From an uncultured Gammaproteobacteria bacterium (GTDB lineage Bacteria; Pseudomonadota; Gammaproteobacteria; Steroidobacterales; Steroidobacteraceae), in assembly GCA_963811115.1 (NCBI GenBank), contig CAWEQB010000012.1:1017762-1081761 (forward strand): 64,000 nt of DNA, written 5' to 3'. Below are positions 1-64,000 of this stretch, in pieces. Under the pieces are notes generated by a model that was not told the origin of the DNA, searched no databases, and worked only from the letters and a program-made list of their open reading frames with translations. Made by a program: the position numbers and the translations under genes. Every line of letters begins with the position of its first letter. The first letter of the stretch is position 1.

Positions 1-799
1 GCGGGTCCTCGTAATCCAGGCCGACCACGAAACCGACATACACTCGGTCGTTGTCGAGGTGATACAAAAAGCTTCCGCCATAGGTATGGCTGTCGAGCGG
101 CCAGCCCAAGGTGTGTTGAATGAGACCGGGCTGAACGCGGCCCGGCGGCAATTGCCACAGCTCTTTGAATCCCAGTCCATAAGTCTGCGGCGATTTGCCG
201 GCGTCGAGATTGAAGCGTTTGATCATCTGCTTCGAGACGCTGCCGCGGCACCCTTCGCAAAACAGGGTGACCTTGGCGTGGATTTCGGGCCCGAGCGCGA
301 AGTTGGGTCCGGGCTCGCCATTCTTTTCGACTCCCATATCGCCGATGCGCACCCCTTTGACCGCACCGGCGTCGTCGAACAAGGCCTCAGCCGCGGCGAA
401 ACCGGCAAACACATCCACCCCGAGTTTCTCCGCCTCCTGCCCGAGGATGGGCACCAACTGACCCAGAGAGATGATGAAATTGCCGTGATTGGCCATTTGC
501 GGCGGGGTCGGCAGGCGGAAACGCTTGCGGCGGGTCATGAACAGGAATTCATCGCGCACCGCGGGTACGCAGATCGCCGGGGCCTGCTTTCGCCAGTCGG
601 GAAGCAATTCAGTGAGGGGCCCGGGCTCCATGACGGCGCCCGACAAGCTGTGGGCGCCCAAACTTGCGGCCTTTTCCAGCACGCAAACGCTTAAGGCCGG
701 ATTGAGCTGTTTCAGGCGGATGGCGCTGGCGAGGCCGGCGGGGCCGGCTCCCACGATCGCAACCTCGTACTCCATGACATCGCGGGCGGCTTCACTCAT
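1..799 (-). CDS. Electron-transfer flavoprotein:ubiquinone oxidoreductase (ETF-QO), N-terminal part; the gene runs off the left edge
   Basis: Absent from the ORF track because it has no stop inside the window. Reverse translation from ATG 799-797 reads MSEAARDVMEYEVAIVGAGPAGLASAIRLKQLNPALSVCVLEKAASLGAHSLSGAVMEP...FCEGCRGSVSKQ...GGSFLYHLDNDRVYVGFVVGLDYEDP. It has a GxGxxG FAD fold and the ETF-QO/FixC-like pattern. Confidence 0.8.
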   Translation of the reverse strand, partial: MSEAARDVMEYEVAIVGAGPAGLASAIRLKQLNPALSVCVLEKAASLGAHSLSGAVMEPGPLTELLPDWRKQAPAICVPAVRDEFLFMTRRKRFRLPTPPQMANHGNFIISLGQLVPILGQEAEKLGVDVFAGFAAAEALFDDAGAVKGVRIGDMGVEKNGEPGPNFALGPEIHAKVTLFCEGCRGSVSKQMIKRFNLDAGKSPQTYGLGFKELWQLPPGRVQPGLIQHTLGWPLDSHTYGGSFLYHLDNDRVYVGFVVGLDYEDP

Positions 800-1068
800 C
801 AAAATGACACCTAAGGCTTTGGGAGCGCACTAAAAAAGGGCGATAGTAGATCACAAATCTCGAGCCTGTCTGAGTATGGAGGCGTCCACCCAGTGGACAA
901 GCGATGAGGGGATCTTCGCAGCAACGTCGCTTTACACAGTGGGGACACCCATGTTGACAGGCCACGGACGCCGGCTTCCAGGATGGCCAAGGGATTTGGG
1001 CATGGCTGGGGCAAGGATGCCCACCCCATTGAGCCGGCCCCCGGAGGCCGGCTATTGTATTAGTCAGC

Positions 1069-1104
1069 GGCCGGCGAAGGGGCCGGCGAAGGGGCCGGCG
1101 AGCG
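1069..1104. repeat. GC-rich 12-bp tandem repeat (GGCCGGCGAAGG, two full units plus one degenerate) downstream of the crotonase gene
   Basis: Direct reading. The self-complementary GCCGGC cores allow alternative hairpins. It may be a terminator or a REP-like element. Confidence 0.5.
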
Positions 1105-1125
1105 GCCCCGCGTGCGGCCCGGCGA

Positions 1126-1929
1126 TCAGTCCTGGCGCCAGCTCGCTTTGCGCTTGGCAAAAAAGGCATTGAAACCTTCCTGGGCCTCCGCGCGCACGCG
1201 TAGACCCGCAAGCCGCGCGGCCGCGTCCCTGGCTGCGGCGGCGCGATTGCTCGCAGCGCCGTTCGCCACGTCGCGGATCAAAGCCTTGGCTTCGGCCTGG
1301 GCGCCGGGTGCGCCCTTGAGCAACGCCTCAGTGATGCGCTCGCAGCCCGGGTCGAGCAGATCGGCGGACACCACTTCGTGCACCAGCCCCAGCTCCTGAA
1401 GGGTCGTCGCACTCAGCGTCTCGCCCGTCAAGAAGTAGCGCCGTGCGGCGCTCTCACCGATCTTGCCGAGAACGAACGGCGAAATGACCGCTGGGATGAT
1501 TCCGAGCCGCACCTCGGTAAACGCGAACTTTGCGGTGTCTACGGCCACCACGATGTCGCAGGCGCCGAGCAATCCGAGTGCACCGCCGTAGCCGTCGCCG
1601 TTGACCCGCGCCAGCGTCGGCTTGGGGTGGGCATCGAGAAGCGCCAACATGGCCGCCAGCTGCTCGGCGTCCTTGAGATTGTCCGCCTGCGCCGCCTTCG
1701 CCTGAGCCTGCATTTCGACAAGATCAGCCCCGGCGCAGAACACCTCGCCGGCGCCCGTGATTTGCACCACGCGCACCGCAGGATCGTCTGCACAGCGGCG
1801 CAATTCCGCGCTCAGCGCGGCGATGGTGGCGCGATCCAAGGCGTTGCGTTTGTCAGGACGGTTGATGGTGATGTGCGCAACGCCGGCCCGCATGGCGGTG
1901 AGAACGGCGGCCGGTACCTTCGCGTTCAT
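1126..1929 (-). CDS. Enoyl-CoA hydratase/isomerase (crotonase) family protein
   Basis: 267-aa track ORF with HITINRPDKRNALD, VFCAGADL and GGALGLLGACDIVVA crotonase signatures. It lies next to a thiolase gene. Confidence 0.8.
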   Translation of the reverse strand: MNAKVPAAVLTAMRAGVAHITINRPDKRNALDRATIAALSAELRRCADDPAVRVVQITGAGEVFCAGADLVEMQAQAKAAQADNLKDAEQLAAMLALLDAHPKPTLARVNGDGYGGALGLLGACDIVVAVDTAKFAFTEVRLGIIPAVISPFVLGKIGESAARRYFLTGETLSATTLQELGLVHEVVSADLLDPGCERITEALLKGAPGAQAEAKALIRDVANGAASNRAAAARDAAARLAGLRVRAEAQEGFNAFFAKRKASWRQD

Positions 1930-1933
1930 CGGC

Positions 1934-3112
1934 TCACATCAGTTCGATGGCGATTGCTGTCGCCTCGCCGCCGCCGATGCAGAGGCTCGCGATCCCGCGC
2001 TTCTTGCCGCGCGCGCGCAACGCGTGCAACAGAGTGGTCATGATGCGCGCACCGGTGGCGCCGATGGGATGACCCAGGGCCACAGCGCCGCCGTTGACAT
2101 TGACGTTCCTGTGATCCAGCTCCAGATCCTTGATCGCCGCCATGGTCACGGCCGCAAAGGCTTCGTTGATTTCGTACAGATCGGCATCCTTGGCTTGCCA
2201 ATTCAATTGCGCGAGCAATTTTCGCATCGCGCCCACCGGCGCCAGGGTGAACCACTCAGGTTCACGAGCAAAACTGGTGTAACCCAGGATGCGCGCCAGG
2301 GGCTTTCGGCCCTGCGAGGCCGCGACGGATTCGCGCGCCAATACCAATGCCGCCGCGCCGTCGGAGATTCCGGATGAACTGGCGGCGGTGACGGTGCCGT
2401 CCTTTTTGAACGCCGGCTTGAGGGTTGGGATCTTGGCAATATCGAGGGTGAAGGGTGTCTCGTCTTTGTCGACGATCACCTCGCCCTTGCGGGACTTGGT
2501 GGTCACCGGGGCAATCTCGGCTGAGAAGGCACCGCTCCCGATCGCGGCCAGCGCCCGGCGCACCGACTCGGCGGCGAATTCATCCTGGTCCTTGCGGCTG
2601 AAGTGATACTGCTCCGATGTGGCCTCGGCGAAGCACCCCATGAGCTGACCATCCCAGGGACTCTGCAATCCGTCGTAGAACATGTGGTCCAACACTTCCT
2701 GGTGCCCCATGCGGTAGCCGGCACGGGCCTTGGGCAGGAGGTAGGGTGCATTGGTCATGGATTCGATTCCGCCGGCGACCACCCATTGAGCGCTCCCGGC
2801 GAGAAGTTGATCGCAGCCCAACATCACCGCGCGCATTGCGGAACCGCACATCTTGTTGACCGTCGTGGTCGGGACGCTCGCCGGAATACCGCCGCCGAGG
2901 GCTGCCTGTCGCGCCGGCGCCTGGCCGATTCCCGCGGACAGAACGCAGCCCAAGATCACCTCGTCGATTTGCGCGGCGGGGACGCCGCAATCGGCGAGCG
3001 CCGCCCTGATCGCCACCGATCCCAACTGCGGGGCAGTGACGCCGGCGAAGGCGCCTTGAAAGGCGCCGACCGGGGTGCGGCGGGCAGCCAAAATGACGAC
3101 TGGATCAGGCAT
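1934..3112 (-). CDS. Acetyl-CoA C-acetyltransferase (thiolase)
   Basis: Track ORF 1934-3124. Thiolase signatures are NKMCGSAMRAV (active-site Cys), NVNGGAVALGHPIGATGARI and CIGGGEA. I prefer ATG 3112 (MPDPVVILAARRTPVG) as the start. Confidence 0.88.
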   Translation of the reverse strand: MPDPVVILAARRTPVGAFQGAFAGVTAPQLGSVAIRAALADCGVPAAQIDEVILGCVLSAGIGQAPARQAALGGGIPASVPTTTVNKMCGSAMRAVMLGCDQLLAGSAQWVVAGGIESMTNAPYLLPKARAGYRMGHQEVLDHMFYDGLQSPWDGQLMGCFAEATSEQYHFSRKDQDEFAAESVRRALAAIGSGAFSAEIAPVTTKSRKGEVIVDKDETPFTLDIAKIPTLKPAFKKDGTVTAASSSGISDGAAALVLARESVAASQGRKPLARILGYTSFAREPEWFTLAPVGAMRKLLAQLNWQAKDADLYEINEAFAAVTMAAIKDLELDHRNVNVNGGAVALGHPIGATGARIMTTLLHALRARGKKRGIASLCIGGGEATAIAIELM

Positions 3113-3165
3113 GTGGCATTCCATGGGTTTGCAGGGGATGGTCCATTATAGCCGTGAGGCCTGGG

Positions 3166-3840
3166 TTAGGGCGTCAGCGGCTCACCGACGGCGCTCGCGA
3201 TCACGTCGCGGCTACGGTGCCGGGCATCGTGCGCATCCATAACTTCAAGTATTTCAACGCGAATCGGGGCACGATGGATCCGGATTTCGCCCGGCGGTAG
3301 AACCGCCCGGGTGCCGCAAATGGCCATCGCGACCACCGGCATGGCGGAGCGCGTTGCCGTCACGAACGCACCGCCGTGGAATTTGCCGACCTGGGCGGCC
3401 TTGGTGAAAGTGCCCTCGGGGAAGAAGACCAGGGACTGGCCGGTGGCCGCCAGCTTCAGGACGCGGCGCGTATCGACCCCACCCTTGTGCCGGTCGAAGC
3501 GTTCGACGAATTGGGAGCCCAAACGTCGGAGCAGCAGGCCGGCTAGGGGCACCCGTACCATTTCCTTCTTGATCACGAAGGCAAAGTCGGGCGGCAGCGC
3601 CGCGGCCGCGACCAAGCCGTCGATGTAGCTCGCATGATTGGCCACCACCACGCAGGGCACCCGGGGCAGCCGCTGCAGCCCCTCGACGACGAAGGGGATG
3701 CCGGCCAGATGCAGAAAAGCGCGCGAAAACGCCCCGGCCACCAGCCGGCGCCGACGCAGGCTCGGAATGAACAGATTGACGGCCAGCACGGTCAAACCCA
3801 TCGCTATGAACACCACGAGGCAGTAGGCGAGGTACAGCAC
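3166..3840 (-). CDS. 1-acyl-sn-glycerol-3-phosphate (lysophospholipid) acyltransferase family protein
   Basis: 224 aa with an N-terminal TM helix, the HxxxxD motif (NHASYID) and the FPEGT motif. Confidence 0.75.
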   Translation of the reverse strand: MLYLAYCLVVFIAMGLTVLAVNLFIPSLRRRRLVAGAFSRAFLHLAGIPFVVEGLQRLPRVPCVVVANHASYIDGLVAAAALPPDFAFVIKKEMVRVPLAGLLLRRLGSQFVERFDRHKGGVDTRRVLKLAATGQSLVFFPEGTFTKAAQVGKFHGGAFVTATRSAMPVVAMAICGTRAVLPPGEIRIHRAPIRVEILEVMDAHDARHRSRDVIASAVGEPLTP

Positions 3841-4011
3841 CTGCGCGGGCGTCCACGGGCTCGCCTGTTTGACTTCTGTGATCTGGTTCTCCTTATGTTA
3901 ATACTTAACTGTACTGTGATTCTGGTCACGCCGACCCGGAGGGACCCCTCGCATACTGGCTCCTGCGCGCTTATACCGCACCATTTCGTGCGACTACACC
4001 CGCGGAAAACT

Positions 4012-4968
4012 ATGGCGACGGCTTTGAAACGGACGGTTTATACACGCACCACGGGCGCAGCGGTACCCGCGGCGCGTGAGGCGGCGGATCCCGCCTTGCA
4101 ACGCTTTCTCGATGCCGTGTGGCTGGAGCGCGGTTTGTCCGCGAATACCCTGGCCGCCTACCGCGCCGATTTGACCGCACTTGCACGCTGGTTGGAAGAG
4201 CGCGACAGCGCATTGCTCAAGGCCACGCGCATCGAATTACTGGGGTTCATCGCGGCGCGGGTCGAGGGCGGATCGAGGCCCCGGTCCACGGCGCGACAGC
4301 TGTCGAGTTTCCGTCGATTCTTCCGCTTCATGATGCGCGAAGGATTGATCCAACTCGATCCGACTGCGCAAATTGCCATGCCGAAAATCGGCCGGTCCCT
4401 GCCGAAGTCCTTGACCGAGGCAGAAGTCGATTCATTGCTCGAGGCGCCGACCGTGTCGGATCCCCTGGGACACCGCGACCGAACCATGCTGGAAGTGCTG
4501 TATGCAACGGGCTTGCGGGTCTCGGAACTGGTCAGCCTGAAGCACAATCAGGTCAATCTCAATCAAGGCGTGATGCGCGTGGTGGGCAAGGGAAACCGCG
4601 AGCGTCTGATTCCGCTCGGCGAAGAAGCGGTAAAGTGGCTGCAGCAATTCATGCAGGGACCGCGCGTCGAAATATTGCTGGAACGGCAGACGGACTACCT
4701 GTTTCCGACCCGGCGCGGCGACCGCATGACCCGGCAGGCCTTCTGGCACATCATCAAACGCTATTCCAAAAAGGCCGGCGTCGAGAAGGAGCTTTCGCCG
4801 CATACGCTGCGCCATGCCTTCGCGACCCACCTGTTGAATCACGGCGCCGACCTCCGCGTGGTGCAGATGCTTCTCGGACACAGCGATCTGTCGACGACTC
4901 AAATTTACACGCACGTCGCGCGCGAACGTCTGAAAGAGCTGCATTCGCAGCACCATCCGCGCGGCTAA
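4012..4968 (+). CDS. xerD: Site-specific tyrosine recombinase XerD
   Basis: In-frame ATG 4012 inside track ORF 3634-4968. N-terminus is LQRFLDAVWLERGLSANTLAAYRADL. The C-terminal catalytic region is HTLRHAFATHLLNHGADLRVVQMLLGHSDLSTTQIYTHV. Confidence 0.88.
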   Translation: MATALKRTVYTRTTGAAVPAAREAADPALQRFLDAVWLERGLSANTLAAYRADLTALARWLEERDSALLKATRIELLGFIAARVEGGSRPRSTARQLSSFRRFFRFMMREGLIQLDPTAQIAMPKIGRSLPKSLTEAEVDSLLEAPTVSDPLGHRDRTMLEVLYATGLRVSELVSLKHNQVNLNQGVMRVVGKGNRERLIPLGEEAVKWLQQFMQGPRVEILLERQTDYLFPTRRGDRMTRQAFWHIIKRYSKKAGVEKELSPHTLRHAFATHLLNHGADLRVVQMLLGHSDLSTTQIYTHVARERLKELHSQHHPRG

Positions 4969-5051
4969 TCTCCCGCGATCGTCTGTTAGAATTGCGTGAA
5001 CCTTACGGTTGGCGCAGGGTCGAACGATCAAGATTCGCTGGAGCCTCAAGC

Positions 5052-5816
5052 ATGATGAGAATTCTTCCCACCCTCGCTTTGGTCCTGTGCGTGGCCGGAC
5101 TGGCGCCGCCGGCGCCTGCGGCCGAGCAGGGGCCGGCGGCGCCGAGCGTGCCGGTTGCCGATCCGCGCGCGGCATTGCTCAAGCTGCTGCCGGCCGGATC
5201 CAAATTGGAGGACTTGAGGCCGTCGCCGATTCCCGGACTCTACGAATACATGCAGGGTGCCGACATCAGCTACCTGACCGCCGACGGCAAGTATTTCATC
5301 GACGGCAATGTTTACGACATGGGCACGCGTGAAAATCTCACCGAGGAGCTGCGCACGCGCGCGCGCAGCGCGATGATCACCGCGGTCCCCGAATCGCAGA
5401 TGGTGATTTTTTCGCCCAAGAACCCGCAGTACACGATCACCGTGTTCACCGATGTCGATTGCGGCTTTTGCCGCAAGCTGCACAGCGACATGGCGGAGTT
5501 GAACCGCTTGGGAGTCCGCGTACGCTACATGTTCTACCCGCGCAGCGGCCCCAACACGGAGAGCTGGAAGAAAGCCGAGGCTGTATGGTGCTCGGCGAAC
5601 CGCAACGAAGCGCTAACCCAGGCAAAGCTCGGCGCGAAGTTGGATTTGACCAAGACCTGCGAGAATCCGGTCGCCCGTGAATATGCCTTGGGCCAAAACA
5701 TCGGCGTGCGCGGCACGCCCGCCATCGTCACGGAACGCGGCGACTACCTCGCCGGCTACATGCCGCCGCGCGAACTCGTTCAGCAACTCAAAGATCTGCA
5801 ATTGGCGAAGCGCTGA
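5052..5816 (+). CDS. dsbC: Thiol:disulfide interchange protein DsbC
   Basis: In-frame ATG 5052 inside track ORF 4119-5816. Signal peptide MMRILPTLALVLCVAGLAPPAPA and a thioredoxin CGFC motif (DVDCGFCRKLH). Confidence 0.85.
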   Translation: MMRILPTLALVLCVAGLAPPAPAAEQGPAAPSVPVADPRAALLKLLPAGSKLEDLRPSPIPGLYEYMQGADISYLTADGKYFIDGNVYDMGTRENLTEELRTRARSAMITAVPESQMVIFSPKNPQYTITVFTDVDCGFCRKLHSDMAELNRLGVRVRYMFYPRSGPNTESWKKAEAVWCSANRNEALTQAKLGAKLDLTKTCENPVAREYALGQNIGVRGTPAIVTERGDYLAGYMPPRELVQQLKDLQLAKR

Positions 5817-5842
5817 CCGCCCGCCGGGCCGGGGACAGGCTC

Positions 5843-6166
5843 CTAGCGCTCCAGCAGTTTGAGCTTGTCCGGCACGCCTTCCCATTGCTTGGCGTCGGCC
5901 GGCGCGTCTTTCTTCTCGCTGATGACCGGCCATTTTTTGGCCAGCTCCGCGTTCAGTTTGAGAAAGCTCTCCTGGCCGTCCGGAATTTCTTCTTCGGAGA
6001 AAATGGCCTCCACCGGACATTCCGGCTCGCACAGCGTGCAGTCGATGCACTCATCGGGATCGATCACCAGGAAATTCGGGCCTTCGTGGAAGCAATCGAC
6101 CGGGCAAACCTCCACGCAATCCATATACTTGCATTTGATGCAGGTTTCGGTGACCACGAATGCCAT
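5843..6166 (-). CDS. fdxA: 7Fe-type ferredoxin
   Basis: 107 aa with the Cys patterns [15 protein letters not shown] and [12 protein letters not shown]. Confidence 0.9.
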
Positions 6167-6236
6167 GACTTACCCTTCTATGACCTGTTGGTGTGTTGAT
6201 CGATTGCGCGCGTACTATTCTGCCACAGCCGCGGGC

Positions 6237-6788
6237 TCATGATTTCAGCCGGCGGCTCAACTCGACGAAATGATGGCCTTCGCGCCCGGCGTTGCGATCC
6301 TCGAAATATTTGCGCAAGGTGAATTCCCCGCTCGGAAACGCCAATTGCGTCCAGGGGATCTCCGCCTCGCCGTACAAACCGACCTCCAGGCTCTCGGGTC
6401 CCGGCGCGAACTCGGGTTGCAGCAGCTTGGCCCGGAACATCACATGCACCTGGCCCGCGCCGGTCACGCTCGCCACCGCCAGCAGCGAGCCGATTTCGAC
6501 CTTCGCCAGTGCTTCTTCATAGCATTCCCGCGCGGCCGCGGCCTGCATGGTCTCGCCGTTCTCCATGAAACCCGCCGGCACCGTCCAATACCCCAGACGC
6601 GGTTCAATTGCGCGGCGGCACAGCAGGATCTTGCTTTGCCACTCGGGCACACAGCCGAGCACCAACAGCGGGTTCTTGTAGTGGACCATGCCGCAGCTCG
6701 TGCATACGAAGCGCGGCAGGTGGTCCCCCGCGGGGACCTTGAATTCAACGGGTGAGCCGCAGTTGCTGCAGAAATTCAAAGGTGTCAC
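6237..6788 (-). CDS. Nudix hydrolase with an N-terminal zinc ribbon
   Basis: Nudix box GFMENGETMQAAAARECYEEALA, with CSNCG...CTSCG upstream. The track ORF (to 6881) runs into the tRNA gene, so I propose in-frame GTG 6788 as the start. Confidence 0.75.
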   Translation of the reverse strand: MTPLNFCSNCGSPVEFKVPAGDHLPRFVCTSCGMVHYKNPLLVLGCVPEWQSKILLCRRAIEPRLGYWTVPAGFMENGETMQAAAARECYEEALAKVEIGSLLAVASVTGAGQVHVMFRAKLLQPEFAPGPESLEVGLYGEAEIPWTQLAFPSGEFTLRKYFEDRNAGREGHHFVELSRRLKS

Positions 6789-6800
6789 TCTAAAAAATTC

Positions 6801-6887
6801 TGGTGCCCGGAGAGGGAATCGAACCCACACTCTTTTCAGGGAACCGGATTTTGAGTCCGGCGCGTCTACCAGTTCCGCCATCCGGGC
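6801..6887 (-). tRNA. tRNA-Leu (anticodon CAA), class II with a long variable arm and an encoded CCA
   Basis: The reverse strand reads GCCCGGATGGCGGAACTGGTAGACGCGCCGGACTCAAAATCCGGTTCCCTGAAAAGAGTGTGGGTTCGATTCCCTCTCCGGGCACCA. The acceptor, D, anticodon (CU-CAA-AA), variable and T arms are all recognisable. Confidence 0.9.
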
Positions 6888-6942
6888 ATGCCAGGCCGGG
6901 CATTATATGCGATTGCCAGCCTTGGTAGAATGCCCGGCATAC

Positions 6943-9158
<2,216 letters not shown>

Positions 9159-9230
9159 GTTTGGGTGCGGCTGCTGTATACTACGCCGCTTTGTGTCGCG
9201 GCGTCCGCTGCAAAAAGCGAGTGTAACACT

Positions 9231-9572
9231 ATGGATTTCCTGATAAGTACGGCAAATGCACAGGCGGCCGGCGGGGCACCGGCGGGGGGCTTTGGCGGCG
9301 GCCTGCTGGGCATGTGGCCAATTCTCCTCATGTTGGTGGCGTTCTACTTCCTGCTCATCCGGCCGCAGAACAAGCGCGCCAAGGAACAGCGCGAAATGCT
9401 GTCCAAGGTTGCCGTGGGCGATGAAGTGGCGACCACCGGCGGCATCCTCGGCAAGGTGACCGAGGTGGGCGAGCAGTTCCTGACCTTGGAAATCGCCAGC
9501 GGCGTCAACGTCAAGCTGCAGAAATTTCAAGTCGCGCAGGTCCTCCCCAAGGGCACGGTCAAGAACGCATGA
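9231..9572 (+). CDS. yajC: Preprotein translocase subunit YajC
   Basis: In-frame ATG 9231. Single TM helix, then LIRPQNKRAKEQREMLSKVAVGDEVATTGGILGKV. Confidence 0.88.
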   Translation: MDFLISTANAQAAGGAPAGGFGGGLLGMWPILLMLVAFYFLLIRPQNKRAKEQREMLSKVAVGDEVATTGGILGKVTEVGEQFLTLEIASGVNVKLQKFQVAQVLPKGTVKNA

Positions 9573-11425
9573 TTTCGTATCCGCGCTGGAAGATCGCGTT
9601 GGTCGCGATCGTGATGCTCATCGGGATTTTCCTGGCGGTGCCCAATTTGTTCGGCGAGGAAAGCGCATTGCAGCTGGCGCGCGATCGCGCGGCGGTGCTC
9701 GACAGCGACCGCACGTCGGTAGCGCAACTGCTCAAGGACAAGGGAGTGAACCCCACCGGCGCATTCCTCGAGCAGGGACGACTGACGCTGCGTTTCGCCA
9801 GCACCCAGGATCAACTGAAGGCTCGCGATCTGATCAACGAAGCGCGGCCCAATCAATTCACCATCGCCCTGTCGAAGGCATCGCGCGTTCCGGAGTGGAT
9901 GCGCAATCTGGGCTTGAGCCCGATGAAGCTGGGCCTGGACCTGCGCGGCGGCGTGTACCTGGTTTATCAAGTCGACGTGCAGGGCGCCGTGAAGCAGCTG
10001 CTCGATCGTCATGAGCAGGATTTTCGCGCCTCGTTGCGCAATGCGCGGGTGGCGTACCAGGACGTGCAGGTGGACTATCCGACGAATCGCGTCCGCGTTC
10101 TGTTCCGCGACGCCGACAGCCTGGCCAGGGGCAAGGCGGCCATCCTGGCGGATAGCCGCAACTTGAATCTGACCGAAACGACGGTCGACGGCGCACCCGC
10201 CCTGGAATTGAAACTGACGCCGCAGGAAATCAAGGAGCGCCAGGACTACGCCCTCCAGCAAAATATCGTGATTCTGCGCAATCGCCTCAACAGTCCCGAA
10301 CTTGCGGTCTCCGAGCCCCAGGTGGCGCGCGAAGGAGTGGACCGCATCTCCATTCAATTGCCCGGGCTGCAAAACTCGGCCGAGGTCAAAAAGATCCTCG
10401 GCAAGACCGCGACCCTGGAATTTCGCATGGTCGATGAGAGCAACAATCCGCTCGAGGCGGCGGGCACCGGGCGGGTACCGCTGGGCTCCAAGCTGTTCTA
10501 CACCCGCGACAAGCAGCCGGTGCTGCTGAAGCGCGAGGTGGTGGTCACGGGCGATCAATTGACCGACGCCTCATTCCAGCCGAATACCCAGGATGGGCCT
10601 GCGGTGTCGGTGGGACTGGATCCCCGGGGCGCGGCAAAGATGCTGAAGAACACGCAGGAGAACATCGGTCACTTGATGGCCGTGGTGTTCATCGACCGCT
10701 CGCGCGAGAAGAACGCGGAAGGGGTCATGGTCGACCGTACCACCGAAGAGGTCATCAACCGCGCCACCATTCGCGGCGTATTCAGCAACAACTTCCAGAT
10801 CACCGGCGTCAATCCCATCGAAGGCCGGGAACTGGCGTTGCTGCTGCGCGCCGGTGGATTGGCGGCGCCGGTCACACCGATCCAAGAGCGGGCCATCGGC
10901 CCCAGCCTGGGTCAGGACAACATCGATAAGGGCGTCAACGCGATGGTGTTCGGCATGTTGGCCGCATTCATCTTCATGGCCATCTATTACAAGGTCTTCG
11001 GCCTGATCGCGGATATCACCCTCGTGGCCAACGTGGTGCTGCTCACGGCCCTGCTGTCATTGCTCGGTGGCGTGGCGCTGACCCTGCCGGGAATCGCGGC
11101 GGTGGTGCTGACCGTGGGCATGGCTGTGGACGCCAATATTTTGATCTACGAGCGCATCCGCGAAGAATTGCGCAACGGCGTGTCGCCGCGCGCGGCGATC
11201 ACCGCGGGTTTCGACCGCGCGTTCTCCGCCATCGCCGACTCCAACGTTACGGCGTTCATCGCGGGTCTGGTGCTGTGGCTGTTTGGCGCCGGCGCGGTGC
11301 GCGGCTTCGCCGTCGTGCTGATGCTCGGAATCATCACCTCGATGTTCACCGCGGTGATGGGCAGCCGGGCTCTGGTGCAGGTTATTTACGGCGGAAAACG
11401 CAAGGTCGACCGGCTCTCGATTTGA
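9569..11425 (+). CDS. secD: Protein translocase subunit SecD
   Basis: 618 aa with a large periplasmic domain and a C-terminal 6-TM block (VDANILIYERIREE). Lies in yajC-secD-secF synteny. Confidence 0.93.
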   Translation: MISYPRWKIALVAIVMLIGIFLAVPNLFGEESALQLARDRAAVLDSDRTSVAQLLKDKGVNPTGAFLEQGRLTLRFASTQDQLKARDLINEARPNQFTIALSKASRVPEWMRNLGLSPMKLGLDLRGGVYLVYQVDVQGAVKQLLDRHEQDFRASLRNARVAYQDVQVDYPTNRVRVLFRDADSLARGKAAILADSRNLNLTETTVDGAPALELKLTPQEIKERQDYALQQNIVILRNRLNSPELAVSEPQVAREGVDRISIQLPGLQNSAEVKKILGKTATLEFRMVDESNNPLEAAGTGRVPLGSKLFYTRDKQPVLLKREVVVTGDQLTDASFQPNTQDGPAVSVGLDPRGAAKMLKNTQENIGHLMAVVFIDRSREKNAEGVMVDRTTEEVINRATIRGVFSNNFQITGVNPIEGRELALLLRAGGLAAPVTPIQERAIGPSLGQDNIDKGVNAMVFGMLAAFIFMAIYYKVFGLIADITLVANVVLLTALLSLLGGVALTLPGIAAVVLTVGMAVDANILIYERIREELRNGVSPRAAITAGFDRAFSAIADSNVTAFIAGLVLWLFGAGAVRGFAVVLMLGIITSMFTAVMGSRALVQVIYGGKRKVDRLSI

Positions 11426-11447
11426 GAACCCGACCCGAGGCAGATAC

Positions 11448-12386
11448 ATGGAATTCTTTCATAAAGTAACGCGTTTCCCGTTCATGCACACCCGCAAGGT
11501 GTGGTACGGGTTGTCGGCGCTCCTAATCATGGCCTCGATCGGGCTGGTCGTGCTCCGCGGTTTGAATCTCGGGGTGGATTTCACCGGCGGCGTGGTGGTC
11601 GATGTCAACTTTCCGCAGGCGCCCAATATCGAATCGCTGCGCACGACATTGGCGAAGGCGGGAGTGGCGACCGCGCAGGTGCAGGCGTTTGGTAGTTCGC
11701 GCGACATCCGGGTCCGCCTGCCGCCTGACCCCGGTGCCAAGGGCGACCAGATCGGCGCGCGTATCTTGCAGGTTTTCGGCACGGTCTCGCCCGGCGTCAA
11801 GCTGCAAAGTACGGAAGTGGTCGGGCCACAGGTGGGACAGGAGCTGTTCGTCAAGGGCGGCTGGGCGTTGTTCGCCACATTGGTTCTGATCTTGATCTAT
11901 GTGCTGTTCCGATTCACGCTGAAGCTTGCGTGCGGCGCGATTCTCGCCGTGCTGCACGATCCAATCTGCGTGGTGGGATTCTTCGCGCTCACCCAGATGA
12001 CCTTCGATTTGACGGCAATCGCGGCCATTCTCGCGGTCATCGGCTATTCGTTGAACGATACCGTGATCGTTTTCGACCGAATTCGCGAGCGCGCCCGAAC
12101 TGCGCGCAAGCTCAGCATCGCGCAGGTCATCGACGAATCCATCAACCAGACGCTGTCGCGAACCATCATGACCAAGTTGGTGACCTTGTTGGTCGTGCTG
12201 GCGCTGCTGTTCTTCGGCGGCGAGACTCTGCATGCGTTCTCCGCGGCGCTGGTCATCGGCATCCTCGCCGGCACCTATTCGTCGATATATATCTCCGCGG
12301 CACTGGCTCTGGATTTTGGACTGCGTACCGACGATTTGTTGGAGCGCAAGCTGACCAAGCCCGAGGAAGTGGACGGACTGCCCTAG
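11448..12386 (+). CDS. secF: Protein translocase subunit SecF
   Basis: 312 aa, LGVDFTGG...GYSLNDTVIVFDRIRE. Confidence 0.93.
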   Translation: MEFFHKVTRFPFMHTRKVWYGLSALLIMASIGLVVLRGLNLGVDFTGGVVVDVNFPQAPNIESLRTTLAKAGVATAQVQAFGSSRDIRVRLPPDPGAKGDQIGARILQVFGTVSPGVKLQSTEVVGPQVGQELFVKGGWALFATLVLILIYVLFRFTLKLACGAILAVLHDPICVVGFFALTQMTFDLTAIAAILAVIGYSLNDTVIVFDRIRERARTARKLSIAQVIDESINQTLSRTIMTKLVTLLVVLALLFFGGETLHAFSAALVIGILAGTYSSIYISAALALDFGLRTDDLLERKLTKPEEVDGLP

Positions 12387-12452
12387 GAACCTGTCCGAGC
12401 ATGCCGAGGCGGCCGGCTTGCCCTGCGGGCGCCCGACCCATAGAGTGACTCC

Positions 12453-13163
12453 ATGGAACTACTAACCGATCCGCAGGTTTGGCTGTCGTTCCTGACGCTC
12501 GCGGTTCTGGAAATCGTACTCGGCATCGACAACATTATTTTCCTCGCAATTCTGGTCGACCGGCTGCCGAGCTCGCAGCGCCAGATCGCGCGGTTTCTCG
12601 GCCTCGGATTTGCCATGGTGACGCGTATCGCGCTGCTGTTTTCGATCACCTGGTTGGCGTCGCTGCGTGCCACGTTGTTTACCGTGCTCGGCAACGAAAT
12701 TTCCGGACGGGATCTGGTCCTGTTCGGCGGCGGCCTGTTCCTGATCGTGAAAAGCCCCATGGAAATTCTCAGCATGCTGAGCGGCAAGGTGGAGATCCGC
12801 AGACCCAGCTCGGCGAACAGCATCTGGCTGATCATCCTGCAGATCGGCCTCATCGACATCGTGTTCTCGCTCGATTCGGTGTTCACGGCCATCGGTCTCT
12901 CGAAACACATCGAAGTCATGATCGCGGCCATCGTTGCGTCGGTGGCGGTGATGATGGTGGTGTCGCCGGTGGTCGGCCGCATCATCGAACGTTTCCCGAC
13001 GCTCAAGGTGCTGGCGCTGGCGTCGCTGGTCCTGGTGGGAATCACGCTGATCGCGCAGGCCTTGGACGTGGACATACCCCACAGCTATGTGTATGTCGCG
13101 ATGGCGTTCTCGGCGGTCGTGGAATGGGTCAACATTCGCTTGCGCCGCCGCCGCGAAACTTAG
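12453..13163 (+). CDS. TerC-family integral membrane protein
   Basis: 236 aa, multi-TM, with an N-terminus LTLAVLEIVLGIDNIIFLAILV typical of the TerC/YoaE family. Confidence 0.75.
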   Translation: MELLTDPQVWLSFLTLAVLEIVLGIDNIIFLAILVDRLPSSQRQIARFLGLGFAMVTRIALLFSITWLASLRATLFTVLGNEISGRDLVLFGGGLFLIVKSPMEILSMLSGKVEIRRPSSANSIWLIILQIGLIDIVFSLDSVFTAIGLSKHIEVMIAAIVASVAVMMVVSPVVGRIIERFPTLKVLALASLVLVGITLIAQALDVDIPHSYVYVAMAFSAVVEWVNIRLRRRRET

Positions 13164-13178
13164 CAGAACCCTCCGCTG

Positions 13179-14582
13179 TCAGGGTTGTTCGGCGAGCTCG
13201 CTATGACTGCGTGAGTACAGGAAGAACAGCGCCAGTCCGACGGCGGACCAGATGAAGAAAGCTTCCCAGGTAATGGCCGGCAGCCCCGCCATGAGGAAGG
13301 CGCAAAAACCCATGCCGAGCAGCGGCACCAGCGGTACCCACGGCGTGCGGAACGGACGCTTGAGTTCCGGACGGGTCTTGCGCAGCACGATGACGCTAGC
13401 GCACACCATGAAAAATGCGGCGAGCGTTCCCAGATTCACCAATTGCGCCACCTTGCCGATGGGCGAGAGACCGGCGATCAGCGCGATGGCCACACCGGAT
13501 CCCAATATCAGGCGCACCGGCGTCTGAGATTTCGGGTTCACGATGGCCATGGGCTTCGGCAGCAGTCCGTCGCGGGACATCGCCAGCACCACACGGGTCA
13601 GGCCGAAGTAGAGCACCAGCATCACGGTGGTGATGCCGGCCAGGGCGCCGATGGAGATCAGTGCCTCGGCCCAGCCGATGCCGAGCTGCTTGAGCGCATC
13701 GGCGATGGGTGCCTTGACGTCAATCTGGTCGTAGTGCACCACGCCGGTCAGGATGCCGGAGACGAGGATGTACAGCACGGTGCAGATGATAAGCGAGGCG
13801 ATGATGCCGATGGGCAGGTTGCGCTGCGGGTTGACGGTTTCTTCCGCCGCGGTGGACACCGCGTCGAAGCCAATGTAGGCGAAGAAGATCAGCGAGGCGC
13901 CGGTGAGCACGCCGCCGTAGCCGAAGTGCGAATCGCCCGCGGCGTCGATGACCTGGGGAGGAACGAAGGGATGCCAGTTGGCCGGATTGACGTGCGGCGC
14001 CGCGACCACGATGAAGATCACAACGGCGGCGAGCTTGACGAACACCATCACGGTATTGAAGCGGGCCGATTCGCGCACGCCGATCGACAGCAGCACGGAC
14101 AGCGCCAGCACGATGACCATGGCCGGCACATTGGCGATGCCGCCGTCGAGCGGCGCGTTGGTCAGCGAGTGCGGCAGATGCAGCCCGAGGAGTTCGAGGA
14201 TTTTGCCGAAATATCCGGACCAGCCGATGGCCACGGTGGAGGTTGCGATGGCGTATTCCAGTATCAGGTCCCAGCCGATGATCCACGCGATCAGTTCGCC
14301 GATGCCGGAATAGGCATAACCGTAGGCGCTGCCGGCGCCGCCAATGGCGCCGGCGAGTTCGGCATAGGAGAGCGCGGCGAAAGCGCACGCAATGCCGGAC
14401 AGAACGAACGACAGCACGATCGCCGGACCGGCATGCTGCGCCGAGACCACGCCGGTGAGCACGAAAATGCCCGTGCCGATGATGCAGCCGATGCCAAGCA
14501 TGGTCAGGTCGAAGGCGCCAAGGCAGCGTTTCAAGCCCGTATCGGCATTCACGTCAATCGGTTTGGTGCGGAACAGACTCAT
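13179..14582 (-). CDS. Amino-acid permease (APC superfamily)
   Basis: 467 aa, about 12 TM helices, LTMLGIGCIIGTGIFVLTG N-terminal signature. Confidence 0.8.
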   Translation of the reverse strand: MSLFRTKPIDVNADTGLKRCLGAFDLTMLGIGCIIGTGIFVLTGVVSAQHAGPAIVLSFVLSGIACAFAALSYAELAGAIGGAGSAYGYAYSGIGELIAWIIGWDLILEYAIATSTVAIGWSGYFGKILELLGLHLPHSLTNAPLDGGIANVPAMVIVLALSVLLSIGVRESARFNTVMVFVKLAAVVIFIVVAAPHVNPANWHPFVPPQVIDAAGDSHFGYGGVLTGASLIFFAYIGFDAVSTAAEETVNPQRNLPIGIIASLIICTVLYILVSGILTGVVHYDQIDVKAPIADALKQLGIGWAEALISIGALAGITTVMLVLYFGLTRVVLAMSRDGLLPKPMAIVNPKSQTPVRLILGSGVAIALIAGLSPIGKVAQLVNLGTLAAFFMVCASVIVLRKTRPELKRPFRTPWVPLVPLLGMGFCAFLMAGLPAITWEAFFIWSAVGLALFFLYSRSHSELAEQP

Positions 14583-14659
14583 GCGTTCTCCCTCGGAATT
14601 CTAATGATTTTCGGGCCTGCCTGGGTGCGGCAGTATGCCTGGTGCCAACCCGTGCGACT

Positions 14660-14711
14660 AGGAGCCTGTCTGAGGAATCCGCGGCCACGGGGATTCCTCA
14701 GACAGGCTCCT
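14660..14711. terminator. Perfect 21-bp inverted repeat with a 10-nt loop, directly downstream of suhB
   Basis: AGGAGCCTGTCTGAGGAATCC / GGATTCCTCAGACAGGCTCCT. There is no U-tract on either strand, so it may be a REP-like hairpin rather than a classical terminator. Confidence 0.45.
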
Positions 14712-14723
14712 GGCGGCAAACCG

Positions 14724-15518
14724 TCAGGTGCGCAGGGCCGCCGGAGTGAGCGGCCCGAGCGCCTCGAGCAAGGCCTGGTACACCTTCGGATTGCCGGCAA
14801 TGACGTTGGGTCCGAGCGCATATTCGGAGCCGGCGGGCGTGCCCACGCGTCCGCCGGCCTCTTGAATCAGCAGCGTCCCGGCCGCTGTGTCCCAGGGGGA
14901 CAGGCCGAATTCCCAAAAACCATCGATGCGTCCGGCGGCCACATAGGCTAGGTCCAACGCCGCCGCGCCCGGGCGGCGCACGCCGGCGGCGGTGGCCATG
15001 ACGACCTTCAGCATGGCGAGATAGGCATCGACATGGTCGCCGCTGCGAAACGGAAATCCAGTGCCGATCAACGCGCCCTCCAACGTGCGCTGGGTGCTGA
15101 CGCGGATCTTCTTGCCCTCGAGCTGGGCGCCGTCGCCGCGCGAGGCGGTGAAGAATTCCTGGCGCATGGGATCGTAGACCACCGCGTGCTGCAGGCGTCC
15201 CTTGTGCTCGAGCGCGATCGACACGGCAAATGTGGGGAAACCATGCAGAAAATTCGTGGTGCCATCGAGCGGATCGATGATCCAGACGAACTCGCTGTCG
15301 CCGCTGCGGCCGCCTTCTTCGGCGAGGAACGCATGCTGCGGGTGGCTGCGGCGGATGGTCGCGATGATGTCGGCTTCGGCCTTGCGGTCGATGTCGGTGA
15401 CGAAATCGTTGCGTCCCTTGCTGTCGATTTTAAGGGAATCGAGGCGCGACAGGCTGCGGACGATCAGATCACCGGCGCGCCGGGCGGCACGCATGCCGAT
15501 ATTGAGCAGTGGTTGCAT
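14724..15518 (-). CDS. suhB: Inositol monophosphatase SuhB
   Basis: 264 aa, FLAEEGG...WIIDPLDGTTNF...AAGRIDGFWE. Confidence 0.9.
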   Translation of the reverse strand: MQPLLNIGMRAARRAGDLIVRSLSRLDSLKIDSKGRNDFVTDIDRKAEADIIATIRRSHPQHAFLAEEGGRSGDSEFVWIIDPLDGTTNFLHGFPTFAVSIALEHKGRLQHAVVYDPMRQEFFTASRGDGAQLEGKKIRVSTQRTLEGALIGTGFPFRSGDHVDAYLAMLKVVMATAAGVRRPGAAALDLAYVAAGRIDGFWEFGLSPWDTAAGTLLIQEAGGRVGTPAGSEYALGPNVIAGNPKVYQALLEALGPLTPAALRT

Positions 15519-15542
15519 AAGCTGGCGCTAGAATAACAGAGC

Positions 15543-16292
15543 ATGACGGCCCTCGTTCGCATCGTCCTCATCGATCCAAGCCATCCCGGCAATATCGGGT
15601 CGGTCGCGCGCGCCATGAAGAACATGGCTCTCTCCGACTTGGTGCTGGTCCGGCCGCGCGCCTTTCCGCATGCCGAAGCGAACGCTCTGGCGGCCGGCGC
15701 GGACGACATTCTGGCCGGTGCGCGCGTCGCCGCCACGGTGGCGGAAGCGATCAGCGACTGCGGATTCATCGCGGGCACGACATCGCGCCCGCGGTCGTAC
15801 CATTGGGATTTCAACACGCCGCGCGATGTCGCCGCACGTATTGTCGGCCTGCCCGCAGAAGACCGCGCGGCTCTGCTGTTCGGATCGGAGCGCTACGGCC
15901 TCGGCACCGAAGACCTGAATTATTGCAATGTGCTGGTGCGCATCCCCGCCAATCCCGAGTATTGCTCATTGAATCTGGCGATGTCGGTGCAGCTCCTGGC
16001 CTATGAGCTCTACATGTCGCGCGAGCAGCCGCAATCGCACACCCAACTGGAATTGCCGCTGGCCCCGTCGGGCGACGTCGAGCATTTTTACGTACACCTG
16101 CTCCAGGTTCTGAAGGAGATCGATTTCGACGATCGCACCGGACACCTCATGGAACGATTGCGCCGATTGTTCAACCGCGCCCAGCTCGACCGCAACGAAC
16201 TCAACATCATGCGCGGCATCCTGAGCGCGGTGCAGGGCCGGCGGGGTCAGTCCTCGCAGCGCTTGCGCGATGAGCAGGGCAGGTGCGAATGA
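15543..16292 (+). CDS. trmJ: tRNA (cytidine/uridine-2'-O-)-methyltransferase TrmJ (SpoU family)
   Basis: 249 aa, RIVLIDPSHPGNIGSVARAMKNM...LLFGSERYGL...SLNLAMSVQLLAYE. Divergent from suhB as in the gamma-proteobacterial core. Confidence 0.85.
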   Translation: MTALVRIVLIDPSHPGNIGSVARAMKNMALSDLVLVRPRAFPHAEANALAAGADDILAGARVAATVAEAISDCGFIAGTTSRPRSYHWDFNTPRDVAARIVGLPAEDRAALLFGSERYGLGTEDLNYCNVLVRIPANPEYCSLNLAMSVQLLAYELYMSREQPQSHTQLELPLAPSGDVEHFYVHLLQVLKEIDFDDRTGHLMERLRRLFNRAQLDRNELNIMRGILSAVQGRRGQSSQRLRDEQGRCE

Positions 16293-17524
16293 GCCGTCCC
16301 GTGTATCTGGACCATGCGGCGACCACCCCCGTCGATCCTCGGGTGGCCGCGGCAATGGCGAAATGCCTCACCGCGGAGGGGTCGTACGGCAATCCGGCCT
16401 CGACCAGCCATGCATACGGTGATGCCGCCGCGGCATTGGTGGAGACGGCGCGCGCACAGGTGGCGGCGAGCGTGGGGGCGGCGCCCCAAGAGGTGGTGTG
16501 GACTTCGGGCGCCACGGAAGCGAATAACCTGGCGATTTTCGGGGTCGCCGAATATTACGGCGAGAGCGGCCGGCATATCGTCACCGCCCGCACCGAGCAC
16601 AAGGCGGTCCTCGATCCCTGCCGCGAACTCGAGCGTCGCGGCTGGCGGGTCACCTACCTGACACCAGGTGGCGGCGGCCTCATTCAACCCGAGCAGGTGG
16701 CCGCGGCATTGCAGGCGGACACCGTGCTGGTGTCCATCATGCAGGTCAACAATGAGATCGGCGTCATCCAGGACATCGCGCGCATTGCCGGGATCTGCGC
16801 GCAGCAGGGCAGCGCGCGGCTGCATGTGGATGCGGCGCAGAGCGCCGGCAAGTGCCCCATCGATTTTGCGAATCTCGGCGTGGACCTGATGTCGCTGTCG
16901 GCGCACAAGGTGTACGGCCCGAAGGGAGTGGGTGCCCTGCTGGTGTCGCGCGGCGTCTTTCGCGCGGGCGGCGGTGGCGCGGGCGGTGGCGGCGGCGGCG
17001 CGGGCGGTGACGGCGGGCGGCGGGAGCCGGTGCGATTGCGCGCCCGGCAATTCGGCGGCGGGCAGGAGCGGGGCCTGCGCGCGGGCACCGTGGCCACCCA
17101 CCAGGTGGTGGGCATGGGGATGGCGTTCGAGCTGGCGCGCGATGCGCTGCAATCGGAAGCCGCACGGCTGGCGCCGCTGCGTGAACGGTTGTGGCAGGGA
17201 TTGGCGGCGCTCGGCGGCGTGCTGCGCAACGGGGACGCGCAGCATTCAGTGCCGCATCTGCTCAATGTGTCATTCGAGCGCGTGGAGGGCGAGAGCTTGC
17301 TGGCCGCGGTACGGGGACGCTTGGCGGTTTCGACCGGCTCCGCCTGCACGTCGGCGCTGCGCGAGCCCTCGTACGTATTGCGTGCCCTGGGCCGCGATGA
17401 CGTGTTGAGCGAGAGCAGCTTGCGGTTCGGCCTGGGGCGCAACACCGGCGAACGCGATGTCGACGACGCCGTCGCCACCGTGGCCCAAGCGGTATCCCGC
17501 CTGCGCAGGGTGGGCGGCGGGTGA
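16289..17524 (+). CDS. iscS: Cysteine desulfurase (IscS/NifS-like, PLP-dependent) carrying a Gly-rich insertion
   Basis: MSRPVYLDHAATTP...SAHKVYGPKG (PLP Lys)...GGGQERGLRAGT...STGSACTS (active-site Cys). The track start is GTG 16283; I prefer ATG 16289. It overlaps the trmJ 3' end. Confidence 0.85.
   Translation: MSRPVYLDHAATTPVDPRVAAAMAKCLTAEGSYGNPASTSHAYGDAAAALVETARAQVAASVGAAPQEVVWTSGATEANNLAIFGVAEYYGESGRHIVTARTEHKAVLDPCRELERRGWRVTYLTPGGGGLIQPEQVAAALQADTVLVSIMQVNNEIGVIQDIARIAGICAQQGSARLHVDAAQSAGKCPIDFANLGVDLMSLSAHKVYGPKGVGALLVSRGVFRAGGGGAGGGGGGAGGDGGRREPVRLRARQFGGGQERGLRAGTVATHQVVGMGMAFELARDALQSEAARLAPLRERLWQGLAALGGVLRNGDAQHSVPHLLNVSFERVEGESLLAAVRGRLAVSTGSACTSALREPSYVLRALGRDDVLSESSLRFGLGRNTGERDVDDAVATVAQAVSRLRRVGGG
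16960..17025 (+). repeat. Imperfect GGC/GGT-rich microsatellite inside iscS
   Basis: GCGGGCGGCGGTGGCGCGGGCGGTGGCGGCGGCGGCGCGGGCGGTGACGGCGGGCGGCGG, which encodes AGGGGAGGGGGGAGGDGGRR. Confidence 0.7.
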
Positions 17525-17904
17525 ACTACAACGAGGTCACACGGGAGTACTTCGAGAACACTCCGGCCGTGGGGGTGCTCACCGGTCCCGGCACCTGGCG
17601 CGGCACTGCCGGCGACCGCGCGCACGGAACCTGGGTGCAATTCGATGTGCGAGCCGACGCGGGGATCATCCAGGCGGCGCGATTTCTGGCCTTCGGCTGT
17701 CCGCACACCATCGCGGCGGCTGCGTGGGTTGCCGAGCACGCCCCCGGTAGCCAGCTGCGGCTCCAGCTGCCGGAGAGCGTGGCGCAGTTGAGCGAACGCT
17801 TCGCCGTGCCGGTCGAGAAACGCGGACGGCTGCTCATCATCGAGGATGCGTGGTTGGCGTGCGTGCGCTGCGATAACCCGTGCGAGCACCACGGCGACCA
17901 TTGA
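17521..17904 (+). CDS. IscU/NifU-N-like protein that retains only one of the three canonical Cys ligands
   Basis: 127 aa with a GTG start overlapping the iscS stop. [18 protein letters not shown]...[12 protein letters not shown] aligns with IscU, but APACGD is replaced by DRAHGT and IHCSIL by RGRLLI. The C-terminal tail is [14 protein letters not shown]. Confidence 0.6.
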
Positions 17905-18056
17905 GTAGCGGCTTGGCCGCCCCCATGAATGACCCGGTACAGCCCTGCTTTGGGTGTGAAAAAAAACGCGCTCTGGTTCCGTGCGCGCGGGGCGGTGGCG
18001 TGTTATGTATAGCCCAACGGCCGGATTTGCGGCCGTGGTTAGGAGGACGGCACGGT

Positions 18057-18380
18057 ATGGCGATTTTGTTGACGGAGTCGGCGGCTGATCGGGTGCGATC
18101 TCACTTGGCGCAACGCGGAACGGGCTTGGGCTTGCGGGTGGGCATCAAGAAGACAGGTTGTTCGGGGTTCGCATATGTCGTGAATTATGCGGACGAAATT
18201 CACCCGGACGACGCGGTTTTTGAAGCCCGGGGCGTGAAAGTGGTGGTGGATCCCTTGAGCTTGCCGCTGATCGACGGGACCTTGGTGGATTTCGTCAAAC
18301 AGGGCCTAAACGAGGCCTTCAAGTTCCAAAATCCGAAGGCCAAGGGCGAATGCGGCTGCGGCGAGAGTTTTAACGTCTAG
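18057..18380 (+). CDS. iscA: Iron-sulfur cluster insertion protein IscA/ErpA (HesB family)
   Basis: ATG 18057 preceded by [21 protein letters not shown]...C-terminal GECGCGESF. Confidence 0.88.
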
Positions 18381-18561
18381 AAACGCCCGCCGGACATTCC
18401 CGGCGCGGGCCGGGCAGGATTCCTTTCCTTAGGGGTTTTCCCAAGTAATACAGGGACTTCGGTTGTCATCCTGATTGCTAGAGCGGGCCCTCTCCAGTAC
18501 ACTTCGCGGTCTTTGTCGGCCCCCCAAGGGGCGAATTCCCCAATATTTACCCGAGGTTGTC

Positions 18562-18993
18562 ATGCCCATCGAGCGCACTCTTTCCATTGTCAAGCCGGAC
18601 GGCGTCGGCCGTAATCTGATCGGCGATGTCTATCGCCGGTTCGAACAGGCGGGCTTGCGGGTGGTGGCGGCGCGCATGATGCATCTGTCGCAGACGGAGG
18701 CGGAGGGTTTTTACGCCGTGCACCGCGAGCGCCCGTTCTTCAAGGATCTGGTGCGCTTCATGACCTCCGGCCCCGTGATGGTGCAAGTGCTGGAGGGCGA
18801 GGGCGCCATCGCCAAGAATCGCGAGGTGATGGGCGCCACGGACCCGAAAAAGGCCTCCAAGGGCACCATCCGCGCCGATCTGGCCACCAGCATCGACGAG
18901 AACATCGTCCATGGATCGGATGCGCCGGACACCGCGGCGCGGGAAATCAGTTACTTCTTCCGCGAAATTGAGCTCTGCCCGCGTACGCGCTAG
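18562..18993 (+). CDS. ndk: Nucleoside diphosphate kinase
   Basis: ATG 18562. [15 protein letters not shown]...NIVHGSD (catalytic His). Confidence 0.93.
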
Positions 18994-19026
18994 CGTAGCA
19001 GCGGGGAACTGAAGGAGACACAGATC

Positions 19027-20175
19027 TTGGCGGCGGGCGAACGCGTGAATTTACTCGGGCTTCCGCGCGCGGAACTCGAGGCATTCGTGGCTGAGCGCCT
19101 CGACACCAAGCCGTTTCGCGCCCGCCAGCTGATGAAGTGGATCTATCGGCGGGGCGCCGCGGATTTTTCCTTGATGACCGATCTCAAGCAGGAGTTCCGC
19201 GCACAGCTATCCGAAGTGGCGCGGATCGCGGTTCCGGAAATCGTGACCGAGCAGGTCTCCAACGACGGCACGCGCAAATGGATGCTGCGCATGGACGAGG
19301 TGCAGGGAATCGAGACGGTCTACATTCCCGAGCCCGACCGCGGCACCTTGTGCATCTCGAGCCAGGTCGGCTGCGCCCTTGACTGCAGCTTTTGCTCGAC
19401 TGCGCAGCAGGGTTTCAATCGCAACCTGAGCGTGGCGGAAATCGTCGGGCAGGTGTGGCTCGCGCATCGGGAACTGGCGGAGTCGCGCCCCGGCCACGGC
19501 GACGGCCGCAGCGGCGATGCCCGGGCCAACATCACCAACATCGTGTTCATGGGCATGGGCGAACCGCTCGCGAACTACCGCAACGTGGTTCCGGCCATGC
19601 GGATATTCCTCGACGACCTGGGCTACGATTTGTCGCGGCGACGGGTGACCTTGAGCACCTCGGGGTTGGTGCCGCAGATCTATAAATTGGCCGAAGAGTG
19701 CAATGTGGCGCTGGCGGTGTCGCTGCATGCGCCGAACGATGAATTGCGCAACGAACTCGTGCCCATCAACCGCAAGCATCCGATCGACGAACTGCTGGCG
19801 GCATGCTGGCACTACATCGAGGTGCAGAACGGGCGCAGCGTCACCTTCGAGTACGTCATGCTGGACGGCGTGAACGACAAACCGGAGCACGCGCTGGAAC
19901 TTGCGCGTCTCCTCAAAGGCCGCCCCGCCAAGCTCAATTTGATTCCCTTCAATGTGTTCCCCGGCACGCGCTATCGACGCTCACCCGCGCCGGTCATCTT
20001 GAAATTCCGCGATATTCTCAATGAGCACGGAGTCATCGCGACGGTTCGCAAGACGCGCGGCGATGACATCGACGCGGCCTGCGGCCAATTGGCGGGCCGC
20101 GTCACGGACCGCACCTTGGTGCGCCTCGGCACGAAGTTGACCACTGCATCACGCACTCCCGTGGAGATTCGATGA
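19027..20175 (+). CDS. rlmN: 23S rRNA/tRNA m2A methyltransferase RlmN (radical SAM)
   Basis: 382 aa, [21 protein letters not shown] (CxxxCxxC)...CGQL. Confidence 0.9.
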
Positions 20176-20930
20176 AGTTCAGCACGTTGAAGATGCCCGT
20201 CTTGATATTGGGGATCGGCCTCGCGGCCTGCTCGCACGACAACGGCTTCAAGAAGGCCTCACCCGAGGTGCAGGCGAACACCAACATGCAGCTCGCGATC
20301 GAATACATGAAGCTCGGCAAACTGGCTTCGGCGCGCGATTTCATGGAGACCGCGCTCAGTCAGGATCCGGGAAACGCCGACGTGCAAATGACGGCCGGCA
20401 TCGTGTACGAGCGGCTGAACGAGAAGTCGAAAGCCGAGCGCGCCTATTCCGCCATGTATCGATTGGGCAAGGGCGACCCGAATATTCAGAACACTTATGC
20501 GGGATTCTTGTGCCGCACGGGCAAAACAGCGGCCGGCGAGAAGCTCTTCGTCGAGGTTGCGCGCAGTCCGCTCTACCAGACGCCGGAAGTGGCCTGGGTG
20601 AACGCCGGCGTGTGCGTGCGCGAAGTCGGCAATTTGGTCGACGCCGAACGCTACTTCAATCAGGCGCTGGCGATTCGTCCGAATCTGCCCGAGGCCATGC
20701 TGCAACTCGGCAATATCGATTTCGACCGCGGCGACGCCGCCCAGGCGCTCGAGATGGTGCAAAAATATCTCGCGGTGAATCCCGCCACCGCCGAGGTTCT
20801 CTGGCTGGGCTTTCGCGCCGAACGCAAATTGGGAGACACCACGGCGGCCGCGGGCTACGCGAGGCGGGTGCAGACTGAATTTCCCAATTCGGAACAGGCG
20901 TTGATGATGCGGTCGGGCGTCAGTCGATGA
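20172..20930 (+). CDS. pilF: Type IV pilus biogenesis/stability TPR lipoprotein PilF (PilW)
   Basis: 252 aa with lipobox LGIGLAAC and TPR repeats. Lies in the rlmN-pilF-rodZ position as in Pseudomonas. Confidence 0.75.
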
Positions 20931-21857
20931 CTGAGCTTGCCACCGGTCCGCGGCTCAAGGCCGAGCGCGAGCGCCGCGGCTTGAGTTCGCAGAAGGCAGC
21001 CGACGAGTTGCATCTCGACGGCTGGGTCATCGACGCGCTCGAAGCGGAAAACTTCGACCGCATCGGCCCATCGGTGTATGCCAGGGGACATTTGCGCAGA
21101 TACGCGACCTTGCTGGGGCTGCCGGCCGACGAAATCATGGCGGGCTACGAGTCCCGCGCGCACGCGCCGAAGCCGGCGTCGACGCCCATTGCCAATGTGC
21201 GGCTGCGCACCGAATCACCCGCTGCGGTCAGCCACATCCCCTGGCCGCGCATCGCGGGAGGAGCCGCGGTTTTGCTGCTGGCTGTCGGAGTGCTGTGGTG
21301 GAAGCCATGGCACCGGCACGGCGCCGCTGCCGTCAACAGCGTGAATGTGCCGGTGAATCAGAGCGCAGCCTCCGCGGAGCGGGGCAACCGATTCCGCCCC
21401 GGCCGCGGCCGACGCTGCGCCGCCTGTCATCGGCACCGCGACTCTGGCGAACGTGCCTGCCGCCGCGCCGCCCGTTTCCGGCGCGGCCCCTGCGCAGACG
21501 ACCCCGGCGGAGGTCGATGCGACTGCCGGAGTCGGCAGGGCCCGCCTGCGCCTGAGTTTCTCCGCCGACTCGTGGGTGGACGTGCATGATGCGGCGGGGC
21601 GGCGCGTGTTCGCGGGCAACGGCCGGGCCAACAGCATGAAGACCATCGCCGGAATCGCGCCGCTGCGCGTGTACCTAGGATTCGCGAGCGGGGTGCAGCT
21701 CGAGGTCAACGACCGGGCGGTCGCGATCGGACCGCAATTCATGGCCGGCGACGTGGCGCGCTTCGAAGCCGGTGCGGACGGGGTTCTGCGGCGCGACGCT
21801 CACAGCCCAGCGGCGCCCGGTGGCGCGCCGCCGCATAGCGCGCGTCCCAGCGACTGA
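20927..21857 (+). CDS. rodZ: Cytoskeleton protein RodZ; as given, the reading frame is broken by one extra nucleotide near 21357-21390
   Basis: The N-terminal HTH and TM parts (LKAERERRGLSSQKAADELHL...) are in the frame of ORF 20927-21589. The linker and C-terminal DUF4115-like domain (RLRLSFSADSWVDVHDAAGRRVF...) are in the frame of ORF 21453-21857. The span is 931 nt, and 931-1 gives 310 codons. Confidence 0.8.
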
Positions 21858-21870
21858 TCGGAGTGCGCCC

Positions 21871-23154
21871 TTGAGCAAGATCATCGAGCCCTTGCGCGGC
21901 GTGCACGATGTGTTGCCCGCGCAAATCGCTGCCTGGCAATATCTGGAGCGCATCACGCGCGAAGTATTCGCGGCCTATGGGTACGAGGAATTCCGCGTTC
22001 CCGTGATCGAGCAGACGCAATTGTTCAAACGCTCGATCGGCGACTTCACCGACATCGTCGAGAAGGAGATGTTCAGCTTCGTCGATCAGGGCGAGGATCA
22101 CATCACTCTGCGCCCCGAAGCGACCGCGGGCATCGTCCGCGCCGTCATTTCCAACGGCATGCTGCGCGAGGGACGCTTGCGTGTCTGGTGCATGGGGCCG
22201 ATGTTCCGGCGCGAGCGGCCGCAGGCGGGACGCTACCGTCAATTTCATCAAATCGATGCGGAAGCATTCGGCTTCGAGGGGCCGGATGTCGACGCCGAAA
22301 TCATATTGCTGTCCGCGAGGCTGTTGCGGCGTCTCGGACTGAGCCGGACCAAGCTCCTGATCAATTCTCTGGGGACCCCTGCCTCGCGCGCGGCCTATCG
22401 CGAGCGGCTGATCGCCTATTTCAGCGGGCACGAGGCCGCCCTCGACGAGGACAGTAAACGGCGGCTGCGCGGCAATCCCTTGCGGATACTCGACAGCAAG
22501 AATCCCGACATGCAGCGCATCATCCGCGGCGCGCCGCACTTGCTCGAGTCCCTGGATGCGGAGTCGCGCACGCATTTTGAGTCGCTGTGCGGCCACCTGC
22601 GCAGCGCCGGCATCGAGTATCATGTCGAGCCGCACTTGGTGCGGGGGCTGGACTACTACACCCGTACTGTTTTCGAGTGGACGACGGACGCCCTGGGCTC
22701 GCAAAGCACGGTCTGTGCCGGCGGCCGCTACGACGGCCTGGTGGCGCAATTGGGCGGCACCGCCACCCCTGGAATCGGTTGGGCCATGGGCCAGGAACGA
22801 ATCGTCATGCTCCTCGAGAAGCAGGGTTTGGGCCTCGAGCGCGTGCGGCCGCACATATATTTGATCGTGGCGGGGGAACGCAGCGAGATCGCCGCGTTCA
22901 AATTGGCGGAGCAATTGCGCGACGATTGGCCGGGTCTCGCATTGCAAATCAATCTCGGCGGCGGCAGTTTCAAGACGCAATTCAAGCGTGCGGACAAGAG
23001 CGGGGCACAGTTTGCGCTGGTTCTAGGGGATGACGAAGTGGCGCGCGGCGCAGTCGCGGTGAAGGCCTTGCGCCAGGAACTGGCGCAGGAGGAATGCCCC
23101 CTGGCGCAAATCAGTGAACGCTTGGGGGTTTTGTTGGGTCTCAAGGGCGGGTAG
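21871..23154 (+). CDS. hisS: Histidine--tRNA ligase
   Basis: TTG 21871 preceded by GGAG, inside track ORF 21772-23154. GVHDVLP...FRVPVIEQTQLF...MFRRERPQAGRYRQFHQ...GGRYDGL. Confidence 0.9.
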   Translation: MSKIIEPLRGVHDVLPAQIAAWQYLERITREVFAAYGYEEFRVPVIEQTQLFKRSIGDFTDIVEKEMFSFVDQGEDHITLRPEATAGIVRAVISNGMLREGRLRVWCMGPMFRRERPQAGRYRQFHQIDAEAFGFEGPDVDAEIILLSARLLRRLGLSRTKLLINSLGTPASRAAYRERLIAYFSGHEAALDEDSKRRLRGNPLRILDSKNPDMQRIIRGAPHLLESLDAESRTHFESLCGHLRSAGIEYHVEPHLVRGLDYYTRTVFEWTTDALGSQSTVCAGGRYDGLVAQLGGTATPGIGWAMGQERIVMLLEKQGLGLERVRPHIYLIVAGERSEIAAFKLAEQLRDDWPGLALQINLGGGSFKTQFKRADKSGAQFALVLGDDEVARGAVAVKALRQELAQEECPLAQISERLGVLLGLKGG

Positions 23155-23164
23155 CGGAGAAGTC

Positions 23165-23851
23165 ATGGCAGAAGAATATTTGACCGACGACGAGCAATTG
23201 GAAGCCGTCAAGCATTGGTTTACGGAGTATGCCCCGTGGCTGACCGGCGGGGTTCTGATCGGCGCGGCCGTGTTCTTCGGGATGCAGTATTTCCACAAAT
23301 ACACCAACGAGCGTGGCTTGAAGGCCGCGGCGGAGTTCAGCGCCATGACCGCCGCGCTGCAGACCAACGACCACGCAAAGTCGCGCAGCATCGCCGAGGG
23401 GATCATCAAGGGGCATGCGAACACACCGTATGCCGACCAGGCGCAACTGACCCTGGCGCGGCTCGACGTCGACGAGAATCAATTGGACAAGGCCATTGCG
23501 CCGCTGACGCAGGTCATGAACGATTCCAAGGATACGGAATTGCGGCAGATTGCCCGCCTGCGGCTCGCGCGGGTGCTGACCGATCAGGGCAAGTCGGAAG
23601 AGGCGATCAAATTGCTGGCCGATCCGATACCCGCGGCATTCGCCGCGTCCTACCACGAGGTGCGCGGCGACGCGTACCTCGCAAAGAAGGACCTTGCGCA
23701 CGCCGTGACCGAGTACCAGCAAGCATTGGCGGCCGCGGATGTGGGCGGCATCAATGCCTCATTGCTGGAATTGAAGCTGCAGGACTTGGGTGCAGTGCCG
23801 GCACCGATGACTTCCGTTTCCGTAGACACATTGAAAAAGGCCAAACCCTGA
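23165..23851 (+). CDS. yfgM: YfgM-like membrane-anchored TPR protein
   Basis: ATG 23165. N-terminal TM helix and TPR-like body. Conserved position between hisS and bamB. Confidence 0.7.
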   Translation: MAEEYLTDDEQLEAVKHWFTEYAPWLTGGVLIGAAVFFGMQYFHKYTNERGLKAAAEFSAMTAALQTNDHAKSRSIAEGIIKGHANTPYADQAQLTLARLDVDENQLDKAIAPLTQVMNDSKDTELRQIARLRLARVLTDQGKSEEAIKLLADPIPAAFAASYHEVRGDAYLAKKDLAHAVTEYQQALAAADVGGINASLLELKLQDLGAVPAPMTSVSVDTLKKAKP

Positions 23852-25194
23852 TGCGTTCATTGCTTCCCTTGGGGCTCGCGGCGCTGTTGATTGCGGCCGG
23901 CTGCAGCAAAGACAAAGACGTCGAGCCGCCGGCAAAGCTGGTCAAGTTTCCGGAAACGCTGCCGGTGAAGAAGATATGGGGCGAGGGCGTCGGCGGCGGC
24001 ACGAAGCAAGTGAAACTGCGCCTGGGGTTGGGTCCGGCGGCCGACAACGGCATCGTATTTGCCGCTTCTCACCAGGGTGTGGTGATGGCCACGGCGCTCG
24101 AGACCGGCCGCCATCTGTGGGTCAAGAAATTGAAGGTGCCGATCTCGGCGGGGCCGGGCGCGGGATTTGGGATGCTGGTGGTGGGCACCAGCAAGGGTGC
24201 CATCATCGCGCTCGACGGCGCCAGCGGGCGCGAGCTGTGGCGATCGCGGGTGAATTCCGAACTGCTGTCGACGCCGGCAATCGGCGAGAAAGTCGTGGTC
24301 ATGCGCTCGGTCGATGGCCGCCTGCATGGCTTGGACGCGCACACCGGCAAGGAAATGTGGTCGGTCGAGCAGCAGGTACCACGCCTGAGCCTGCGCGGCA
24401 CGGCAACCCCGATCATTTCGAAAGAGGCGGCGATCAGCGGCTTTGACAACGGCAAGATCATGGCGGTGTCGCTCAACAGCGGCGACACGGTCTGGGATAC
24501 CGCACTCGCCTCGCCCCATGGCCGCACCGAACTCGACCGGTTGGTGGACATCGATTCGGCGGTACACGTGGTCGGCGACAACGTGTTTGCCACCGGTTTC
24601 CAAGGACGCACGGCAATGCTGGCCGCCGACTCCGGCCAGGTCTGGTGGTCGCACGACATGTCGAGCTATCGGGGCCTTGCGGTCGATGCCGACAATTTGT
24701 ACATCACCCAGTCCGACGGCATTGTGGTCGCGCTTCGACAGCGCGACGGTTCGGAAATGTGGCGCAACCAGAAATTGAAACTGCGCAACTTGAGCCCCCC
24801 TGTGCTGACCAGCACGGCCGTGGTGGTCGCCGATTATCAGGGCTATGTGCACTGGCTGGACAAGACCACCGGCGAACTGGTCGCGCGCGAGCACATCGCC
24901 AAGGAACGGGTCACAAATACGCCCGTGGCAATCGACGACACCGTGGTCGTGATGACCGACGGCGGCAAGATGGCCGCATACCGCGCCAACCCGGCGGCGG
25001 CGCACGCGGCGCCTGCATCCAAGACTGCCCCCAAGCCGGCGGCCGCACCGGCCCCGACCGCGGCGCCGATTGTGCCGGCACCGGCTCCGACCCCTGAACC
25101 GGCCCCTGCGCACACCCCGGAACCGGCCCCTGCGCCGGAAGCACCGGCGACGCCTGCGGAGCCACCGGCTTCGACGCCCGCGCCCGCACCGTAG
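23851..25194 (+). CDS. bamB: Outer-membrane protein assembly factor BamB with a Pro/Ala-rich C-terminal extension
   Basis: ATG 23851 overlaps the yfgM stop (TGATG). Lipobox LLIAAGC and PQQ-like beta-propeller repeats. The roughly 70-aa tail reads [18 protein letters not shown]...PAP. Confidence 0.85.
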
Positions 25195-25199
25195 GCAAT

Positions 25200-26582
25200 G
25201 TGCTGCCGGTAGTCGCATTGATCGGTCGGCCGAATGTAGGCAAGTCGACGCTGTTCAATGCCATGACCGGCACGCGCGACGCCTTGGTCGCCGACCTGCC
25301 GGGGCTCACGCGCGATCGGCAGTATGGTTTCGCGAGGCGCACCGAGGTCCCCTGTATCGTGGTGGACACCGGTGGCCTGGTCGAGAACGCCGACGTCATC
25401 GAGAGCTTGATGATCGCGCAGACCGAGCGTGCGATCAGCGAGGCGGACCGGCTCATCGTGCTGGTGGATGGCCGCGCAGGCGTTACACCGCAGGATCAAT
25501 TCGTGGCACAGCTGGCGCGCCGCAGCGGCAAGCCGGTGTTCCTGGCGGTCAACAAGACTGAAGGCTTCGACCACGACATGGCGGTGGCCGATTTTCACCA
25601 GTTGGGATTGGGCGAACCGCTGCCGATTGCCGCGGCACACGATCAAGGAGTGATTTCGCTGCTCGAGACCGTCCTCGAGGGTTTGACGCCGGATCCGCAG
25701 GACGGACCGGAAGTCACCGGCATCAAGGTGGCGGTCATCGGACGTCCCAATGTCGGCAAAAGCACTTTGATCAATCGCCTGCTCGGCGAGGACCGCATGG
25801 TGGCATTCGATCAACCCGGCACCACCCGCGACGCTGTGCTGGTGCCGTTCGAGCGCGACGGCGAGCGCTACACGTTGATCGACACCGCCGGATTGCGGCG
25901 CCGCTCGCGCGTCGAAGAAGCGGTCGAGAAGTTCAGCGTCATCAAGACCCTGCAGGCGATCGAGACGGCAAACGTGGCCGTCGTGGTCATGGATGCCCAC
26001 GACACCGTCGCCGAGCAAGACGCGAGCTTGTTGGGCACGGTCATCGAGCAGGGCAGAGCCGTGGTGCTCGCCGTCAATAAATGGGACAACATTCCCACGG
26101 AACAGCGCGACCTGATCCGCCAGCAAGTTCAACAACGCCTGCAATTCGCCGATTTCGCCCCGCTGCATTTCATCTCCGCGCGCCACGGCAGCGGCGTCGG
26201 CGAGTTGTTCGCGGCCGTGCGCCAGGTGTACGCGGCCGCCACCCGCGACATGAGCACCCCGGAATTGACCCGCGTGCTCGAAGCGGCCATTGAAAGCCAT
26301 CAGCCGCCGCTGGTCAGCGGCCGCCGCATCAAGCTGCGCTACGCTCACCAGGGCGGCCGCAACCCGCCCGTGATTGTCATTCACGGCAATCAAACCGATC
26401 GTGTGCCGGACGCCTACCGCCGCTACCTGGTGAATGTCTACCGCAAGGCGTTCGATTTGATGGGCACGCCGGTGCGCGTCGCTTTCCGCGGCGATGAAAA
26501 CCCCTATGCCGGGAAGCGCAACCCGTTGACACCCCGGCAAGTGCGCAAACGCAAGCGGCTGATCCAACGCAACAAGCGTTAG
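25200..26582 (+). CDS. der: Ribosome-associated GTPase Der (EngA)
   Basis: 460 aa with two GTPase domains ([12 protein letters not shown] and [12 protein letters not shown]) and a KH-like C-terminus. Confidence 0.93.
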
Positions 26583-26622
26583 GCTTGCTAGACTAACCGC
26601 CAGGGGTCGGCGGGGCGGCGTT

Positions 26623-29600
26623 TTGGCGGGAAGTCATTTGCTGCAAGTCATCAAAACCAAAACATTCCGAATTGCAGCGGTCATTGTGTTGCTGCTCGGC
26701 CTGTACGCGTTGGCGGGCTTCGTGTTGGTGCCGAGGTTGCTGCGCGCCGAGTTGATGAAGGAAATACCGGCCACCCTGGGGGTCACTCCGGCCGTCGGCG
26801 AAATCCACTTCAATCCGTTTACGTTCCAGCTCGAGGTCAAGGACTTTTCGCTGAGTGTGCCCGGCGGGGACAAGTTGCTCGGGTTCCAACGGTTGTTCGT
26901 CGACTTCGAGCTGTCGTCGATTTGGCACCGCGAATACACCTTCGCGGCGATCGACCTTGCGGCGCCGTCGGTCAACGCCATCATGGCGCACGATGGCTCG
27001 CTCAATCTATTGCAGCTGAAACCGAAGGTTCCCCCGCCGCCTCCCAAACCCGGGGAAAAGAATCAGCCGTTGCCCGCGATCCGGATCGGCTCGCTCAAAG
27101 TCAGCGACGGGCTTGTGTCCTATGAAGACCGCAACCGTCCCGATTTCGCGGCGCGGCTGCAGCCCATCAATTTCGAGCTGCGGGACTTCACCACGGGAGT
27201 CGACGGCGGACGATTTACTTTCACCGGCGTATCCAAGCTCGGCGAACGAATCGAGTGGCACGGCCACCTGTCGGCGCAGCCGGTCGAATCGGACGGCGAG
27301 TTTCAATTGGGCGGGCTGCAGGCGCGCACGGTGTGGGACTACATCGAGGATCAGGTCGGCTTTGAGATCAATTCCGGCTCCATCGATGTTGCCGCGACCT
27401 ATAAGTTTGCCCTCAAGGATGCGGTGGACTTGAAGCTGGACGTGTCCAAAGTCGCCGTCTCCGATCTGGGCGTGAGGCCCAAGAAATCCGACAGCGATTG
27501 GATCACCGTCCCCCAACTTCTGGTCAGCGGCACCTCATTGGATCTCGCGAAACGGCAGGCTCGTATCGAGTCGTTGTCCCTCAGCGGCCTCAAGGTGATT
27601 GCGTGGCTGGAACCCGACGGCTCGGTCAATCTGCTGAAGCTCGCTGCCGCGCCTCCCGCCGCGGCGTCCCCGCCCCCGGCGCCGACACCCACCGCAGCCC
27701 CTGCGCCAGCCGCGGCCCCTGCAGGCCCCGCGAAGCCGGCGGCCGCATCGGGCGCGCCCTGGCAGTTCGACCTGGTCAAATTCGATTTGCAGGATGCGCA
27801 CATATCCGCCGAGGACCGGAGCACGACGCCGGCCGCGAAGGTGTTGCTGGCGCCGCTGTCCCTGCAGGTCGAGGGAGTGAGCTTGGATCTGGCGCGGCCG
27901 GTGAGCGTATCGCTCGACACCAAGATCAACGACAAGGGATCGCTGAAACTCAACGGCGATGTCACGCCCCAGCCGCTGTCGTTCAATCTGAGCGTAAAGC
28001 CGAGCAACATCGACCTCACGGCCATCCAACCGTATATCTCGAAGACCACCTCCATGACTCTGCTGAGCGGGCGGCTGAATGCTGATGTGAAAGTGCAATT
28101 CGGCTCGAAGAAACCCGCCCTGCAACTCACCGGCGACGTCAACGTCGCCGATCTGCACACGGTGGACAATGCGCTGCGCAACGATTTCATCAATTGGGAG
28201 CGCATGGAAGTCCTGGGTTTGAACTTCCAGCACGATCCGGACCGGCTGGACATTGCGCAAATCGTCGCGCGCAAGCCGTACGCGCGCGTCATCATCGCGC
28301 CGGACGCGACTTTGAACGTGAAGCGAGTACTCGCCGGACCGAACGCGCCGCCCTCCGCCGCCCCGTCGCCGGCCAAGAGTGCCACGGCACCGGGGATCGC
28401 GGCGGCCTCGCCGACTAAGGCACCGCCGGCTGCGGCGCCCGCCGCGCCGACTGCCAAGGCCTCCGCCAAACCGGCGAAATCGCGGACGGCGGCTGCGCGC
28501 CGCAAATCCCAGCCCGGCGCGGCTTCACCTACGGAGTCCAAGGCGGTCCCTTTCCCGATGGCCATCAAGAAAGTCGTGGTGCATGGAGGCCAGGCCAACT
28601 TCACGGACATGTCGATTCAGCCGACTTTCAGCGCCGGCATTCAAGCCCTGGAGGGAACCGTCGTCGGGCTGTCATCCATGGAAGATTCGCGCGCGAAAGT
28701 GGACCTTCACGGCGAGGCGGGCGCCTTTTCGCCGGTGTCCATCGTCGGCGAGGTGAATCTGTTCAGTGCGGTTGTCTACACGGACATGGCTCTGGATTTC
28801 CGCAACATGGAACTCACGCTGTTCAATCCTTATTCGGGCAAGTTCGCGGGCTACAACATCACCAAGGGCAAGCTCACCACGGAGCTGCACTACAAAATCG
28901 ACGGCGGCAAGCTCGATGCACAGCATCACATCATCGTCGATCAACTGGAATTCGGCGACAAGACGGCGAGCAAGGACGCGGTGAGCCTGCCGGTCAAACT
29001 CGCCGTTGCGCTGCTCAAAGACCGCAACGGAGTGATCGATCTGAATGTTCCGGTCAACGGCACGCTCGATGATCCGCAATTCAAGGTGTGGCCCATCATC
29101 TGGAAGGTCTTCGTCAACATTCTGGAAAAGGCGGTCACGGCACCCTTCGCCTTGCTGGGATCATTGTTCGGCGGCGGTCCGGATTTGCAATTCATCGACT
29201 TTCAGCCGGGCGTGAGCGACTTGGACGCCGGCGGCGCCGACAAGGTCAAGACGGTGGTGAAAGCATTGGCAGCGCGGCCGCAACTCAAGATCGACGTACC
29301 GATCGCGTGGGTGGGCGATCTCGATCGTCCCGCGCTCGTCGAGGCGCAGTTCTTGTCGCAGGTCCGCGAGGCGCAGACCGCCAAGGGCGGCAAGAAGGCC
29401 GCGACCCAGGCGCCGCCGGCGCTGGACGACATGGAACCGTCGTCGAGGCTCGAACTGCTGACTCAGCTGTATGAGAAGAACCTCGGGAGCGGACCCAAGT
29501 ATCCGGATTCGGTGACCAGCATCAAAGCCAAGCCGGATGCGATCGCCGCCAAGAGTGACTTGCTGAGCAAGGAATTGCATGCGCACATCACCGTCGGCGA

Positions 29601-29757
29601 TGCGGATCTCAAGACTCTGGGACAGCAGCGGGCCGTCGTGGTGCAGCAGGCGTTGCTGGCGGACACGCAGATCGATCCTGCACGGGTGTTCCTGGTCTCC
29701 AATGACAAGGCGAAAGGCCAGGACGGCAAAGTGCGCGTGGAGCTGACTCTGAAGTAA
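26623..29757 (+). CDS. Large DUF748-type (AsmA-like) envelope protein with an N-terminal TM anchor
   Basis: 1044-aa uninterrupted ORF (TTG start is uncertain). TM anchor FRIAAVIVLLLGLYALAGFVLV, then beta-rich repeats interrupted by two Ala/Pro-rich linkers. The N-terminal region resembles DUF748 proteins as I recall them. Confidence 0.6.
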   Translation: MAGSHLLQVIKTKTFRIAAVIVLLLGLYALAGFVLVPRLLRAELMKEIPATLGVTPAVGEIHFNPFTFQLEVKDFSLSVPGGDKLLGFQRLFVDFELSSIWHREYTFAAIDLAAPSVNAIMAHDGSLNLLQLKPKVPPPPPKPGEKNQPLPAIRIGSLKVSDGLVSYEDRNRPDFAARLQPINFELRDFTTGVDGGRFTFTGVSKLGERIEWHGHLSAQPVESDGEFQLGGLQARTVWDYIEDQVGFEINSGSIDVAATYKFALKDAVDLKLDVSKVAVSDLGVRPKKSDSDWITVPQLLVSGTSLDLAKRQARIESLSLSGLKVIAWLEPDGSVNLLKLAAAPPAAASPPPAPTPTAAPAPAAAPAGPAKPAAASGAPWQFDLVKFDLQDAHISAEDRSTTPAAKVLLAPLSLQVEGVSLDLARPVSVSLDTKINDKGSLKLNGDVTPQPLSFNLSVKPSNIDLTAIQPYISKTTSMTLLSGRLNADVKVQFGSKKPALQLTGDVNVADLHTVDNALRNDFINWERMEVLGLNFQHDPDRLDIAQIVARKPYARVIIAPDATLNVKRVLAGPNAPPSAAPSPAKSATAPGIAAASPTKAPPAAAPAAPTAKASAKPAKSRTAAARRKSQPGAASPTESKAVPFPMAIKKVVVHGGQANFTDMSIQPTFSAGIQALEGTVVGLSSMEDSRAKVDLHGEAGAFSPVSIVGEVNLFSAVVYTDMALDFRNMELTLFNPYSGKFAGYNITKGKLTTELHYKIDGGKLDAQHHIIVDQLEFGDKTASKDAVSLPVKLAVALLKDRNGVIDLNVPVNGTLDDPQFKVWPIIWKVFVNILEKAVTAPFALLGSLFGGGPDLQFIDFQPGVSDLDAGGADKVKTVVKALAARPQLKIDVPIAWVGDLDRPALVEAQFLSQVREAQTAKGGKKAATQAPPALDDMEPSSRLELLTQLYEKNLGSGPKYPDSVTSIKAKPDAIAAKSDLLSKELHAHITVGDADLKTLGQQRAVVVQQALLADTQIDPARVFLVSNDKAKGQDGKVRVELTLK

Positions 29758-29914
29758 ATACGAGTCTTGATTGCAAGTACCGTCCGCTTTTGGCGACAGC
29801 GGCGCGGGCACCGCGCGCCGGCTCAAGATAATCGTGATCGAAGTCTCACTTTAAATTCGATTATGCCAGGTAGTCTCGCGGGGCCTGCAAAACGTCCGCA
29901 AACGGAGATACTGA

Positions 29915-30326
29915 ATGAGCAATCCATACGACAGCGCCAAAGATCGCGCTTCGATCCTGGGACCGACGTTGTATTTCAAGGGTGACTTGTCCGCGGAAGA
30001 AGATTTGTTGATCCAGGGCCGGGTCGAGGGTTCCATTTCGCATACTCAGCGCTTGACGGTTGGTGCGCAGGGCACCGTCAAGGCGAATATTCGTGCGCAG
30101 CTCATCATTATCGAAGGCACAGTCGACGGCGACTTGCAGGCTGAAAAATCCGTGTTCGTCAAGGAAACCGCAAAGGTGTGCGGCAATATCTACTCGCCCA
30201 CGGTCAGCATCATGGAGGGCGCGAATTTCAGCGGAAGCATCGACATGGACGGCAAAAAAGCCGCCCAGCAGGCCGGCAAGCATGATCCCGCCCGGGCGGG
30301 TCAAAGCCTCCGGTGGCGCCGCCTGA
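29915..30326 (+). CDS. Bactofilin A; the proposed model needs one nucleotide removed in the A6 run at 30254-30259
   Basis: GGAGA lies upstream of ATG 29915. Bactofilin core ILGPTLYFKGDLSAEEDLLIQGRVEGSI...IIIEGTVDGDL...IMEGANFSGSI. After the A-run the +1 frame ends ...KKPPSRPASMIPPGRVKASGGAA-TGA, 2 nt before the next ATG. The uncorrected frame would instead run on to 30832. Confidence 0.6.
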
Positions 30327-30328
30327 CA

Positions 30329-30947
30329 ATGTCTTGGTTCAAAAAACCTCTCGATGGAGATCCTCCCATGATGAATACCAGTTCAGGCGGCCGTGCCGCC
30401 GCGCCCGAACCCTCGGCGACCCGTCCGGAACCGCGCGAGCCGCGAGTCGAGCCACGGATGGAACCGCGCTCGCCGCCCCCGCGGGCTGCTGAACCTCGCG
30501 CACCCGAAGCTCGCGCGCCGGAGACGGCGCCGAAGCGCGTCCGTATTGGGGCCGACGCTGCGGTTTCGCGGCGAATTGTCGGCTCAGGAAGATCTGATCA
30601 TCCAGGGCAGCGTGGAAGGCTCGATCACGCATACGCAGAGCCTCACGGTGGGAACCGACGGCTCCATGAAGGGCGATATTCGCGCCCGCGTCATCATCAT
30701 CGACGGCAAGGTCGAGGGCGATTTGTACGCCACCGAGTCGGTGAACATCCGCGCCACGGCGAAAGTCAAGGGCAATGTATTTGCGCCGCGCGTGGGGATT
30801 ACCGAGGGCGCCTTCTTCCAAGGTCAGATTGAAATGCAGCCCTCGGGCGCCGCGGTTCAGGAGCATAGCGCGCGTCTGCGTCAGGCCGCTCTGACGCCGC
30901 CATGGAACCCGCTGCGGTCGACCACATGCTGGGAGGCACCGAGCTAG
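30329..30947 (+). CDS. Bactofilin B with a Pro/Glu/Arg-rich N-terminal extension; the frame is broken by one extra nucleotide near 30535-30541
   Basis: ATG 30329 (MSWFKKPLDG...EPREPRVEPRMEPRSPPPRAAEPRAPEARAPETAPK) is in one frame. The bactofilin core (ASVLGPTLRFRGELSAQEDLIIQGSVEGSI...IIIDGKVEGDL...ITEGAFFQGQI) is in the +1 frame, which ends at 30947. Confidence 0.65.
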
Positions 30948-31797
30948 GAGCCGGCTGGCAGCAGGCCCGGGAGGAACAATTCGGGATCGACCCAGGCGCG
31001 ATTGAGATTCAGTCCCCAGTGCAGATGGGGACCGGTGGCGCGCCCGGTCATGCCGACGGCGCCGATACGAGTGCCTGCCGCGAGGCGTTGGCCGGGCTTG
31101 ACGTCGATCGCGCTCAAGTGGCAGTACATGCTGATCAGACCGCGGCCATGGTCGACGAAGACGGTATTGCCGTTGAAAAAGAATTCGCCCGTATCGACCA
31201 CGGTGCCCGCAATGGGGACGTGGACCGCGGTGCCGACGGGTGCCGCAATGTCCATGCCACTGTGCGGATTTCGCGATTCGCCGTTGAATATGCGGCGCGA
31301 CCCGAATGAGCTGCTGCGCGGACCGGGGACCGGCTGAGGCAGGCGCAGGGATTCGGGCGGCTGATCCGACCAGTGGCTCAAAACATGGTCGATGCGCGCT
31401 TTTTCTTCGTTGACCCGGGCCAAATTCGCGGCCGACAGATTGACCTGACCCGGCGCCACCTTCAGGGTCTGGGTGACGTAGTGTTTGTCGATCACGGAGA
31501 AATCGATTTCCTGCCGGCCGCTGGTGCCGCGCACGATCACGTGCCGTGTCCCGAGCGGCGCCGACAGCGGGATGCCGATGACCGCGACCCAACCCGCAGC
31601 CTCCTGAACCACCAACGCGCGATGCCCGTCCGTGTCGACATAGGGCATGGCCGGACCCGCTCGAGTCGAGACGGATGATTTTCACGCCACCGGGCACCGC
31701 GTTCTCGAGCGGCAATTGCGGCTCTGAGGCGTCGGCCGGTAATTGGATGATGAGCCATGAGACCGAGCAGCGGGAGCGGGGCGACGCTGCGGGTCAT
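30944..31797 (-). CDS. M23-family metallopeptidase; the frame is broken twice near its 5' end (about 31748 and about 31655)
   Basis: C-terminal LytM domain HSGMDIAAPVGTAV...FVDHGRGLISMYCHLS...GRATGPHLHWG (track ORF 30944-31648). The upstream pieces PLENAVPGGVKIIRLDSSG and [15 protein letters not shown] lie in the two other frames. ATG 31797 overlaps the xseA stop (ATGA). The span is 854 nt, and 854-2 gives 284 codons. Confidence 0.75.
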
Positions 31798-33159
31798 GAT
31801 GTTCCTTCGACCCGGGCGCGAATTCTTCCGTGTGCGAGCCGCGCATCGATGAGAGTACCTGGCTTTGCGTCCTCTGCATTGCGCAGAATTTCGCCGCCTT
31901 CGGTGCTCACGATGGCGTAGCCCCGATCCAGGGTCGCGAGCGGACTGACCGCATTCAAGGTCCGCGCCAGGGGCAGCAACTTCTTGCGCCTCGAGTCCAG
32001 GGCGAGGCGCATGGCGCGATTCAGTTGTTGTTCCAGACCGTCCAAGCGCACCTGTTGCTGGGCCAGGCGATTCGCCGGACTTACCAGGGCGGCCCTGCCC
32101 GTCAGCCAACGCAGCCGCTCCCGGTGCCCCTCCAGCCGGCGGCGCACGGCGCGCACCAGACACTGCTCGAGCTCGTCCAATCGTTGTGCCCGCGCACTCA
32201 AGCGCGCGGCGGGACTTGCGAGCGCCGCCCGCCCGTTCAGCCAGCGCAACCGTTCGCCGTGTTCCGCGAGCCGGCGCCGCACGCAGCGTTGCAGCCGCGC
32301 GCCCAGCTGGGCGAAGGCGTTGCGCCATTCTTCGGCATCGGGCACCACCAACTCCGCCGCCGCTGAAGGCGTGGGCGCGCGTACGTCGGCGGCAAAGTCG
32401 GCGATGGTGAAATCGATCTCATGGCCGATGCCGGTGATCACGGGAATGGGTGAGGCGACGATGGCGCGCGCCAATCGTTCATCGTTGAACGCCCAGAGAT
32501 CCTCCAATGAGCCTCCGCCACGCGCCAGGATCAATACATCGCACTCGGCGCGGCGTCCGGCGGTTTGCAGCGCTGCGATGATCTCCGCCGCCGCCTGCGC
32601 ACCCTGCACCGGAACGGGGTAAATCAATACGGCGGCCGCGGGAAAGCGTCTCGCCAGCACGTGCAGGATGTCGCGCACCGCGGCGCCGGTGGGCGAGGTG
32701 ATGATGCCGATGCGCTTGGGCAGTCCCGGCAGGGGCCGCTTGCGCTCAGCGGCGAACAGGCCTTCCTGGCTAAGTTTTGCGCTCAGTTCCTCGAACTGCC
32801 GTTTCAAGGCGCCGAGGCCGGCGTCTTCCATGTGATCGACGATGAGTTGGAACTCGCCGCGGGGCTCGTACAGCCCGATCCGGGCCCGCACCAGCACCTT
32901 CTGGCCGTCCCGCGCGGTGAAGGCACACAACATATTTCGCTGCCGGAACATTGCGCAGCGAACCTGCGCGGTCCGCGTCTTTGAGCGAGAAGTACCAGTG
33001 ACCGGAGCTGGGCCTTGCAAAATTGGAGATTTCCGCCTCCAGCCACAGGCTGCCGAAGCCGCGCTCCAGCAACACGCGGACTTCACGATTGAGCCGTGAA
33101 ACGCTGTAAACGTCACGGTCCGGGCGGGCGGGGGAGGATGTGATTTCGGCCAATTCCAT
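31794..33159 (-). CDS. xseA: Exodeoxyribonuclease VII large subunit; the frame is broken by one extra nucleotide near 32970
   Basis: The N-terminus MELAEI...[47 protein letters not shown] is in the frame of ORF 32770-33165. The remainder, [12 protein letters not shown]...[17 protein letters not shown]..., is in the frame of ORF 31794-33116. Confidence 0.88.
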
Positions 33160-33175
33160 GCGCAAATGATAGCGG

Positions 33176-33204
33176 TTTACCGCACCGCGGGCGCAAGGTA
33201 CAAT
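33176..33204 (+). promoter_or_regulatory. Candidate sigma70 promoter for guaBA (-35 TTTACC, 17-bp spacer, -10 TACAAT)
   Basis: Read directly in the xseA/guaB divergent intergenic region, about 37 nt upstream of the guaB ATG. Confidence 0.4.
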
Positions 33205-33240
33205 GCGCCGCCTCTTAGATGAACCTGTGAACGCTACCCT

Positions 33241-34708
<1,468 letters not shown>

Positions 34709-34709
<1 letters not shown>

Positions 34710-36284
34710 TGCGCGGACATCCACACGGACCGGGTCCTGATACTCGATTTCGGTGCGTCAGTACACGCAGTTGATCGCGCGCCGGGTGCGCGAACTCGGT
34801 GTGTATTCGGAGATTTACTCCTGCGACGTCGATGGCGAGCAGATCAAACGGTTTGCGCCCAAGGCCATCATTCTGTCCGGCGGCCCCGAGTCGGTGTACG
34901 ACGTCAAGGGCCAAGAGGCGTCCGCGCGAGGTCTTTTCCCTGGGCGTGCCGGTTCTCGGCATTTGTTACGGCATGCAGACCATGGCCGCGCAATTGGGCG
35001 GCCAGGTTGAGTCCTCCAGTCATCGCGAGTTCGGCGCCGCGCAAGTGCGGCCTGCGGCGGGCTCTCGGTTGTTCGACGGGCTCGAGGACAATCGCGACGC
35101 GCAAGGCCGCCGCGTGCTCGATGTGTGGATGAGCCACGGCGATCGCGTGGTCGCCGTGCCGCCGGGATTCAAGGTCATCGGCTCGAGCGACAACGCACCG
35201 CTCGCGGCCATGGCGGACGAGTCGCGGTGGTTGTACGGCCTGCAGTTTCATCCCGAGGTGACGCACAGCCTGCAGGGCGGCGAAATTCTGCGGCGCTTCG
35301 TGCGCGAGATCGCCGGCTGTTCCGCGGATTGGGCCACCGGCAATATCATCGAGGACAGCGTCGCGCGGGTGCGCGCCCAAGTCGGCCGCGACAAGGTGCT
35401 GCTCGGATTGTCGGGCGGAGTGGATTCCTCGGTGTTGGCAGCGCTGCTACACCGCGCCATCGGCGCCCAACTCACCTGCGTGTTCGTGGATCACGGCCTG
35501 CTGCGCCTCGGCGAAGGCGATCAGGTGATGGCGACGTTTGCCGAACACATGGGCGTGCAGGTGATCCGCGTCGACGCCGAGCAGCGATTCTTGAAGGCGC
35601 TGGCCGGCGAGGCGGATCCGGAAAAGAAGCGCAAGATCATCGGGCGCATGTTCGTCGAGGTCTTCGACGAGGAAGCGGCGAAGCTCGACGTCAAGTGGCT
35701 GGCGCAGGGCACCATCTATCCCGACGTCATCGAATCTGCCGGCAGCAAGACCGGCAAGGCACACGTCATCAAGTCGCACCATAACGTGGGCGGTTTACCC
35801 GAACACATGAAGCTCAAGCTCCTGGAGCCGCTGCGCGAGTTGTTCAAGGATGAAGTGCGCAAATTGGGAGTCGAGCTCGGCCTGCCTCGGGACATGGTGC
35901 ATCGGCATCCCTTCCCGGGCCCCGGCTTGGGCGTGCGAATTTTGGGCGAAATCCACAAATCGCATGCGGATCTGCTGCGCCGTGCGGACGCGATTTTCAT
36001 CGAGGAGCTGCGCCGCCATGATCTCTATGACAAGGTCAGCCAGGCGTTCGCCGTATTTCTGCCGGTGCGTTCCGTCGGCGTGATGGGCGACGGGCGGCGC
36101 TACGATTATGTGATCGCGCTGCGTGCGGTGGAAACCATCGATTTCATGACGGCGCGCTGGGCGCGATTGCCCTATGAATTTCTCGATCACGTCGTCCACC
36201 GCGTGATCAATGAGGTGCGCGGGAATTTCCCGCGTCGTCTACGACATCTCGGGCAAGCCGCCGGCGACCATCGAGTGGGAGTGA
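34709..36284 (+). CDS. guaA: GMP synthase (glutamine-hydrolysing); the frame is broken by four single extra nucleotides (about 34713, 34758, 34921 and 36224)
   Basis: ATG overlaps the guaB stop (TGATG). Segments: M(R/A)[14 protein letters not shown] | [18 protein letters not shown]...[14 protein letters not shown] | [19 protein letters not shown]...SGGVDSSV...RVINEVRG | [22 protein letters not shown]. The span is 1576 nt, and 1576-4 gives 524 codons. Confidence 0.9.
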
Positions 36285-36362
36285 GGGGACTGCCTACAGA
36301 GTTTGCAACGGTTTGCAGTCAATCCGTAACCCTGGAAACCAGGGCAAAACTGGCAAAAACCC
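36250..36362 (+). repeat. guaA 3'-end unit, copy G (the live gene end plus a tail of about 78 nt ending in a CCCTGG-AAA-CCAGGG hairpin and CAAAACTGGCAAAAAC)
   Basis: Shares ..AT(C/T)GAGTGGGAGTGA and the terminal AACCCTG..C(A/T)GGGCAAAACTGGCAAAAAC block with copies A, B and C. Confidence 0.75.
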
Positions 36363-36623
36363 AATTATCACCAGGGTGAACGGCTCTCAGCTGCCCGCTC
36401 GTATCGTGATCTGATCGCCGTTAGGGGCGAACGGCCGGTGTCGGGCAGGGCGCTACCGCCGCTTTAGGCAAACTCCGGCCAGTGGCAACGCTGAGTAACC
36501 AACCCACGGCCTGCCATTAGACGCTCCGCGTTATGGGCAGACGTACGCGACGGCAGAATCGACAGACTAGACGCTGTTGTCGATGTGGCAGTCCGGCGGG
36601 TTCTCCGGGCAGAATGGGGCATC

Positions 36624-37883
36624 ATGCACGATCAAAAACGACAGAGATTCCGTTCCTCCATAACCCGTCGCCGCTTTATCCTGAGCACTTCGATGCTGCC
36701 GTTTGCCACCTGGGCCGGAGGGCTGGACGCTGGAGTGACCGCCGCGACGGGTATTTCTGGTAGTTCTGAGGTCTTACCAACCAACGTAAAAGACATCTTT
36801 AACGTGCGGGGTTTCGAGCCCCTGGCCCGCGCGGCATTGCCGCCAGCTCACTTCGGATATCTCGCCACCGGCATCGACGACGATCGCACCCTGCGACGAA
36901 ACGAAGACGCATTCAGTGACTACGAAATCCGCGCCCGGCGCTTTATCGACCTGTCTCGGGTCGATACCAGCACTACGGTGTTCGGCGCTCACTGGAGAAC
37001 TCCGGTCTATTTTTCCGCCGTTTCGGCAATGCGTGCATTTCACCCCGATGGGGAGGCAGCGGTGGCGCGTGCTGCCGCAAGCCGGTCGGCCCAACTAATG
37101 GTTTCTACGGGGTCCTCTGTTCCGCTTGAGCAAATTTTGGCACAGCGCGGCGCCCCGGTATGGCAACAGCTTTATCCAACGGACGACTGGACAGTTACAC
37201 GGGAACTCGTGCGTCGCGCCGAATCGGCGGGTGCCGATGCCATTGTGTTGTCAGTGGATTCGACAGCTACCGCGGGTGCTCGGAATTCAGAAACGTTGCG
37301 GCGTGCCGCGCGTGTCGATAAACGTGACTGTACTGCCTGCCATGTCGGAAACCGCCACGACATGTGGCTCCGAGCGCCACTTTTTTCGGGAATCGACGTG
37401 TCACAGGTAAAAGGGCTCGCGCCTCCGGGGCTGACCCTTGAGTGGTTCGATCGCTTGCGTGAACTGGTTCGCGGGAAGCTGCTCATCAAAGGCATCGTGA
37501 CTGGAGAGGATGCGCTAGCGGCGATCGGGCACGGTGCCGATGGAGTCATCGTGTCCAACCATGGTGGCCGCAACGAGGAGACTCTGCGCGCAACAATTGA
37601 TTGTGTCCCAGAAGTTGTTGCTGCCGTGAAAGGCCGCGTTCCGGTATTCATGGATGGGGGCGCGCGAAGAGGCACTGACGTGTTCAAGGCGCTGGCTTTA
37701 GGTGCGTCGGGCGTTGGCATCGGGCGCCCTCAGGGTTGGGGTCTTGCCGCCTTCGGACAGGAAGGCGCCGAGGCTGTGCTCGATATCTATGGCCGCGAAC
37801 TTGAAGCAATCATGCGTCAGGCGGGGACGCCGACGATCGCTGCGATCGGGGCACGTGCTGTTCTCCATCGCGGTGCAGCCTAA
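36624..37883 (+). CDS. FMN-dependent alpha-hydroxy-acid dehydrogenase/oxidase family protein with a twin-arginine signal peptide
   Basis: ATG 36624 inside track ORF 36585-37883. N-terminus MHDQKRQRFRSSITRRRFILSTSMLPFATWAGG (S/T-R-R-x-F-L). TIM-barrel core VSNHGGRNEE...DGGARRGTDVFKALALGA. Confidence 0.75.
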   Translation: MHDQKRQRFRSSITRRRFILSTSMLPFATWAGGLDAGVTAATGISGSSEVLPTNVKDIFNVRGFEPLARAALPPAHFGYLATGIDDDRTLRRNEDAFSDYEIRARRFIDLSRVDTSTTVFGAHWRTPVYFSAVSAMRAFHPDGEAAVARAAASRSAQLMVSTGSSVPLEQILAQRGAPVWQQLYPTDDWTVTRELVRRAESAGADAIVLSVDSTATAGARNSETLRRAARVDKRDCTACHVGNRHDMWLRAPLFSGIDVSQVKGLAPPGLTLEWFDRLRELVRGKLLIKGIVTGEDALAAIGHGADGVIVSNHGGRNEETLRATIDCVPEVVAAVKGRVPVFMDGGARRGTDVFKALALGASGVGIGRPQGWGLAAFGQEGAEAVLDIYGRELEAIMRQAGTPTIAAIGARAVLHRGAA

Positions 37884-38156
37884 AACCCAAAGGCGCAATA
37901 GGACGTGCGCCTCTGCCGACCGGCGATAACGTCAATCTCGTGAACGAAGGCCTGAACACATACGCGTTCTGAGCGGCGAGAATCAGATTTGCCGGTCGGA
38001 CTACTCGGACTGGTGTCCGGAAAGCGGCCGGTTGTATGCGGCAGCAGTGCGTCAGCTTTGACCGCTCGCCGGTGCGGGTAAAACGAGCGTCGCTGTTAAA
38101 TTGCGGATTGTGAACGGCACGTCAGCATCCGCGGCCTGCAGGCGGTTGCCAATCCG

Positions 38157-38179
38157 TTGTATATTAAGGTAATATACAA
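38157..38179. promoter_or_regulatory. Perfect 10-bp inverted repeat (TTGTATATTA-agg-TAATATACAA) abutting the brnT start; candidate BrnA operator
   Basis: Read directly. It ends 1 nt before ATG 38181. Confidence 0.5.
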
Positions 38180-38180
38180 A

Positions 38181-38480
38181 ATGATCGACTTGGCGAAAGT
38201 CATTGGCTTCGAATGGGATGAGGGCAACTCGAGAAAGAATGAGCAGCATGGCGTCTCGAAGGCTGAGGCGGAGCAGGTGTTCTTTAATTCACCGTTGCTT
38301 GTTCTACCCGACCCGAGGCATAGCGAGACCGAACTGCGCTTTCATGCCCTCGGCAGAACCAATGAAGGACGGCGACTGCACATTACCTTTACGCTGAGAG
38401 ACGCCGGGCAGTTCATCCGGGTGATATCGGCCAGAGACATGCACCGGAAGGAGCGCGTGATTTATGAACAAGCGTCTTAA
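38181..38480 (+). CDS. brnT: BrnT-family toxin (ribonuclease toxin of a type II TA pair)
   Basis: MIDLAKVIGFEWDEGNSRKNEQHGVSKAEAEQVF...RVISARDMHRKERVIY, with the typical FEWDE.K..N..KHG pattern. I prefer ATG 38181 over the track start 38157. Confidence 0.8.
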   Translation: MIDLAKVIGFEWDEGNSRKNEQHGVSKAEAEQVFFNSPLLVLPDPRHSETELRFHALGRTNEGRRLHITFTLRDAGQFIRVISARDMHRKERVIYEQAS

Positions 38481-38730
38481 GCCCATCCCGAAATTTGCTA
38501 ATGAGGCCGCGGAAAGGGCGTTCTGGGAAAAGAACGACTCAACGGTGTATATGGATTGGAAAAAAGCGCAGGTGGCTGTGCTTCCTAATCTAAAGCCGTC
38601 TACCCAGACGATCTCATTGCGGCTACCGCAGCATCTTCTTGACTCTATAAAGTCAGCTGCGAACGCGCGAGATGTACCATATCAATCTCTGATCAAGGTG
38701 TGGCTGCAAGAGAAGCTGCAGGATTCGTAA
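38464..38730 (+). CDS. brnA: BrnA-family antitoxin (CopG/RHH-like)
   Basis: 88 aa, overlaps the brnT 3' end by 17 nt. EAAERAFWEKNDST...ISLRLPQHLLDSIKSAANARDVPYQSLIKVWLQEKL. Confidence 0.8.
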   Translation: MNKRLKPIPKFANEAAERAFWEKNDSTVYMDWKKAQVAVLPNLKPSTQTISLRLPQHLLDSIKSAANARDVPYQSLIKVWLQEKLQDS

Positions 38731-38751
38731 TTCCTTTCGGCATCTATCGCC

Positions 38752-38953
38752 CTCTATCGCCCCCAAGCGGAATATTCTGACGGTGCAAATGACGGTAAAA
38801 TTATTGTGCACCGACAAAGAATATCAAGCTTTCAATTGCTTACGGGTGCAGGAGACGATTGAGTGGGAGTGAGCAGACCAAGGCGCTTCTCCAGTGTGGC
38901 ATGGTCGGCTGCGGCGGTAAACCCTGAGTTTCTGGGCAAAACTGGCAAAAACC
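38752..38953 (+). repeat. guaA 3'-end unit, copy A (extended left arm, a pseudo-end ..ACGATTGAGTGGGAGTGA, and a tail of about 81 nt)
   Basis: Alignable end to end with copy C. Over the last 125 nt or so it also aligns with copy B. It carries the same 15-nt guaA terminal codons and the same terminal hairpin/CAAAACTGGCAAAAAC block as copy G. Confidence 0.8.
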
Positions 38954-39081
38954 TGTCGGCTGCAGACGGCCGCCGTAGACTGCATAACTCCGGCGCAGCG
39001 AAATTGCGCATTCGCTGACAGCGCGCCGCCCCGGCACTGTTTCGAATACGATTCTTTAGGCGGCAAGAATCCAGGACCGAA

Positions 39082-40605
39082 GTGCTGAACACTGATCAAA
39101 TTCGTCCACGGCAGCCATTACTGAGCAGTTATGTAGCTCTGGCGTTGGTATTGGCTACGGCGGTGATCACTCCTGCACGCGCTCAAGTACCTATAATAGA
39201 CGTGTCCGGGGCGGCGACGACATTCGCGACTTTGTGTTCGTCCTGTCATGGCTCGGACCTGCAAGGGGGCCAGGGCCCAGCGCTCATCGGTCCGAGCTAC
39301 CTGCACGGCCTTGACGATGTTTCCGTGGCGCGCAGTATTCGAGAGGGCTTCCCGGGGAAAGGGATGCCCGCATGGAGTGCGACCCTCAGCGAGGGACAGA
39401 TTCTTGGGCTCGTAGGCTTTCTCCGAGACCAACGAATAGCGGTGTCACCGGAACACCTTGCGCAGCTTGATGCTGAGCTAAAGGGAAAACTGCATTCGTT
39501 GCGTATAGCCAGCGAGCTGGAGTCGTTTCGCGTTGACATTGTTGCGGAGGTAGGCAAGCCATGGGGAATCGCTTCGCTTCCTGATGGACGCATCCTGGTC
39601 ACCGAGGAAGCGGGAGCACTTCGGGTCATCGACCACGGACACTTGCTCCCCAATCCTGTGGAAACTACGCCGCGCGGAGTTCGCCCGACGGATCACTTTC
39701 AACGTGCATTGCTCGATGTTGCAGTTCACCCTGACTATCAACGCAATCGCTGGATTTATCTTACTTCGGCACAGCAAATCGGGATCGGAGGTGGTACAAG
39801 CAAAACGCAGGTGTCGTTGGTACGAGGGCATTTGCAGGGCAACGCGTGGGTCGACTCCAAAGTCTTGGCGACATTGGATGTCGAAACCGGTACAGCGCGT
39901 ATCGCGTTCGACGACAGCCGTCACGTCTACGTCTCAACTTCGAGCGGGCCGGGAGTAGACGGGGTGACCGGCGCGGCGCCGCTGACGCCTGATCAGCTAT
40001 TGCGCACACCCGCGCAAGACCTGTCGAATCCGCGCGGCAAGATCATGCGCTGGAACGACGATGGATCCATGCCCACTGACAATCCGTTCGTGCAAACCTC
40101 CAACGCCCTACCCGCGATCTGGAGTTATGGGCACCGAAATCCGCAAGGGCTCAGCTTTGATCGAAAGACGCATGAGCTCTGGTCAACAGAGCATGGCCCG
40201 CGGGGAGGTGATGAGCTCAATTGGATACGGGGTGGTCACAACTATGGGTGGCCCGTCATAAGTTACGGTACCCGCTACGACGGTCTGCCGGTCACGAGCG
40301 AGGTGGAACGCGAGGGCATGGACCAACCGGTCATTAACTGGTCGCCGGCGGTCGCCGTATCGGCAATCGCGTTCTACGAGGGAAACGCGTTTCCCAAGTG
40401 GAGGCATAGCCTCTTGGTTGGATCGCTATTGAAGCAGGAGTTGTTGCGGGTTGTGATTCGAGAACAGCTGGCGGTAGTTCAAGAACTGCTCTTAAAGGAT
40501 ATAGGCCGAATTCGTGCTATTACTACCGGCTCCGACGGGAACATTTACCTTGCATTGGAACTGAAGCAACAGGGTCTGGTCGTTCGGTTGTCACCCGCCA
40601 ATTGA
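39082..40605 (+). CDS. Cytochrome c domain fused to a PQQ-dependent sugar (sorbosone/glucose) dehydrogenase beta-propeller
   Basis: 507 aa. Signal/TM segment, haem-binding CSSCH...MPAW, then RILVTEEAGALRVI...HPDYQRNRWIYL...YGHRNPQGLSFD...EHGPRGGDELN...GHNYGWP. Confidence 0.78.
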   Translation: MLNTDQIRPRQPLLSSYVALALVLATAVITPARAQVPIIDVSGAATTFATLCSSCHGSDLQGGQGPALIGPSYLHGLDDVSVARSIREGFPGKGMPAWSATLSEGQILGLVGFLRDQRIAVSPEHLAQLDAELKGKLHSLRIASELESFRVDIVAEVGKPWGIASLPDGRILVTEEAGALRVIDHGHLLPNPVETTPRGVRPTDHFQRALLDVAVHPDYQRNRWIYLTSAQQIGIGGGTSKTQVSLVRGHLQGNAWVDSKVLATLDVETGTARIAFDDSRHVYVSTSSGPGVDGVTGAAPLTPDQLLRTPAQDLSNPRGKIMRWNDDGSMPTDNPFVQTSNALPAIWSYGHRNPQGLSFDRKTHELWSTEHGPRGGDELNWIRGGHNYGWPVISYGTRYDGLPVTSEVEREGMDQPVINWSPAVAVSAIAFYEGNAFPKWRHSLLVGSLLKQELLRVVIREQLAVVQELLLKDIGRIRAITTGSDGNIYLALELKQQGLVVRLSPAN

Positions 40606-40722
40606 CTTGCAAGTGGTGTCAATGATGGAGGGCAACTGTGGAGGTAACGGGGCGGTTGAAGTCTTCGGGAAAGATCGCGCCCCGCGGCGTGGTGTACGAG
40701 CCATGGAACTTGAGCGGCAAGC

Positions 40723-41109
40723 CTACGCAGCTATTCTGTTGCGCGCCCGACCGCGCGGAACGATCAGATCCGCTGAGATGTCAAAGCGCTCGCGGAGCCG
40801 GCGCACCATTGTCATGCTCAAGTCCCGTTTTCCGCTCAGGACCTCGCTCACGCGGCTGGGTGTACCAAGTAACGGCACGAGATCAGCGCGCGAAAGGCCA
40901 TGCTGATCCATTAGGTAGGCGAGAAGCACCGGAAGTGTCGGCGCTGTGCGTGGCCACTGCGAGCGCTCGTAAGCCTCGACCAAGCGGGCCTGGGCTACCA
41001 TCCGTGCACGGTCGTTGGGATCGCTCGACCCCATCAGCTTTTCGACGAGCTTCTTGGCGTCAGCGTGGTCCGCTTCATCTTGAATCACAATCAGGGTCGC
41101 TTTCATCAC
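40723..41109 (-). CDS. higA: HigA-family antitoxin (XRE HTH)
   Basis: 128 aa. N-terminal ...DEADHADAKKLVEKLM..., C-terminal HTH LMDQHGLSRADLVPLLGTPSRVSEVLSGKRDLSMTMVRRL. Confidence 0.75.
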   Translation of the reverse strand: MMKATLIVIQDEADHADAKKLVEKLMGSSDPNDRARMVAQARLVEAYERSQWPRTAPTLPVLLAYLMDQHGLSRADLVPLLGTPSRVSEVLSGKRDLSMTMVRRLRERFDISADLIVPRGRARNRIAA

Positions 41110-41328
41110 ACTGTCTCCGCATCAATGCGTCGTATTCCTCATGCGATCCGAAAAATCGAATCATCAGAACGCCATCCACGTACTGCACCACCGCTATTAA
41201 CCGATAATCGTTGGCCAACCTTCTGGCAACTGGGGGGTGTCCACTTTTCTGGACGCTGAAAGTTTATTCTGGCGAAGACGCAATCCTGCAAATCTGCCCG
41301 CCTACCGTCATCCAGCTGAGGTTGGCCG
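41106..41328 (-). pseudogene. higB: Decayed HigB-family toxin gene (N-terminally truncated, with at least two frame disruptions)
   Basis: The pieces ...ANDYRLIAVVQYVDGVLMIRFFGSHEEYD and ..IDAETV-TGA (the TGA overlaps the higA ATG as TGATG) lie in different frames. Another shift falls at a C7 run. Only about 74 codons of space remain before the arsA stop. Confidence 0.55.
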
Positions 41329-43389
41329 TTAGTGCGCAGCGATGGCTATCGTATTTACGGGCACATCGACCATGTCGTTCGCGATGTCGAGGTGCACATT
41401 CCCAACCACCAGCTTCGATAGCTCAGCAAATCCGATCGGCGGGAGAGTCAGCCAAGGAACCGTGAAGATGCGTTTCGCCAGACCCTCGGCCATCCGTTCC
41501 AGCTGTTTGCGTTCGCCGGCCAGTCGCGCCGCCAGCAAGGGGTCGCGTGTGCCAGCCGCCAGAACACTCTTATTGAGCACCCAAGCATAGGGTTCGATTC
41601 TGGCGCGGCGCAGGTCGGCCTGCAGCGCGGCGGCCTGCGTAACCGGGGTCACTTCCGGCAAGGTCACCAGAATGATTTTCGTGTACGCAGGGTCCTGCAG
41701 CCTCATCAAGGGGGTGACGATGCGCCCGGCGCCGTGGCCTTCGAACTCCCGCATCATTTGCCGGTGGTAGGCGCCTGTCGCGTCCATCAGAAGAAGTGAG
41801 TGTCCGGTGGGTGCGGTGTCCAGCACCACGAAGGCGCTGCGCCCTTCGCTGACGATGCGTGAGAAAGCGTGGAACACTGCGACTTCCTCGGTACACGGAG
41901 AGCGCAGGTCTTCCAGCAATAGCGCTTGTTCCTGCGCGTCAAGACCAGGTGATTTGGCCGCCATGATCTTGTCAACGTAGCGTTGTGTCTCAACCTTTGG
42001 GTCGATGCGGCTCACGCTCAGACCCGTCACTTCGCCATCCAGCGTTTCCGCAAGATGTGCTGCTGGGTCAGTGGTGCTCAGGTGCACAGTTTTGCCGCGC
42101 CGGATCAGTCCAAGGGCCAAGGCGGCTGCTACCGTCGTCTTGCCGACGCCGCCCTTGCCCATCACCATGATGAGCCCATGACCGGCGGTGGCCAGTTCGT
42201 CGGCTAACGCGTCCAAGCCATGCAGGTTCCCGAGGCTGTCGACGGCTGTCGCTTCGCCTGATGCGATAGGGTCCACACCGTCGGCTAGCAGCGCACGCAA
42301 GGCGGGCAAGCCCACCGTGTCGAACGCCCGCAGCGGCACGCGGTCCTGCGGCAAGGCGCGCAGTGCCGGGGGCATGTTGGCCAGAGCTTGCTGGCCCAAG
42401 GCCTCAATTGCACCAGCCACCGCGTCTGTACGATCGCTGGCCTGAAACACGCCGTTGATTGCGAGGCGCTGGTTGTTCAAGCCCAGCGTGTGCAACTCTT
42501 CTGATGTATGTGCCGCTTCGGCGATCGCGCCTTTGTCCGGCCGGGTCACGAGGATCACAGTGGTCTGGGTCGGATTGGTTAGGGCGCCGAGCGCGGTCTT
42601 GAAGCGCTCCTCCTGCATCTTCAGTCCCGAATGCGGCCCGAGGCATGAGGCTCCCCGATCGTTGCCATTCAGAAACCCACTCCATGCCTTGGGCAGACTG
42701 AGCAGGCGCAAAGTGTGCCCCGTCGGTGCCGTGTCAAAGACGATGTGATCGTAATGTTCGTCATTGTTGGACAACAGGGAAGCGAACTCGTCGAAGGAGG
42801 CGATCTCCGTGGTGCAGGCCCCCGACAATTGCTCGCGTACGGTGGCGAGTTCGGCTTCACCGGCTCCGGCTCCCATCTGCGCGAGGACACGCTGCCGATA
42901 AGACTCGGCCGCCGTGTCAGGGTCGATGTTAAGCACGGACAGCCCAGGGGCGCCGGGTACGGGCGTGGGCGAGTTGCGAAGTTGGATCCCCAGCATCTCA
43001 TCCAGGTTCGACGCCGCGTCGGTGCTGACCAGCAGGACCTTCCTGCCTGCGTCCGCCAGGGTCAGGGCCGCCGCGGTCGACAGCGACGTCTTTCCGACGC
43101 CGCCTTTGCCGGTGAAGAACAGGTGTCGGGTCGGCTTGCTCAGAAATCCAATGTGGCCGGGCTCCAGCCATCCTTGAATTTCGTCATGCGATGGCAGGCC
43201 ACCGCTATGCACGATCTTGCCGCCTATAATTACGGCAGGCGTCGCTTTGACACCATGGCGGTGTATCTCTTCGGGGTTCTGGACCTTGATGATTTCAACG
43301 GCAACACCTAAATCGCGGGCGACCCGTTCGATCATGCCGATCGTTACGCGGCACTTGCTGCAACCCGATCCCAAGACTTCAATTTCCAT
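41329..43389 (-). CDS. arsA: Arsenite-stimulated ATPase ArsA (two-domain) with an N-terminal thioredoxin-like CxxC domain fused in frame
   Basis: ATG 43389 inside track ORF 41329-43458. MEIEVLGSGCSKCRVTIGMIERV...ATPAVIIGGKIVHSGG (small redox-active-disulfide Trx fold), then FFTGKGGVGKTS...SGACTTEIASFDEF...GASCLGP...VMGKGGVGKTT...RSPCTEEVAVF...DTAPTGH. Both P-loops and the three As(III)-ligand Cys contexts are present. Confidence 0.85.
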   Translation of the reverse strand: MEIEVLGSGCSKCRVTIGMIERVARDLGVAVEIIKVQNPEEIHRHGVKATPAVIIGGKIVHSGGLPSHDEIQGWLEPGHIGFLSKPTRHLFFTGKGGVGKTSLSTAAALTLADAGRKVLLVSTDAASNLDEMLGIQLRNSPTPVPGAPGLSVLNIDPDTAAESYRQRVLAQMGAGAGEAELATVREQLSGACTTEIASFDEFASLLSNNDEHYDHIVFDTAPTGHTLRLLSLPKAWSGFLNGNDRGASCLGPHSGLKMQEERFKTALGALTNPTQTTVILVTRPDKGAIAEAAHTSEELHTLGLNNQRLAINGVFQASDRTDAVAGAIEALGQQALANMPPALRALPQDRVPLRAFDTVGLPALRALLADGVDPIASGEATAVDSLGNLHGLDALADELATAGHGLIMVMGKGGVGKTTVAAALALGLIRRGKTVHLSTTDPAAHLAETLDGEVTGLSVSRIDPKVETQRYVDKIMAAKSPGLDAQEQALLLEDLRSPCTEEVAVFHAFSRIVSEGRSAFVVLDTAPTGHSLLLMDATGAYHRQMMREFEGHGAGRIVTPLMRLQDPAYTKIILVTLPEVTPVTQAAALQADLRRARIEPYAWVLNKSVLAAGTRDPLLAARLAGERKQLERMAEGLAKRIFTVPWLTLPPIGFAELSKLVVGNVHLDIANDMVDVPVNTIAIAAH

Positions 43390-43741
43390 ACTTACGGCCT
43401 TACACACGATCGTCATCGGAAGCGCACTTGCTGAAAGTGCGAGCGGGCGCGGACTCACGAATAAGCCGACGAACCCGCTTCATTCTACTCGTGAGTAACC
43501 CGACGAGGCATTGGAAGAGCCCTATCCAATGTCTCGTCTTACTAGTGGATGTCCGCATCGGTGGTGTAGGAACACTTAGAGATTGGGTCGGCTGGCGTTA
43601 ATGGTTACGGCCGCGCGGCGCAGAGTCCCGAACGTTGCCGGTCGTTGTTCCCGTCAATTACGTGCTCGGAGTTCGTGGCAGATGCGAGCATTGATCGCTA
43701 TTCGCGTCGCATGGCTGCCAAACCTCAGTAGCAGTCTCGGT

Positions 43742-43866
43742 ATTTCAGGTACTTATAAGTGCCGGAGACAATTGAGTGGGAGTGACCAGACCAGGGCGCT
43801 TCCCTGGTGTTGCACGGTTGGTCGACGCAGAGAACCCTGAGTTTCTGGGCAAAACTGCCAGAAACT
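43742..43866 (+). repeat. guaA 3'-end unit, copy B (short left arm, a pseudo-end ..ACAATTGAGTGGGAGTGA, and the tail)
   Basis: Aligns with copies A and C from ..TTTCAGGTACTTATAAGTGCCGGAGACA.. through ..AACCCTGAGTTTCTGGGCAAAACTGCCAGAAAC. An in-frame TAA lies a few codons before the pseudo-stop. Confidence 0.8.
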
Positions 43867-43954
43867 CACCTTCGTCCGCCGCGCGCAGAGCGGCGCATTA
43901 GCCAGTGAGATTAACTGATTCGACTTCCTAAATTCTTTCCCACGGCTTTTTAGG

Positions 43955-44647
43955 CTAGTTCACAGCCTGAAGCTTTGCTGATTTCATTAAGTTCAAGATC
44001 TCATCATTGATTAGTCCGGGATTGGTTTTTCCGGCGGGTTTCGGGGTGTACGTAGCGGCGACGCCGTAGACGACAACCGAGACTTTCCGCTGTGGATCAA
44101 CCCAGCAGGCAAAGTAACCGTCCAAGCTCACATCGTGATAGGAGGCGACGCCGGATGGCCACGACGACTTAGGCGGCATTCCGATCAAAGTCGGCAGTGG
44201 ACCTGACGCGTCAGCGCTGAGGTCACTGTGGCTTTGCATGGTTCCGTGCCAAAGCGGCCAGCTGTGGCCATCGATTAAAATGTTCCCGACTCTGATGGCC
44301 TGAGATGCATCGGCGAGCGGCCTAGGGTCGCCCATCGCCGATAGCCAAGAACGTTGATCGAGCGCTGTCACCTGCCAAGCCAACGTCTCCAAGTTTGCAG
44401 GGAGAGAGCCATCCCTCTGTTTGATAACGTACCCACCGACCCAGGCCTGATAGTAGGGCGATAATGGATTCGAGCGTTCGCTGTAGGATGTGGTCCAGGT
44501 TCGCGGTCCCGCAAACATGTAATAGTTGACGCCGTTTGCTTTGATCGGATCCCAAATATCGTTCATCTGATTCTTCATTGGCGCGATCCACGCGGGTGGT
44601 GGCTCCGCAAATGAAATCGCCACGGAATCTGCACGCTCCTGTGCCAC
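43955..44647 (-). CDS. Hypothetical protein with no family I recognise; possibly continues upstream to ATG 44825 after a +1 correction
   Basis: 230-aa track ORF (GTG start) in a lower-GC stretch. An upstream 60-codon frame (ORF 44322-44825) encodes a TM anchor (IAIILACLAILAGATYMA) and abuts it in the +1 frame. The span is 871 nt, and 871-1 gives 290 codons. Confidence 0.5.
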   Translation of the reverse strand: MAQERADSVAISFAEPPPAWIAPMKNQMNDIWDPIKANGVNYYMFAGPRTWTTSYSERSNPLSPYYQAWVGGYVIKQRDGSLPANLETLAWQVTALDQRSWLSAMGDPRPLADASQAIRVGNILIDGHSWPLWHGTMQSHSDLSADASGPLPTLIGMPPKSSWPSGVASYHDVSLDGYFACWVDPQRKVSVVVYGVAATYTPKPAGKTNPGLINDEILNLMKSAKLQAVN

Positions 44648-44926
44648 TAACCCAGAGTCCCTGATTCAGAATGATACGCGCGATATTCAATAGCAAAGCG
44701 CACCGCGCCATGTATGTCGCGCCCGCAAGGATTGCCAGGCACGCCAAAATAATGGCGATCCTATTGCGCCATCGAACGAGTATTGGAGTTCCAGTCCGTG
44801 GGGGCGAGAGCATCCTGCCGATCATCGAACTGTTTCCTGCGGAATTCAGGCAAGCGGCTAGCTTATCAGCGTCGCGACGGCAGTCGAGTTCCGCCGGGAC
44901 TACAGAGACGGATTGAAGTCTTCAGG

Positions 44927-45136
44927 ATCTATCGCCGTCTATCGTCCCCAAGCTGAATGTTCTGGCGGTAGATTTGACGGTAAGTCCGGCGCACCACGAC
45001 AAGAAGTCGCGTACTTTCAGTGGCTTATACGTGCCGGAGACAATTGAGTGAGAGTGACCAGACCAAGGCGCTTCCCCAGTGTGGCACGCCCGGCCGACGC
45101 AGTGAACCCTGAGTTTCTGGGGAAAAGTGGCAATAA
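44927..45136 (+). repeat. guaA 3'-end unit, copy C (extended left arm, a pseudo-end ..ACAATTGAGTGAGAGTGA with TGG mutated to TGA, and the tail)
   Basis: Alignable with copy A over its whole length, including the duplicated TCTATCG(C/T)C 9-mer at the left end. Confidence 0.8.
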
Positions 45137-45234
45137 CTCGGAACTGACTGCACGGGGCCTGGGTGCGGGCATCGTGTCCGTTATCTTTTGGCAAGGCGAA
45201 AAGGCGCGTTGCTCGACCCGCATTGCGGATCTCA

Positions 45235-45483
45235 TCACACGGAGACCGGCCGCACCAATTCGACCATCGATGCATTGAACTTCTCGGGCTCATCGACGAA
45301 CGGCTCGTGGCCGGATTCCTCAAACCAGACAAGTCTCTTCGAGGGGGCCGTCAGTACATTGAAGTAGGCCGCGCTGGTATCTGCGGGAACCTGATGATCG
45401 CGGCGTCCAAGAAAGAAGAACACGGGAATCTGCAGCGCGGGCACGACCTTCATGAGATTCAGCGCAGATACTTCAGTCCACAT
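45235..45483 (-). pseudogene. C-terminal fragment of an alpha/beta-hydrolase
   Basis: The 82-aa ORF ...PVFFFLGRRDHQVPADTS...LVWFEESGHEPFVDEPEKFNASMVE is a typical alpha/beta-hydrolase C-terminus with Asp/His triad context. No nucleophile-elbow portion lies upstream, and there is a stop 2 codons before the first Met. Confidence 0.6.
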
Positions 45484-45514
45484 GGCGTCTTAGCCGATCT
45501 GCGAGATCGCGAAC

Positions 45515-45871
45515 TTGGTCATTGAGCGATCGGCGTTGGCGCTCAAAGCGGAGGTCGCGCTGGTGTTCATCGGCGCAGGCGTCGCAGGGACGCTGTACTA
45601 CGGTACCCTGGTGCGGAGGGCGCCGTCAGGACCGGCGCTATCCGTGGCGGCTCCGGTGTTTGCGGCCACACCTCTCCCGGTTGTCTTTGGTATTCCGACA
45701 ATCTATTGGGTCTGCGCAGTCGGTGACTGGTTCACGGCTCTTGTCGCCATGGGTGCCTTGGCGATCCTCTTTCGATGGAAGGTGAGCAATCCGCTCCTCA
45801 TGGCAGCCACGGCCCTCGCAGGCTTGATTGCGTTTCCCTTGTTGCATCCGAGTTGGATGATGTTGAAATGA
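45515..45871 (+). pseudogene. Possible C-terminal fragment of a CHR-family (chromate) transporter
   Basis: The 118-aa ORF ends ...DWFTALVAMGALAILFRWKVSNPLLMAATALAGLIAFPLL, which resembles CHR C-termini. The N-terminal part shows no family pattern. Assignment is weak. Confidence 0.3.
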
Positions 45872-46851
45872 GAATTCCGGCGTTGCTGTTGGTGGTGCTC
45901 GGGATCGAACTCGGCGGGGCGGTGAATGCCGCGCCGCTGGAGCTTGAGGCGAAAATCCCCTTGGGTGAGGTGCGCGGCCGGATCGATCATCTTGCCGTCG
46001 ATGTCGAGCGGCAACGACTGTATGTGGCCGAGCTCGGAAACGACAGCGTAGGTGTCGTAGACCTGAAGGAGCGCAAGGTCGTTCGAACTCTCGCGGGGCT
46101 CAAAGAACCACAGGGAATCGGCTATGTGCGTTCCACAGATACAGTTTACGTAGCCAATGCAGGCGACGGTTCCGTGCGGATGTTTCAGGGCGCGAACCTG
46201 ACGCCGGCAGGGAAGATCGACTTCGGCAGTGATGCTGACAACGTGCGTATAGACGATGCCGCGGGTCGCATTTTCGTAGGATACGGTGATGGGGCTCTCG
46301 CCGTGATCGACGCAGCCAGTCGCCGGAAGCTCTCAGACATCCCACTCCAGGCCCATCCAGAGAGCTTCCAACTCGACAGCTCCGGTCAGCGCATCTACGT
46401 CAATGTTCCCGATGCGCGCCAGATCGCATTCGTGGATCGCTCGGCCAATAGGCAGATTGCCCCATGGTCAACGGGCGGCCTGCGCGCCAATTTCCCCCTT
46501 GCCCTGGATGAGCCTCATGGGCGACTGCTGGCGATTTTTCGTCATCCAGCACGATTGGGCGAATTCGATCTGCAGGATGGACGTCTATTGTCGACTGCCA
46601 ACACATGCGAGGATGCGGACGATGCATTCATCGACGCGAAACGAAACCGCGTTTACGTCAGCTGCGGAGAGGGATTCCTGGACGTACTTGCGTTGCAGGG
46701 CTCGGGCTACGTGAGCATAGGAAGGGTCCGGACAGCTCCGGGTGCTCGTACAGCGTTGTACGTTTCGACCATGGACCGGCTGATGCTGGCCGTGCGCGCG
46801 ACAGGAGACATCCCGGCGAGCGTCTGGGTATTTCGCCCCACATCAGAATGA
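45868..46851 (+). CDS. Secreted YncE/YVTN-type beta-propeller repeat protein
   Basis: ATG 45868 (ATGA overlap with the preceding ORF). Signal peptide MRIPALLLVVLGIELGGAVNA. Repeated ..RLYVAELGNDSVGVVD.., ..TVYVANAGDGSV.., ..RIFVGYGDGALAVID.., ..RIYVNVPDARQIAFVD.. blades. Confidence 0.65.
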   Translation: MRIPALLLVVLGIELGGAVNAAPLELEAKIPLGEVRGRIDHLAVDVERQRLYVAELGNDSVGVVDLKERKVVRTLAGLKEPQGIGYVRSTDTVYVANAGDGSVRMFQGANLTPAGKIDFGSDADNVRIDDAAGRIFVGYGDGALAVIDAASRRKLSDIPLQAHPESFQLDSSGQRIYVNVPDARQIAFVDRSANRQIAPWSTGGLRANFPLALDEPHGRLLAIFRHPARLGEFDLQDGRLLSTANTCEDADDAFIDAKRNRVYVSCGEGFLDVLALQGSGYVSIGRVRTAPGARTALYVSTMDRLMLAVRATGDIPASVWVFRPTSE

Positions 46852-47918
46852 TGAGATTCACAACGAAGACCGCGGTCCGCGTTCGGCACAAACGGCGTGG
46901 GTCGGCATGGCTTCTCAACGTCACGCTTGCGTTGGCAGGTACGGCCGTTGCACCGCCGACGCATGCCGACTCCCCGGAACTTGCAATCCGCGATTTCTCC
47001 TCCGGTCAGATCAAGAAAGGCGTGCGCTCGATCGGATTTGGAGGCGATGGAGCGACCTGGGGGAACTATGGGCTAGTCTGGAGGGATGCGGGAACGGGTC
47101 TGGTTGACTACGGGAACACGTCTTACAGTAATGGCAACGATTTCTCCTTTGCAGCGCTCGGGGCCACAACACCCTCGTTGTGGCACGACCTGGCGATTTA
47201 CGTCATTGCGATGTCCGAGCGCACCAGTACCGTTAACTTTGATCTCCGCTCGCCGGGTCTGGGTCAAGGCCCGACACCCGTGACCGGTGAGGGGCATGAT
47301 GACGCCCTCTTCTCCAAGGTGGCGCTGCCGCTCGGCCACGGCGTGTCAGCCGGCGTTCTCCTATCCTACGAAATCTCGCATTTCGATGCGCACTCCATCG
47401 CAGTTCCGGCTGACACGGTCCGCTATCAGACCGAGTGGCGCCCATCGGGTGGCTTCGGCGTCGCCTGGCAGCCGAACAAGCAGCTGCTGTTCGGCTTTCG
47501 TGCGCTACTCAACAATGATCTGGAGCAACGCATCGATCCCTCGGGAGTCAGCGAGGGCTTGGCTCGCTCGTATGAGTATCGCCTCGGAGGGTCCGTCTCG
47601 CCGTGGGAGGGTGCATTGCTCGATATTGGGGGCACGCGCCTGGAGAAGCGCAACGCCATTGCCAAGACTCACACGATCGCCTACGAACCGAACATTGGTT
47701 TCGAGCAGGCGATCAACCGGTGCTTCGTGGTCCGCCTGGGTGTGGATGAAACCTCACCGACGGCGGGATTCTCGCTCAAGTTTGCACCGATCACGGTCGA
47801 CATCGCCTACGTCCGCGATATGGCTCGAGCCCGAGTCGGGCAACTGTTTGGGTCTCGCAGTGACAGCCTCGTTGCCACCTTCGTGTTGAACTACGAAGCA
47901 CTAGGGCGGGAGCACTGA
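46848..47918 (+). CDS. Hypothetical secreted protein, possibly an outer-membrane beta-barrel
   Basis: ATG 46848 overlaps the upstream stop (ATGA). Signal-like WLLNVTLALAGTAVAPPTHA. Alternating beta-strand-like pattern with aromatic residues toward the C-terminus (..LVATFVLNYEALGREH). I recognise no family. Confidence 0.45.
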   Translation: MMRFTTKTAVRVRHKRRGSAWLLNVTLALAGTAVAPPTHADSPELAIRDFSSGQIKKGVRSIGFGGDGATWGNYGLVWRDAGTGLVDYGNTSYSNGNDFSFAALGATTPSLWHDLAIYVIAMSERTSTVNFDLRSPGLGQGPTPVTGEGHDDALFSKVALPLGHGVSAGVLLSYEISHFDAHSIAVPADTVRYQTEWRPSGGFGVAWQPNKQLLFGFRALLNNDLEQRIDPSGVSEGLARSYEYRLGGSVSPWEGALLDIGGTRLEKRNAIAKTHTIAYEPNIGFEQAINRCFVVRLGVDETSPTAGFSLKFAPITVDIAYVRDMARARVGQLFGSRSDSLVATFVLNYEALGREH

Positions 47919-47922
47919 ACGA

Positions 47923-49104
47923 ATGCACGCAGTCAAAAAGTTCGGTGTCCATGTTGACGTGTTGAAGCTCGGTCTCGTGAGCTTCCTGACAGATCTCAGT
48001 TCGGAGATGATATTTTCGGTCTTCGCAATTTTCTTTACGACGATCGCGGGCGCATCGGCTGCCCTGCTCGGACTTGTTGAAGGCGCCGCCGATTTCTCCT
48101 CGTCCTGCTTGGATTACGTCGCGGGTTGGTCGTCGGAGAGAACAGGGAGACGCAAGTTGTTCGCTCTGGCCGGCTACGGCTTTTCCACGCTGGCCAAGGT
48201 CATTCTGCCGCTGACCACTTCGATCACGGGTCTTAGTGCCTTCCGTGTAATCGAAAGAATGGGAAAGAGCTTCCGGGGACCGCCGCGTGATGCCTGGCTT
48301 TCGGCAGTTGCGGACAAAGCCGCGCGCGGATATTCATTTGGAGTCCACAAGGCGCTCGACAAGTCTGGAGCGATCCTGGGCCCGTTGATCGCGTATGGCC
48401 TGATTTCGCGGCTCGGGGATCACGCGCCGACATATCGGACGCTGTTTTGGGTCGCGCTTGTCCCGGCGGTGCTCAGCGTTGCTGTGCTGAGTTTCATCAA
48501 GGAGCAACCGGGGATTGCGCGCCGGCGCGACAACATGTTCAACACTTTGAAGACCTTGAGCCCCGGCTTTAGAAGGTACCTTATCGCCGCCGGGATCTTC
48601 TCGCTGGCTTATTTCAGCTTCGGCTTCCTTCTGTTACGCGCGCACGACGTCGGGTTCGCCGTCAAGGACGTCATACTGCTCTATGCGCTGTTCAACATCG
48701 CGTTCGTCGTATCCGCGCCGTTGATCGGGCGACTTGGCGACTGGTGCGGCAGGGCACGTATCATTCTGCTTGGCTACCTGACCTATCTGCTGATGAGTCT
48801 TGGTTTTGCATTTGCGGCCACAAAATGGCAGGTGATTCTCCTGTTCATCGTCTATGGCGTGTTCTATTCGATCGACGAGGCACAGAGTAAGGCTTTCATC
48901 GCGGATATCGAGCTGGAGCGGCGCGCGTCCGCGATCGGCGCCTATAATTTTGTTACCGGACTCATCTACGTGCCCGCTTCGCTCGCTGCTGGAGCATTGT
49001 GGGTCATTAGCCCGGTTATTGCCTTCTTGGTCGCTGCCTGTCTTGCGCTTTCAGCGATCGTGGCGTTTGCAATCTTGCGGCCGGATCTGTCACCGGTCGC
49101 CTAG
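47923..49104 (+). CDS. MFS transporter
   Basis: 393 aa, about 12 TM helices, starting 5 nt after the upstream stop. Confidence 0.7.
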   Translation: MHAVKKFGVHVDVLKLGLVSFLTDLSSEMIFSVFAIFFTTIAGASAALLGLVEGAADFSSSCLDYVAGWSSERTGRRKLFALAGYGFSTLAKVILPLTTSITGLSAFRVIERMGKSFRGPPRDAWLSAVADKAARGYSFGVHKALDKSGAILGPLIAYGLISRLGDHAPTYRTLFWVALVPAVLSVAVLSFIKEQPGIARRRDNMFNTLKTLSPGFRRYLIAAGIFSLAYFSFGFLLLRAHDVGFAVKDVILLYALFNIAFVVSAPLIGRLGDWCGRARIILLGYLTYLLMSLGFAFAATKWQVILLFIVYGVFYSIDEAQSKAFIADIELERRASAIGAYNFVTGLIYVPASLAAGALWVISPVIAFLVAACLALSAIVAFAILRPDLSPVA

Positions 49105-49556
49105 GCCGGCGACGGTACGGCCGCCATTTCGCGCACTTGTATTTCCAGCGCACGCGCACCACGCAGAGAATTCGCCACCAAGCAAAGCTTTTCAGCCCGC
49201 TCCAAAAGCTCGCGCGCCTTGGCGTGATCGGCATTGGACTGGACGGTCAACGTGGCTCGGGTGATGTAGCGAACGAATTGAGTGACTCCGGAAACCCGTT
49301 CCAACGTGCCATCCACGTGAGCCTCGAGGCCAACCCACTCGAAGCGGGCGGCGCGGGATACACCTCGAAATGTCAGGAGGAAGCAGTCGGCGATGGCGGC
49401 GACGAGCAGCGTCTCAGGGGACCAAACACCTCCGGGTCCGTCGAATTCCGGCGGCGGGGCGGTCGCTATGCCCGGCAATCCGGTCGACATGACAGAAACG
49501 GCTCCCGACGCAGAACCCTTGGCGGTAACGGTATACGAGTGCGGGTATGGTTTCAC
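49101..49556 (-). CDS. OsmC/Ohr-family peroxiredoxin-like protein
   Basis: In-frame GTG 49556 preceded by GGAGA, inside track ORF 49101-49628. PEFDGPGGVWSPETLLVAAIADCFLLTF...AEKLCLVANSL, with the two conserved Cys. Confidence 0.7.
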   Translation of the reverse strand: MKPYPHSYTVTAKGSASGAVSVMSTGLPGIATAPPPEFDGPGGVWSPETLLVAAIADCFLLTFRGVSRAARFEWVGLEAHVDGTLERVSGVTQFVRYITRATLTVQSNADHAKARELLERAEKLCLVANSLRGARALEIQVREMAAVPSPA

Positions 49557-49948
49557 GAATGTTCTCCGCTGCAACTGTGGTTTGCTCAGATGATTTTTCC
49601 GCTCCAGGCTAACAGCCACGGCGGCCATTCAACATACGTAGCTCCGTGCAGATTGTGCGGCAATCGCTTATGGCCTTATTTTCGCCGGTGTCTTGGCCGG
49701 CGCGCGACTACGTTGAGGAGAGGGAAGGCCGCGAAGCAGACCTGAGCCGCAAGGCCGATTACACCGGCGAGTGACCGGAGATCGGCAAGGTAGTCGTTGT
49801 CAGAATGATGGGCGCCTCGACCGAAACAGCTATTGTCGGGCCAAAGTGTGGGGCAAGCAGCAGAACGCGGGCCGCTCCGAGAAGGAAGCCGATCGTAAAG
49901 ACAGTGACCGCGTAGGCTATTCCGGCCTTGGCGCTCAACGCGAGGAGT

Positions 49949-50545
49949 CTAGTCAGGCTTCCGGCCATAGGCACGCCGAGTTCGAGTTCTAATGACCGAG
50001 AGGAGATGCAGAGCGATCACTATTGCAAGCGCGGCTCCTAGACTCGCATGCAGCCGGTTCAAATAGCGGACTACGGGAGCCTCTCGGGCTTCGTCCTCGC
50101 GGGTTACCTCGGGGTCCGCCGAGCCCGAATGTTCCGTACCTTCTTGGTGGTACCACTGTGGCAACGCCGGTATCCCGAAGAGATGCGCGGGCATGCCTTG
50201 CTCCGAGGCGAGCCACCAACCCGAAATGGGTAGAGCGATGAGCAGGGCATAAAAGGCAGTGCGCAGCCCTCGATTCGCATTGGGTTCCGCTGCCCCGCTT
50301 GCCGTCGGTCGATAGACGAACCACAGGAAGACTCGAGTAATGGTCAGAAGATACACCGTGAGTCCCAGAAGACTGTGCCAGAGGAAGGCCATATTGCCCG
50401 ATCCATGAGGGTCGATATTTCCGAACAGTGCCGCGATCAGCACACCGCTAACGAGCGCGATCGTCACCCAGTGAATGGCTCGACTCCAGGCATAGCATCG
50501 AAGGGCGAATGCACGATCTTGTGGTACATCCGATTGTTCATTCAT
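49949..50545 (-). CDS. Cytochrome b561 family protein
   Basis: ATG 50545 inside track ORF 49949-50626. 4-TM pattern with conserved His (AIHWVTIAL...WHSLLGLTVY...LHASLGAALAIVIALHL). Confidence 0.7.
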   Translation of the reverse strand: MNEQSDVPQDRAFALRCYAWSRAIHWVTIALVSGVLIAALFGNIDPHGSGNMAFLWHSLLGLTVYLLTITRVFLWFVYRPTASGAAEPNANRGLRTAFYALLIALPISGWWLASEQGMPAHLFGIPALPQWYHQEGTEHSGSADPEVTREDEAREAPVVRYLNRLHASLGAALAIVIALHLLSVIRTRTRRAYGRKPD

Positions 50546-50550
50546 TGTAG

Positions 50551-51666
50551 TCACCTCATCCTCCGAACAAATGAGCAACGCTCGGGTGCGAGCCCCTGGT
50601 CGGCTTCCGTCGCCCATTCGCGCCAAATGGCGAGCCCAACGGCGAGCACGACCGGGCCGGCGAACACCCCAATAGGACCCCAGACTGCAATGCCGCCGAT
50701 TGCGCCGAACATCACCACGATCAAGGGAACATGGGTTGCGTTGCTGATGAGAATTGGACGAAGCACGTTGTCAATGGGATGCACCAGCAATAGACCCCAC
50801 AAGAGCAATACGACACCTTTGACTACATGGCCGGTGAGCAGCAAATAGGTGCCGAGGCTGCCCCAAACGAGAGCTGTCCCAAGAAAGGGAACGAAGGACA
50901 ATGCGCCGGTGATTGCGCCGAGCAGCACGGATCCCCGGATGCCGAGAATCGCGTATCCGATTCCGGCAACCAAGCCTTGGACGAAGGCGGTCGTCAGAAA
51001 CCCAAACAGGATCGCGCGTGTCATCGAACCGGCCGTACTGACATAACCTTCGAGGCGACGGCCGAAGGCCTTCCTAACGACCCGCCGCAATTGACCAAGA
51101 ATCGAGTCTCCATCGCGATAGAGGAAAAATACCGTGAACATCACCAAAAGCAGTTTGCCGACTCCTCGTCCAACACCGCCCGCCAACGCAGTGATCTGAC
51201 TGGTCCACGAGTGAGCCCATGTGGCGATCTGTTCGCCGAAGCCGGCCGGTTCGACCGATAAGTGATCCAATTGCTGCTGCAACTGCTCTCCAAACCAAGG
51301 GATACGACGAATGATCTCGGGAAGAACCAGAGTCTTCTCGGCAAGCAGCGATTCCAACGCTCGATAAGCCGAGACCAACTCGCCGGCGATCAATACGAAG
51401 AACCACAGAGCCGGCAATATCACGGCACACGTCACCACAAGCATCATGCAGAATGCGGCAGCGCCCTGAAATCGACCGAATGGACGACGCAACACCCGAT
51501 ACACAGGCCAACTGACGTACGCGAGAATCGCGGACCACGTGATGACGGAGGCGAATGGCCGGAGTACTGTAAGGCACGCGGCCCCGAACGCAATCGCCAA
51601 CAGTAACAACCCGACCTGCTTCGGGTGAACTCTCGCCATGGGCATCTCTGCTTGGATTTCTGACAT
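50551..51666 (-). CDS. AI-2E family transporter (PerM/UPF0118)
   Basis: 371 aa, multi-TM. C-terminal ...HPIDNVLRPILISNATHVPLIVVMFGAIGGIAVWGPIGVFAGP is typical of the family. Confidence 0.75.
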   Translation of the reverse strand: MSEIQAEMPMARVHPKQVGLLLLAIAFGAACLTVLRPFASVITWSAILAYVSWPVYRVLRRPFGRFQGAAAFCMMLVVTCAVILPALWFFVLIAGELVSAYRALESLLAEKTLVLPEIIRRIPWFGEQLQQQLDHLSVEPAGFGEQIATWAHSWTSQITALAGGVGRGVGKLLLVMFTVFFLYRDGDSILGQLRRVVRKAFGRRLEGYVSTAGSMTRAILFGFLTTAFVQGLVAGIGYAILGIRGSVLLGAITGALSFVPFLGTALVWGSLGTYLLLTGHVVKGVVLLLWGLLLVHPIDNVLRPILISNATHVPLIVVMFGAIGGIAVWGPIGVFAGPVVLAVGLAIWREWATEADQGLAPERCSFVRRMR

Positions 51667-51812
51667 AGACTACTTTCAGCGATGCACCGCTGGTTGAGAA
51701 AAATGCGCCTTGGCGCTCTGGAAAGGCAGCCGGAAAAATGCGCAAAGCCTAGGTACATCTCCTAGTATCTTCTCGTTGCCAATATGACAGTGTCGGCTCA
51801 GGATTTTGAGGA

Positions 51813-52231
51813 GTGACACCTACCATGCCGGGCGGAAGTCGACTGCTTGTACCAATCGACGGGTCCGATCACTCGCTGCGCGCGCTCGCGCATGTCATCA
51901 AGCGGGTAGCGGCGGACCGGCGGCTCCAGATATTGGTGCTCAATGTGCAGCCGCCGTTTCCACCAAGCCTATTTGTCACACGGTTGATGATTGCTGAGCA
52001 TCACAAGGCAAAGAGCAAGGAGAATCTGGCGCGAGCCTGCGGATGTTGCATCGAAAGGCTGTGAAATCAGAGATCCTGGTTCGAGTGGGCGAACCGGGCG
52101 AAACCATTGTCAAAGTGGCGCGGCAGAAGCATTGCGGCGAGATCGTTCTGGGTAGTCGTGGCCTGGGAAATCTCGCAGCTGGAGGAAGTCCATTCGAGTC
52201 GGAGGTATTTGCGGCAAACGCGTATGGATGA
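51813..52231 (+). pseudogene. Universal stress protein (UspA family), frame-disrupted
   Basis: The N-terminal half (RLLVPIDGSDHSLRALAHVI...) is in ORF 51813-52064. The C-terminal half (..VRVGEPGETIVKVARQKHCGEIVLGSRGLGNL..) is in ORF 52043-52231 in another frame, and its last 20 aa or so do not match the family. Confidence 0.6.
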
Positions 52232-52311
52232 GACTTTCCGACTAATATAGCGTGTAGGAACTGATGACGGTACTTGACCAATTCATCAACCGACCCAGCC
52301 TGGTGACCACT

Positions 52312-52620
52312 ATGAATTCACGAAACCTGTTTAAATCCTTTCTCTGCACCTTGATTGCCTCGGGATTCATGTCGGGCTTGGTAATGGCGGCGGATACTGC
52401 GACGGCTGTTCCGCCTGAACCGTCAAAGGAAGTGCGCGAAAAGATGGCCGTTGCTCATGATCGAATGGCGGCGTGTCTGCGCAGCGATAGAACCATAAGC
52501 GACTGCCGTGATGAACTGATGAAGGCATGTCATCAGCTGATGGCTGAGCATGGCTGCCCCATGATGGACAAGCACCAGCACATGATGAAAACTCCGGCGC
52601 CGGTCCCGAAGACGCCATAG
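52312..52620 (+). CDS. Small secreted Cys/Met/His-rich protein (hypothetical)
   Basis: ATG 52312 inside track ORF 52264-52620. Signal peptide MNSRNLFKSFLCTLIASGFMSGLVMA. The mature part has CLRSD..SDC...ACHQLMAEHGCPMMDKHQHMM. Confidence 0.5.
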   Translation: MNSRNLFKSFLCTLIASGFMSGLVMAADTATAVPPEPSKEVREKMAVAHDRMAACLRSDRTISDCRDELMKACHQLMAEHGCPMMDKHQHMMKTPAPVPKTP

Positions 52621-52641
52621 TCAGCGCGCCAGGCTTTCTGG

Positions 52642-53607
52642 TTAGCGCGCGATGGTCCCGTCCGTTGCATTCATCGCCTTCGCGGCGGCTCGAATGCTCG
52701 CGATGAAGAGGCCAGCCATCGGGCTCAGTGTCCGATTCTTCAGAGTCACGATCGCGATGGGTCGTGGTTGCAATCCCAGGTCTATGGGCAGCGCTCTGAC
52801 GGAATCGAATTGACCGATCAAGTCGGGAGGGAAAGCGCTGAGAAAATCTCCTCTGGCCAGCAGTGCGGCGCGCAGTTGAAACGACAGAGTGGTCACGCTC
52901 GCCCGCGGCGGAGTCAGCCCTTGCGAGCGGAACGCTGAGGCCACGTACTCGCTCTCCGGCATCTCGGGGGGAAGGAGAACCCATTTTTCGTGGACCAGCT
53001 CGGCCAGCGTGATCTTGCGCCGGCGCACCCATGGGCTCTGTACTCCCGCCACCACGACGACGGAGTGGTGCATGACGACTTCGGCCTGCAAGTCGTCCTC
53101 TTTGAATGGCATGGCGATTCGTCCGACTGCGAGATCGAGTTTCCGTTCGCGCAAGTCCCGAAAGTCGAGCGCGATGGTGTCTGCCTGACGCATGTGGAAG
53201 ACCATTCGCGGATACCGCGACAAAAGCGCTTCGATGACCGTAGGGACGAGTGCGATGTTCACTTGCTCGCCACAACCGATGCGTAGCTCGCCCACTCCGG
53301 GGTCGGACAGAAACTCGATTTCACCGACTCCCTGGCGCAGCTCGTCGAACACCGCGGCGCCGCGACGGAGCAGGGCATGCCCATACGGGGTCGGCTCGAC
53401 ACCGTGCGGATTGCGATCCAGGAGTCGTACTCCCAGGCTGTGCTCAAGGGCCGCAATCGCCTTGGATACCGCGGGCTGCGACATCGAGAGCCGCTGGGAG
53501 GCCCGGATCATGCTGCCCGATTGCGCGACCGTGAGCAGGATGTGCAGATCCCGTAACTGCAAACGGCGGCCGATGCGTTGTTCCCATTGACGGAGCCGGT
53601 TTGGCAT
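52642..53607 (-). CDS. LysR-family transcriptional regulator
   Basis: I prefer ATG 53607 over the track TTG start at 53634. N-terminal wHTH LRDLHILLTVAQSGSMIRASQRLSMSQPAVSKAIAALE, then a LysR substrate-binding domain. Confidence 0.85.
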   Translation of the reverse strand: MPNRLRQWEQRIGRRLQLRDLHILLTVAQSGSMIRASQRLSMSQPAVSKAIAALEHSLGVRLLDRNPHGVEPTPYGHALLRRGAAVFDELRQGVGEIEFLSDPGVGELRIGCGEQVNIALVPTVIEALLSRYPRMVFHMRQADTIALDFRDLRERKLDLAVGRIAMPFKEDDLQAEVVMHHSVVVVAGVQSPWVRRRKITLAELVHEKWVLLPPEMPESEYVASAFRSQGLTPPRASVTTLSFQLRAALLARGDFLSAFPPDLIGQFDSVRALPIDLGLQPRPIAIVTLKNRTLSPMAGLFIASIRAAAKAMNATDGTIAR

Positions 53608-53804
53608 AACTGAATGGTTAACTGGATAGAGCAAATCAGAAATGCGGGTTATACGCCATCCGTTAGCATCCTGCCAATCGTTCCGCGAAACCGCGAGGAG
53701 GCCTCGTCAATGCAAGCCAATCAACCCGCGCTGGCCCCGCAGTGGATCGCTCGCGTGCATCGCACGTATGCGTGCCTGGCAAAGGCGGCCGGTCCCCGCA
53801 TCCA

Positions 53805-55049
53805 ATGATGGACATCAGACACCTCTCTGTAGCGAGCCGCGTCACCGCGGTTCTGTGTTTTCTGAGCGCGCTGTGCGAAGGATTCGATGTCCAGGCCGCG
53901 GGTGTCGCGGCGGCGGGAATAGCGCGCGAGTTGCATTGCACGCCCGCCGATCTTGGGCTCTTCTTCAGCGCCAGCGGCGCCGGACTGCTCATCGGATCGG
54001 TAATCGGGGGACGCGCCGCCGATCGTTGGGGTCGCAAAATCATTCTGACCCTCTCCATCTGCATGTTCGGTTTGTCTTCGCTGTGGACCTCTTTCATGCC
54101 GAGCCTGTCGTTGCTCACGAGCGCCCGATTCCTGACCGGTCTCGGTTTGGGCGGAGCATTGCCGACCCTGATTGCATTCGCAGCCGAGACCAGTGCACCC
54201 GGAGCGCGCAATCGGAGCATCGGGGCCGCCTACGTCGGCATGCCCATCGGGGGTTCTCTGGCGAGCCTATTGGCGTTTCTGCTTCCATCAGAATCCTGGC
54301 GCGAGCTGTTCCGCGTGGGGGGCCTGGCGCCACTACTCCTCGTGCCGGCACTGGCCGGATTCCTGCCCGGGAGACTCGCTTGCTGCACTCAACCTGGCAT
54401 GACTCCCGCGGTGCCTCGCATCATTCACGAACTCTTCGGCAGGAGGCGGGTTCGCAATACGCTGCTGCTCTGGATCAGTTTTTTCCTGATCGTCTTGATG
54501 CTGCATCTGATGTTGAATTGGCTCCCCTTTCTGCTCACCACGCGCGGTCTCACCAAGGATTCGGCAATGCTTGCGCAGGCAGGCTTCGGCATCGGCGGCG
54601 CCTGCATTGCACTCGGGCAAGCTGCACTCCTCGACTCGGCCTGGCGAAGGGCGAGCATAGTCGTCAGCGTCATGGCGCTGCCGCTCGCACTGGTGTGCGT
54701 GGCCCTGCTGCCGGCCTGGCCGGCGGCCCTGATTGCGCTGGTGTTGCTTCTCGGGGGCGCCATTCTGGCGCAGCAGGTCATCGTCTACAGTGTGGGCAGC
54801 GCCTGCTATTCGGCGGAGGCGCGAGCAACCGCGCTCGGCGCTGCGGTGGCGGCGGGCCGCGCCGGCTCTCTGGCAGGTCCGCTGTTCGCCGCCGCATTGC
54901 TCGCCGGCGGCCGCAGCGCTGCACAAGTGCTGCTTGGGGTGCTTCCGATCGCGCTGGCGTGCGGTGGCTGCGTCGGACTTGCAGCAACCGGGGATGCAGT
55001 TGGGGGACGCGCCCGTCATCTCGAAGTAGTCGGCGTAAATGAAACATAG
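53805..55049 (+). CDS. MFS transporter (aromatic-acid/H+ symporter-like)
   Basis: ATG 53805 inside track ORF 53742-55049. ...GFDVQAAGVAA...GGRAADRWGRK... and 12 TM helices. Divergent from the LysR gene. Confidence 0.72.
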   Translation: MMDIRHLSVASRVTAVLCFLSALCEGFDVQAAGVAAAGIARELHCTPADLGLFFSASGAGLLIGSVIGGRAADRWGRKIILTLSICMFGLSSLWTSFMPSLSLLTSARFLTGLGLGGALPTLIAFAAETSAPGARNRSIGAAYVGMPIGGSLASLLAFLLPSESWRELFRVGGLAPLLLVPALAGFLPGRLACCTQPGMTPAVPRIIHELFGRRRVRNTLLLWISFFLIVLMLHLMLNWLPFLLTTRGLTKDSAMLAQAGFGIGGACIALGQAALLDSAWRRASIVVSVMALPLALVCVALLPAWPAALIALVLLLGGAILAQQVIVYSVGSACYSAEARATALGAAVAAGRAGSLAGPLFAAALLAGGRSAAQVLLGVLPIALACGGCVGLAATGDAVGGRARHLEVVGVNET

Positions 55050-57520
55050 CAGTGCTGATCCTGCGACATGACGACGCTCGCGGTGATCGCTGTGCCGCTG
55101 CAAGCGCCGGTCCATTTCACGTCGTAGTTGTTCGCGATATCGGGCGGCGCCGCAGTCAGGGTGACGAAGCTCCCGTTCGGAAAGGCGTGCTGGAAGAAAT
55201 TCTGTCCCGTGACGGGGTTGTAGTCGATGCCCCCCGGCGAGCTGACGACGGAGCCGCCCGTCGTATCGAGGAGCACCTGCAGGACGAAGGTCGCTGCGGG
55301 CGGCGGCGGGTTGCCGCCTCCGGTGCCGACTCCGCGATTGCTGCTGCCGGGGCCGGCTGAAAGCGCGATGAATGGACAGCCGTCAAAGGGAAACGAATTG
55401 TCGATGATGATCGTACAAAAATCCTGCCACACCGGACTGGTTCCGCTGGCCGCGAAGAAGAACGGATCCCCGACACCGCCGGTGGCACCGCCCTCGAAAA
55501 CTCCCGACAGCGGATTACCTGACAAAGTCAGGGCACCGTTGCTTGCCACCTTGAAGGCCTCCAATTCGCCGTTGCCGTCCATGACGTAGACGAATTCAGC
55601 CTGCGGCTCGGCGATGACCGAGATGGGACCTTGCGGGTTGCTGGCCGTGGCTGCGCCGGAGGCGAAGCTCAGCGAGCCGTTGCTGGGATTGATACTGTAG
55701 ACATGAACATTGAAGTTGGAACTGGGCGGAAAAAACACCGGGCCTTGAATGCCGACGTAGAGGAACCGTCCCTCCGAATCCATGGCCAGCGATAGTGGCG
55801 ATTGACCCGAGGCCGTGCTGATGCTGAAACTGCCCAGCAGGCTCAACACGCCCGTCGTCTGATTGATGGCGTAGCTGCTCAACTGGTCCACATTTCCCTG
55901 AAAGCCGATGCTCGCCACGTAGGCGAAATGCCCCCCGGGAGTGACGACGAGAGCCCAGGGATTGTCGCCCGTCGGAGCGCTTCCGATGGGCGTTGCCGAG
56001 AACAGGCCGGTGCTGCCGACGCCAAAGGTCTTGACCGTGTCGAAGTTGCCGCTGTTCTGTGGGTCCGGGGGTATGTAGGTCACATAGGCAAACTCGCCTG
56101 ACGGAGCGAAGGCGAGCGCGGTCGCCGGAACTCCACCCAAATCGCCCATGGTGCCCAGCGGGGTCAATGCCCCAGTTGCTGAATCAATCGAAAAAGCCGA
56201 GATGTTGCCGATGGTGCTGCCAAAGCGAACCTCGTTGACCACGTAGATGAATTTGCCGGTGGGATGAACCACCACGGAGACCGGGTTGCCGTTCACCGGC
56301 TTCGTGTCCGTGGGGCCCGAGATTGCTCCCGTGACCGGATCGAGCTGGTACACCGAAATGCTGTTCGCTGAAACATTGGCCGCGGCGCCATGTGCGCCGC
56401 CGGCGCCATTCGTCACATAGGCGAACCGGCGCGACGGATGAACCGTCACGGAGATTGCTCCGGAACCTACGGGGGCCGAACTGCTCGCAGCCGACAGCGC
56501 CCCGGTGCCCTTGGCAATCTTGAAGGCGGACACGCTGACGGTGCTGGTGCCGCCGACATCGGCGCGGGTGAGCGCGTAAACCATGCGCGGCAACGTGGAG
56601 GCGAACCCCGGGATGACCCAGGAGAAATTCGATACGTTCACTGAAAGCATGCCGCCATTCACGGTCGTGGGCACGGGGGCGAACCCGCCGCCGGGTTCAC
56701 CCTTGTAGATCACCGGCGTGGCGTCGGTCGGAATGCGGGTGGAGTCGAAGGGAATTTCCACCGTGGCCGGCAGCGAAAACGAAGTGCCGTGCGGGGTGAG
56801 GGCATACATCGCACCGGCCAAATCAATTCCGCTCGACGGCAACACCGGGGCGCCCGTGCTGTCCCGTGGTATCTCGATATCGACGGTGCTCGACAATGCA
56901 CCCGCGGGAATTGTGACACTTGCGCCATAGAAACCATGGACGGCCCCGCCCGCCGGTCCGATACCGTGGGTGTTCGCCGAGTTCACCGTCATCGACACGG
57001 TGGCAGAGGCGTGGTTGTAGTTGACGGAATCGCTGGGCGAAAAGGCGACCGAGAGCGTTTGTACGCCCGCGCTGAGGACGGTGGCGGCCGGAGGAGTGTA
57101 GACGAACGAGCCGGTCACGGACGCGGTGGCATCCAGCTGAGCCGCGCTCAACGGGGTGCCGACATTGATGGCCGCGGGAGCCGGCCATTCAATTGTGGGA
57201 TTGGCCTTGTTGACCGTGAGAGATACGGTGGCACTGGCAGATTTGTAATGAGCAGAATCGGTCGGAGTAAAGGTGACCGAGAGAGAGTGTGTGCCGGCGT
57301 CGAGAACAGTGGACGCTGCCGGCGTATAGACAAAGGACCCTGCTACGGAGGCAGTGGCATTGAGTTGGGTGGCGCCGAGCGCAGTGCCGTAAGTGATGGC
57401 AGAGGGTGTGGCCCAGGTGAGGGTGGGCGTGGTCATGGCGCCGCTCGCGCCATCGTCCTTGTGACAACCGTCCAACAGAATACTCAGGGCAATAGCGGCG
57501 GCGATGGCGAAGTGGCGCAT
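55016..57520 (-). CDS. Large lipoprotein: two tandem Ig-like repeats, a YVTN/lactonase-type beta-propeller and an unassigned C-terminal domain
   Basis: ATG 57520 inside track ORF 55016-57625. Lipobox ALSILLDGC. Two repeats of about 75 aa (..YGTALGATQLNATASVAGSFVYTPAASTVLDAGTHSLSVTFTP.. and ..VGTPLSAAQLDATASVTGSFVYTPPAATVLSAGVQTLSVAFSP..). Six blade-like FAYVTN/FIYVVN/FAYVTY/FAYVAS/FLYVGI/FVYVMD motifs. Confidence 0.7.
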   Translation of the reverse strand: MRHFAIAAAIALSILLDGCHKDDGASGAMTTPTLTWATPSAITYGTALGATQLNATASVAGSFVYTPAASTVLDAGTHSLSVTFTPTDSAHYKSASATVSLTVNKANPTIEWPAPAAINVGTPLSAAQLDATASVTGSFVYTPPAATVLSAGVQTLSVAFSPSDSVNYNHASATVSMTVNSANTHGIGPAGGAVHGFYGASVTIPAGALSSTVDIEIPRDSTGAPVLPSSGIDLAGAMYALTPHGTSFSLPATVEIPFDSTRIPTDATPVIYKGEPGGGFAPVPTTVNGGMLSVNVSNFSWVIPGFASTLPRMVYALTRADVGGTSTVSVSAFKIAKGTGALSAASSSAPVGSGAISVTVHPSRRFAYVTNGAGGAHGAAANVSANSISVYQLDPVTGAISGPTDTKPVNGNPVSVVVHPTGKFIYVVNEVRFGSTIGNISAFSIDSATGALTPLGTMGDLGGVPATALAFAPSGEFAYVTYIPPDPQNSGNFDTVKTFGVGSTGLFSATPIGSAPTGDNPWALVVTPGGHFAYVASIGFQGNVDQLSSYAINQTTGVLSLLGSFSISTASGQSPLSLAMDSEGRFLYVGIQGPVFFPPSSNFNVHVYSINPSNGSLSFASGAATASNPQGPISVIAEPQAEFVYVMDGNGELEAFKVASNGALTLSGNPLSGVFEGGATGGVGDPFFFAASGTSPVWQDFCTIIIDNSFPFDGCPFIALSAGPGSSNRGVGTGGGNPPPPAATFVLQVLLDTTGGSVVSSPGGIDYNPVTGQNFFQHAFPNGSFVTLTAAPPDIANNYDVKWTGACSGTAITASVVMSQDQHCYVSFTPTTSR

Positions 57521-57568
57521 GTGGGTTTTTCCTTGGGGTCCTATCTGCAGGACGCGCAGGATTGCGAT

Positions 57569-57618
57569 CAAGCGGCTCATCTCCCTCAAGCGGCTCATTT
57601 CTCTCGTGAGCCGTTTTT
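57569..57618 (+). promoter_or_regulatory. Two adjacent 18-bp direct repeats, followed by a 7-bp-stem hairpin and a T5 run, in the divergent intergenic region
   Basis: CAAGCGGCTCATCTCCCT / CAAGCGGCTCATTTCTCT (57569-57604). CGGCTCA...TGAGCCG, then TTTTT (57591-57618), 25 nt upstream of ATG 57643. Confidence 0.4.
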
Positions 57619-57642
57619 GCCGCAATTTGCGCGATTTGAAGC

Positions 57643-59154
57643 ATGAGCAAACGTCACTTCAATCGCGCGGCTCCCTGGCTGGTGCTCGCGCTCGTTCTCA
57701 TCGCCTTGTTCGCAGCGCTGCGCCCTAGGCCGCATCGGGCAAGCGGAGCGTGGACAGTTCCCGGGATGCCGACAGTTCCCGGGATGCCGACAGTTCCCGG
57801 GATGCCCGCAGTTCGTGGGATGCTGCAAGCACCGACCGCGGCGGACCTGCAGCGGCTCTTGCAAGCGCAATCGGCGGCTCTCGCCCCGGGAGGAGTTCCG
57901 CCGCAGGCGCGCGTGCTCAGCGAGACTCCCACATCACTGCGATTGGAGGTGACCCTGCCGAATGGCGAGACCGCCGAGGAGACGATCACCTTCAAACCTG
58001 GTTACAACCCAACAACCGCCGAGATCGCTGATCAGCAACTGCGTGGAGGAGAGATATTCGGTGCGCACCTGTCGCAGGAGCCGGATGGCGGACGTGTGAC
58101 GCTGAGCTATGTCGTGGCAACAAGTGCGTTGCCGGCGACTCTGCGTGAGCGCCTGTACGGCGCGCCGCGGGCGTTGACGTTCAGCTTCATCAGCACGGCC
58201 CATGCTCAGGCCGGTGCTTCCTTCTGGACCGGCATGGATGTCGGAATGCAGATTCCGAAAGGGATCAAGAGCCTCTCACCCCAGGAATTCAAGGAAATGA
58301 AAACCGCCTACACGGCCTACAAACAGATCGACTCGGCGCTCGACACCAGCGACCAGTACAACAACTGGATGGGAAAGTTTGACGCCATGGAGGAGTGCGC
58401 GCGCAACCCGACCAATACGCTCACGCAGAACGCCTACAATCAGGACCCGCAGTACCAGCAGCAGACTCTCGATGCCATTCAACAGGCACGTTCCGAGGCA
58501 AAACAGGCCACCGGGGCGAGATTCGTGAATCAGGAGGCATCCGTGGCGATGTCTCTCTCGGCGTTGAAGGCGCCGGGGCTCGTGACCAGCGTCACCGGAT
58601 CGGTCGCAAAGTGGAACGACTCGGCGCTGCAGCAGATCGGCGATGGCCTGGTTACCGATACAGCCAAACTCGTGAACTGCAATCTTGCCCGGCCCCCGAC
58701 CCGGCTTGCCTATAACGACGGCACGATCAGCTATCACATGCACCGGCAAGGATGGCTGACCTACGACGAAGAAGACCACAGCGCCAAGGGAGTCTTTACG
58801 ATGGACCCGGCGGTGGGCGGTACCTTCAAGATCAGCGGGATCGCCGACTTCAAGGCCAAGGTGATCTCCACCTCGCAGCCAATGTCGAACAAATGCGAAG
58901 GTACCAGCGAACTGAGCGGCGGCGGGGCATACGGGTACTTGGACATCGTTGCAAACCCCGTTTCGGGCAGCTGTATCTATACGACCACGGCCTATACCCG
59001 GGATATTGGCGCGGGGAATTCGGACACCTCGTTCGTTTGTCGTTTCTCGAACGTCGATCTGGTCAACGGCGGCAGCTACGAGGTGCAGGCGGCGGGAGAG
59101 GAGGCGAAGTGGACCGTGTGCTCGCTGGAACTGAAGCCGAAGCAGAAGAACTGA
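57643..59154 (+). CDS. Hypothetical membrane-anchored/secreted protein with no family I recognise
   Basis: 503-aa ORF. N-terminal TM helix PWLVLALVLIALFAAL, a (VPGMPT)x3 repeat, a Gln/Asn-rich middle and a Cys-containing C-terminal beta-rich part. Confidence 0.6.
   Translation: MSKRHFNRAAPWLVLALVLIALFAALRPRPHRASGAWTVPGMPTVPGMPTVPGMPAVRGMLQAPTAADLQRLLQAQSAALAPGGVPPQARVLSETPTSLRLEVTLPNGETAEETITFKPGYNPTTAEIADQQLRGGEIFGAHLSQEPDGGRVTLSYVVATSALPATLRERLYGAPRALTFSFISTAHAQAGASFWTGMDVGMQIPKGIKSLSPQEFKEMKTAYTAYKQIDSALDTSDQYNNWMGKFDAMEECARNPTNTLTQNAYNQDPQYQQQTLDAIQQARSEAKQATGARFVNQEASVAMSLSALKAPGLVTSVTGSVAKWNDSALQQIGDGLVTDTAKLVNCNLARPPTRLAYNDGTISYHMHRQGWLTYDEEDHSAKGVFTMDPAVGGTFKISGIADFKAKVISTSQPMSNKCEGTSELSGGGAYGYLDIVANPVSGSCIYTTTAYTRDIGAGNSDTSFVCRFSNVDLVNGGSYEVQAAGEEAKWTVCSLELKPKQKN
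57753..57824 (+). repeat. 18-bp in-frame tandem repeat (GACAGTTCCCGGGATGCC, three perfect units plus one degenerate)
   Basis: Read directly. It encodes TVPGMP TVPGMP TVPGMP AVRGML. Confidence 0.85.
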
Positions 59155-59183
59155 TTCTCCCGTCGCGCCGCTGCGCGGGCGGC

Positions 59184-59840
59184 TCAGCGGCTGCCCGCTG
59201 CGGCGCCTCGCTTGGGCCGGCGGACAGTTCTCACCTTGCCGGTGCTGCCGCCCCCGCAGAAGAAATGATCGCGGCCGTCGGACTCGAGCCCGGTGACATG
59301 CACTCCGGGCGGCATCTCGAGCTGCTCGAGCACTTCGCCCGTTCCAGGATCGACTCGCCGCAAATCGCTTTCATCGCCCTCCCAGGTGCCGTGCCAGAGT
59401 TCTCCGTCGACCCAGGTGACTCCGGTGACGAAGCGGTTGGACTCGATGGTGCGGAGAATCGCTCCGGTCTCGGCATCGATTTGAAAGATCTTCCGATTCC
59501 GATACTGGCCCACCCAGAGCGTGCCTTCGGCCCAGGTGAGGCCCGAGTCCCCGCCGCCTCCGGGCGCCGGAATCGTGGTGAGCACGCGGCCGGTTTTTGG
59601 ATCGATCTTCTGGATGCGATCCTCGGCGAGCTGAAACAGGTGCTGGCCGTCGAAGGCAGTTCCTGCATGCGCGGCGGCGTCGATCGAGCGCAGCGCCTTT
59701 CCGCTCGCAGGATCGAACGCGTTCAGCTTGTCTCCGGCGGCAAACCAAACATTTTGGCCGTCGTAGGTGACGCCATGCACCCGCTCGGTGCCGGGAAAGG
59801 GTCCGTACTCGCGGACGATATCGACAGTTGATTTACGCAT
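59184..59840 (-). CDS. Beta-propeller protein, glutaminyl-cyclase-like (assignment is tentative)
   Basis: 218 aa with repeated ..GVTYDGQNVWF.., ..GTAFDGQHLFQL.., ..GLTWAEGTLWVG.., ..GVTWVDGELWHG.. blades. There is no signal peptide. Confidence 0.45.
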   Translation of the reverse strand: MRKSTVDIVREYGPFPGTERVHGVTYDGQNVWFAAGDKLNAFDPASGKALRSIDAAAHAGTAFDGQHLFQLAEDRIQKIDPKTGRVLTTIPAPGGGGDSGLTWAEGTLWVGQYRNRKIFQIDAETGAILRTIESNRFVTGVTWVDGELWHGTWEGDESDLRRVDPGTGEVLEQLEMPPGVHVTGLESDGRDHFFCGGGSTGKVRTVRRPKRGAAAGSR

Positions 59841-59849
59841 GCCGCCATT

Positions 59850-61070
59850 CTAGTCAATCGGCAGCGACGCCGGGAGTAACAAAGTCGTCGTGAATCCCGG
59901 CACGGACGGGGATGTCCAGCGGCGAGCTCGCCCGCGACCAAATGACCGGACCTTGCCGGCTGCCGCAAGCGTGTCGAGCGCCCGTTGCGCGGTGCGCTGG
60001 CTTGTTCCCAGCGCGAGCGCGAGGGCCGAGCTCGACCACGATTCGCCATCGCCGAGGAAAGCGAGCGCCGTGGCATGTTCCTCTTCGGCGGGCAGGGTCA
60101 ACACGGCGACCTCGCGTGCGCGGCGTGGCGAGAGCGCAAAGCCTCGCGTCGTCGCGTTGACCTCGGCAATTGTTCGAAGCAGGGCGCGGAGCCGCCCGAC
60201 CTCGACTCGCAGTCGCGCGCGGTGCGATTCGTCGGCGAACCTCGACCGGAATGCGCGCGCGACCAGCGCGTTCCTCGGTACGTCCCCCGGCCATGCTTCG
60301 CCCAGCGCGCGTACGAGCGCGAACAACACCGGACGCTTCGCGAGCGAGATCACCGTGCCGGAGTGGCGCACGACATGTCGGCACGCGTCCACCACGAAAG
60401 TTTTCGACGCCAGCAACGCTTCGACCTCCTCGAGCAGGAGAGTGCGTTCATTGCCATCCGCAAGCAGGCGGGCGGCGGGCGCTTTCAGGACGAGGAGTGC
60501 GCCTGCAACCTCTGCCGTCAGCGCCGGGATGCGCGCGTGGCGCGCCGCGTGCTCGGCCCGAGCGAGTGCCTCTCTGGCGGTCTTGGTCCGCAGACGCCGC
60601 ATTGCAATCCCTGCGACCACCAGTTCGTAAGCCGCCCTCGACGCGGGGGGAAAGGGCGCAGGGTCCAATGCGGCGAGCGTGCGCTCGGCGTCCGCGATGC
60701 GCCCGATCAGAAGGAGGCGCCGCGCCTCCAGATACCGTGCATGCGCGGCATTTGCACGGTCGCCGTGCGCTTCGAGCATCACGCGTGCCGAGTCGAGCGC
60801 CTTGGCGGGCCAGCCGAGGTCGCGCGAGGCGAGCGCGATCTCGGCCTCGGCGACGACGCATCTCGCCCGGGCCACGGCCTCCCTTGAACCGAAGGCACGC
60901 GCCGCACTGCGCAGGAGAGTTTTCGCCCGAACGTGATCGCCGAGCTGTGCCATTGCGACGCCCCGAAGCGCGAGGGCCGGCGCATCATCCCGCAGGGCGA
61001 CGCGCTTCAAGGCGCCGAGCGGATCGCCCGCCGCGAGCGCGCGCGCCGCGGCAGTGATCAGCGAGTCCAT
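59850..61070 (-). CDS. Putative transcriptional regulator (helical repeat N-terminus, OmpR/SARP-like winged-helix segment, C-terminal HTH-like segment)
   Basis: 406 aa. ...VVDACRHVVRHSGTVISLAKRPVLFALVRALGEAWPGDVPRNALVARAF... resembles a winged-helix DNA-binding domain. C-terminal ..SSSALALALGTSQRTAQRALDTLAAAGKV.. is HTH-like. Confidence 0.4.
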   Translation of the reverse strand: MDSLITAAARALAAGDPLGALKRVALRDDAPALALRGVAMAQLGDHVRAKTLLRSAARAFGSREAVARARCVVAEAEIALASRDLGWPAKALDSARVMLEAHGDRANAAHARYLEARRLLLIGRIADAERTLAALDPAPFPPASRAAYELVVAGIAMRRLRTKTAREALARAEHAARHARIPALTAEVAGALLVLKAPAARLLADGNERTLLLEEVEALLASKTFVVDACRHVVRHSGTVISLAKRPVLFALVRALGEAWPGDVPRNALVARAFRSRFADESHRARLRVEVGRLRALLRTIAEVNATTRGFALSPRRAREVAVLTLPAEEEHATALAFLGDGESWSSSALALALGTSQRTAQRALDTLAAAGKVRSFGRGRARRWTSPSVPGFTTTLLLPASLPID

Positions 61071-61163
61071 TGGAATCTCGTCACACTTGTAACTCCCATC
61101 CTTCGATACCCGATGCTTAGACTATCTCATGTCCGACAACAGCCGAAGGAAGGAGACACAGCA

Positions 61164-61928
61164 ATGACGAAGCACACAACCGCGACACGGGGCGATTGGC
61201 TGGCAGCGCGGCTCGAGCTGCTCGAGGCCGAGAAGGAACTTACACGGCGCAGCGATCAGCTGGCGCGGCGGCGGCAGGAACTGCCGTGGGTTCGAATCGA
61301 CAAGGAGTACCGATTCGAGACCGATGGCGGCAGCGCCTCGCTGGCAGACCTTTTCCAGGGCCGCTCGCAGCTCCTGATTTACCACTTCATGTTTGGACCC
61401 GACTATACGGCGGGGTGTCCGTCCTGCTCGATGATCGCGGATGGGTTCGAAGGCTTTGCCGTCCATCTGGCGAATCACGACGTCACGCTGTCGGCGGTAT
61501 CGCGGGCGCCGCTCGCGAAGCTGCAGGCGTACAAGCGGCGCATGGGCTGGACGTTTCCCTGGGTGTCCTCGTTCGGTAGCGACTTCAACTTTGATTTCAA
61601 CATCGCGTTCACCGAGGAGCAACAGCGCAAGGGGGCGATCGAGTACAACTACGAGCGCGGGGGCCACGCGATGGATGCCGCCCAGGTCCCGGAGCCCGTC
61701 GCACGGTTTGCGGCCACCTGCGGAACCGACGCAGCCACCTATACGCGCGACAGGCCCGGCTTGAGCACGTTTGTGATCGAGGACGGCGTCGTTTATCACA
61801 CCTATTCCACCTATGCGCGCGGATTGGACGGGCTCTGGGGCGCGTACCAGTGGCTCGACCGTGCGCCCAAAGGGCGCAACGAGAAGGGCATCTGGTGGCG
61901 TCGCCACGACGAGTACGGCCAGCGCTAA
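61164..61928 (+). CDS. DUF899-family thioredoxin-like protein
   Basis: ATG 61164 preceded by GGAGA, inside track ORF 60933-61928. ...WLAARLELLEAEKELTRRSDQLARRRQELPWV...LLIYHFMFGPDYTAGCPSCS...HDEY. Confidence 0.7.
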   Translation: MTKHTTATRGDWLAARLELLEAEKELTRRSDQLARRRQELPWVRIDKEYRFETDGGSASLADLFQGRSQLLIYHFMFGPDYTAGCPSCSMIADGFEGFAVHLANHDVTLSAVSRAPLAKLQAYKRRMGWTFPWVSSFGSDFNFDFNIAFTEEQQRKGAIEYNYERGGHAMDAAQVPEPVARFAATCGTDAATYTRDRPGLSTFVIEDGVVYHTYSTYARGLDGLWGAYQWLDRAPKGRNEKGIWWRRHDEYGQR

Positions 61929-62698
61929 TGCGCGAGAGCAGAGTCTTCTTCGGCATCTCGGCGCTGCTGTTCGCCGCCAGCGCGGCAGCGACTATCCTCT
62001 GGTGTGGGTCCATGTCCGGGGTGGGTGGGATGGCGATGCCCGGCGGCTGGACGATGTCGATGGCGTGGATGCGGATGCCCGGACAGACCTGGCCCGGCGC
62101 CGCGGCGTCGTTCCTCGGAATGTGGATCGTGATGATGATGGCGATGATGCTGCCCTCCTTGGTGCCGATGCTGTGGCGTTATCGCCAGGCCGTCGGCAGA
62201 ACAGGCGACAGGCGCCTTGGTCGACTGACCGTGCTGGTGGCTCTGGGTTATTTCTCCGTCTGGACCGTATTTGGAATGGTGGCTTTCCCGTTGGGCGCAG
62301 GGCTCGCGGCGATGGAGATGCAGCAGCCCGGGCTGGCGCGCGCCGTGCCGATCGAGGTCGATGTGGTCGTCCTGATCGTCGGCGCGCTGCAGTTCACCCG
62401 TTGGAAGGCACGTCAGCTTGCCTGCTGCCGGATGGCACCCGGGTGCCGGCGGGCGGAGGCCGGCACGGCGTGGCGACACGGCCTGCGCCTCGGCCTCCAA
62501 TGCGGCCGCTGTTGCGCCGGCCTGACGGCAATTCTTCTGGCCGTCGGCATCATGGACCTGCGCGCCATGGCGCTGGTGGCGGCCGCCACCACCGTCGAAC
62601 GCCTCGCACCGGCGGGTGAGCGCGTGGCAAGAGCCATTGGCGCCGTCGCCGTCGGAACAGGCCTGCTTCTGGTCGCGCGGACAGCCGGGTTCGGATGA
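61928..62698 (+). CDS. DUF2182-family predicted metal-binding membrane protein
   Basis: ATG 61928 overlaps the upstream stop (TAATG). Met-rich TM protein ...GMWIVMMMAMMLPS...LQCGRCCAGLTAILLAVGIMDL. Confidence 0.65.
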   Translation: MRESRVFFGISALLFAASAAATILWCGSMSGVGGMAMPGGWTMSMAWMRMPGQTWPGAAASFLGMWIVMMMAMMLPSLVPMLWRYRQAVGRTGDRRLGRLTVLVALGYFSVWTVFGMVAFPLGAGLAAMEMQQPGLARAVPIEVDVVVLIVGALQFTRWKARQLACCRMAPGCRRAEAGTAWRHGLRLGLQCGRCCAGLTAILLAVGIMDLRAMALVAAATTVERLAPAGERVARAIGAVAVGTGLLLVARTAGFG

Positions 62699-62739
62699 CG
62701 TGGCATACTGTTGGTGCACCCGGATGAGGAGAGCGGTCA

Positions 62740-63255
62740 ATGTCGAAGTCCACAAGACGCGTGGTCACGGGCCACGATGCCAGCGGAAAATCGGTCGTCC
62801 TGTCCGACGGTACTCCGCCGCAAAATCATCCGATGCACGGCCCGGCGATCGGTGCCGATTTTCATGAGATATGGAGCGATTCCGATACGATTCCTGAACT
62901 AACCTCGGTCGAAGCTCGGGAACCGAACGAGCGGGCATTCACCATCATGCCCGCCTCGGGCCACCTGCTGCGGCTCCTGGACGTCTATCCGCTCAAGGAC
63001 GGCGGCAAGCGAACCATGATGCATCGGACGCGGACGCTGGATTATGTGGTTGTGATCGAGGGCGAGCTCGTGCTGATTCTCGATGACAGCGAGGTGATCC
63101 TGAAGCCGGGGGATGTGGTCGTGCAGCGGGGTACGGACCACGCCTGGGAAAATCGCTCGCGCACAATCGCGCGCGCGGCGTACTTCCACATCGATGCACG
63201 GTTCAGCGAGGAATTGCTGGCCAAGTTACCGAAGCCCCTGGCGCTCCTCAGCTAA
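62740..63255 (+). CDS. Cupin-domain protein
   Basis: 171 aa. MHRTRTLDYVVVIEGELVLILDDSEVILKPGDVVVQRGTDHAWEN, a cupin beta-barrel motif. Confidence 0.65.
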   Translation: MSKSTRRVVTGHDASGKSVVLSDGTPPQNHPMHGPAIGADFHEIWSDSDTIPELTSVEAREPNERAFTIMPASGHLLRLLDVYPLKDGGKRTMMHRTRTLDYVVVIEGELVLILDDSEVILKPGDVVVQRGTDHAWENRSRTIARAAYFHIDARFSEELLAKLPKPLALLS

Positions 63256-63295
63256 GGAGCGCGGTAGGGAGTGCGTGTAGGGAGCGCGGGTCGGT

Positions 63296-63772
63296 TCAAC
63301 CGGCAGCTGCGCCGAAGAATTTCATCTGGATCGAGCCGCGGCGCTCGAGAATTTTCCACTCGCCGCCCTCGCGCACGAAGCGGTCCAAGATTTCGCCGAA
63401 GTAGACGGGTCCGGCCGAAACATACGGCGCGGCCCCATCCCCGGGGGGCGTCGTCGAGATCATGGTCAGATAGGAGAGACCTTGGGCCTCATCGCGGCTG
63501 ACGACATCGATCATCACATTGGTGGCCAGGTGCTTGGTCAGCAACGTCTTCGGTCGGGTCAACAGCGCGGCACGAATGGCCTCGCGGCCCTGGATCACCT
63601 TGTCGGGGGCCATGGGCCGGGCAAATGAGCCGTTCTCGGCGAAGAAGTCCGCCGCCGCGCTCATGTCGCCCAGGTCAAGGGCCCGCGAATAGGCGTAGAT
63701 AAGGCGTTCACAGGCACGTTCGATTTCAATGCGTTCTGCGGCGCTGGTTGTCGGCATCATGGTGGGCTCCAC
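63296..63772 (-). CDS. SnoaL-like/NTF2-fold protein
   Basis: 158 aa. ...IERACERLIYAYSRALDLGDMSAAADFFAENGSF...HLATNVMIDV... Confidence 0.55.
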   Translation of the reverse strand: MEPTMMPTTSAAERIEIERACERLIYAYSRALDLGDMSAAADFFAENGSFARPMAPDKVIQGREAIRAALLTRPKTLLTKHLATNVMIDVVSRDEAQGLSYLTMISTTPPGDGAAPYVSAGPVYFGEILDRFVREGGEWKILERRGSIQMKFFGAAAG

Positions 63773-64000
63773 TACGGATGATTAAAGGTCTCGGGCGCAG
63801 GCGGGGCGCGGCCGAGGATCAAGTCGCTGGCCTTCTCGGCGATCATGACGACCGCCGCGTTGGTGTTGCCGCCGATGATGGAGGGGAACACGGAGGCATC
63901 TGCGATGCGCACGTTATCCAGCCCCACGACCCGCAGCGCCGGGTCCACCACTGCCGCGGCATCCACGCCCATGCGGCAGGTACTGACCGGATGATGGACC
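63772..64000 (-). CDS. GMC-family oxidoreductase (choline-dehydrogenase-like), C-terminal part; the gene runs off the right edge
   Basis: The reverse frame is open to the window edge. ..[61 protein letters not shown].. is the GMC C-terminal signature. Confidence 0.8.

Follow-up and report, generated by a model that had tools for sequence, protein, structure and literature searches.

Small integrative cassettes without integrase form a probable array at the guaA 3' end in a gammaproteobacterial genome

The window, i.e. the whole stretch of 64,000 nucleotides that was analysed, comes from a soil bacterium and contains the target gene guaA (GMP synthase) at 34710..36284 on the + strand, identified by tblastn with E. 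coli GuaA and by translation. Directly 5' of it lies guaB (33241-34706; tblastn with E. coli GuaB). The tblastn alignments also revealed three frameshifts in guaA, which is read in three frames with three indels, and two in guaB. Since at least one of them lies in a G homopolymer, indel errors from long reads are probable in this assembly, and any 'pseudogene' call in the window that rests on a single base needs caution.

The 3' end of guaA with a tail of ~80 nt is present in four copies of the same direction at 36260, 38848, 43761 and 45033, and no further copy was found in the 64 kb. With one mismatch allowed, GAGTGGGAGTGA matched exactly four times, always on the + strand (36273, 38861, 43774 and 45046), compared to a chance expectation of 0.23; four matches were reached in 0 of 100 shuffles. 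The tail end GGGCAAAACTGGCAAAAAC was found with up to three mismatches at 36342, 38934, 43847 and 45119 (expected 0.02). The four co-oriented copies of the preliminary description were thus confirmed by pattern counts, alignment and repeat finder. The latter two methods defined ~105 nt of core and tail common to all four copies and verified that the three downstream copies A, B and C are closer to one another than to the live guaA end. Pairwise identity among the units is only 75-83% (repeat finder). Core and tail had been recognised earlier, but the whole unit is larger than first seen: in copies A and C, ~115 nt on the 5' side of the guaA mimic are likewise conserved, resulting in an attP-like unit of ~225 nt. 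It consists of the ~115-nt arm, the core containing GAGTGGGA and the tail. Repeats occupy fixed positions relative to the core, namely, TCTATCG at -118/-108, RCGGTA at -81/-69 and an IHF-like motif at -29, and may serve as protein-binding sites.

The first junction (36260..36366, +; nhmmer profile positions 124-229) is attL-like and combines the live guaA end with the tail of cassette 1. It has the core GCCGGCGACCATCGAGTGGGAGTGA with the stop codon at 36282-36284 and no P arm; its tail variant was also found in array L001, there behind a pseudo-end. Unit A (38729..38956, +) is a full attP-like unit (nhmmer E 1e-61, profile positions 5-227) in which TCTATCG at -118/-108 and ACGGTA at -69 are followed by the core GGAGACGATTGAGTGGGAGTGA and a class-I tail; its -81 site is degenerate. 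Unit B (43719..43871, +; profile positions 82-229) is truncated. It has an intact core and a class-I tail, but its P arm is reduced to the core-proximal ~45 nt, and a motif scan detected neither RCGGTA nor TCTATCG in it, all arm repeats from -118 to -69 being missing. Unit C (44914..45141, +; nhmmer E 2e-64) is again a full attP-like unit. None of the four arm repeats (-118, -108, -81 and -69) is missing, and the last tail of the array lies 3' of its core. The core itself is mutated within the crossover segment (TGG to TGA, GAGTGAGAGTGA), as had been noticed before.

Three cargo regions lie between these units, and Pfam agreed with the gene identities proposed earlier. Cassette 1 (36367..38728, +) encodes a Tat-signal FMN-dependent dehydrogenase (36585-37883, +; FMN_dh, twin-arginine motif ITRRRFIL), a BrnT toxin (38157-38480, +) and a CopG-type BrnA antitoxin (38464-38730, +). 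The BrnTA module is 88-94% identical in arrays L003 and L005, where it adjoins a unit, and an identical BrnA was found in six other contigs with differing neighbours. Cassette 2 (38957..43718, both strands) carries a cytochrome c-GSDH (39082-40605, +; Pfam cytochrome c and GSDH), a HigA-like HTH protein (40723-41109, -; HTH_3), a higB remnant (41123-41215, -) and a Trx-ArsA protein (41329-43458, -; Thioredoxin_3 and two ArsA ATPase domains). Only the C-terminal 31 codons of higB are left, in agreement with its earlier description as dead. In L003 and L004, the ArsA cassette lies directly behind a core in the order tail, 76-aa ORF and ArsA, without GSDH and HigBA. The three cassettes described before can thereby be refined in that cassette 2 is probably a deletion fusion of two older cassettes that lost the internal unit. 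Cassette 3 (43872..44913, -) contains a single orphan ORF (43955-44647, 230 aa) without any Pfam or NCBIfam family; the exact protein is on record nowhere else. The distal flank (45142..54000) begins with a truncated α/β-hydrolase fragment (45235-45483, -; Pfam) and has a G+C content of 57-60% compared to ~64% upstream of guaA. A sensitive nhmmer search detected no unit remnant in it, and it is probably older island material.

In soil MAGs and in peat or soil metagenomes, 221 units were mapped in 129 contigs, in all of which they are clustered and share one orientation. At least two units were present in 55 of the 129 contigs, with a maximum of seven within 14 kb, and the median cassette interior measured 2.2 kb (89 bounded cassettes). 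Where contigs carry guaA, the gene has the orientation of the units and its stop forms the first of them (9/9). A scan of 185,579 species genomes recovered the unit in nine blocks of eight soil MAGs only, at guaA or in arrays. The invariance of the core in the metagenome units is partly due to ascertainment because the scan pattern fixed 22 nt of it; the conservation of arm and tail is free of this effect. Among 186 cores, 144 have RCGGTA at -69 and 92 have it at -81, whereas TCTATCG was located at -118 in 112 and at -108 in 110; TCAR-N4-TTR was found at -29 in 106 of 154. About 40% of the cores are followed by a non-class-I tail on their 3' side, so that the tail may be dispensable for the site.

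The small, toxin-antitoxin-rich cassettes superficially resemble sedentary chromosomal integrons, in which a fixed chromosomal platform likewise gathers many small cassettes whose order is shuffled between relatives, and short hairpins occur within the units. An integron-like system with folded attC-type sites, or a dispersed REP/MITE repeat, is nevertheless hardly credible and was refuted by tests of structure, IntI, gene orientation, dispersal and collections. No conserved single-strand structure was detected in 77 distinct units (alifold -1.6), which fits a duplex protein-binding site as in attP rather than a folded hairpin. No Rfam match was obtained. The platform, here a housekeeping gene's end, has no IntI beside it. 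Of the cargo genes, 145 point along the array and 103 against it, and the cassettes therefore have their own promoters. Finally, the units are clustered and not dispersed, neither in the window, where they are confined to the array, nor in the genomes and contigs scanned, and they had no match in plasmid, phage or viral collections.

The sequence GAGTGGGA at guaA is the experimentally defined crossover site of GIsul2, whose Int excises and integrates CR2-sul2, a sub-unit without integrase that is flanked by such cores (PMC9376610). Tandem CR2-sul2 units at a guaA island were reported in Aeromonas caviae (PMC9376610; bioRxiv 10.64898/2026.01.12.698999). The soil cassettes share with GIsul2 and the PIMEs of these studies the last guaA codons as target, the core and overlapping cargo types such as arsenic resistance and toxin-antitoxin pairs. 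However, PIMEs have 10-30 kb with int, alpA, replication and oriT modules, none of which occur in the soil cassettes, and the published att sites of GIsul2 comprise 19 bp, whereas a ~225-bp site including arm repeats is retained by each soil cassette. Neither arrays reaching seven units nor a population of hundreds of mini-cassettes are described for this family. Flanking att repeats derived from a gene 3' end, the lack of integration and transfer genes and the tandem position at one site are also typical of CIMEs and tandem accretion (PMC5704250), for which mobilisation by the integrase of a neighbour or helper is expected. CIMEs are described as occasional decay products of ICEs or IMEs (PMC5704250), whereas in the 129 contigs the integrase-less form is the rule, the cassettes are very small and conservation of the att arm resembles that of a sequence under selection.

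A similar site architecture was found in E. coli. In the attR of the DEC9B guaA prophage, ACGGTA lies at -81/-69 and TCAA-N4-TTA at -29, and a guaA-specific P4-like integrase of 418 aa (WP_000954565.1) is encoded immediately behind the attL. E. coli TB06052 carries a 3.8-kb integrase-less guaA island with two DUF262 genes and the same architecture, which shows that single integrase-less cassettes of this kind also occur at guaA in E. coli. In this comparison, which covered single insertions only, the soil units share with both elements the core and the arm-type hexamers exactly at -81 and -69, and with the prophage also TCAR-N4-TTR at -29. Beyond these motifs the overall sequences are dissimilar, and only the soil lineage has the TCTATCG pair and the class-I tail.

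Variation between related arrays is cassette-wise. L044 and L084, with 98-99.8% identity, are distinguished by exactly one cassette of 4.2 kb, which is absent from L084. The L084 junction unit consists of the left part of L044 unit 2 and the right part of L044 unit 3, with the switch point within the shared 23-nt core GGAGACAATTGAGTGGGAGTGAG, which supports site-specific gain or loss of the cassette. In a second difference between the two, the same cassette lies behind the live guaA in one contig and behind a pseudo-end in the other, and identity begins at GAGTGGGAGTGA. The BrnTA and ArsA cassettes of the window recur with 93-95% identity in MAGs whose guaA is only ~74% identical, and their order differs there. 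The tail travels with the right-hand cassette, as the ArsA tail variant is the same behind the live guaA (L004) and behind pseudo-ends (L003, L005); the P arm goes with the left-hand cassette. As judged from these alignments, the unit family shows recent and precise gain or loss of cassettes. RecA-dependent homologous recombination between the ~225-bp repeats, e.g. after transformation, could also shuffle cassettes without a dedicated recombinase; the units share long similar stretches, direct-repeat arrays are prone to deletion by this route and no recombinase was found. This explanation is very unlikely, though, because the L044/L084 switch lies in the 23-nt core despite a longer identical P-arm tract (CTATCGCCGTCTATCGCCCCCAAGCGGAAG) in the parental units and the boundary between live guaA and pseudo-end is always at GAGTGGGAGTGA. 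It also leaves the fixed-offset conservation of the repeats and their match to the attR of an E. coli integrase unexplained.

The recombinase itself is missing from the locus. Integrase, excisionase, transposase and transfer genes had been described as lacking from 36.3 to 64 kb, and this held for tyrosine and serine recombinases, none of which were found there. Neither the window nor 685 kb of array contigs yielded a full-length integrase, nor did another six contexts of 20 kb. The screen was robust for P4-like integrases, as full-length control proteins scored E < 1e-33 with the same queries, and less so for other families. Many arrays are cut off by contig ends, beyond which linked integrases could hide. 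L062 and L144 each have an N-terminal P4-type integrase remnant directly behind a core and co-oriented with it. The gene of the array recombinase presumably lies at another genomic site or on a helper element that is present only transiently. Most likely the enzyme belongs to the P4-like tyrosine integrases with an arm-binding N-domain, like those directed at guaA in E. coli prophages and in GIsul2/PIME elements.

Xer-exploiting elements such as CTX/TLC arrays and the pdif modules of Acinetobacter are likewise devoid of a recombinase of their own, occur as tandem arrays and frequently include toxin-antitoxin genes. A XerD homologue is encoded in the window at 3634-4968 (E 1.6e-109 to E. coli XerD), and the units might accordingly be recombined by host XerC/XerD as in IMEX or dif modules. 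We regard this as extremely unlikely since, on inspection of the unit consensus, a 28-bp dif-like site whose XerD arm is of the TTATGTTAAAT type could not be recognised, the crossover falls within the end of guaA, where the GIsul2 core lies, and the arm repeats match the attR of a P4-like integrase. Moreover, XerD is 31 kb away and looks like a housekeeping gene.

Taken together, the region probably consists of small integrative cassettes without integrase that site-specific recombination has stacked into an array at the guaA 3' end. Tandem recombinase-less accretion, as proposed in the preliminary description, is thus supported and extended by the GIsul2 core, the L044/L084 pair and the distribution. 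A cassette comprises a left tail (P' side), one to three accessory genes with own promoters and a right P arm ending in the guaA-end mimic. As left tail and right P arm with mimic flank the cargo, a circularised cassette would carry a complete ~225-bp attP with two TCTATCG and two RCGGTA repeats, the IHF-like site, the core with GAGTGGGA and the tail. Its core would recombine with the identical core at the guaA end or in any resident unit, restoring the last codons of guaA and leaving attP-like hybrid junctions between neighbours, and recombination between two adjacent cores would excise a cassette. The anatomy, the broad occurrence, the crossover position, the lack of linked integrases and the architecture in common with an E. 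coli guaA attR were observed directly, whereas we infer which recombinase acts and where it is encoded, circular intermediates, protein binding to the repeats and any present-day activity in this genome.

A pure fossil array, in which integrase-bearing guaA islands (PIME/GIsul2-like or prophages) integrated serially, were each deprived of the integrase and most other genes by deletion and decayed to inert scars, appears rather doubtful. It would account for the truncated integrase N-termini in some arrays, the lack of an integrase nearby, the low identity of the window's units, the arm-less unit B, the mutated core of unit C and the fusion with truncated higB in cassette 2. On the other hand, independent decay of islands would not leave hundreds of cassettes of one to three genes, each keeping a 115-nt arm with fixed-offset repeats, nor does it agree with the exact one-cassette difference between 99.8% identical arrays with its crossover in the core or with near-identical cassettes in divergent hosts in differing orders. 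Fossilisation is also compatible with the site-specific cassette array, the family being active while the array of this window is partly dead. The earlier alternative of mobilisation in trans or fossils therefore splits by level. Copies B and C of this window, read earlier as relics, look damaged. In general, each cassette bears a full attP-like site with arm-type repeats and not simply a relic gene end. Cassette 1 is flanked by two intact cores, has an arm on its right and appears to be competent. The array of this window seems partly decayed and, with units of such low identity and two of them damaged, may be inert.

Tandem cargo segments between partial target-gene copies, including cargo-only integrase-less ones, are likewise characteristic of tycheposon-type arrays in marine cyanobacteria, to which the guaA arrays are likened by their general description; tycheposons differ in their tRNA-gene targets and recombinase families. 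Given that far more than one hundred contigs from soil and peat metagenomes show the same design, the integrase-less cassette array looks like a widespread way to stockpile accessory genes, with an integron-like outcome achieved by a phage-type attachment site.

The preliminary description had placed four co-oriented copies of the guaA 3' end downstream of guaA, and a motif search of the 64-kb window bore this out. The 12-mer GAGTGGGAGTGA (≤1 mismatch) matched four times, always on the plus strand, at 36273, 38861, 43774 and 45046 (chance expectation 0.23), and the tail end GGGCAAAACTGGCAAAAAC (≤3 mismatches) was present at the four corresponding places only. The first copy is the true guaA end (stop codon 36282-36284); the tblastn match of E. 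coli GuaA reaches 36281, and guaB and xseA lie upstream of guaA in the same arrangement as in E. coli. The other three copies are termed units A, B and C here, and the DNA between consecutive units cassettes 1 to 3. The TGG to TGA change reported for copy C is real, and the cargo list was reproduced with Pfam: an FMN-dependent dehydrogenase with a twin-arginine leader, BrnT and BrnA, a cytochrome c fused to a GSDH-type dehydrogenase, a HigA-like HTH protein preceded by a higB remnant (the final 31 codons), a thioredoxin-ArsA fusion and an orphan ORF of 230 aa without family match in Pfam and NCBIfam. The G+C content falls from ∼64% upstream of guaA to 52-60% within the array and remains low until ∼54 kb. 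Past the last unit, the ∼9 kb of low-G+C DNA (45142-54000) open with a truncated alpha/beta hydrolase of which the C-terminal part is left (45235-45483, minus strand), followed by genes for beta-propeller proteins, an MFS transporter, a cytochrome b561, an AI-2E-type transporter and a LysR regulator. This stretch may be older cassette material with eroded units.

Relative to the E. coli proteins, guaA contains three indels (four segments) and guaB two (three frames) between 33241 and 36284. One of the guaA indels is an additional G in a GGG run near 36222. The assembly thus probably carries long-read indel errors, and the frameshifts are probably of this kind and not a sign of pseudogenes. The cargo ORFs of the array (∼5.5 kb) are free of such frame breaks. 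Exact-protein look-ups for strain variants of the window locus returned no record for two proteins.

A profile built from the copies gave a length of ∼225 nt for units A (38729-38956) and C (44914-45141). Unit B (43719-43871) lacks the distal 80 nt, and the live end, i.e. the true guaA terminus, consists of core and tail only. The repeat is larger and more structured than first described. The consensus of 77 distinct full units reads TTCGGCATCTATCGCCGTCTATCGCC..CAAGCGG..TTTGGCGGTAGATCTGACGGTAAGT..TTCA....CTTATA in the arm and GTGCCGGAGACAATTGAGTGGGAGTGA in the core, and its tail terminates in GGGCAAAACTGGCAAAAAC. The invariance of the core is partly due to ascertainment, as the pattern of the metagenome scan fixed 22 nt of it; arm and tail were left free. 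Counted from the core, TCTATCG was located at -118 (112 of 186 cores) and -108 (110 of 186), RCGGTA at -81 (92 of 186) and -69 (144 of 186), and TCAR-N4-TTR at -29 (106 of 154 cores). We read the last of these motifs as matching the IHF consensus at its conserved positions, which makes it a candidate site for this protein. A structured RNA was considered and rejected, since Rfam held nothing relevant for the unit and the 77 distinct units had no conserved single-strand fold (alifold -1.6, no covarying helix). At the sequence level, the unit combines arm-type repeats at a fixed distance from the core with a putative bending-protein site, as expected of a complex attP. Its layout is that of such a duplex site (lambda/P4-type), unlike that of an RNA or of the hairpin of an attC.

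Two deviating forms of the unit were also seen. In "empty" junctions, a second P arm with its core, or a set of P-arm repeats, comes straight after the core, with neither cargo nor the common class-I tail (positions 999-1213 of contig L048, and contigs L005, L012, L019 and L037; tail cluster of 10), which suggests that the tail is not obligatory for the site. A decayed unit on the MAG contig CAVSES010000002.1 (L002 4925-5115, minus strand), 16 kb downstream of an intact one, retains its class-I tail intact, whereas the arm is degenerate and the core (GAGTGGGAGTGA) deleted.

A genome-collection scan by the tail motif returned nine blocks in eight soil MAGs, recorded as uncultured Gammaproteobacteria or Steroidobacteraceae, and a metagenome scan by the motif of the pseudo-ends (the copied termini within arrays) returned at least 120 contigs, mainly from peat, bog and soil. 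Both scans combined yielded at least 221 units in at least 129 contigs. Unit orientation is uniform inside every one of the 129 contigs listed. Among the matches listed, 55 contigs carry two or more units, with up to seven in 14 kb (L099), and 89 cassettes are bounded by two units; the median length of their interior is 2.2 kb, and most contain one or two ORFs. In all nine contigs that include guaA, the gene is co-oriented with the array and its stop codon belongs to the first unit. The window and the 129 contigs thus contain segments bounded by co-oriented 3'-end repeats of the target gene, as is the case for CIMEs (att-flanked elements without a recombinase of their own). The preliminary description had named dispersal of the unit throughout the genome as the mark of a REP or MITE repeat. 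The copies are instead confined to the array within the 64 kb and are uniformly oriented, and this explanation was rejected. On a 2.25-Mb MAG contig, the two match blocks lie 16 kb apart.

The recurrent cargo among the matches listed comprises AAA_14/DUF4143 ATPases, the Fic, HigB/HigA, BrnTA and AbiEii/AbiEi proteins, regulators of the LysR, TetR and AraC types, SDR and zinc dehydrogenases, GNAT acetyltransferases, transporters of the MFS, EamA and ACR3 types, and a few IS66 and IS6 transposases. The top "protein family" of the arrays with 46 members was an antisense reading of the unit itself, and a cargo family with 14 members was the antisense of a HigBA cassette; both were discarded. Cassette ORFs run with the array in 145 cases and against it in 103, which argues that the cassettes have their own promoters, unlike integron cassettes.

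Presence or absence of single cassettes with breakpoints at the repeats, which the preliminary description had called for, was found between the contigs L044 and L084. They are 98-99.8% identical, and L084 lacks one cassette of 4.2 kb. Its junction unit equals the second unit of L044 up to GGAGACAATTGAGTGGGAGTGAG and the third unit thereafter. The switch sits in the core (within 23 nt), although a longer stretch of identity between the parental units exists in the arm. Furthermore, the same cassette is preceded by the live guaA end in L044 and by a pseudo-end in L084, and the identity begins at GAGTGGGAGTGA. From this cassette loss and the exchange between live end and pseudo-end, it follows that the crossover window spans ≤13 nt and contains GAGTGGGA. 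As live ends read ..ACC ATC GAG TGG GAG TGA and pseudo-ends ..ACA ATT GAG TGG GAG TGA, the exchange point lies right of ATY. Tails move with the right-hand cassette and arms with the left-hand one. The unusual tail variant CACGCCGCTACCCTATTTT, for example, precedes the ArsA cassette after the live guaA in locus L004 and after pseudo-ends in loci L003 and L005. Overall, the interpretation of the preliminary description as a tandem accretion array at guaA is supported and sharpened.

The cassettes also appear to have moved horizontally, judging from sequence identities and gene order. The BrnTA genes of the window are 94% identical to those of L003 and 88% to those of L005, and the ArsA gene is 93-94% identical to those of L003 and L004; guaA and guaB reach merely 74-75% between window and L004. 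ArsA is located directly after guaA in L004, after BrnTA in L003, and after GSDH and HigA in the window. Cassette 2 of the window is a fusion. The usual start of the ArsA cassette (tail, an ORF of 76 aa, then ArsA) is absent there, and higB has lost its 5' two-thirds. Cassette 1 is flanked on either side by an intact core and, at its right, by an arm (unit A, with a degenerate -81 site). Unit B has no arm repeats; unit C retains all of them and carries a G-to-A change within the crossover segment that, by analogy with other tyrosine recombinases, should hinder strand exchange. Cassette 1 is therefore the only one of the window that looks fully competent, and the others may be frozen.

The absence of a recombinase gene between 36.3 and 64 kb held against Pfam, NCBIfam, motif screens and phmmer/tblastn. 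The sole tyrosine recombinase of the window is a XerD homologue (3634-4968, plus strand; E 1.6e-109 to E. coli XerD). It lies, together with a tRNA-Leu(CAA) gene (6801-6887, minus strand), 30 kb upstream of the array, and neither shows a link to it. All ORFs of the 129 contigs (685 kb) and of the window were screened by motif searches and by phmmer/tblastn with lambda Int, E. coli IntA, XerD and a guaA-specific integrase of E. coli. No full-length tyrosine recombinase was detected in the array contigs, the XerD homologue of the window being the only match. A linked P4-like integrase would have shown up, because full-length P4-like integrases used as controls scored E below 1e-33 with the same queries. 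Weak matches were TPR, HDIG and IS6 proteins according to Pfam/NCBIfam. A motif-screen match of 458 aa in the window (30339-31715, minus strand) was an Arg-rich antisense artefact without family match; the true gene is presumably on the opposite strand. Neither Pfam/NCBIfam on the cargo and flank of the window nor the screens over 685 kb thus revealed segments with genes for an integrase, an excisionase or transfer, again as in CIMEs.

The only integrase traces in the arrays are truncated N-terminal remnants in two contigs (L062 2856-3359, minus strand; L144 10001-10294, plus strand). These ORFs consist solely of the arm-binding N-domain of a P4-type integrase (PF13356), which in L062 is fused to a fragment of an IS6-type transposase. 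Both are located just downstream of a core in the same orientation and are followed by Fic. Homologue searches with the N-terminal remnant retrieved more than 2,000 short stand-alone Arm-DNA-binding-domain proteins (PF13356/DUF4102) of ∼70-190 aa, P0001-P0126 among them, and a catalytic domain was absent in the best 120 of these more than 2,000. An IS6/IS240-type transposase frequently lies in front of these ORFs or is fused to them, and those in arrays have a Fic protein behind them. They may represent integrase remnants that are being propagated, or else proteins whose function is to bind the arm sites. The full-length integrase nearest to the remnant (P0164) belongs to an int-alpA module at a site other than guaA. 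Among the other proteins retrieved, P0127 (839 aa, representative search) has five consecutive Arm-DNA-binding domain matches, an unusual repeat architecture, and P0128 (498 aa) has two.

The protein adjacent to the 8-kb gap of CAVSES010000002.1 is frameshifted in the MAG. A relative with 91% identity sits in an arsenic island, in which neither an integrase nor units were found. The contexts of protein P0260 (L155-L158) share a conserved arsenic/oxidative-stress block of ∼20 kb, related to the ars cassette of L005, with ArsP, thioredoxin, ABC/RND-like efflux, an FAD oxidoreductase, an ArsR-type regulator, catalase-peroxidase and peroxiredoxin; the 20 kb examined contained no units and no integrase.

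Islands that disseminate resistance and defence genes, such as GIsul2, PIMEs, prophages and satellites, are known to dock at guaA. In 859 of 5,426 complete E. coli genomes (16%), the guaA end is parted from its usual neighbour. Strain DEC9B carries a prophage of ∼40 kb at guaA, with a P4-like integrase of 418 aa directly after the gene. In the prophage attR, counting from GAGTGGGA, ACGGTA occurs at -81 and -69 and TCAA-N4-TTA at -29, exactly the offsets of the soil units; the attL side (GGCGGTA-N5-GACGGTA) is much like the soil arm. Strain TB06052 has a 3.8-kb insert without integrase (L135 8291-12125) that contains two DUF262 genes, is bounded by the guaA-end repeats ATTGAGTGGGAGTGA and ATCGAGTGGGAATAA, and shows ATGGTA and GTGGTA at -81/-69. 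Based on the likeness to the DEC9B att sites, the integrase-less TB06052 cassette and the N-domain remnants of L062 and L144, we infer that a P4-like integrase acts in trans on the cassettes. What speaks most strongly for the case is a single-cassette polymorphism located precisely at the core, combined with an att architecture common with a cultured E. coli system.

For GIsul2, experiments have defined GAGTGGGA as the core at guaA, and the GIsul2 integrase also moves a unit that lacks an integrase and lies between such cores (PMC9376610). The soil cassettes share the guaA 3' end and this core, present in all units, with GIsul2 and with the PIME family, a recently described group of guaA elements (bioRxiv 10.64898/2026.01.12.698999). 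However, neither the window cassettes nor the cargo families that recur in the 129 contigs include int, alpA or replication modules, and the transfer genes of the family are likewise not among the soil cassettes. They are therefore users of the GIsul2/PIME site and not family members. The concept nearest to the array anatomy is that of CIMEs and tandem accretion (PMC5704250). In contrast to CIMEs, the soil arrays are integrase-less as the norm, with very small cassettes, up to seven units and a long att arm conserved at fixed spacing over hundreds of copies. A sedentary integron would have a similar functional outcome, but its defining features all fail in the guaA arrays: there is no IntI, no attC-like fold and no common gene orientation (145:103). 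A Xer-dependent IMEX or dif module was rejected, as no 28-bp dif-like XerC/XerD site was recognised by eye in the consensus, and so was a phage, plasmid or viral origin of the unit, which had no match in viral contigs, plasmids and phages. No published description of such guaA arrays was found in open-access papers and preprints. We classify the guaA array as site-specific accretion, namely, a widespread integrase-less mini-cassette array with a putative complex attP on each cassette.

A more far-reaching reading, which we regard as rather unlikely, is that guaA arrays are a second, integron-independent platform for cassette capture. One unlinked and possibly domesticated P4-like integrase would serve hundreds of full-attP mini-cassettes docking at the end of an essential gene, and stand-alone Arm-DNA-binding-domain proteins would regulate or inhibit their movement by occupancy of RCGGTA.

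The guaA site, core and arm architecture are used in the arrays at a different scale, with long series of cassettes of one to three genes and without a recombinase of their own. The -81/-69/-29 layout common with the E. coli prophage attR offers a tractable model for integrase-less cassette capture, in which the host is cultured and the integrase known. If mobilisation of the cassettes does occur in trans, the DNA pool mobilisable by a guaA-specific integrase would be far larger than the integrase-encoding elements themselves, island finders that require an integrase would miss the class, and the ∼225-bp unit would be a simple probe to recover cassettes from metagenomes. The arrays constitute an accessory-gene store of uncultured soil and peat Gammaproteobacteria, holding toxin-antitoxin pairs, regulators, transporters, redox enzymes and arsenic resistance.
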